DNA of 31,597 nt, taken from assembly GCA_050230475.1 (NCBI GenBank), contig JBFLGF010000058.1, forward strand, positions 62,001-93,597. Reading direction: 5' to 3'. Position 1 is the stretch's first letter, and each line of letters opens with the position of its first letter. The position numbers were made by a program, and so were the translations under genes. Under the pieces are notes generated by a model. It did no database searches, was not told the DNA's origin, and worked only from the letters and a program-made list of their open reading frames with translations. The DNA is from Ancylonema sp. (lineage: Eukaryota). Below are positions 1 through 31,597 of this stretch, piece after piece.

Positions 1-96
1 ATCTGCAGCAGACCTGGGATTTGGTTTTTTTTTGGCAGCTTGGGTCATGAGGCATGTGGTAAACGCTTTTCGTACTGTCAATTGCTGTAACGCAAG

Positions 97-195
97 CACC
101 AACTCACCAACTCACCAACTCACCAAATCACCAAATCACCAAATCACCAAATCACCAAATCACCAAATCACCAAATCACCAAATCACCAAATCAC
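97..195. repeat. 8-bp tandem repeat (CACCAAAT/CACCAACT), about 12 copies, intronic
   Basis: Directly visible; lies just upstream of the CAG acceptor at 222-224. Confidence 0.95.
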
Positions 196-224
196 TTACA
201 GCAGTTTCGTCTGTTATGCTCCAG

Positions 225-1660
225 GTCTGTCCTTGCCAGTTTGGAGAGTCCTTTGGGGGACGACAGGAGAATGAAGGCAAGGAGGATTGGAGTGGTGCCT
301 TTCCTCTGCGCTCTTTTCGCGAGTAAGCACGGAGCAAGCAAGCTGCATAAGGAGCACGAGGAGCAAGCTCATGAGGCGGTGAGAAGGCACAGGCAACACA
401 GTCGCCCAGGCGTTTAATAACCTTGCTCCGCTTCTAAGTACCTTTAAACTTCTAAGTGAAAAGTGTGTAAAAAGTGTAAAAATGTTGAGAGTTTCCTCTG
501 CCACTCAGCCACCCTGTCATCCATGTCATACGTCGTCCAGTCCCTCACCCCCCAGAACTATCTCCTTTACTTCATTATTGAACATTGCACCCCTGTCCAA
601 GTCCAGGATCTGTTTCTGTTCTGAAAATAGTGACTGATTGCAGCGCTGCTTCGTCATTGTGCTGCAGGTGGAGCCAGAGGTGAATGCAGAAGTAAACCAA
701 AGGCAAGCTGAGGCCATGATGGTGGAAGCATACGCTGCTCTCCTGCTGGCTTTCTTGTCGCGAGCAGGGTACGAACTTCGATATTCAAACCTCTATAAAG
801 ACACTCTTCGTATCAGCACACCCTCTGTAAAGGCACCGAACTGTCGTAAACGAAATGCAGAAATCCAGTACCCTACTCCCTCTTCAGGCACACCAGCTGT
901 GGAGATACCACCTTTCCCTTTTCTGCCAAGAAAAAACTTTTTTAGAGGTTTGATTATATCCGATTCGCACATCGTGCACGTATCGGCTGTGGCATAAAAG
1001 CTGCCCTGTACTGCCAGCTGGCTGTTTTTTTATCGTTTTTATTCTCTAACAATGCCTCAGTCCTCAGCTTTCCTGCACCGAGTGTTGTGTCTCAGTCGTG
1101 TCTCACGCATGTCATTCTGGGATTTGTATCAGGGGCGACGCACACGCCACCATGGTGCAACTTCTTCCGGGGAACAGCTTGGAAGTGCTGGTCCCGGTTC
1201 TTGAACACTTTTTTGTAAGGGGACCACAATCAAACCTCGATAGAACAAACCAAAAATAATGTTAAAAGGATTTTTGTTAGAGAAATCACGTTTCTCAACA
1301 GAAAACGGCTAGTTTTGTTTTTGAAGTTAAAAAAAAAAACATCAACAAGGGTTTCACATGTTGAATTCTTTCTTATACCGAAGTTTCTAATGTTAGATTC
1401 TCACAGTATCATTGCCCACCAACCCATCAATGACTGGCCGTAGATGGAACACTGTCACTCCTGCAGCAGTCCGCATCCTGCGATCAATTCCCTAATTCTG
1501 TCCACAATGAAAATGGTGTACTTATCTACATACATTCATGCCACTAACATCGGATTCTTGTTGTGCACCGCAGGCATTTCATCAGAGTCTTGGTGCCATT
1601 ACTCCAGACTCATATGCTTCAGCGAAGGCCTTGATTGAAAGCATTAGACAACCTGTATGA
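225..1660 (+). CDS. WAPL: WAPL cohesin release factor, last four coding exons (225-378, 668-768, 1133-1214, 1574-1660); 5' part lies outside the window
   Basis: GT-AG introns with matching phases give ...SVLASLESP..GVVPFLCALFASKHG..EA|VEPEVNAEVNQRQAEAMMVEAYAALLLAFLSRAG|GDAHATMVQLLPGNSLEVLVPVLEHFF|AFHQSLGAITPDSYASAKALIESIRQPV*. This matches the plant WAPL C-terminus as I recall it (MIVEAYxALLLAFLS, LVPVLERFVAFH). Confidence 0.88.
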
Positions 1661-1728
1661 TCAAGCAGTTTAATTGATTTCATGCGTGCGTGCTTTTTTA
1701 TATTTTGAAGGGTCTGACCGATCTGGAT

Positions 1729-2878
1729 CATAGTTGCACGGACCGGGGTCTCGAGGTCCCGACTCCAGACCGTGGTCCGTCCTTCTGGGTAAAAAACCCG
1801 GACCGAGCATTCAGGGTAAAATCGGTTTTTGGGGGTTTTAAGGTGTTTTCCGTAGAGGACAATCTCCGGGAGTATTTTTTTCGCGAATACATTCTATTTA
1901 ACATTTGATAAATATGTCAAGGAAAAGTTAAACCTAATGAATAAGTAATTAAAACGTGCAATGCATAATTGTAGATAGCGTTCTTCACAACTTTTGAAAG
2001 GTATCCCTTTGGAAAATGCTCTAGGTCATTTGGAATGGTTGTGAGTACTCCATATTTTTTCATTTCCCACAGGTTACAATGTAACGCTGAGGTGATGCTC
2101 ATGTGAGGCTCAAAAATATGCTGAGATGATAGGGCACCGTATCATAAAATTTCAAAAAAAAAAAAAAAAAAAAACGACAGCAAACAAACATCATTGTAGA
2201 GTTTTTTTCCATTCTCATAATTTTGTATTCAAACTCCTCTCCACCTCACAATTGCATTCCTCACTTCTCACTTTCCTATTCCATATAAATAAATGGTAAC
2301 TTCCCTATCTATAATTTACTTACCTCATCAAAATAAATCCTTGCCTACAATTCCATACTTCTATGAAACGGAAAAAAAAAACTATCACGACTTCTACACC
2401 CACATTTTTTAATCAATTTTTACACCCATAACACTCTTTACTGTCTACACCACCTTAAATAACCCCCCTCTCCCCACTTCCCACTCCTCACATGTCACTC
2501 CCCGAAGATCTTTCCTCACTCCGAATAACACACAACGATTGTCATCCCGTACGATTGTATGCTATCAGATGGTCAGTTGTAATGCCAAAATTTCAGCTTT
2601 TTGTCAAATTTAAATTTCACCATCTCCATCAATGGCCGGTTGGATATGAACATGCTATTTTTTTTTTTTTTTTTTTTTTAAATTTGCTACAACTTGTATA
2701 ACACACGTGAAAAAAATTGAGGTGCTGAGGAAAAATATTGATACCCCACGTCCCTTTTCCCCGCGGAAATTTGCCAGGCAAAAAAACCCTAGAAGTTCCC
2801 CGGTCCGACCGGGTCCCGACTCGGAATCCGGTCCGACCGCGGTCCAAAAATCCAATGTTGCGGGTCCGTGCAACTATG
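1729..2878. mobile_element. Non-autonomous hAT-type DNA transposon (1150 bp)
   Basis: Perfect 16-bp TIR CATAGTTGCACGGACC / GGTCCGTGCAACTATG. Perfect 8-bp TSD ATCTGGAT at 1721-1728 and 2879-2886. Subterminal GGACCG/CGGTCC-type repeats, no transposase ORF. An 8-bp TSD is typical of hAT. Confidence 0.92.
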
Positions 2879-3060
2879 ATCTGGATTGGCACTGGATTGG
2901 AGATACCCCAATCGGATCGGGCCCCACCTTTTTAAATCTGTGGTTTTATTTTGGGAGCATTAAGCCACTTTGGTGCATATGTTGATTCTCTTTTCACCGA
3001 TTTTCACCTCATGATCGTCGACGTGTGATCGTCGCCGTATAAGATGTTCCTCGACAGGAA

Positions 3061-3093
3061 TCGATCAGGACTCGATCAGGACTCGATCAGGAC
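3061..3093. repeat. 11-bp tandem repeat TCGATCAGGAC x3
   Basis: Three exact copies, with a degenerate copy just upstream. Confidence 0.85.
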
Positions 3094-3340
3094 CAAGTAT
3101 CCTTCGGAGCACATGGTAAACTCGATACGCATGCAACACGTGTACATACGTGCATATTTTTTTATGAAATTTACTTACAACGTCCAAACTTTGGACGTTG
3201 GAGTCCAAAAAATACTTTGGAGTCCAAAGTGTATGTGCAGAGAGAGTATAGATCCCTTGCACGGATCTTGTACGAAATCCGAATGGTGCCGGCTACCATG
3301 AGCGTAGGCATGGGTTATATTGTTGGTTGAATTCAATTGG

Positions 3341-3620
3341 TTGACAAAATGTTGGCACTCTATGGGTGACCACATCATCCAGGTCATTAATAACTGTGAC
3401 GCCTGCAGCCGAGCAAAATCCAATTTCGCTGAAGGACGAAACCACAACCCCTTCCAATCCGGGGTCTATTCTATTGCGGGGGCGTGGACTTCGCTGACCC
3501 GATGCCACGCACCGCTCGAGGCAACACGTGCGTCATGATAGCTATCGAACACTCCACCAAGTGGATCAAGCTCATCCCACTTCCTGACAAGGAATCCAAG
3601 ACAACATCTTATGCCTTGCT
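3341..3620 (+). pseudogene. Isolated Ty3/gypsy integrase fragment (zinc-binding CxxC plus start of the catalytic core)
   Basis: With one frameshift it reads WHSMGDHIIQVINNCDACSRAK..PLPIRGLFYCGGVDFADPMPRTARGNTCVMIAIEHSTKWIKLIPLPDKESKTT. Confidence 0.8.
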
Positions 3621-5074
3621 TGTCAACATCTTACCGCGATAAGATGTTGGTAATGATAATTGAATACTAATACACGAAGAAAAATTACAACGGTATAAAT
3701 TTCTAAGCATGTGCGAAGGAAAATATAACAGATAAGATGTGGACTAGCCATGGCTGTGAAACTAGAGTTGAAGTGACAAGTAATATTCGTCACCAAATTG
3801 TGCAACGAAAATAGTGGCATTAGCGTGTATGATTTCCATGAATGGTGTATCTCCTTCTTAGCAAGCAACAAAAAGCCACGCGTTTTCTTCTCTTTCCGAG
3901 TTAGAGTGCATGCTCCTTATCCCGATGCGTCTTGAGAACAAACCACGTGTGGAGTTGTTCAATCATGAGTGTGGGTCCATATTTTCTTTCGTTGAGGTTG
4001 CAATCGTAGTTGATGGAGATGTAGAGACGCACAAGCACCGTGCTTGTCACTGTGTGGGTTCCTTTGTTCATTCTTGCCATATACTACGAACGAGCGAGTG
4101 AAGATTTGCGTCGGAAATCTTCTGATCGTCGTAGGGAGTTGCTTGGGCTTGTTAAGATTAGGAGACATTGTGGTGTGCTCAATCCAGTAACGATGCGGAT
4201 CATACACTTTGCAAAGCCTAGATATGTGAACACACATTCTTGTAAATGTTGTTGTAATAACATGTGTTAACCCAACAAGCATTTACTTGTTGTGGAGCCT
4301 TATGTTGAACAGTGCACTCAAGGATTTTTGTGTTGTTCCAAGTGATTGTCATGATTGTACTAACTGCACACTTGTTTTTGCTCACTAGTATTGGTGTCCG
4401 TCGGTCATTTTCTCTACATTTATCGAGAGTGGAGAGGAACATAGCCACCGCCGTGGACGTATTGAGGTGGCATACATGGGTTCCACTACATGCGTTACAT
4501 TTAATTTTGACGTTTGTGTCATTCTCCATGTATGTTGTTCTTACGCAGGTAATATGATTGAGGTATGTGTTTTGGAGTTACATGTCTCCGCCACAGTTTT
4601 CCAGACATGTGCTCCAAGGTCTGTGCAGAGGTTAAAAGACAAGGTTTTCCGTGCAACCCAATATGGTCCAATTGTGCTTGCACGTCGGACTTACAAGTGA
4701 GATTCTTGTCAATTTCGTACAGATAATGTGTTTTTTTCCCAAAGAGATAAAATGCTTTCAATATAGTTTGTTTTTGGTGCAAGATTCATGTAGAGTGCCT
4801 CAAAGTATGTTATCATCACTTTATCGAGAAACAAAACAAGCGAACGAAACTCGTGCAGGTGCACGTGAACAAACAATTTTTCAATAACAAATATATGACA
4901 TTGTCGACCCTCTTCGAATCCGACCTCCCACTACGTGCCTCCCGCAAACTTCTTTTTTCCGAATATAAATCATCCAGATTAGGTGGTATTTTCAGCAATA
5001 GAGAATATAGTAGTCTCCACAATATATCATATCATATTCATCCACATTACCGTCTAGGCCCTTGTATGGGGCGA

Positions 5075-5929
<855 letters not shown>

Positions 5930-6552
5930 GAGGTATTGCTTCGCCGAGGTAGTACTGTATACTCCTAGGAATTCACGCGAAGATGGTCGTACTGCAATAT
6001 TTGTGGTTACGACGGTTTGTGAGTTGGCCAAGCGCACGCGTAATCTCCCCTCAACGCTGCCATGGTGTTGTACTCCAAATTTTTGCGTCGTGAAAGGATG
6101 GTCGACCAACGACCCAGAGATGTTAACCTGCGCCAAGTTGGCCAGCTCCCCGTCCCATATCTCTGCATTCAACGCTTTCGATCTTCCCGCTTCCGGTATG
6201 CTTTTACAGTAAACCCTTGATATAGCAACACAGTGTACAATCTCGACAGTGACAACCTGTCTCAATTCATACTTTGTTTCAATCCCGACATTATTAATGT
6301 AGACATGTTCTACTGTACTATAAACTCGGGAGGCCCAGTGAAGCCGTCCGTTAAAACGAGTGGATAGCATACGCGTGTCTTCGCTTCGTCTTTCCCGATG
6401 GAATTTTGGCAACTTCCCTCGAGCGAAAGGCCGCTAGAATGTGAAGCTGAGGGACTCGGCTGCATATCCATGTGCCTTAGCCCTCTCCGGCTTTCACATT
6501 CGTCGGTATAATTGCATCGATCTGCAACGAATCGCCGTATTACCAAAGGACG

Positions 6553-7130
6553 ATGGCAGCCATTGCTTGCTCGCTTATGGTGGCAACTCCGGACGTTGCT
6601 TCTGCCGCGGCTCAGTCTCAAGTGTTTGGACGACGCATGTCCTTGAATGCCGTTGTTCAGAGGCCTATCCTCCGGTCTTCCTTCGCTGTGCGCGCTGCGG
6701 GCCCCAAGGTTCATTTTCATTTTCATTAGCCGCCCCAATGCACGGACTGCGTTCAGATTCCTTATCACAGAGTGCTGCAGGGCTGCGGGTCTGTGGATAT
6801 CAGAAGATTGTAGCGCCTTACTTCAACGCCACTTCTATATGCCAGCGTGATCGCTTCGAAGCCTGCTTTTTCTTCTCGTAATCACAACATCGTGTCTCCT
6901 CAACTGCTGATTTTCAGGTGGATGAGAACATTGCCCAAAAGATTGCTGAAGCGAAAGAGGTCTGCGATTCAGGATCAACTGGGGAGTGTGCTGCTGCTTG
7001 GGATGAGGTGGAGGAGATCTCTGCTGAAGCTGCCAATGCCAAGCAACGCGCCAAGGAGGCCGCCGATCCCTTGGAGGTTTTCTGCGCGGAGAACCCCGAA
7101 ACTGATGAGTGTCGAACCTACGAGGACTAG
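6553..7130 (+). CDS. CP12: Calvin cycle protein CP12, chloroplastic; exons 6553-6708 and 6918-7130
   Basis: Exon 2 has the CP12 hallmarks C-x7-C, AWDEVEEISA and DPLEVFCAENPETDECRTYED*. Exon 1 encodes an Ala/Ser/Arg-rich transit peptide (MAAIACSLMV..SSFAVRAAGPK). Phase-0 GT-AG intron. Confidence 0.96.
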
Positions 7131-10036
7131 ATTATTGGCTGTACATACTGAGTTGTAGGTGGGAGGCAGATCCGGTTGATTCCGAATTTTGAGCCAAGAG
7201 AGTCTCTAAGGGTGGCTTAAGATTATATATGGAGTGAAACTTCTGAAGGGATGGAACCGCAGTCACATTCTGGTCCTTGCCAAAATGTGCAGGAATTTTA
7301 TCATGGGGTTTATTAAACAATGCCACATGATGTCAACTTACAAACTCTCATTCGCGAATAAGATGTGCCTCTTATAACCATGGCCGTACCAAATTCGTGC
7401 ACATCGTGGTGACACGTTATCCTTTGAGTAGGCGTAATAACTGCTTGCACGAGAAGCGTTGTCCATCACTCTTCTATTGAAAATGGCAATCTCCGATCGG
7501 ATCGAGCCCAACTATGTTAACTACATTATCATAGTCAAATCATGAAGACATGTAACGCTGAAGTAACTTTTGGACAGCGCAATTGGGTTTGGCATTTGCA
7601 TTTACAATTTCGTATGCTTTCCTTGCAAAAAATATTCGTCTCAACTCATCATGGTCGGGTGAAGCAAAATTGGTATCACACACTTGCGGTGGATTTTTCA
7701 GTTGTCTAACATGTTTCGGGTCATTTTAAACACCATGTATTGGGCGGGTTGCGGAACATGTGCAACATAAAAGTTGCACGGCGCGGGGCTAACTATGCAT
7801 CTTATAAGGATGGGTCATCGATCATCTTGGGCTGAAGATTGTTTCCAATGATTGCTTGGTAAAAAACGGGAAACAACCACACTTCAAAAAAACACGACTC
7901 GAATGTTCGCAATTACGTTTCAAGGTTTCCAGCAGAGTTCACCAACATACCTCGACTCTCAACAAGCCTATTAGTTGTGTGCGATCATAATCCGTGGACC
8001 TCATGAGACAATCAGACACAAACAATGCTTTGATGGGCAAGTCTTGGTAATCCTCATAAGTATTGAGAAGTAACCATGATGTTATTATGTTCCAATATAC
8101 CGTGATGGTCATACATAATGACCCGGAAAAAAATAATGGGGTGACCCACCCGTTTGACTCAAGCAAACTCTATTTAGTATGCCGTGACCCAAAATTATGA
8201 CCCGAGTAAACGATATATGTGATACCGTTAGCCGGCATGCAAAATAATGACCCACCCCAAAACAACACTTAAGTTTAAACGCATCAATCACATGAGTGTG
8301 AATGCTTAGCGTTGGGTGAAAGAAGCGGCGCGAGTTCTTGACTCTAGATTTCGGCCCTTAAGCGGATTTTGAGAAGTGGAAGAAGATTGTCAATCTTAAA
8401 ATGTATCGTTAGATTTTTTCGCTCATCGTCATGACACGACTCCTTTTGGAAAATGTAGAGATTTCCTAAAAAAATAGACGTGAATGCTATGGAAGTAACA
8501 AATTTTTAGTAGAGGTCGGAGACAAATAACGAGCTGGTAGTGACGCAGTGTGAGTAGTGATTGAGTGTTTGGAGATATTCGTAACATAATTACCCATTCA
8601 AATTTACGATGAGACAACATTCAAATTGTGATTGAAAAGTATTGTATGGTATGCTTCGATTACATTGAATGTATCATAATACCATCCAGAAGGGAAATAA
8701 CACTCGAAAGTTCAATGTAATAAACAGATAACTAACAATTCGTATGTGTTCCCTAACATTGAAAGTAATCATGACTTGTACGTTGTAACTAACATTACTT
8801 TGATAGTTTTGTGTACTGCACAAGATAAAACTATCCACATAATTTACGTCCGACATCTTTTTTACATAGTTTCTCCCCCCAAACTCCACATTACAATGCT
8901 TATTTGTTCCGAAGTGATACACACATTTGCAAAAAGCAAACCGCTCACGATCAATTTGGTCGTTACCGGACCACGATTAAATCTTATGCGACCGGGGTAC
9001 AACCACATGTGTATTTTGATTTTAAAAAGCCAATGAAATATATTTTATGATGTTGACCCACTATGCCGGATTTCGGAATCTATGGCATGACCCACCAACA
9101 AATTATTGAAGTCGACCCGACATTCCCTTTTCATGATTATTTGCGGGTCAATATGAATGGCCAGTACAGGTGCACCAAGTCGCTTGTACATCCAATACCT
9201 AGGTCCGAGACCCGAGCTTGCTTAGGCGGAGGTTGGGTTTGACGTACCAAGGGTTGCCATATATGCTAGTGCCACACAATGCGTGCACTCTCTCTTTCAC
9301 TCCGCCAAGCATCCCAATATTCTTGAAGCTTGACTTTCGTGCTGATGAGGTGCTATCTAGGGTTGTGAAATTACCGTTATTCGGAAATCGCCCCCGTTGA
9401 TACCGACCAGGTTATGCTAATTGCGTAATCCGTAATTTGGCCTAGCATCATTTTACGCTCGGCCAATTCAGATACGAATGGCGAGATGTTGATATGGAGC
9501 CGGGATTTTCAACTCCACAAGTGTAAAAGCCAATAAAAATCTTACGGAAAAAATACACACTCTTGTGTTTTCTATCATCGCACGCGTTGACGCAAAAGTC
9601 CACGAGTAACTTCCCTTACGATTTAAAAAAAAATCATGATCAGATATGCCGAAATCGAATTTGCCTCTTACCGTACATATATTTCCACATTCCCACATAT
9701 GAAAATTGCTATGCATATTTGTGTACGGATAACCGCACCGTGTTTGTACGGTTACACACAAGTAACGCTTTGCGAGGGGTAATGGCGATTCCGGGCCCGT
9801 CATTACCATTAGTGAGTCGCGGTAAATGGTATGGGTAATGACGCGTCAAAATGACGCGCAATCAACCATCAAACGAAATTGTCAGACTAACGTTCACAAG
9901 CCTAGTGCTATCTTGTTGATGAGGATTGTGAACCTAGATATAAGTCCGGATAGGATCCGATCCGGCACCGATCCGGATCGGAGGCGCCGAACATTTGGTG
10001 AAAATCGAAGATTTTTTTTTTGAAGTCCATGTGAAC

Positions 10037-10360
10037 GATAGTTGGTCCCGATCCCTGATCCGGATCGGCGCCGGATTGGACCCGATCCGGATCAGCACGG
10101 GATCGGGAAAATTCCGATCGGGTCCGGCCCATGAAGAAAGGGGGGAGAAAACCCGAAAACACGTTTTTGAGGGTATTTTGGAAAACTCCAAAAAAATGGC
10201 GTGAAAGCTTTTTACGCCACTATCGGTGCCGAGGAAGCTCCCCCCCCCCACCAATTTCCACCTAATGTTCGTCGCCACTGATCCAGATCGGCGCCAGATC
10301 GAACCCGATCCGGATCGGTGCGGGATCGGAAACTTTCCGATCGGATCGGAACCAACTATG
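10037..10360. mobile_element. MITE, probably hAT-related, with CCGATCCGGATCGG subterminal repeats
   Basis: Imperfect TIR GATAGTTGGTCCCGATCC / GGATCGGAACCAACTATG, sharing the CATAGTTG terminus with the 1729-2878 element. Flanking 8-mers ATGTGAAC and ATATGTAC match at 6/8. A further fragment with the same repeats lies at ~9947-9990. Confidence 0.75.
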
Positions 10361-12013
10361 ATATGTACTCAATGTGGAGTGCAACCCCAAAAAAGAGTTT
10401 TTTTTTTCTTGGTTTTTTTTTTTTGTTTTTTATCTCGTTACGATACTATCGGATTTTTTTCGATCCCGTACCGATCCAAGAATCTTGAAGAATCTTGAAG
10501 TTATAATCGGATTTTTTTGGAGATAATTACGGATTTAGAAATACAATTTCTACAGCATTTCCTTATTTGGGAATGAAATTCAAATGATCCGCCCCTATAT
10601 ACACCCACATGTGGGTACGTATATAACGTACTTTTCAACGTCTCAAGGCACGTAGCCGGCACTCATAAAAGTCGCGATATCTCGCAAGGACACGTTCTTG
10701 TCGTTATTCAAGGTCTTATTTTGTCGTTTAGGGCATCCACGGAATTTCCCATATCGTGGGAGTTTATCGCCCGGTAATGAAGTTTGTGACGTCGTAAATG
10801 TCGCTCGTGCAAACTTGTGTCGTTTCGCTAATGCCTACTTTATCGTGTAGCCCGTTTCACCACATCTGGAGTTACAACTAGGTGGCCAAAGATTTCCCGT
10901 AAATGATACCTAAATCGAGGTTTACTAATGAGTTTTGAGTTTTGAGTTGCTTTTTCTACCTACCGTAAATGGTTTCTGTTTTTGAAAATTAATTAATCTA
11001 TTCATGATTCGTAAACATAATGCGAGGAACCCGGTAGTTGTCATCGATGATTTCTGGCATATAATTTCGGGAAACCTACATTAAAAAAAACAAAAAAACA
11101 ATAAGAATTCCAATAAAAAGTAGTGAATTTTAGTGAATGGTTCTATTTTTAAAAATTGTTATAAAAAGTGATTGATTTCCGATTTAAGTGAGTGATATAT
11201 TCAGAATAATTTACGGTGCCCAGTACGGTATTTATAACAAAATTTAATGATTACTTATTTAAGAATTATTTAGTGCGCAGAGTACGTTGTTTCGCGCCGG
11301 TGTCGGATACTTTCATTTCTAAAACTTGAATGGCAATATATGTAGTATAAATAGTAAGTCTTGCTAGATTTGCATTCAAAATAGTGCGAAACGCTTCACG
11401 TACGCCTCGCTAATTGTTGCCACTTTTACCACTCATACCACGCTCTTAGGAAATTGCTCAAACATGTATACAATAGCAACTTAACCAAGAGTTGCAATTA
11501 ACTCCCCAACCCAAAGGCTAGACGCCAATACAAGACAAAAGAGGTTACTAGAGATGCCAACGATAAAATTGCACTTGCTCTTATAACAGAAGCAAAGAAA
11601 GGTCATACCTATCGCACCATCGTCCTACCGCCTACATATCTATTGTATCCTATGACGAAAATTGTCGTACGGTACGTACAACGTATTTCTAATCGGGCGC
11701 TCCTGGCAACTCGAGACTATTTTAGGTTAGGATCGAAAAAAGAATTTACTCGAGCATATTTTACGAACCTACCCGATTCAACGGGGTCGTACACGATCCC
11801 AAAAGCATATTCTTGTTGAAATATAAGAATCAAAAGCACGACAGATTATGAAAGATTTATGTAGAACGATTTTTATGGGGTAGTGCACGATAGGTTGGGT
11901 ATATCACGGTACAATAAGGTAGAATAGGGTAGAATATGATATTATACGGGTTATCCGGGATTTTAACTTCATATCCTAGGTCGGATAAGGGTTTTAGCCT
12001 CTATACACATGTG

Positions 12014-12137
<124 letters not shown>

Positions 12138-12786
12138 TGTCGTAACGCTAGGGATCGGTAGCTTATAGTGGATACGCCCCCGTTGTAGCCGATTGGTTAG
12201 TGGCTCTCCGCTTTAGCCGGGCGTTATTTAATATATTATAGGAGGTTACATGTTTACACGTGTATCGTGGGCCTGTAAGTCGGATCACGTCCGCTGGCCG
12301 TTCTGATTGGCTTAGGGTAGATTTGATTGTAAAATTTACGTTCCTAGAGTTAGGCGTTGATTTCGCACGTGTGGGGGTGCCTCGCCCACTGCACTAGAGA
12401 TAGGCCAGGAAGTAGCGTTGTACCATAACTTTCTTGATAACTTCCTGGAACCTCTATCGTCGCCTCGCACGTGCCTTGCCTTGCTTTGTGCTTGATACCG
12501 CTGCGTTGTGTTGCATTTAGAGGTTGGCAGGATACCCACTAGCCGAACAAATCGCCAGCTCACGGCGCATTTGGACAACCAAGGGCTCCATTGCCTTGGA
12601 TAGTTTATCAAGAAAGTTTCTTCTACCAGCTGGGTCTGCTTAGGCACGAATCCCACACGCTGCGCACATGACTGCTGAATGTCATGGCGACGTAGTGAAG
12701 GTGGCCGTCTAGGTCGTAGCTTATCAGACAACACTCTGACGTCAAGACCCGAAGGTTCGCGGTCTGGCTCCCCAGTTGACGAGACA
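12138..12786 (+). mobile_element. Candidate unpaired LTR
   Basis: Begins TGTCGTAAC directly after the microsatellite; possible end GTTGACGAGACA is an imperfect inverse of the start. Contains two ATTGG boxes and a TATA-like run. No partner LTR, TSD or PBS found. Confidence 0.3.
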
Positions 12787-13143
12787 AAGACTACATCATT
12801 CTTTGCAATCTGTGTGTGTGTGTATATTTGATCTGATTCATATGAATCTGTGGCTGTCGCTCTTTTTGAGCTAGCTTTGATAATCGATTGTAATTTCTTA
12901 CATCGATTCGCTGACGCTCTCTCTGAGCCAGCAAGCGTGCGTGTGTGTGTTAAACATCTGTCGATTTGCCCGCGTTCGCTCCGAACCGGCACTTTCATTT
13001 GTGTGTGTATGTGTGTGTTTGTTGTCGCTCGCTCCGAGCTAGCATTTTTTTGTAAACACCTGTCTGCTGACGCTCTTTCTGGGACATCATCTTTTATCGA
13101 CGCGCCGTCGATACTTTGCTTTCGCACCGAAAGTAACTCTTAC

Positions 13144-13607
13144 TGTCAGGACCCTCGCTACAGTCACTAGGGCTCCTTAGCGAGGTCCCCACACTTAGCG
13201 CTAGAGCGCTACTAGCTCAGTTTCCTCTTTAGCGAGTTCTGTCCCTATAGAGTGGGAGTTGTGTCCCTAGCGGCCGCCTGGCCCATAGGGAGTATTCTGG
13301 TGTGTCCTTAGCTCAGGCAGTTGTGCCGTTAGCCAGACTTGATGTGTCCTTATCATATTAGTGTGAGTTATCCCACTTGTAGTCGTGGTTCAGACTTCAG
13401 CCAGTTCCTATATCTAGTCGATAGGAATGCCTTTAGAGCATTCCTATCAACTCATGTATTTGCCCCTTCCGATTATTATCACCACCATTTCCCATCGGCT
13501 CATACCATCTCCTCATTCCCTCTCATTCCTTCGGCATTTCGCCATCTTTCCGCTCGGTGCATATTGCAACTTGCTTGCTAGGGCGTATTTTGCATCCGTC
13601 CCTAACA
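13144..13607 (+). mobile_element. Solo LTR of a chromovirus-type gypsy family
   Basis: TGTCAGG...CCTAACA termini and a 5-bp TSD CTTAC (13139-13143, 13608-13612). The first ~40 bp closely match the LTR starting at 30476. Confidence 0.9.
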
Positions 13608-14679
13608 CTTACGGCTGCTAACCTTGATAGTCTGCTCCATTACTTTATAGTATTTTCACAGACTTTTGTGCTGTAAACCATCTCTTAGCTCGCCCTCGGC
13701 GTTAAGTAGTGAATTGTTAAGTAGTGAATTTCACCAGACCGCTGAGACGTGTGAGAGATATAATATTGATATCTCAGCAGAGACTCAATCTGCCGACAGC
13801 GGAAGACCTTGATTTCGATAACTAAAAATTTGAAACAAACATTGTGATCATTTTTTTTTTTTTGGGTACATCTTTTGTCTTTCGTGACTACTACTTCATT
13901 GACGATATTCACTTTTCATATCACAATTCAATGATAGACGTTTATAACCATGGACATTGGGTCGAAAGAGCATCAAAAATTGAATATATGTTGAACAAAT
14001 TAACATCTGAGAAAGTTCTGCTTGCCATTACGGGAACAAACATTGGCGCACGTCTAGATGTTACAAACATACAGGACGCAGGAGTGGCAGGAGCACATCC
14101 CTCGTCATCTCACCATTCAGTTGCTTCAAGCGGAGGAGGTGTGGAAAGCTACATTGGCTTTCACACGATACGCGCAACCTAAGACTAAAAAAGTTGATCC
14201 ACCAGCTTACACATTTATGGCACCTCTGTCGGACATTCCGGCAGGATCTGTTCACATTTCTGATGAACAACTTGAAAGAGTGCTGGAAAGACTTATGACA
14301 AAACTTCGAACGACTACAACAATCACGAAGATCGAACGTAACCTGGGGTATTCCATTGATAACCGACCAGACCTTTCACCTTCATGTACCTCGACACCAC
14401 TCTAGTCTGCACCACATAAGGCACCAAACATACCTGATTTTGAAGAACCATACGATGTCAAGAATTACGATGTTATTTCTGTGGACAAACAGGACATACA
14501 ATGACCAACTGTCCACGACGACGGAATTTGTTACTCGACTCACCTCAGGGTGACATACCACTGCCACATGATTACCCTCGACAAGCACAGATGTCACAAC
14601 CACCGATGGCACTCTGTGTAATGGGACCACAAAACACCACACCACTAGTGATCCCTTGCAACGCCAGATTGACAACCAA

Positions 14680-15010
14680 CTCGCATATACCAACCGCTGA
14701 CAACAGTCAATCCATACTCACTATTGGTGGAGAAGCACCTACACTACCAATATTCGATTCGGGTGCAAAGAACGTGACCATTGGTACCAAATTTGCCAAA
14801 CAACTCAATCTTACACCACAAGACCTTGATCCTGGAGAAGAATACGTAACTTCAGATGACAAATACCAACAATCTTTGGGGACCACCAAGAAAGCATACA
14901 CCATCACCATTGGACATGGTAAAAACCAAACTTCGGTTAACGCCAAACTTCATTTGACCACCCTCCGACAAATACGATGTTTTGTTGGGAGTACCTTCCT
15001 GGGACCTGGG
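14680..15010 (+). pseudogene. Retropepsin-like aspartic protease
   Basis: LPIFDSGAKNVTIG catalytic motif; after a frameshift, the YDVLLG motif near 14972-14990. Confidence 0.8.
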
Positions 15011-15753
15011 CAGTACCTTCCTTAATAGGAGGTATTACAAACCCATGGAGCCAACACTTTCACTACCGCGTTGATTGACAAAAAGAGGGTACACATCGTG
15101 CCTCAATTTCAGTAAAATATACTTTGCCACACGCGGCATCGGTGCATTGTCAATACATGAATGAAGGTGTTACTTACACTTTTGCTATCACATTCATGCA
15201 AATTCCGCACGAGGATTTCTTACATTCAACAGAAGAAGCCGACATTCTGACAAAATTTGAGTTTCGTGTCATGGAAGAAGGTGTATACCACGAACCACAA
15301 AATTTTCCAGATGGACCTATCGACAATGAGTACCAACCTCAGATGCAGGAATGGGAAACCAATACCATGGTTTACCTTGCTGCAACCAAACACACAGACA
15401 TTCGTCAAGAACATCGACCACAACTTAATGCAACTGCCAAAACAATGGCACAAGTAAATGAGCACCATGCATTCAACATACTTACAACCTTGCGTATCAA
15501 CAGCGTACTGTATTTGCGCAAGGCCATCGACAAAATAAAAAACCAGCCATTACCACAATGGAACGCATAGAAAGGCATACCGATTCGTGATGCTGTACCA
15601 ATTGACCCATCTTACACATCATGCTTACAACCTAAGGCGCTGCAAGATGGCCTACACATTTGGGAACATATGAAAATTTTTTCACCCTACAGCCTCTCCA
15701 TCAAAGATGACCAGATTGACACAGGTCTGTTCAACAGTTCGGATCCTACATTC

Positions 15754-15888
15754 TGCAGACAATGCGGTTCACGCAACGACGAGAAACATCTCATTTTTTG
15801 TGACGACTGTAACGATGGTTACCACATCTACTGTCTCACACCCCGGCTCAAAATAGTACCTAAAGGTGCATGTTTCTGTCTTGGCCAC
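15754..15888 (+). pseudogene. PHD finger
   Basis: CRQCGSRNDEKHLIFCDDCNDGYHIYCLTPRLKIVPKGACFCLGH fits C4-H-C3 spacing. The last ligand is His and the usual Trp reads Cys (TGT). Confidence 0.92.
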
Positions 15889-15942
15889 CAAGGCGAACGC
15901 TGCTCCTGATACCCAATTTCTAAACTACCATTTCACAACCAC

Positions 15943-16370
15943 GGGGGGGGGGTGAGAGCAACACAATACCACATTGTGACTATATGAGATGATCGACATT
16001 CGGAAATAAGAAAAGAAGAAGTTATGAGGACAACAAAAGAGAGAACTTCAGTTCACAAAGAAGTCAAAGTGTGAAGAATATCATTCCGGGCGGCCGACTC
16101 CAAACAGCACGTCAGCTGTCATGACGCTAGAGATCGCTAAGGCAAAACCCCTCTACGTTAATACTCTGCTATAATGAGAGTATTCGATATAACGATTTGG
16201 TAGAATTAGTACTTTGCTAGAAAAATAGTGAAGTACGAAATTTCTACGACTTGAAAATAACGCGTGGCGTATTTTCCGAAGTCTAGAATCCAGCAGTCTT
16301 CAACAAATAGCTGCGTGTCGATTTTGTTAAAATCACAAGTCCCTTTCGACTTGTCGATAATCCCGGCGAT
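15943..16370 (+). mobile_element. Polypurine tract (G10, 15943-15952) followed by a probable truncated 3' LTR starting TG at 15953
   Basis: Stop codon after the PHD, a short spacer, a G-run, then TGAGAG.. and non-coding sequence with GGGCGG, CACGTCA and TATAAT motifs. No LTR 3' end was found. Confidence 0.55.
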
Positions 16371-16384
16371 TATTTGGAGATCTG

Positions 16385-16948
16385 GTGAAGGACATTCGAG
16401 ATACAACTACACTCATCAAGTCTTTTTTGGGCTTTCCAGCAGTTGCCGACGCATGCAGTTTCGGTAGTACAGCCCACCGTGTTCGATGCATTTGGACAAA
16501 TTGGATATCACCACATGTATTGGAACTGGCTATTCCAGACACACCGGAATTACCACCTTTATCAACCATTCTTGAACCACATCATCGACCTAACAAGGTA
16601 CTTAAAGATGATGAACCACCATTCACTCCAGTTAACGAAATTGGCGAACTACGTCGTGCACTACCGACACTTGTTTCATACCTAGGCAGTTACCAATTTA
16701 CGTTTCAAGGGTACAACCAACCAGGCCCTGGAATGCTTTACAACACGGAGAAACATGACTGGGAGGACGCAAATGTCTGGGAACGTGAGAGACTTATGGG
16801 TTTTGATAATGGAGATACATGTGCACCAGGCATTTCATATAATACCCGGAAAGCAATGGTGGGACGCACAATGGATCGCAATATGGCTAAATGGTTGGGA
16901 GGCATACTCATGGCTATACATGCACTCCCATCTTATAGCCTTGCATAG
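16385..16948 (+). pseudogene. DNMT3-like cytosine-5 DNA methyltransferase, C-terminal half (motifs VIII-X)
   Basis: DACSFGSTAHRVRCIWTN (cf. DNMT3 DA..SAAHRARYFWGN), ERERLMGF (cf. EMERVFGF) and RKAMVGRTMD (cf. RQRLLGRSWS). Confidence 0.88.
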
Positions 16949-17229
16949 GGTACATACCCCACCTTGCCAACCAAAGAAAGGGGTGGGGGCAACTACTCTA
17001 TTCATTCATTATACCACACCCTTCATTACGATTTTGCGACCGATGAATTTTACAACAATAGGAATCACTGGCATCAAACTTCACCTGAGCAACACCAACT
17101 TGCTCAAGATGCTATTCCTATCACTAAATTTATTATTGAGTGAAACCGATAACGAATCAACAACTGTCACCGATGACAACATGATTCCATCCAACCCAGA
17201 TTCACCACTTATAGCTGAGGTGAAACAGA

Positions 17230-18200
17230 TTACATGGAAAATTGGCAATAATCTTTCGGAGGAACAAAAACTTCAAGTTATTGATCTTTTGGAGGAAAAC
17301 CGCGATGTCTTTGAATTTTCTGTGGAAGAATTACTTCCATCCAACAATACTCCTATGGAAATTCCTTTGCAAACAGCCCAACCAATCTTTCAAAACTCTC
17401 ATCGTCTTTCTGACACCGAATGGAGTTTTGTTCGAGAAAACTGTCAAAAGCTTCTCGAACTAGGCATGATCAAAAGTGACAATAACAATTACGCCTCGGC
17501 AACAGTCGTGTTACGCAAGAAGGATGAGAATGGCCAACCAACAAACTTTCGCCAATGTGGTGATTATCGTCCTATCAACAACCAAACCCAACAAGACAAG
17601 TATTAGCTTCCAAGAATTGAGGACACCTTTCAAGACATGAAAGAAGCAAAAATCTTTACTAAATTGGATTTACGACAAGGGTACCACCAGATCCCTATAG
17701 CTGAAACGGACAAATGAAAAACCTCATTTTGGGGAGCTGACCGTTAACTTTATGAATGGAATGTCGTACCATATGGACTAAAGAATGCACCACCATTCTT
17801 CCAACGAACTATGGACATAATTTTGGCAGGCCTTCGCAACTCGCGATGCTACATTGATGACATCAGCAACTCGAGCAATGCTTTCGAGGACCATCTTCAA
17901 CACCTTCGACAAGTCTTCCATCGTCTTCGGCAGTTCAAGTTGAAATGTCATCCAGGTAAGTGCTTATTCTTTGCAGATGAAATGGATTTTTTAGGCCATA
18001 AGATCTTTAGGAAAGGTATAGCACCACAAGATGAGAAAACCAGAGCCATTAAGGATATGCCGACACCAAAGGATATTCATCAACTTCGCGCTGCTCTAGG
18101 GTTGTTCTCATATTACCGCAAGTTCGTTCCACACTTCTCCGCGTTTGCTTCCCCACTCAACGGACTTCTGAAAAGGGATGTCAAATGGCATTGGGACGAA
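17230..18200 (+). pseudogene. Ty3/gypsy reverse transcriptase
   Basis: RQCGDYRPIN, KY*LPRIED, FTKLDLRQGYHQI, PYGLKNAP, YIDD, FLGHKI, LGLFSYYRKFV. In-frame stops at about 17604, 17715 and 17745. Confidence 0.96.
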
Positions 18201-18229
18201 ACTCAGTTTTGTCCCAATGGCTGAAAAGG

Positions 18230-18680
18230 CTGTTCAAGAAACAACCTTTTCCGAACTTAAGCAGGCACTCTGTTCAGAGCCAGTACTTCGCAGACCAGAT
18301 ACCAATAAACCATACTTGTTAGCAACCGACTGGAGTGCACATGGTTTAGGTGCCGTTTTGAGTCAGACAGATGAGGATGGTACCGAATATGCGGTAGCAT
18401 TTGCTAATCGCAGTTGTAACAATGCGGAACGAAATTACACCAGCTTCCACGGGGAGTGTCTTGCTGTGATCTGGGCGGTGCAACATTTTCGGAAATTCTT
18501 GTTTGGTAAACCATTTACCCTCATTACCGATCAATCACCCCTCAAATGGATCGTGACAACCACCAAACTCACCGGCAAACTTGCACGTTGGGCACTCTTA
18601 CTTCAAGAGTATGAATTTGAAGTGATTCATCGCCCCGGTGTTGCAAACTCTAATGCCGACGGGTGCAGTCGTTATCCACT
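18230..18680 (+). pseudogene. Ty3/gypsy RNase H
   Basis: LATDWSAHGLGAVLSQ..ECLAVIWAVQHF..ITDQSPLKW..RWALLLQEY..ADGCSR. Confidence 0.95.
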
Positions 18681-18906
18681 ACCAGAGACAGCCACTGACA
18701 ACCATGAGGTTGAAACCTTAGGGGAGAAAACACCATGCTACTACATGCAGACCTCACCTACGGGGCACAGTCCACCATCATACTTTTTGAGTTTTCACCG
18801 AGGTGCACCACAACCAGAGGATGTTAAAGTGGACATTTGGGACGATAATGCCACAATGACACTTCTCAAAACTCATACATACCTACCAGACTTGACACCA
18901 CAAAAA

Positions 18907-20030
18907 TGTCATAGCGCTGCAGCTGCCCCGGGTCATAGTAGAACTCCTCGGAGGCAGCGTCGAAGTGCATCGCATGGAACTCGACGGGGAGTGAGAGCGC
19001 CGAAGTTTTCATGTTGTCCAGAAACCACTCCCTATCCCCCCCCCCCCCTTAGACCACACACCTCTTTTATTTGATTGAGAGTGGGGTCTGATCCCTACGG
19101 GATAGAGTCGAAGGCCAGAATCGCCCCAAACCACTGGATGACGTGGCGATCGATGATCCAAAAGCGTCGTCACCTGTGAGAAGGGCCACCGAGCTGGGGA
19201 TCGACGATGCCAATCGAGGGATCTCCCAAGAAGGCACGGATCAGTTTGTCCGCGTCCGGCACCGCCTTGTCTGCGTTTTCGTCGATGCAAACGTTCTCTA
19301 GGAGGTAGATCACTAGTCGGCCACGGTGCTCCGTCTGACACCAGTTTATGATGCGGCACAGGTCAAGAAAAACTTGGAAACGGGTGTCGCACTGACCTCT
19401 CCCAAGGCCTGCTCTTTTGATTGGTTGACGGGGGAAACCGGCTGCCACCATGTCGATGGGGCCACGCTTGGTTGTAAGGTTGACGAGGTCCATAGGGCCG
19501 ATCTGTCGGATGTCTTGTGGCAGTCGTTTGTCGATCCCCTAGATCGCAGATGGAGATAGAAGGTGTGGATGAAGGGCGTGCAGCTTGGCCACCACAACAC
19601 GAGCCACGACATGCACATCTGGAGAGATGTCCACAGAGGTGTCGGTTTTGATGGGGATGCCGTTGTCGACACAACGCATCAGGTTGGGGCAGCCCGAGCC
19701 CCCCATGAAGTCCACCACGTGCACTCCCTCCTTCACCTGTTGCACGACTAGTTGGATGTCTTGGCAGATAGGGCTAGCCAGATTGAGTTCTAGGCCATTC
19801 CACACCACAATTGTAGGCTTTTGCCTCTTCGTTTGCTTCTTGGCCGAAGTCTTCCGATCCAGGTGCGCCTCTACCTAGCCTCCCCGAAGGATTTGGTGAT
19901 GGCTGCACGCTAGGAAAGCTTGGCAAGGGTCTGCTCCTCTAGGGACCAGCTGCCTTTAGTGAGAGGAGGTCCCGGCTCTGGGATGATGTCCCGTCTCCGT
20001 CTGGCTCTACTCAGCGATCCAGAGCGAGCT
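18907..20030 (-). mobile_element. Fragment of a second DNMT-carrying gypsy element (PR-DNMT linker, DNMT and downstream linker)
   Basis: Contains the DNMT listed next. The sequence before motif I (VWNGLELNLASPI..VKEGVHVVD) aligns by eye with the + element (WNA*KGIPIRDAVPI..LQDGLHIWE). Confidence 0.75.
19110..19730 (-). pseudogene. Cytosine-5 DNA methyltransferase (motifs I-VIII and the end of X), inactivated
   Basis: Motif I VVDFMGGSG, II SVDIS, III QDI, IV DMVAAGFPRQ (Cys to Arg), VI YLLENV, VIII GPSHR*RRFW, then IDRHVIQWFGAIL. Stops at 19539-19541 and 19170-19172. Confidence 0.92.
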
Positions 20031-20480
20031 TATAAGCTTTTGAGTGATTAGACGTGCCGGAATAATTAGGTGGGCGACAAAACGAACCGTACGCAAAAGG
20101 ATCTCTATCACTGTTGATCACCGAGACAGGAGTTGCGTGTGTGGAACGAATTAATATTGTGATTGCATCGGGGATGGTAATACCCGATGCGCTTTACAGA
20201 TTGTTGCGTGCCGACGGTCGGCACAATTGACCGTCGGCCTATCATTGACTGACAGCTCTTCTACATGTCAACGGCACATGCCGGACATTTCTGACACGAC
20301 TAAACTAGCCAGTCACGACGCTCGACCAAATAACGTCTTAAGCGTCGGAAACATGTCAGGTGCCCGGGCACAAACTTGCCCCCGCATACAGAGGCACATC
20401 TAGATATTGCTCCCGGTTAGAGTAACCGGTCACAACTGGACTAGCACGCATATCATATGGCTATCCAAAATATTCTAACA
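20031..20480 (-). repeat. Copia 3' LTR (450 bp)
   Basis: Direct repeat of 26133-26601. The minus strand reads TGTTAGAAT...AAGCTTATA and is preceded by the PPT CGAGGGGGTG (20481-20490). Confidence 0.95.
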
Positions 20481-21039
20481 CACCCCCTCGGATGCCATGC
20501 TACAGTTGGCATAGATGCAGACATCACAAGGAGTACCCAAGTCATTGCCAAAACATGGCAGAACCATTGCATAACATATAAACAAGTTTGGTCTTCCCTA
20601 GCATAAAAATGTGCTAGGGGATCTATGCCCTATCGATAAATGCAGCCGTTCGGAAGCCGATCGGAACTTCATGAAGCCGAACGCTCCAGAACCTTAGTCG
20701 TTTTTCAGGCCGAAGCCCAGAACAAACAAACAAATACCACAAGTTAGGCGAAAAACAAAAAAACTTATGAAAATATTTTTGATTTTTTAACTTTTTCAAC
20801 TTCACGATTCTGAACAACTTCACGATTATGAAACAAAATCTCAATCTCAAAACAGCATAACTTCAAAATTACAAGTCCTCTCAGCACCAACAAGTTTTGC
20901 AACAATGAAGGACATACATTCGAAAATTCAGAACAAACTGACAAGTTTAAAGTTGAGCAGATTCACACTTTCTGATTTTAAAGTGTCCTTAAGCGTTTTC
21001 AAGTGTCTTTGCAAGGTATTAAGGTAAGAGTGTGACTTA

Positions 21040-24000
21040 GCTGGATCAGCTGAAGTTGGTGTACCCTCCCCATTACTTCTGTCTGAAAAGAAACATAACA
21101 ACACACCCCCTGCCAACATGCATGGCATTCGAAACCTTCGATCATAAAAATAAAAGAAAAGACTGACACCCCCAGTTCAGTATAACCGTCCAAAACCTAG
21201 ACTTTTGCTGTGTCTGTCCAGTAAAAACTTGGAGAGCTCGTTAGTTAGCATATCTGCTGGCACATATTTTAGTCTCCCCGTGCTGTGGCATTCCCGTACC
21301 TGCTGTCAGCAGACTCTCCGATATACCACATTAAAATGTGCTTTCTGTCTTTGCACAGGATTCTGGATCATGGAGAGAGGGTTGAGTCAGTGTGGTGATT
21401 TGGTGTGGGAATTTGAGTTCTTTCAAGACTTTAGATAACAGCATTCTTTAGACACACTACAGGCAGCGATATACTCAGCCTCAGCAGTGCTCTGTGGCAA
21501 CAGTTGACTGTTTCTGTGTGACTTCCAACTCAGTGCTGTCCCACCAACCGTGGTTACCCATCCAGTGACTGACTTCCCTGTCATGCTACAACTGTTCCAT
21601 GATGCATCGCAGTAAAACCCTCAAATATGTCCCCACATCCGCCCCACAAACGTCAGTCCGTGGTTGACAGTCCCCTTAAGGTATCTGAATAGTTGATGTA
21701 AGGCCCTTATGTGTGCAGTCCCAAGGATTCCCCATGTGTTTTGCCAGTACCCCCAAGTGCATACCCGATGTCCAGTCTGGTTTGTTTCATGGCATATATG
21801 AGTGATCCCACTTTTCCCCGAAAGTCTGTTATTTCTTCAGGGGTAGGGGGAAGAGTTGGTTCATCATTCTGTGAAATTTGAGTTCCAGGGGTAAGGGGAG
21901 TTTGGTTGGATTACACTTTGTCATCCCATAACGTTCCAGAACTCCCCTTAAGAACCCTGACTGTCCCAGTGTGAGCACCCCTCTGTCTATCCCTCTTCAC
22001 TTCCACCCCCAGGATATGGGTTAGGGAACCCAGATCCTTAACTTTGAACTTTTTACCCAGATCTTCTTTAAAATTTTTGACGACCATTGCGTTAGGACCT
22101 GTGATCACCTGATCATCTACATGTATTCCCAGTATGATTCTGCTCTCTGCGTCCCCCCTCATATATATACATGTGTCCATTACGCACTGTTTAAACCCTT
22201 CAGATATCATAAATTTTCTGAACATTTCCTGCCATACGTGGCTCCTCTGTTTTAGACCGTATAAAGCCCCCTTAAGTCGTAAGACCTTGCCCTCAGCACC
22301 CCCATTGATATACATACGTGGTGGTATTTTCATGTAAACTTCTTCTTACAGACGTCCATGCAGGAACGCTGTGATTACGTCCATCTGTTTCCCAGTCATA
22401 TTGGTTTGCTATAGAGAGGAGTAGGGTGATAGATGTACTTCGATTACTGGTGCAAATACCTTCGTTATAGTCAATACCCTCTTGCTGTAAGAATCCCTGT
22501 GCGACCAGTCTGACTTTATATCTTTCTATATCCCCCGTGGTGTTGTTTTGACCTTAAACACATATCTGCACCCCACAGCCTTTTTACCTGGAGGAAGCAC
22601 ACACACCTCAAAGGTGTTGAACGTCTCCAGGGAGGGCTGCTAACTCCTCCACAATGGCCCTGTCCCACTGGTCCCAGTCTCGCCTCATCATCGCATGGTT
22701 GATGAGTGGCTCGGAGGAGTTGCTGTTAGATGCTACGCACGCGTAGCCCGGATCCACAGGACCGAAGCCAGTGTAAAAACTGTTGGGCTCCCACTCAGTC
22801 GCTGAGTAGTTGGCGTGTGCTGCGTCATCAAACTCCTCCCCATCACATCACATGAGGTCCCCATACTCCGCAAAGTTGGCTCGCCTCCTGGCCATCACCC
22901 GATCTGCTACACTGCCAGGCTCCCCCACATCTGGGTTCGCACCCCCTCCTTGCACCTCCTCCTCCCCTGCATCTCCACCTCCTGCGTTGTTGATCCCTGA
23001 TTGGCTGTCAGACAGCACAATCGTGGCGTTAGGGACCTCAGCAGCTTGTGGCTGGAAGTTGTCGTGCGGATAGTCGATGGCAGCTGCTGGCTCAGGGACT
23101 GCTGGTTCTGCTGGTGCTGGGATTGGCTGCAGAACTGCTGGCATCGGTTGCAGAACTGCTGCTGCTGGCATGTTGGGGTGGACTGCTGCTGCTGGCATGT
23201 TGGGGTGGACTGCTGCTGCTGGCACAACTGCTGCAGCTGGTTCATCTTCAGGGTCGGTGAAAAGGTAGAAAAAGTGTTTTTCTGCTGCCTCCTGAATCTG
23301 GGGAGCTCTCCCCCCCATCAGCTTCGGGTACCCCGGCACCTCCTCAAAGAACCTCACGTCCATGCGTGATATCACCCCAGCTCTATGGGGGTCGAAAACA
23401 TTGTAGCCTGCACTCCCCGCAGCCATCCCCAGAAACACACCAAAGCAAGTACGAGGGGGGGCAAACTTGTCCTGACTGTTCTTTTCCCCCCCAACCTTCA
23501 AATATTGGACCAGACACCCGAAATTATGACTTTTAGTAACTGTCATTCTCTTCCCCTCCCAGACCTCAATTGGAATTTTCCCAGAAAGCGACTTAGTGGG
23601 TGTTCTATTCCTCAACCAGTTTGCATGTAACAATGCCACGTCCCAATAAGACTTCGGTAGACCTGACCAGATTAAGATGCATCGCATTTTTTCTGTCAAT
23701 GTTCGGTTCAGTCTTTCACAGATTCCGTTTTGTTCAGGACTATATGCTTCTGTGGTTTGTTTATCAATACCCTTCCCCCCACAGTAGTTTATCCAGTCCT
23801 GAGACATATACTCCCCTCCCTTATCTGTCCGAATAGACTGTAGGGGCGACCTCGACTGGACCTCGAGCAATTGTATAGTGACTCTTGCTCGGTTCAGTGC
23901 TTCATCCATTGTTTTTAACAAACTCACAAATGACAGACGTGTGGATACCTCTATCCCTGTCTGAGCATATGTATACCCTCCGTTAGCTGACCTGACAGAC

Positions 24001-25869
24001 AGTGGTCCAATGAGATCTAGGTGAATGCGACCCATCTTGGGGCATGTCCCCAGATCTGCACTGACCTTAGCATGACTGAGCTGAGTCATCTTCCCCTGAC
24101 AGCAAACCTGACATCCCTTTACTTCAGTTAATTCCCCCTGACTTAACTCTGGGATGTCCCCACGTCTGGCGAAATCTGACATCACATCAGAACTGGGGTG
24201 ACCCAATTGTGATGCCAGACCATGCTGTGGACAAATTCGCTTTGTATCATGAGATCCAGGCATAACGATTGTGGAGCAAGCAGAGTCAGACCACTAGGCT
24301 GCTGCAACACATCAGCCCATTTCACATTTCCTTGTTTAATTCAGGACCCGTGGGCGCTGTAGAAAGCTCAGCCCACCTCTTCTGACGAGGCACGATGTCG
24401 ACACGAGGGTGCAGGCAAGGTTGGGACGTGGATCGCGCTGAGTGGCTGCACAAAGAAAGCGTCGCCATTCCTCACTCGGATGTGCACGAAACCAGTGCCC
24501 TCCACCTTGTGTGACGAGCCGTCAGCAGTGGTGATGTAAAGGCCTGCTGCGTGCTCAGGGTAGGTGTGTACTCCACAAAGTGTTCACGTGCCGTGAATAT
24601 GTGGTCGGTAGCACCTGAATCCAGGATCAGGGAGTCTGAGTGAGGACCAGCAGACATTGCCCGGGCAACATTGAACGAGAAAGCACCGAATGCTAAATAA
24701 TCCACATTAGCGTTGATTTGTTTGTCAGCAAAGCGAGCAAGTCTAGCTTGTGCATCAGCCCTCCTAGCAGCCTCTGGGTTCATTAAAGCCATGTCAGATG
24801 TTCTTTTTCTGCATTGTTCAATTGTGTGACCGACAATGTTGCAATATCTGCACTTTTGCCTCCCCCCTGAACTTCCCTGAGTAGCGTGCGCGACATTTCC
24901 AGCTGCTGGTGATGACGCGCAGGGCATTGCGCAGCTCGGTGGCCTGCCTGATGGCCTGTGACATTTCCATGGCCCCGTATGGCCTCCGCCAGATGCTGGT
25001 GAAGGGCAGTTCGCTCTGATGTGCCCGAATTTGTGGCAGCCGAAGCATTCGACGCCTGCAGCGTCTCTGCGACCAGCTCCAGTCGCACCACCCAGATCTG
25101 CTCTGCTACCTCCAGCTCCATTCCCCCCCCCCCCCCAGGTCCACCCATGCGCTTGGTGACCTCCTGGCAGCGCCCCTTTACGGTCATTCAGCTCCTTCGC
25201 ACGTCGTCGCGCAGCAGCGCACTCACGATGTGTGAATCGTGAAGAGGTGTGGTGTGACGACTCGGACCATGGCATTAGCTTTGAGACCATTGGGCTGTAA
25301 TGCGTGTTTAAAGAGTTCAGCAGGTTGATCGCCTGCTTCGTCGGAGATACTGGCGCCCCCAGATTCTTCAGGTCCTGGTGCAGCTGCTGCAGACGCTTGA
25401 CGTACGTATACGTTGAGGTCCTCCGCCTCAGTCTGTATGTCTGAATGATCGCGCTCAGCAGTGCTTCCGTATTTGCGATCTCGATCGCACCCTGCACCTG
25501 GTAGAATGTCCGCATGGCATCCCACATTCCGGCAGCTGTCGTGCAGTCCGTGACGTGCGTCAGCTCCGAAGGTCTCAGGTGCTTCACAATGTACGACATA
25601 GCAGCCAGATTATCCTCGTCCCATTTCTCCAGCTCCAGCAGCTGCTGGGAAATCTGCTGCTGGACATCGTCGATCCCCCTGGCGGCAAATTGCAGCTCGT
25701 CAGGTGTCAATGGAAGGTTAACTTCTGGGCGACACTTTCGCGGCATGCTGTCCCAATCCATAACCAAACGATGCAGTTTCTTGTCTGCCAGCCCATACTT
25801 GACCTTGAAGGCCCATCCTGTATAATCAGCTCCAGTAGTGAACTGTGGGATTTGCGTCCTATCCGACAT
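21040..25869 (-). pseudogene. Copia gag-pol polyprotein, frameshifted
   Basis: ATG at 25869; CCHC knuckles; protease ILDSGATDH; integrase LGHP..CQVC, HLDLIGP, RTDKGGEY, NGICER; RT ALYGLKQ and HVDD; RNase H CDASW..SVTGW..EAEY. Confidence 0.95.
23154..23223. repeat. 27-bp in-frame tandem duplication in the copia IN-RT linker (AAAVHPNMP x2)
   Basis: ACTGCTGCTGCTGGCATGTTGGGGTGG occurs twice, followed by a partial copy. Confidence 0.85.
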
Positions 25870-26118
25870 TGTGGCAGCAATTGTTTAGGATTTCACAAAA
25901 TTTCTCGCTCAGCTCGAGTTCTCAGCAGTGCAATTCCTGCACTGCAGCACTCCTCAGCTCGAAAACTTGCAGCGCAATGTCAAAATTACGTGCAGACCTT
26001 AACAACTACGAATATATTTGCGCTCACTGGCAGAATATACCGTTCTCAGAGATAACCGCAGCGAAATCGCGTGGAGCCTTTAGTTTTTAACCAACACGGC
26101 GTCTGAACTAGACCGCAC

Positions 26119-26132
26119 GTGGGCCCATAACC
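26119..26132 (-). promoter_or_regulatory. Primer binding site complementary to the anticodon arm of initiator tRNA-Met (half-tRNA priming)
   Basis: GGTTATGGGCCCAC lies immediately after the 5' LTR. The + strand GTGGGCCCATAACC equals the tRNAi-Met anticodon stem-loop sequence. Confidence 0.9.
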
Positions 26133-26601
26133 TATAAGCTTTTGATTGATTAGACGTGCCAATTAGGTGGGCGACAAAACGAACCGTACGTCCGCAAAAG
26201 GATCTCTATCACTGATGATCAACGAGACAGGAGTTGCGTGTGTGGAACGAATTATTATTGTGATTGCGTCGGGGATGGTAATACCCGATGCATGCGCTTT
26301 ACAGATTGTTGTGTGCCGACGGTCAGCACAATTGACCGTCGGCCTATCATTGACTGACAGCTCTTCTACATTTCAACGGCACATGCCGGACATTTCTGAC
26401 ACGACTAAACTAGCCAGTCACGACGCGCGTCAAACAAATAACGTCTCTAAGCGTCGGGGAAACATGTCAGGTGCCCGGGCACAAACTTGCCCGGCCCCGC
26501 ATACACATAGCAGTACATCTAGAAATATTGCTCCCGGTTAGAGTAACCGGTTACAACTGGACTAGCAAGCATAACATATGGCTATCCAAAATATTCCAAC
26601 A
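26133..26601 (-). repeat. Copia 5' LTR (469 bp)
   Basis: The minus strand reads TGTTGGAAT...AAGCTTATA; homologous to 20031-20480 with several indels and substitutions. Confidence 0.95.
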
Positions 26602-26815
26602 CCATCCCCTCCTACCTCCAAGAAGTCACCCTTATGGACCTCGATGGCACCCGGCGCAAACGGCTGCAGCTGGAATCCAATGAATATGTTAGGCGCAAGA
26701 AGGGAAACCTGTGCATCTACTGTGGAGGCGCGGGCCATAATCGCGACACGTGCCCGGAGAAGCCGGCCAACCAGGCCCGCCACGTCCGCTGTCTGGACAC
26801 TTCTCGTGACCAGCC

Positions 26816-26863
26816 AAAAAACGATGCCCCCAGACAGTCCTAGGAAGGGTCTGTCTGGGCATG
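26816..26863 (+). promoter_or_regulatory. -1 ribosomal frameshift signal between gag and pol
   Basis: Slippery heptamer A_AAA_AAC (26816-26822) in the gag frame. The -1 frame is open into the protease ORF. It is followed by a hairpin, CCCAGACAG...CTGTCTGGG. Confidence 0.8.
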
Positions 26864-29800
26864 GCCCTTTCCCCCTCCCACCCCATCCTCAACCCAGCCC
26901 CCCAGCCCCGCCACCTGTACCTGTCAGTCCAGCTGCTCCAGTACCCTCTTCCCCCCATTTCGGTCAACGCCGTCATCGATTGCGGCGCGTCCGGAAACTT
27001 CGTAGACCCCACGCTGCTCGCTCAGCACCACTTGACCACCATCCCCCACCCCACACCCACCCAAGTGGAGCTGATTGATGGCAGCGCCCCGTCCGCAGGC
27101 CCTATCACGCACTTCTACAAGGGCCTGTTGCGATGTCTGGGCTCCCATACCGAAACACTCCAGTTTGACGTAACCCGCCTAGCCCACTTTCCCATGGTGC
27201 TAGGCTATCCTTGGCTCCAGCGCCACAACCCGTTCATCGACTGGCAGGCAGACGCTCTGCGGTTCACGTCCCCCCACTGCTAGAGTGCATGCCTGCCAGC
27301 CGCGCTCAGCTTCCCCCACCCACTTCTCACAAACCCCCCCCCCCACCCCTGCTACCCCAATCGTCCCCCACCCTGCGATTGCTGCCAGTTCCCTACCCAT
27401 CCCCGCCCCCCCAGACCCGGAGCTGCTGTCTAAACTCCCCCCCGAGTACCACGACTACGCAGACGTGTTCCTCGGAATCAACGGCCAATACCCCCTTCCC
27501 CCTCACCGCCCCTATGATCTGGAGATACCCCTCTTGTCAGGGAAAGAACCACCTTGGGGTCCCATCTACCCCATGTCAAAACCGGAGCTGGCTACTCTGA
27601 AACAATACATCTCTGACAACCTGGCAAACGGATTCATCAGACCACCATCTACCAGCCCTGCGGGGGCCCCTGTCATGTTCATTAAGAAAAAAACCAGATG
27701 GCAAGCTCATACTCTGCGTGGACTACAGAGGTCTGGATGCGGCTACGGTAAAGAACCGCTATCCCCTACCCTTCATACCTGAGATGCTGGATCGCTTGCA
27801 CCGGGCGAAAATCTTTACAAAAATCGACCTGCGCAACGCTTACCACCAGGTGCGGGTGAAGGAGGGGGGTGGAAGATTGCGTTCCGGACCCGCTACGGCC
27901 ACTTTGAGTTCCGTGTCTGTCCGTTCGGGCCCTGCAACGCCCCCGGCTGCTTCCAACACTTCATCAATGACATCTTCTTTCGTCCAGCACCTAGACGTCT
28001 TCCTGGCGGGTATGCTTGACGACATGGTGATCTACTCGGCAGACCAGGAAGAGCACGTTTCCCACGTCCGCCAGGTCCTGGATATCCTGAGACATAAGAA
28101 GCTCTACGCTAAGATTGAAAATTGCGCGTTCCATCAGGACACCATTACCTTCCTCGGCTACCAGATCTCCCCAGCTGGGTTGGAGATGGACCCGGCAAAG
28201 GTGACGTCTGTGCCAGACTGGCCTACCCCTACGTCTGTAAAGGAGGTGCAGTCTTTCTTGGGGTTCGAAAACTTCTACCGCAAGTTCATAAACCACTACT
28301 CTACCGTGGCCTGCCCCCTGACTACGCTCACCCGGAAAGGCGTGAAGTTCTGCTGGACACCAGAGGCCCAGGTCGCTTTTGACTCCCTCAAGCAGGCCTT
28401 CACATCTGCACCCATCCTCAAACACTTCCAACCCACCCTCCCCATAACCCTCGAAGCCGACGCCTCCGTCGGCCTTGGCTGCGTCCTCAGCCAGACGTCC
28501 GCTGCCGGCGAGCTACACCCCATCGCTTTCTACTCCCGAAAGAGTTCTCGGAGGCCGAGCTCAACTACCCCATCTACGACAAGGAGTTGCTGGCGATCGT
28601 CAGCGGGTTCCGTCAGTGGCGCGTCTACTTGGAGGGCGCGGCTCATCCTATTGTGGTCTACACATACCATAAAAACCTGGAGTACTTCCATGGCGCCCGC
28701 ACGACCTCCCGCCGCCACGCTCGCTGGGCAGAGACCCTAGCTCCTACGATTTCACTATCGTCTACAGAAAAGGGGAGACTAACGGAAAACCTGATGCTCT
28801 CTCCCGCCGTCCCGACTACCTGCCAGACCCACCCAATCCCCGAACTCCCTACTATCCTACCCGATTCTCTTTCCCCAATAATTTCCCCCCCGGACGATTT
28901 CCCTATCCTGCTGTTTCCCCCCCCCCTCCCCGAGCTGCTGCGCTTTTCATCTCCCCCACGGACCCCATATTACCTGTTATCCGTGAGGCGCAGCTTCTCG
29001 ACCCTGCCACTCTCGCCGCCATCCGCGAACAACTGGCTATAAGACCTGAGGAGGAATGAAACCCCCTCGCACCCTCAGGCAGGTCATCTTCCTATTGTCT
29101 ACGCAATGATTTGCTGTACCGACATCATCGCTTGGTCATCCCACCTAGTGCTACGTCCCTGATACTCCACAAATCCTAAAGCAATTCCAAGACGCGCCCC
29201 TCGCAAGCCATTACGGCGTTGCTCGCACCCATGCACTCGTGGCGCAATATTTCTATTGGCCGGGAATTTCTACTGCAGTGAAAGCCTACGTCCGCAGCTG
29301 TGACACATGTGCGCGGAATAAGCCCGTCCGCCATGCACCCTACGGCCTGCTATTCCCAAATCCTATTCCTCACAGGCCATGGAGCTGTATCTCTATGGAC
29401 TAGATCACAGACCTCCCGCCATCTAACTACCACGATGCGATTCTAGTAGTGGTCGACCGTCTGACTAAGGCTGCTCACTTCATTCATTCCTACGACGAAG
29501 GCAATACCAGCTCCTGACGTCGCTGCCATTTTCTTGCGGAAGGTGGTGCGGCTCCATGGCATGCCTTCCACCATCATTTCCAACCGCGATCGAGTCTTTA
29601 CCAGCCGTTTTTGGAGACGGCTCAGCTGTGCGGTATCTACGCCAACCGCTCGATTGCGTTTCACCCTCACACGGATGGCCAGATGGAGCGCCTTAATTCT
29701 GTCCTCGAGCAGTATTTACGCATCTACACAGATTACCAGCAGTCGGATTGGTCGAGTCTGCTGCCCATGGCAGAATTTTCCTACAACAATTTCCTGCATT

Positions 29801-30260
29801 CTGCCACATCCCTGACCCCGTTCTTCGCCAACCACGGTTTCCATCCCCAACTCTCCCTCCTCCCTCCCTCCCCGGACTCCCCAACCCCGTCGCAGATGCT
29901 ACGTGAAGGTGATTCACGACGCACAGATTCTACTCGAGACGTCGCTGAAAAATCCCAAATTGCTATGGAGCGATCGGCCAATCGCAAGCGTCGGGCTGCC
30001 CCATCCCTCCAGCCTGGCGATAAAGTATGGCTCCTCGGCGCCACGTCGCTTCCACACGACCCTCTGCAAAATTGGACGTCCGTCGCCTCGGGCCTTTTCC
30101 TGTGATTGGTCCAGCCTCTGCTTTCCGCTTGGAGCTCTTGCCGCCGCCGTCCATCCGCAATCCCGTCTTCCACGTGGCGCTTCTGGAGCCATATGTGGAA
30201 AATCCTTTTCCTGGCCGTGACGTGCCGCAGCCTCCGCCGGTCATCGTGCACGGCGATCCT

Positions 30261-30423
30261 GAGTGGGAAGTCGCTTCGGTGCTGGATTCCAAATTCTTGC
30301 GTGGAAAGTTGTACTATCTCGTGGACTGGGAGGGTTTCGACGAATCAAAGCGCTCCTGGGAGCCGGCACAGAATCTCACATATGCCACCGCGGTCATCGC
30401 GGATTTCCATCGCCGTTTCCCAG
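30261..30423 (+). pseudogene. Chromodomain at the integrase C-terminus
   Basis: EWEVASVLDSKFLRGKLYYLVDWEGFDESKRSWEPAQNL..IADFH. Confidence 0.93.
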
Positions 30424-30475
30424 CCCGTCCTACTACCCGCGCCCCGCGGCGTTCCGCGCCTCGAGGGGGGGGTAC

Positions 30476-30894
30476 TGTTAGGACCCTCGCTATAGTCCCT
30501 AGGGCTTCTTAGCGAGCACCCTATCCTAGCGCTACTAGCCTAGTGTGCTAGTAGCGAGTGTGTGTTCTTGTACTGCGTCTTGGGTCGCTCTAGGGAGAGC
30601 TAGAGCCCTTGTAGAGTTTCGCTATTGTTATATCGAGTGTTGATCGCTTATAGCGACTAGTTCTTGTATGCGACGACTTCAGTTGTTCGTTTAGAGCGAT
30701 ACTCATTGTCCCACATTTGTAGTGAAGTCGCTAGCCGAGATTTCACTACATAGTTCGAGTTAGGATTGAGGATTTCTCACTCATAACATCTCATGTACTC
30801 ACATACTTTTATACACTTTTTTCCCATCGTGTCTCATTCCCCTTTGTGAGTGTTCATCAACAAACTAGATCCTTTCCCCTTTCCGGGTCTAATA
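30476..30894 (+). repeat. Chromovirus 3' LTR (right end approximate)
   Basis: Follows the PPT GAGGGGGGGG (30463-30472), starts TGTTAGG and probably ends CTAATA (decayed CTAACA). Related to the solo LTR at 13144. Confidence 0.8.
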
Positions 30895-31570
30895 CCACGT
30901 GCATGAGCATCGTGTCAAACATGTCGCTGAGGGCTCGAACAACCATGAGGGAGAAGGAAGGGATGGAGCGCATCCAGCAGCTCAAGTAAAGATGGGCCTC
31001 CTTAGTGCGCACGAGCTGACGCTTCTCTTGAAAGGCGACCTGAGCATGTCACTAGGCCTCTAGCCCCTCCAGTGTGCCACCTTTCCGCGCAAAGATTCTA
31101 GATCCCGAGGTCCACTCAAGAAGCCCTGGAATTTGGTGGCGTCTTCAGGAACTGGGAATCCCGAAGGGGGGATGTAGGTGTCGATCGGCACTCTCGCAGT
31201 CCGCGTCCCCGTGGTGTCCTAGTGTGGGCAGATCTCCAAGTAGTTATGGTGCAAGTTGATGGAGTTGACCACCCGGTTGACGTAGTGGGACCCTAGCACC
31301 ACGTCATAGGTCTCGGCGTTGTCCACCTAGATATGCAAGTGTGCCACAGCTTCGTCCACTGTCCGAGGGAGAAGCCTAATGGCCACCGTCTTTTTTTAAA
31401 GTCCCCTCCATCTGGCCGTGCTGCCATCTGTTGTGGAGGGTCTGTGATGCCCATCCTCTCCGCGTGCTTCTTACCTATCATCACGTAGTTGGCCCACTGT
31501 CCACCACTACGTTTTTTGCTCTAGTGCCATCGAGAATGAGCACATTTGTTGCATTCGGCAGCGTCATGTG
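30895..31570 (-). pseudogene. Aspartic protease and linker of the minus-strand DNMT-type gypsy element
   Basis: MTLPNATNVLILDGTRAKNVVVDSG/ANYVMIGKKHAERMG..ETYDVVLG aligns by eye with the + element protease PTADNSQSILTIGG..IFDSGAKNVTIGTKFAKQL..YDVLLG. Confidence 0.72.
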
Positions 31571-31597
31571 TGACGTGCTGTTTGGAGTCGGCCGCCC

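Follow-up and report, generated by a model that had tools for sequence, protein, structure and literature searches.

Dead Gypsy copies in Ancylonema sp. with a DNMT3-like methyltransferase domain after the protease and a conserved in-frame UAG before the reverse transcriptase

Broken Gypsy copies in the window

The window, a stretch of 31,597 nucleotides from a contig of Ancylonema sp., contains several dead and rearranged Gypsy copies of a green plant or alga rather than a single element. A gag zinc knuckle, a protease, an RVT_1-type reverse transcriptase (RT) and an RNase H (RH) are present in the Ty3/Gypsy order, but spread over two copies (A and B) of one family. The earlier note had placed protease (PR), cytosine methyltransferase (DNMT) and RT in one unit; the domains were confirmed on the plus strand, protease, RT and RNase H by Pfam, but their continuity was not, copies A and B being broken apart. 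That first reading had overlooked the chimeric make-up, a PHD finger, an LTR, a polypurine tract and, on the minus strand, another DNMT family.

Copy A comprises gag, protease and a linker, and is deleted where motif I of the DNMT starts. To its left lies the end of a high-copy, LTR-like repeat ending in CA (13608-13793, plus strand, limits approximate), recognized because contig depth is high and loose ends and joints occur at 13793. The gag (13930-14700, plus strand, start approximate; PF00098, E 6.3e-5, above the cut-off) is decayed and broken over several frames with stops, and includes the zinc knuckle at 14468-14515. The retropepsin (14720-15010, plus strand; PF13650, E 7.5e-5 over 14720-14887) has its DSG at about 14756 in the frame of the zinc knuckle; this region is 77% identical to the relative P0013 and is frameshifted near 14958, where an indel was also seen in the contig comparison. 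The protease-to-DNMT linker (15025-15667, plus strand) is 86% identical to P0007 and P0008, 77% to P0011 and 59% to P0010, and every alignment stops at 15666. It contains a stop at 15568 that the relatives lack, and no Atlas match above 0.86 was obtained for it. The linker ends in LQDGLHIWE, and the proposal of the earlier note that this peptide leads into motif I was borne out, since four of eight relatives run on into that motif.

An in-frame deletion junction was located at a common I-W-E stretch (15659-15667, plus strand) by alignment with P0007, P0008, P0010 and P0011 and with P0009. Its left side is the motif I lead-in and its right side an integrase tail, and contig pieces end at 15667. 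The integrase tail, with its stop (15668-15909, plus strand), carries a PHD finger (15754-15876; PF00628, E 1e-7) and is 75% identical to P0009; the solved PHD fingers nearest to it are those of KDM5B, DPF2 and ATXR5. An ADD-like insertion of the PHD finger inside the DNMT was considered and rejected, the alignment of relatives showing the deletion junction instead. A G10 polypurine tract, read from the sequence (15943-15952, plus strand), is followed by an LTR-like repeat of about 420 nt that starts with TG and is cut at about 16372 (15953-16372, plus strand), with a depth up to about 15 times that of coding bins and a loose end at 16372. The PHD finger, stop, G10 tract and this repeat thus separate the two DNMT pieces of the plus strand. 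A further piece of the repeat, inverted, lies at 31560-31597. High-copy repeats flank both sides, and within the window no matching LTR pair was found; a joint from 13793 to 15952, present in five X1 and two X2 contigs, fits DIRS-like split repeats (A-coding-B-A-B) but also tandem LTRs.

Copy B begins within the DNMT, of which motifs VIII-X remain (16373-16945, plus strand; 91% identical to P0001), and continues through a decayed RT and RNase H. We take motif VIII to lie at about 16472-16486, motif IX at about 16781-16804 and motif X from 16862. Motifs I-VI, including the catalytic Cys, were found nowhere on the plus strand of the window. Behind the DNMT stop, a linker that codes in the stop's own frame (16949-17400, plus strand) contains a conserved peptide at about 17012-17053, matched by BLASTP to the minus-strand linker, and is frameshifted near 17130 according to gapped contig pieces. 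The RT (17400-18020, plus strand), with YIDD at 17850-17861 and stops at 17604, 17715 and 17745, matched PF00078 at E 6.5e-30 when stops were read as X. The RNase H (18298-18612) and its linker (18235-18905, plus strand; PF17917, E 6e-35) align with P0030 as far as 18879, and copy B is cut near 18905, before any integrase. No integrase of the Gypsy-DNMT family was found in the window other than the tail with the PHD finger that survives in copy A.

Copy B adjoins, tail to tail, a distant DNMT3-like copy on the minus strand (18908-19820; PF00145, E 3.7e-4) with motifs I-VIII, in which a deletion near 19157 joins to motif X and the catalytic Cys is gone. It has an in-frame TAG at 19097-19095, a G13 run and a homologous linker peptide, which lies one frame off its stop across the G13 run. 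It falls in the clade of P0001 on a long branch and is about 35% identical to copy B. All three copies are dead, and no function of their own calls for explanation. The DNMT elements had an observed/expected CpG ratio of 0.69-0.76, compared with 0.58 in a copia element, 0.86 in a chromovirus and 0.98 in positions 1-12000, and so showed no special signature.

The methyltransferase and its relatives

The domain is a real C5 methyltransferase of DNMT3-like type, situated between protease and RT in this Gypsy family. The copy B piece (16373-16945) has no Pfam match of its own, nor has 16361-16945 alone, so that the PF00145 search suggested by the earlier note fails on that stretch; phmmer of 16361-16945 against the PDB also gave no match. 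The C5-methyltransferase identity was established through relatives. P0001 has motifs IV and VI directly upstream of the part shared with copy B, and the sister protein P0006 passes PF00145 with 31.6 bits against a cut-off of 22. A profile of 58 family sequences found DNMT3A at 2.3e-22, ahead of DNMT3B, DRM, HhaI and DNMT2, and the predicted fold (pLDDT 90) had DNMT3A and DNMT3C as top Foldseek matches. The motifs are in unpermuted order, and motif IV reads WEC, not the usual PC. P0001, P0006 and P0010 have the catalytic Cys that the window copies lack, as well as the motif VI Glu and the motif VIII arginines (E77, R117 and R119 in P0001, each present in at least 90% of the 58 aligned sequences).

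The order protease-linker-DNMT was assembled from overlapping relatives: P0013 joins protease to linker, P0010 the linker to motifs I-IV, and P0001 motif IV to motif X. The DNMT is therefore not a one-off insertion, and the central claim of the earlier note, that of a Gypsy family in which a DNMT3-like domain separates protease from RT, held. The layout of the element combines parts of several copies, no contig covering a whole element, and nothing in this family directly connects RNase H with integrase and PHD finger; a word search for longer homologues yielded none among 499 candidates.

In quick DNMT and RT trees, calculated without bootstrap, the window DNMT fell in a clade of 11 among 154 rows (SH-aLRT 98) and the window RT was sister to RTs with an upstream DNMT (SH-aLRT 97), the window RT and its sisters being nested among elements that carry a PHD finger on the integrase tail.

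The in-frame UAG and the expression of the reverse transcriptase

The DNMT frame of copy B closes at TAG 16946-16948, not inside the RT. The DNMT is thus not simply part of a Pol polyprotein, as the earlier note had supposed, but closes the upstream frame at a conserved UAG, which we regard, from contig variants and the minus-strand pattern, as a candidate stop-bypass site (16946-16992, plus strand). P0001, P0002 and P0004 end at one and the same column as this stop. Ten of the 11 clade members, the window included, end between -8 and +2 residues from it, against 6 of 143 elsewhere, these ends being those of proteins predicted by gene calling on contigs 0.8-5.2 kb long. Among 359 X1, 32 X3 and 27 X4 contigs, no variant reached 8% at 16943-16954 and no indel reached 8% at 16949-17128. 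In both window DNMTs motif X is followed by an in-frame TAG-GG, behind which a homologous peptide occurs, and the post-stop linkers of copy B and the minus-strand copy match each other in pairwise BLASTP (E 3e-5). A motif pattern for the UAG matched twice, at the two window sites from which it had been derived, and thus provides no independent test.

In copy B the UAG is followed by GG, then after 8 nt by a C-run, and by a G-run. The post-stop peptide is in the frame of the stop with no ATG ahead of it; the RT frame has its first ATG at 17181, and the three gapped contig pieces across 17130 place DNMT and RT in phase. The UAG followed by G, with an in-phase ORF downstream, corresponds to a type III readthrough context, of which UAG-G and UAG-GGR are known forms (PMC3542737); a similar stop context in Tca2 gave no readthrough in yeast. 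The first codons after the stop show synonymous differences, and 7 of 23 variants behind the stop were synonymous against 25% expected, which is no enrichment. The post-stop peptide was absent from all other fetched proteins, and searches of JGI metagenomes (63 and 205 stretches) and of IMG/VR confirmed no locus with flanks; the post-stop DNA is thus known only from the window and the contigs aligned to it.

A +1 frameshift model, prompted by a long open RT frame in copy B (16686-17606), was rejected because sister contigs vary in length near 17130. An H-type pseudoknot after the stop was unsupported by fold scores and by sister-copy variation: the plus copy gave fold z-scores of -0.6 to -2.6 and the minus copy one of about +1.0, and the best plus-copy hairpin relies on a pair absent from most sister copies.

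We give about even chances to the reading that these are dead copies of a multi-copy Gypsy family with a DNMT3-like domain after the protease and a conserved UAG before the RT, bypassed by occasional readthrough. An unlikely alternative is that UAG-G serves as a 3' splice acceptor, unspliced RNA giving Gag-PR-DNMT and a spliced minority, without the DNMT or its end, giving RT, RNase H and integrase (IN). YAG/G suits an acceptor, pyrimidines make up 14 of the 20 bases ahead of the TAG in each window copy, and a readthrough structure is not clear in either of them. However, the pre-stop bases vary as coding sequence does, with four of five variants at third positions, and the last residues of several clade members have purine-rich codons. 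Ogre offers a precedent (PMC6317226), an intron separating its GAG-PROT and RT ORFs where the window family has a stop, but that intron forms a long spacer without coding sequence, whereas in the window family in-frame coding sequence lies directly behind the stop.

By whatever route it is expressed, the DNMT might be a catalytically weak or dead passenger, such as a DNA- or RNA-binding Gag module, which we consider rather improbable. P0001 keeps the catalytic Cys, E77, R117 and R119, and the DNMT3 domains of SymbioDIRS are reported to be active on CG (PMC5890265); this has to be weighed against the non-canonical motif IV, the loss of the Cys from both window copies, and the enzyme of KnitGypsy-Dnmt3, which was inactive in yeast, a result that its authors deem inconclusive (PMC5890265).

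Independent production of RT-RH-IN, through an internal promoter or re-initiation, with the post-stop region conserved for some other purpose, for instance as a central polypurine tract, appears more doubtful still. A G-run resembling the 3' polypurine tract lies behind the stop in both copies, an ATG at 17181 is in the RT frame, and Tca2 has a weak junction promoter, but in copy B that ATG is preceded by a conserved peptide, and the synonymous differences in the first post-stop codons point to translation. Finally, the element could be of a single-ORF type, the stop being a nonsense mutation of the ordinary kind in a non-autonomous subfamily that was amplified, as the one-ORF Gag-PR-DNMT-RT-RH-IN relatives from Closterium and metagenomes might suggest; this reading is largely refuted and very improbable, the end position being common to proteins 31-46% identical to P0001 and to the distant minus-strand copy.

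Candidate mechanism and comparison with known elements

Under readthrough, intact members would encode Gag-PR-DNMT, the UAG and then RT-RH-IN-PHD, with an integrase core that we infer. The majority of ribosomes would halt at the UAG and release Gag-PR-DNMT, and a minority would produce the full polyprotein. With occasional readthrough the methylase would therefore be far more abundant than the RT and be packed at the Gag level, a particle holding many methylases and few RT and integrase molecules. The methylase might CG-methylate new cDNA inside the particle or as it integrates, and the integrase-tail PHD finger might read unmodified histone H3 tails and so influence site choice. Tentatively, the family may represent a distinct green-lineage clade with an active DNMT3 on the Gag-protease product and RT-integrase behind a programmed UAG readthrough, in which methylase-laden particles mark cDNA before integration and the H3-tail PHD finger replaces the ADD reader of DNMT3. 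If true, the epigenetic writer and reader of one circuit would be made in different stoichiometries through recoding. As to why retrotransposons retain a cytosine methylase, a DNMT placed before the stop, with the abundant Gag product, would imply that dose matters and would point to action within the particle.

Gypsy-DNMT3 elements are already published, so that the kinship drawn by the earlier note was upheld and the element is of a known kind; what is new is a DNMT unfused to RT that ends at an in-frame UAG retained in sister copies. KnitGypsy-Dnmt3 of Klebsormidium nitens (de Mendoza et al. 2018, PMC5890265) is likewise a green-lineage Gypsy with an intron-less, non-permuted DNMT3-like domain, for which cDNA methylation was proposed. 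Its DNMT, however, lies in the Pol ORF with RT and RNase H, whereas in the window family the UAG lies between, and the text of the paper mentions no PHD finger. No identified Klebsormidium sequence occurred among the 30 hit clusters whose names were looked up.

In-frame stops also separate two ORFs in MuLV, Tca2 and SIRE1, and MuLV shares UAG-G 8 nt before a possible stem. The stop follows gag in MuLV and Tca2 and pol in SIRE1, whereas in the window family protease and methylase lie upstream of it; recoding after an accessory enzyme instead of gag would be an unusual expression route for a retroelement. Chlamydomonas Gypsy-7a_cRei and REM1 have, like the window family, a PHD finger in Gag-Pol, and DNMT is not among the domains listed for them in the cited passage of PMC9940879.

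The RTs of Gag-PR-DNMT-RT-RH-IN polyproteins from Closterium (CAI5973665.1, CAI7886383.1, CAI5990913.1 and CAI7855100.1) and metagenomes (P0030, P0168 and P0170) form the sister group of the window RT. Their DNMT precedes the RT as in the window, but, unlike the window family, they are single ORFs with no stop; no PHD match was found in the four longest one-ORF polyproteins (P0030, P0168, P0169 and P0170). RT-RH-DNMT-IN-PHD polyproteins (e.g., KAF8056149.1 of Scenedesmus sp. PABB004) share the DNMT3-like family and the integrase-tail PHD finger with the window but have the DNMT between RNase H and integrase, a position found in 70 of 149 relatives among the matches listed, 40 of these 70 with a PHD finger. 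Gypsy-DNMT3 elements are thus far more diverse than the single published family, with at least three layouts and members in chlorophytes and streptophyte algae, and the position of the DNMT has changed within pol.

Broken copies of a DNMT-Gypsy family

On the + strand, six-frame translation and Pfam placed a zinc knuckle at 14468-14515 and a retropepsin at 14720-14887. Behind the retropepsin come a linker whose last residues are LQDGLHIWE, a PHD finger (15754-15876; PF00628, E 1e-7) whose frame closes with the stop at 15907, and a G10 tract (15943-15952), directly after which a high-copy repeat of ~420 nt begins with TG. Downstream, an open frame corresponding to the end of a DNMT (16373-16945, copy B) was followed by an RT and then an RNase H. 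The minus strand carries a second DNMT-like sequence (19820 to 18908; PF00145, E 3.7e-4). The earlier note, which treated 14680-18680 as one Gypsy element with a DNMT between protease and RT, had overlooked the PHD, the G10 tract and the repeat.

Among eight relatives of the linker-PHD stretch, four proteins (P0007, P0008, P0010, and P0011) run from LQxGLHxWE into motif I, as proposed earlier for LQDGLHIWEH, and P0010 extends as far as motif IV. P0009 has its PHD behind an integrase tail that closes with the same I-W-E; P0013 joins a protease to the linker, and the remaining two cover the linker alone. Since linker relatives enter motif I and P0009 carries both integrase tail and PHD, the upstream piece (copy A) carries an internal deletion that starts at motif I and stops in the integrase tail. 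This deletion (15659-15909) retains the frame and gives a Gag-PR-linker-PHD fusion, perhaps a one-off accident, perhaps the mark of a non-autonomous subfamily.

Copy B starts at ~16373, where a truncated LTR-like repeat abuts a DNMT partway along its length; the other end of copy B, near 18905, meets the minus-strand copy tail to tail. The RT of copy B contains three stops, frameshifts occur near 17130 and 18200, and the catalytic Cys is missing from both window DNMTs. All copies of the family in the window are dead, and the window is a chimera of broken copies. The observation made in the earlier note is partly confirmed and its interpretation partly supported: the DNMT family is real and lies before RT in some relatives, but not as one intact unit here. 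In contigs of four runs, summed depth was similar across the coding parts and higher over the repeats, indicating a multi-copy family, although contig depth does not equal copy number. RNase H linked to integrase and PHD within this family was on none of the contigs examined. One run, X7, labelled glacier metagenome, gave 213 contigs of similar elements, 21 of them at least 99% alike.

The DNMT domain and its position among relatives

The frame 16373-16945, for which PF00145 had been the proposed check, gave no Pfam match itself; the PF00145 cut-off was passed by its relative P0006. Six of 38 candidates were close relatives, including P0001 (91% identity), in which motifs IV (WECQ) and VI (ENT) lie immediately upstream. 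P0001 retrieved 620 relatives at E ≤ 0.001, and the survey rests on 150 listed among them. A profile of 58 relatives ranked DNMT3A first among PDB entries (2.3e-22), then DNMT3C/3B, DRM, HhaI, and DNMT2, and the AlphaFold model of P0001 (pLDDT 90) best matched DNMT3A and 3C. By alignment and model, the DNMT domain is real.

Among 149 newly listed relatives (22 proteins Pfam-checked, then 11 further), the DNMT lay after RNase H or before integrase in 70, 40 of them with a PHD, and before RT in a single ORF in six, none with a PHD; 73 showed no second domain. The named ones among the 30 clusters checked were Closterium, where the DNMT precedes RT or follows protease, and Scenedesmus, where it follows RNase H. 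A tree of 44 RTs placed the window RT as sister to the six DNMT-first RTs (SH-aLRT 97), nested among the rest. The simplest history would be a single upstream move of the DNMT, with the window lineage retaining the PHD and acquiring a stop. In one relative (P0038/P0171), a G-patch domain (PF01585, E 2.7e-7) separates DNMT from integrase, and a short integrase fragment at 3445-3640 (+) resembles the integrases of P0030 and P0038, both DNMT-Gypsy proteins (E 1e-8 to 5e-8).

The stop codon between DNMT and RT

The DNMT frame is closed by a TAG (16946-16948), which is also the alignment column where P0001, P0002 (73%), and P0004 terminate. The DNMT had been placed within the polyprotein; it is indeed linked to the protease-side linker in relatives, but this conserved TAG shuts its frame before RT. 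In 418 contigs aligned to 16890-17170 (three runs, two studies, the richest run being possibly the window's own source), no variant reached 8% at 16943-16954 and no indel reached 8% up to 17128. RT was in phase with the DNMT in all three gapped contig pieces crossing 17130. A quick tree built on 154 DNMT rows put the window in a clade of 11 (SH-aLRT 98); excluding rows short of motif X, 9 of its 10 clade relatives end −8 to +2 residues from the window's stop, versus 6 of 143 outside (Fisher p 6e-11, kinship ignored). The minus-strand copy, ~35% identical, grouped with this clade (SH-aLRT 99), at the end of a long branch, in a 70-row tree with the commonest class represented by a random part. 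Behind its motif X stand an in-frame TAG, GG, a run of C after 8 nt, and a run of G, as in copy B. The post-stop peptides of both copies are homologous (7/14 identical, pairwise E 3e-5); that of copy B is in the stop's frame, and that of the minus-strand copy is shifted by one frame relative to its stop, with a G13 run in between. Synonymous variants behind the stop were 7 of 23, versus 25% expected. Scans of JGI metagenomes and IMG/VR yielded no loci with flanks.

The most likely explanation, which we hold at even odds, is that occasional readthrough of UAG-G would keep Gag-PR-DNMT abundant and the full polyprotein scarce, while the predicted methylase would mark cDNA inside the particle and the PHD would direct integration. 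The PHDs nearest to that of copy A are those of KDM5B, DPF2, and ATXR5, which recognise H3 tails that lack methylation at K4. RNA folding z was −0.6 to −2.6 at the + stop site and about +1.0 at the minus-strand site. Splicing in place of readthrough is a less likely alternative; the DNA before both stops is pyrimidine-rich (14/20), compatible with a splice acceptor. Whether by readthrough or splicing, the DNMT would lie on the Gag side. Somewhat less probable is a non-catalytic DNMT; PMC5890265 reports that KnitGypsy-Dnmt3 was inactive in yeast. Independent expression of RT is slightly less probable again, and no ATG precedes the post-stop peptide of copy B. A plain mutation is very improbable for a stop shared by both copies. 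Taken alone, the layout up to RNase H is highly probable.

DNMT-bearing retrotransposons are an established class, as the earlier note stated. PMC5890265 places the DNMT of KnitGypsy-Dnmt3, from Klebsormidium, in the Pol ORF and reports it to be under purifying selection; in the present family a TAG ends the DNMT before RT. The literature considered also covers EpiLTRs with DNMT, DAM and chromodomain (bioRxiv 10.64898/2026.05.21.726589), readthrough contexts tabulated in PMC3542737, and PMC6673714, PMC6338049, bioRxiv 2021.11.30.470311, PMC2194720, PMC9940879, PMC5009743, and PMC6317226. The literature searched, most subscription papers and theses being outside its scope, yielded no account of a Gypsy-DNMT3 whose RT is preceded by a stop. 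What sets this family apart within the class is its conserved stop, together with the PHD and the coding linker that follows the stop; its expression mechanism can be tested.

Neighbouring genes and elements

A CP12 gene with one intron and a likely transit peptide (6545-7130, +; PF02672, E 1e-23) stands head to head with a small Cx9C (CMC4-like) host gene (5690-5830, −; PF08991, E 5e-6). The CP12 gene marks the host as a green plant or alga. The end of a spliced host gene lies at 660-1660 (+), and we presume that its translation resembles the C-terminus of WAPL. A minus-strand Copia element (20031-26602) has LTRs ~95% alike; its five flanking bases per side mismatch, leaving no clean target-site duplication. 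It is followed by a decayed chromovirus (26600-30900, +) with PR, RT, RH, IN, and chromodomain, whose LTR starts at 30473 and is related to an LTR inserted at 13143-13608 (joint 13138-13608). In sister copies, the sequence beyond 13793 includes a short segment that is the complement of a motif recurring ~70-90 nt upstream (13702-13726), possibly reflecting self-priming of reverse transcription, a feature of Tf1-like elements.
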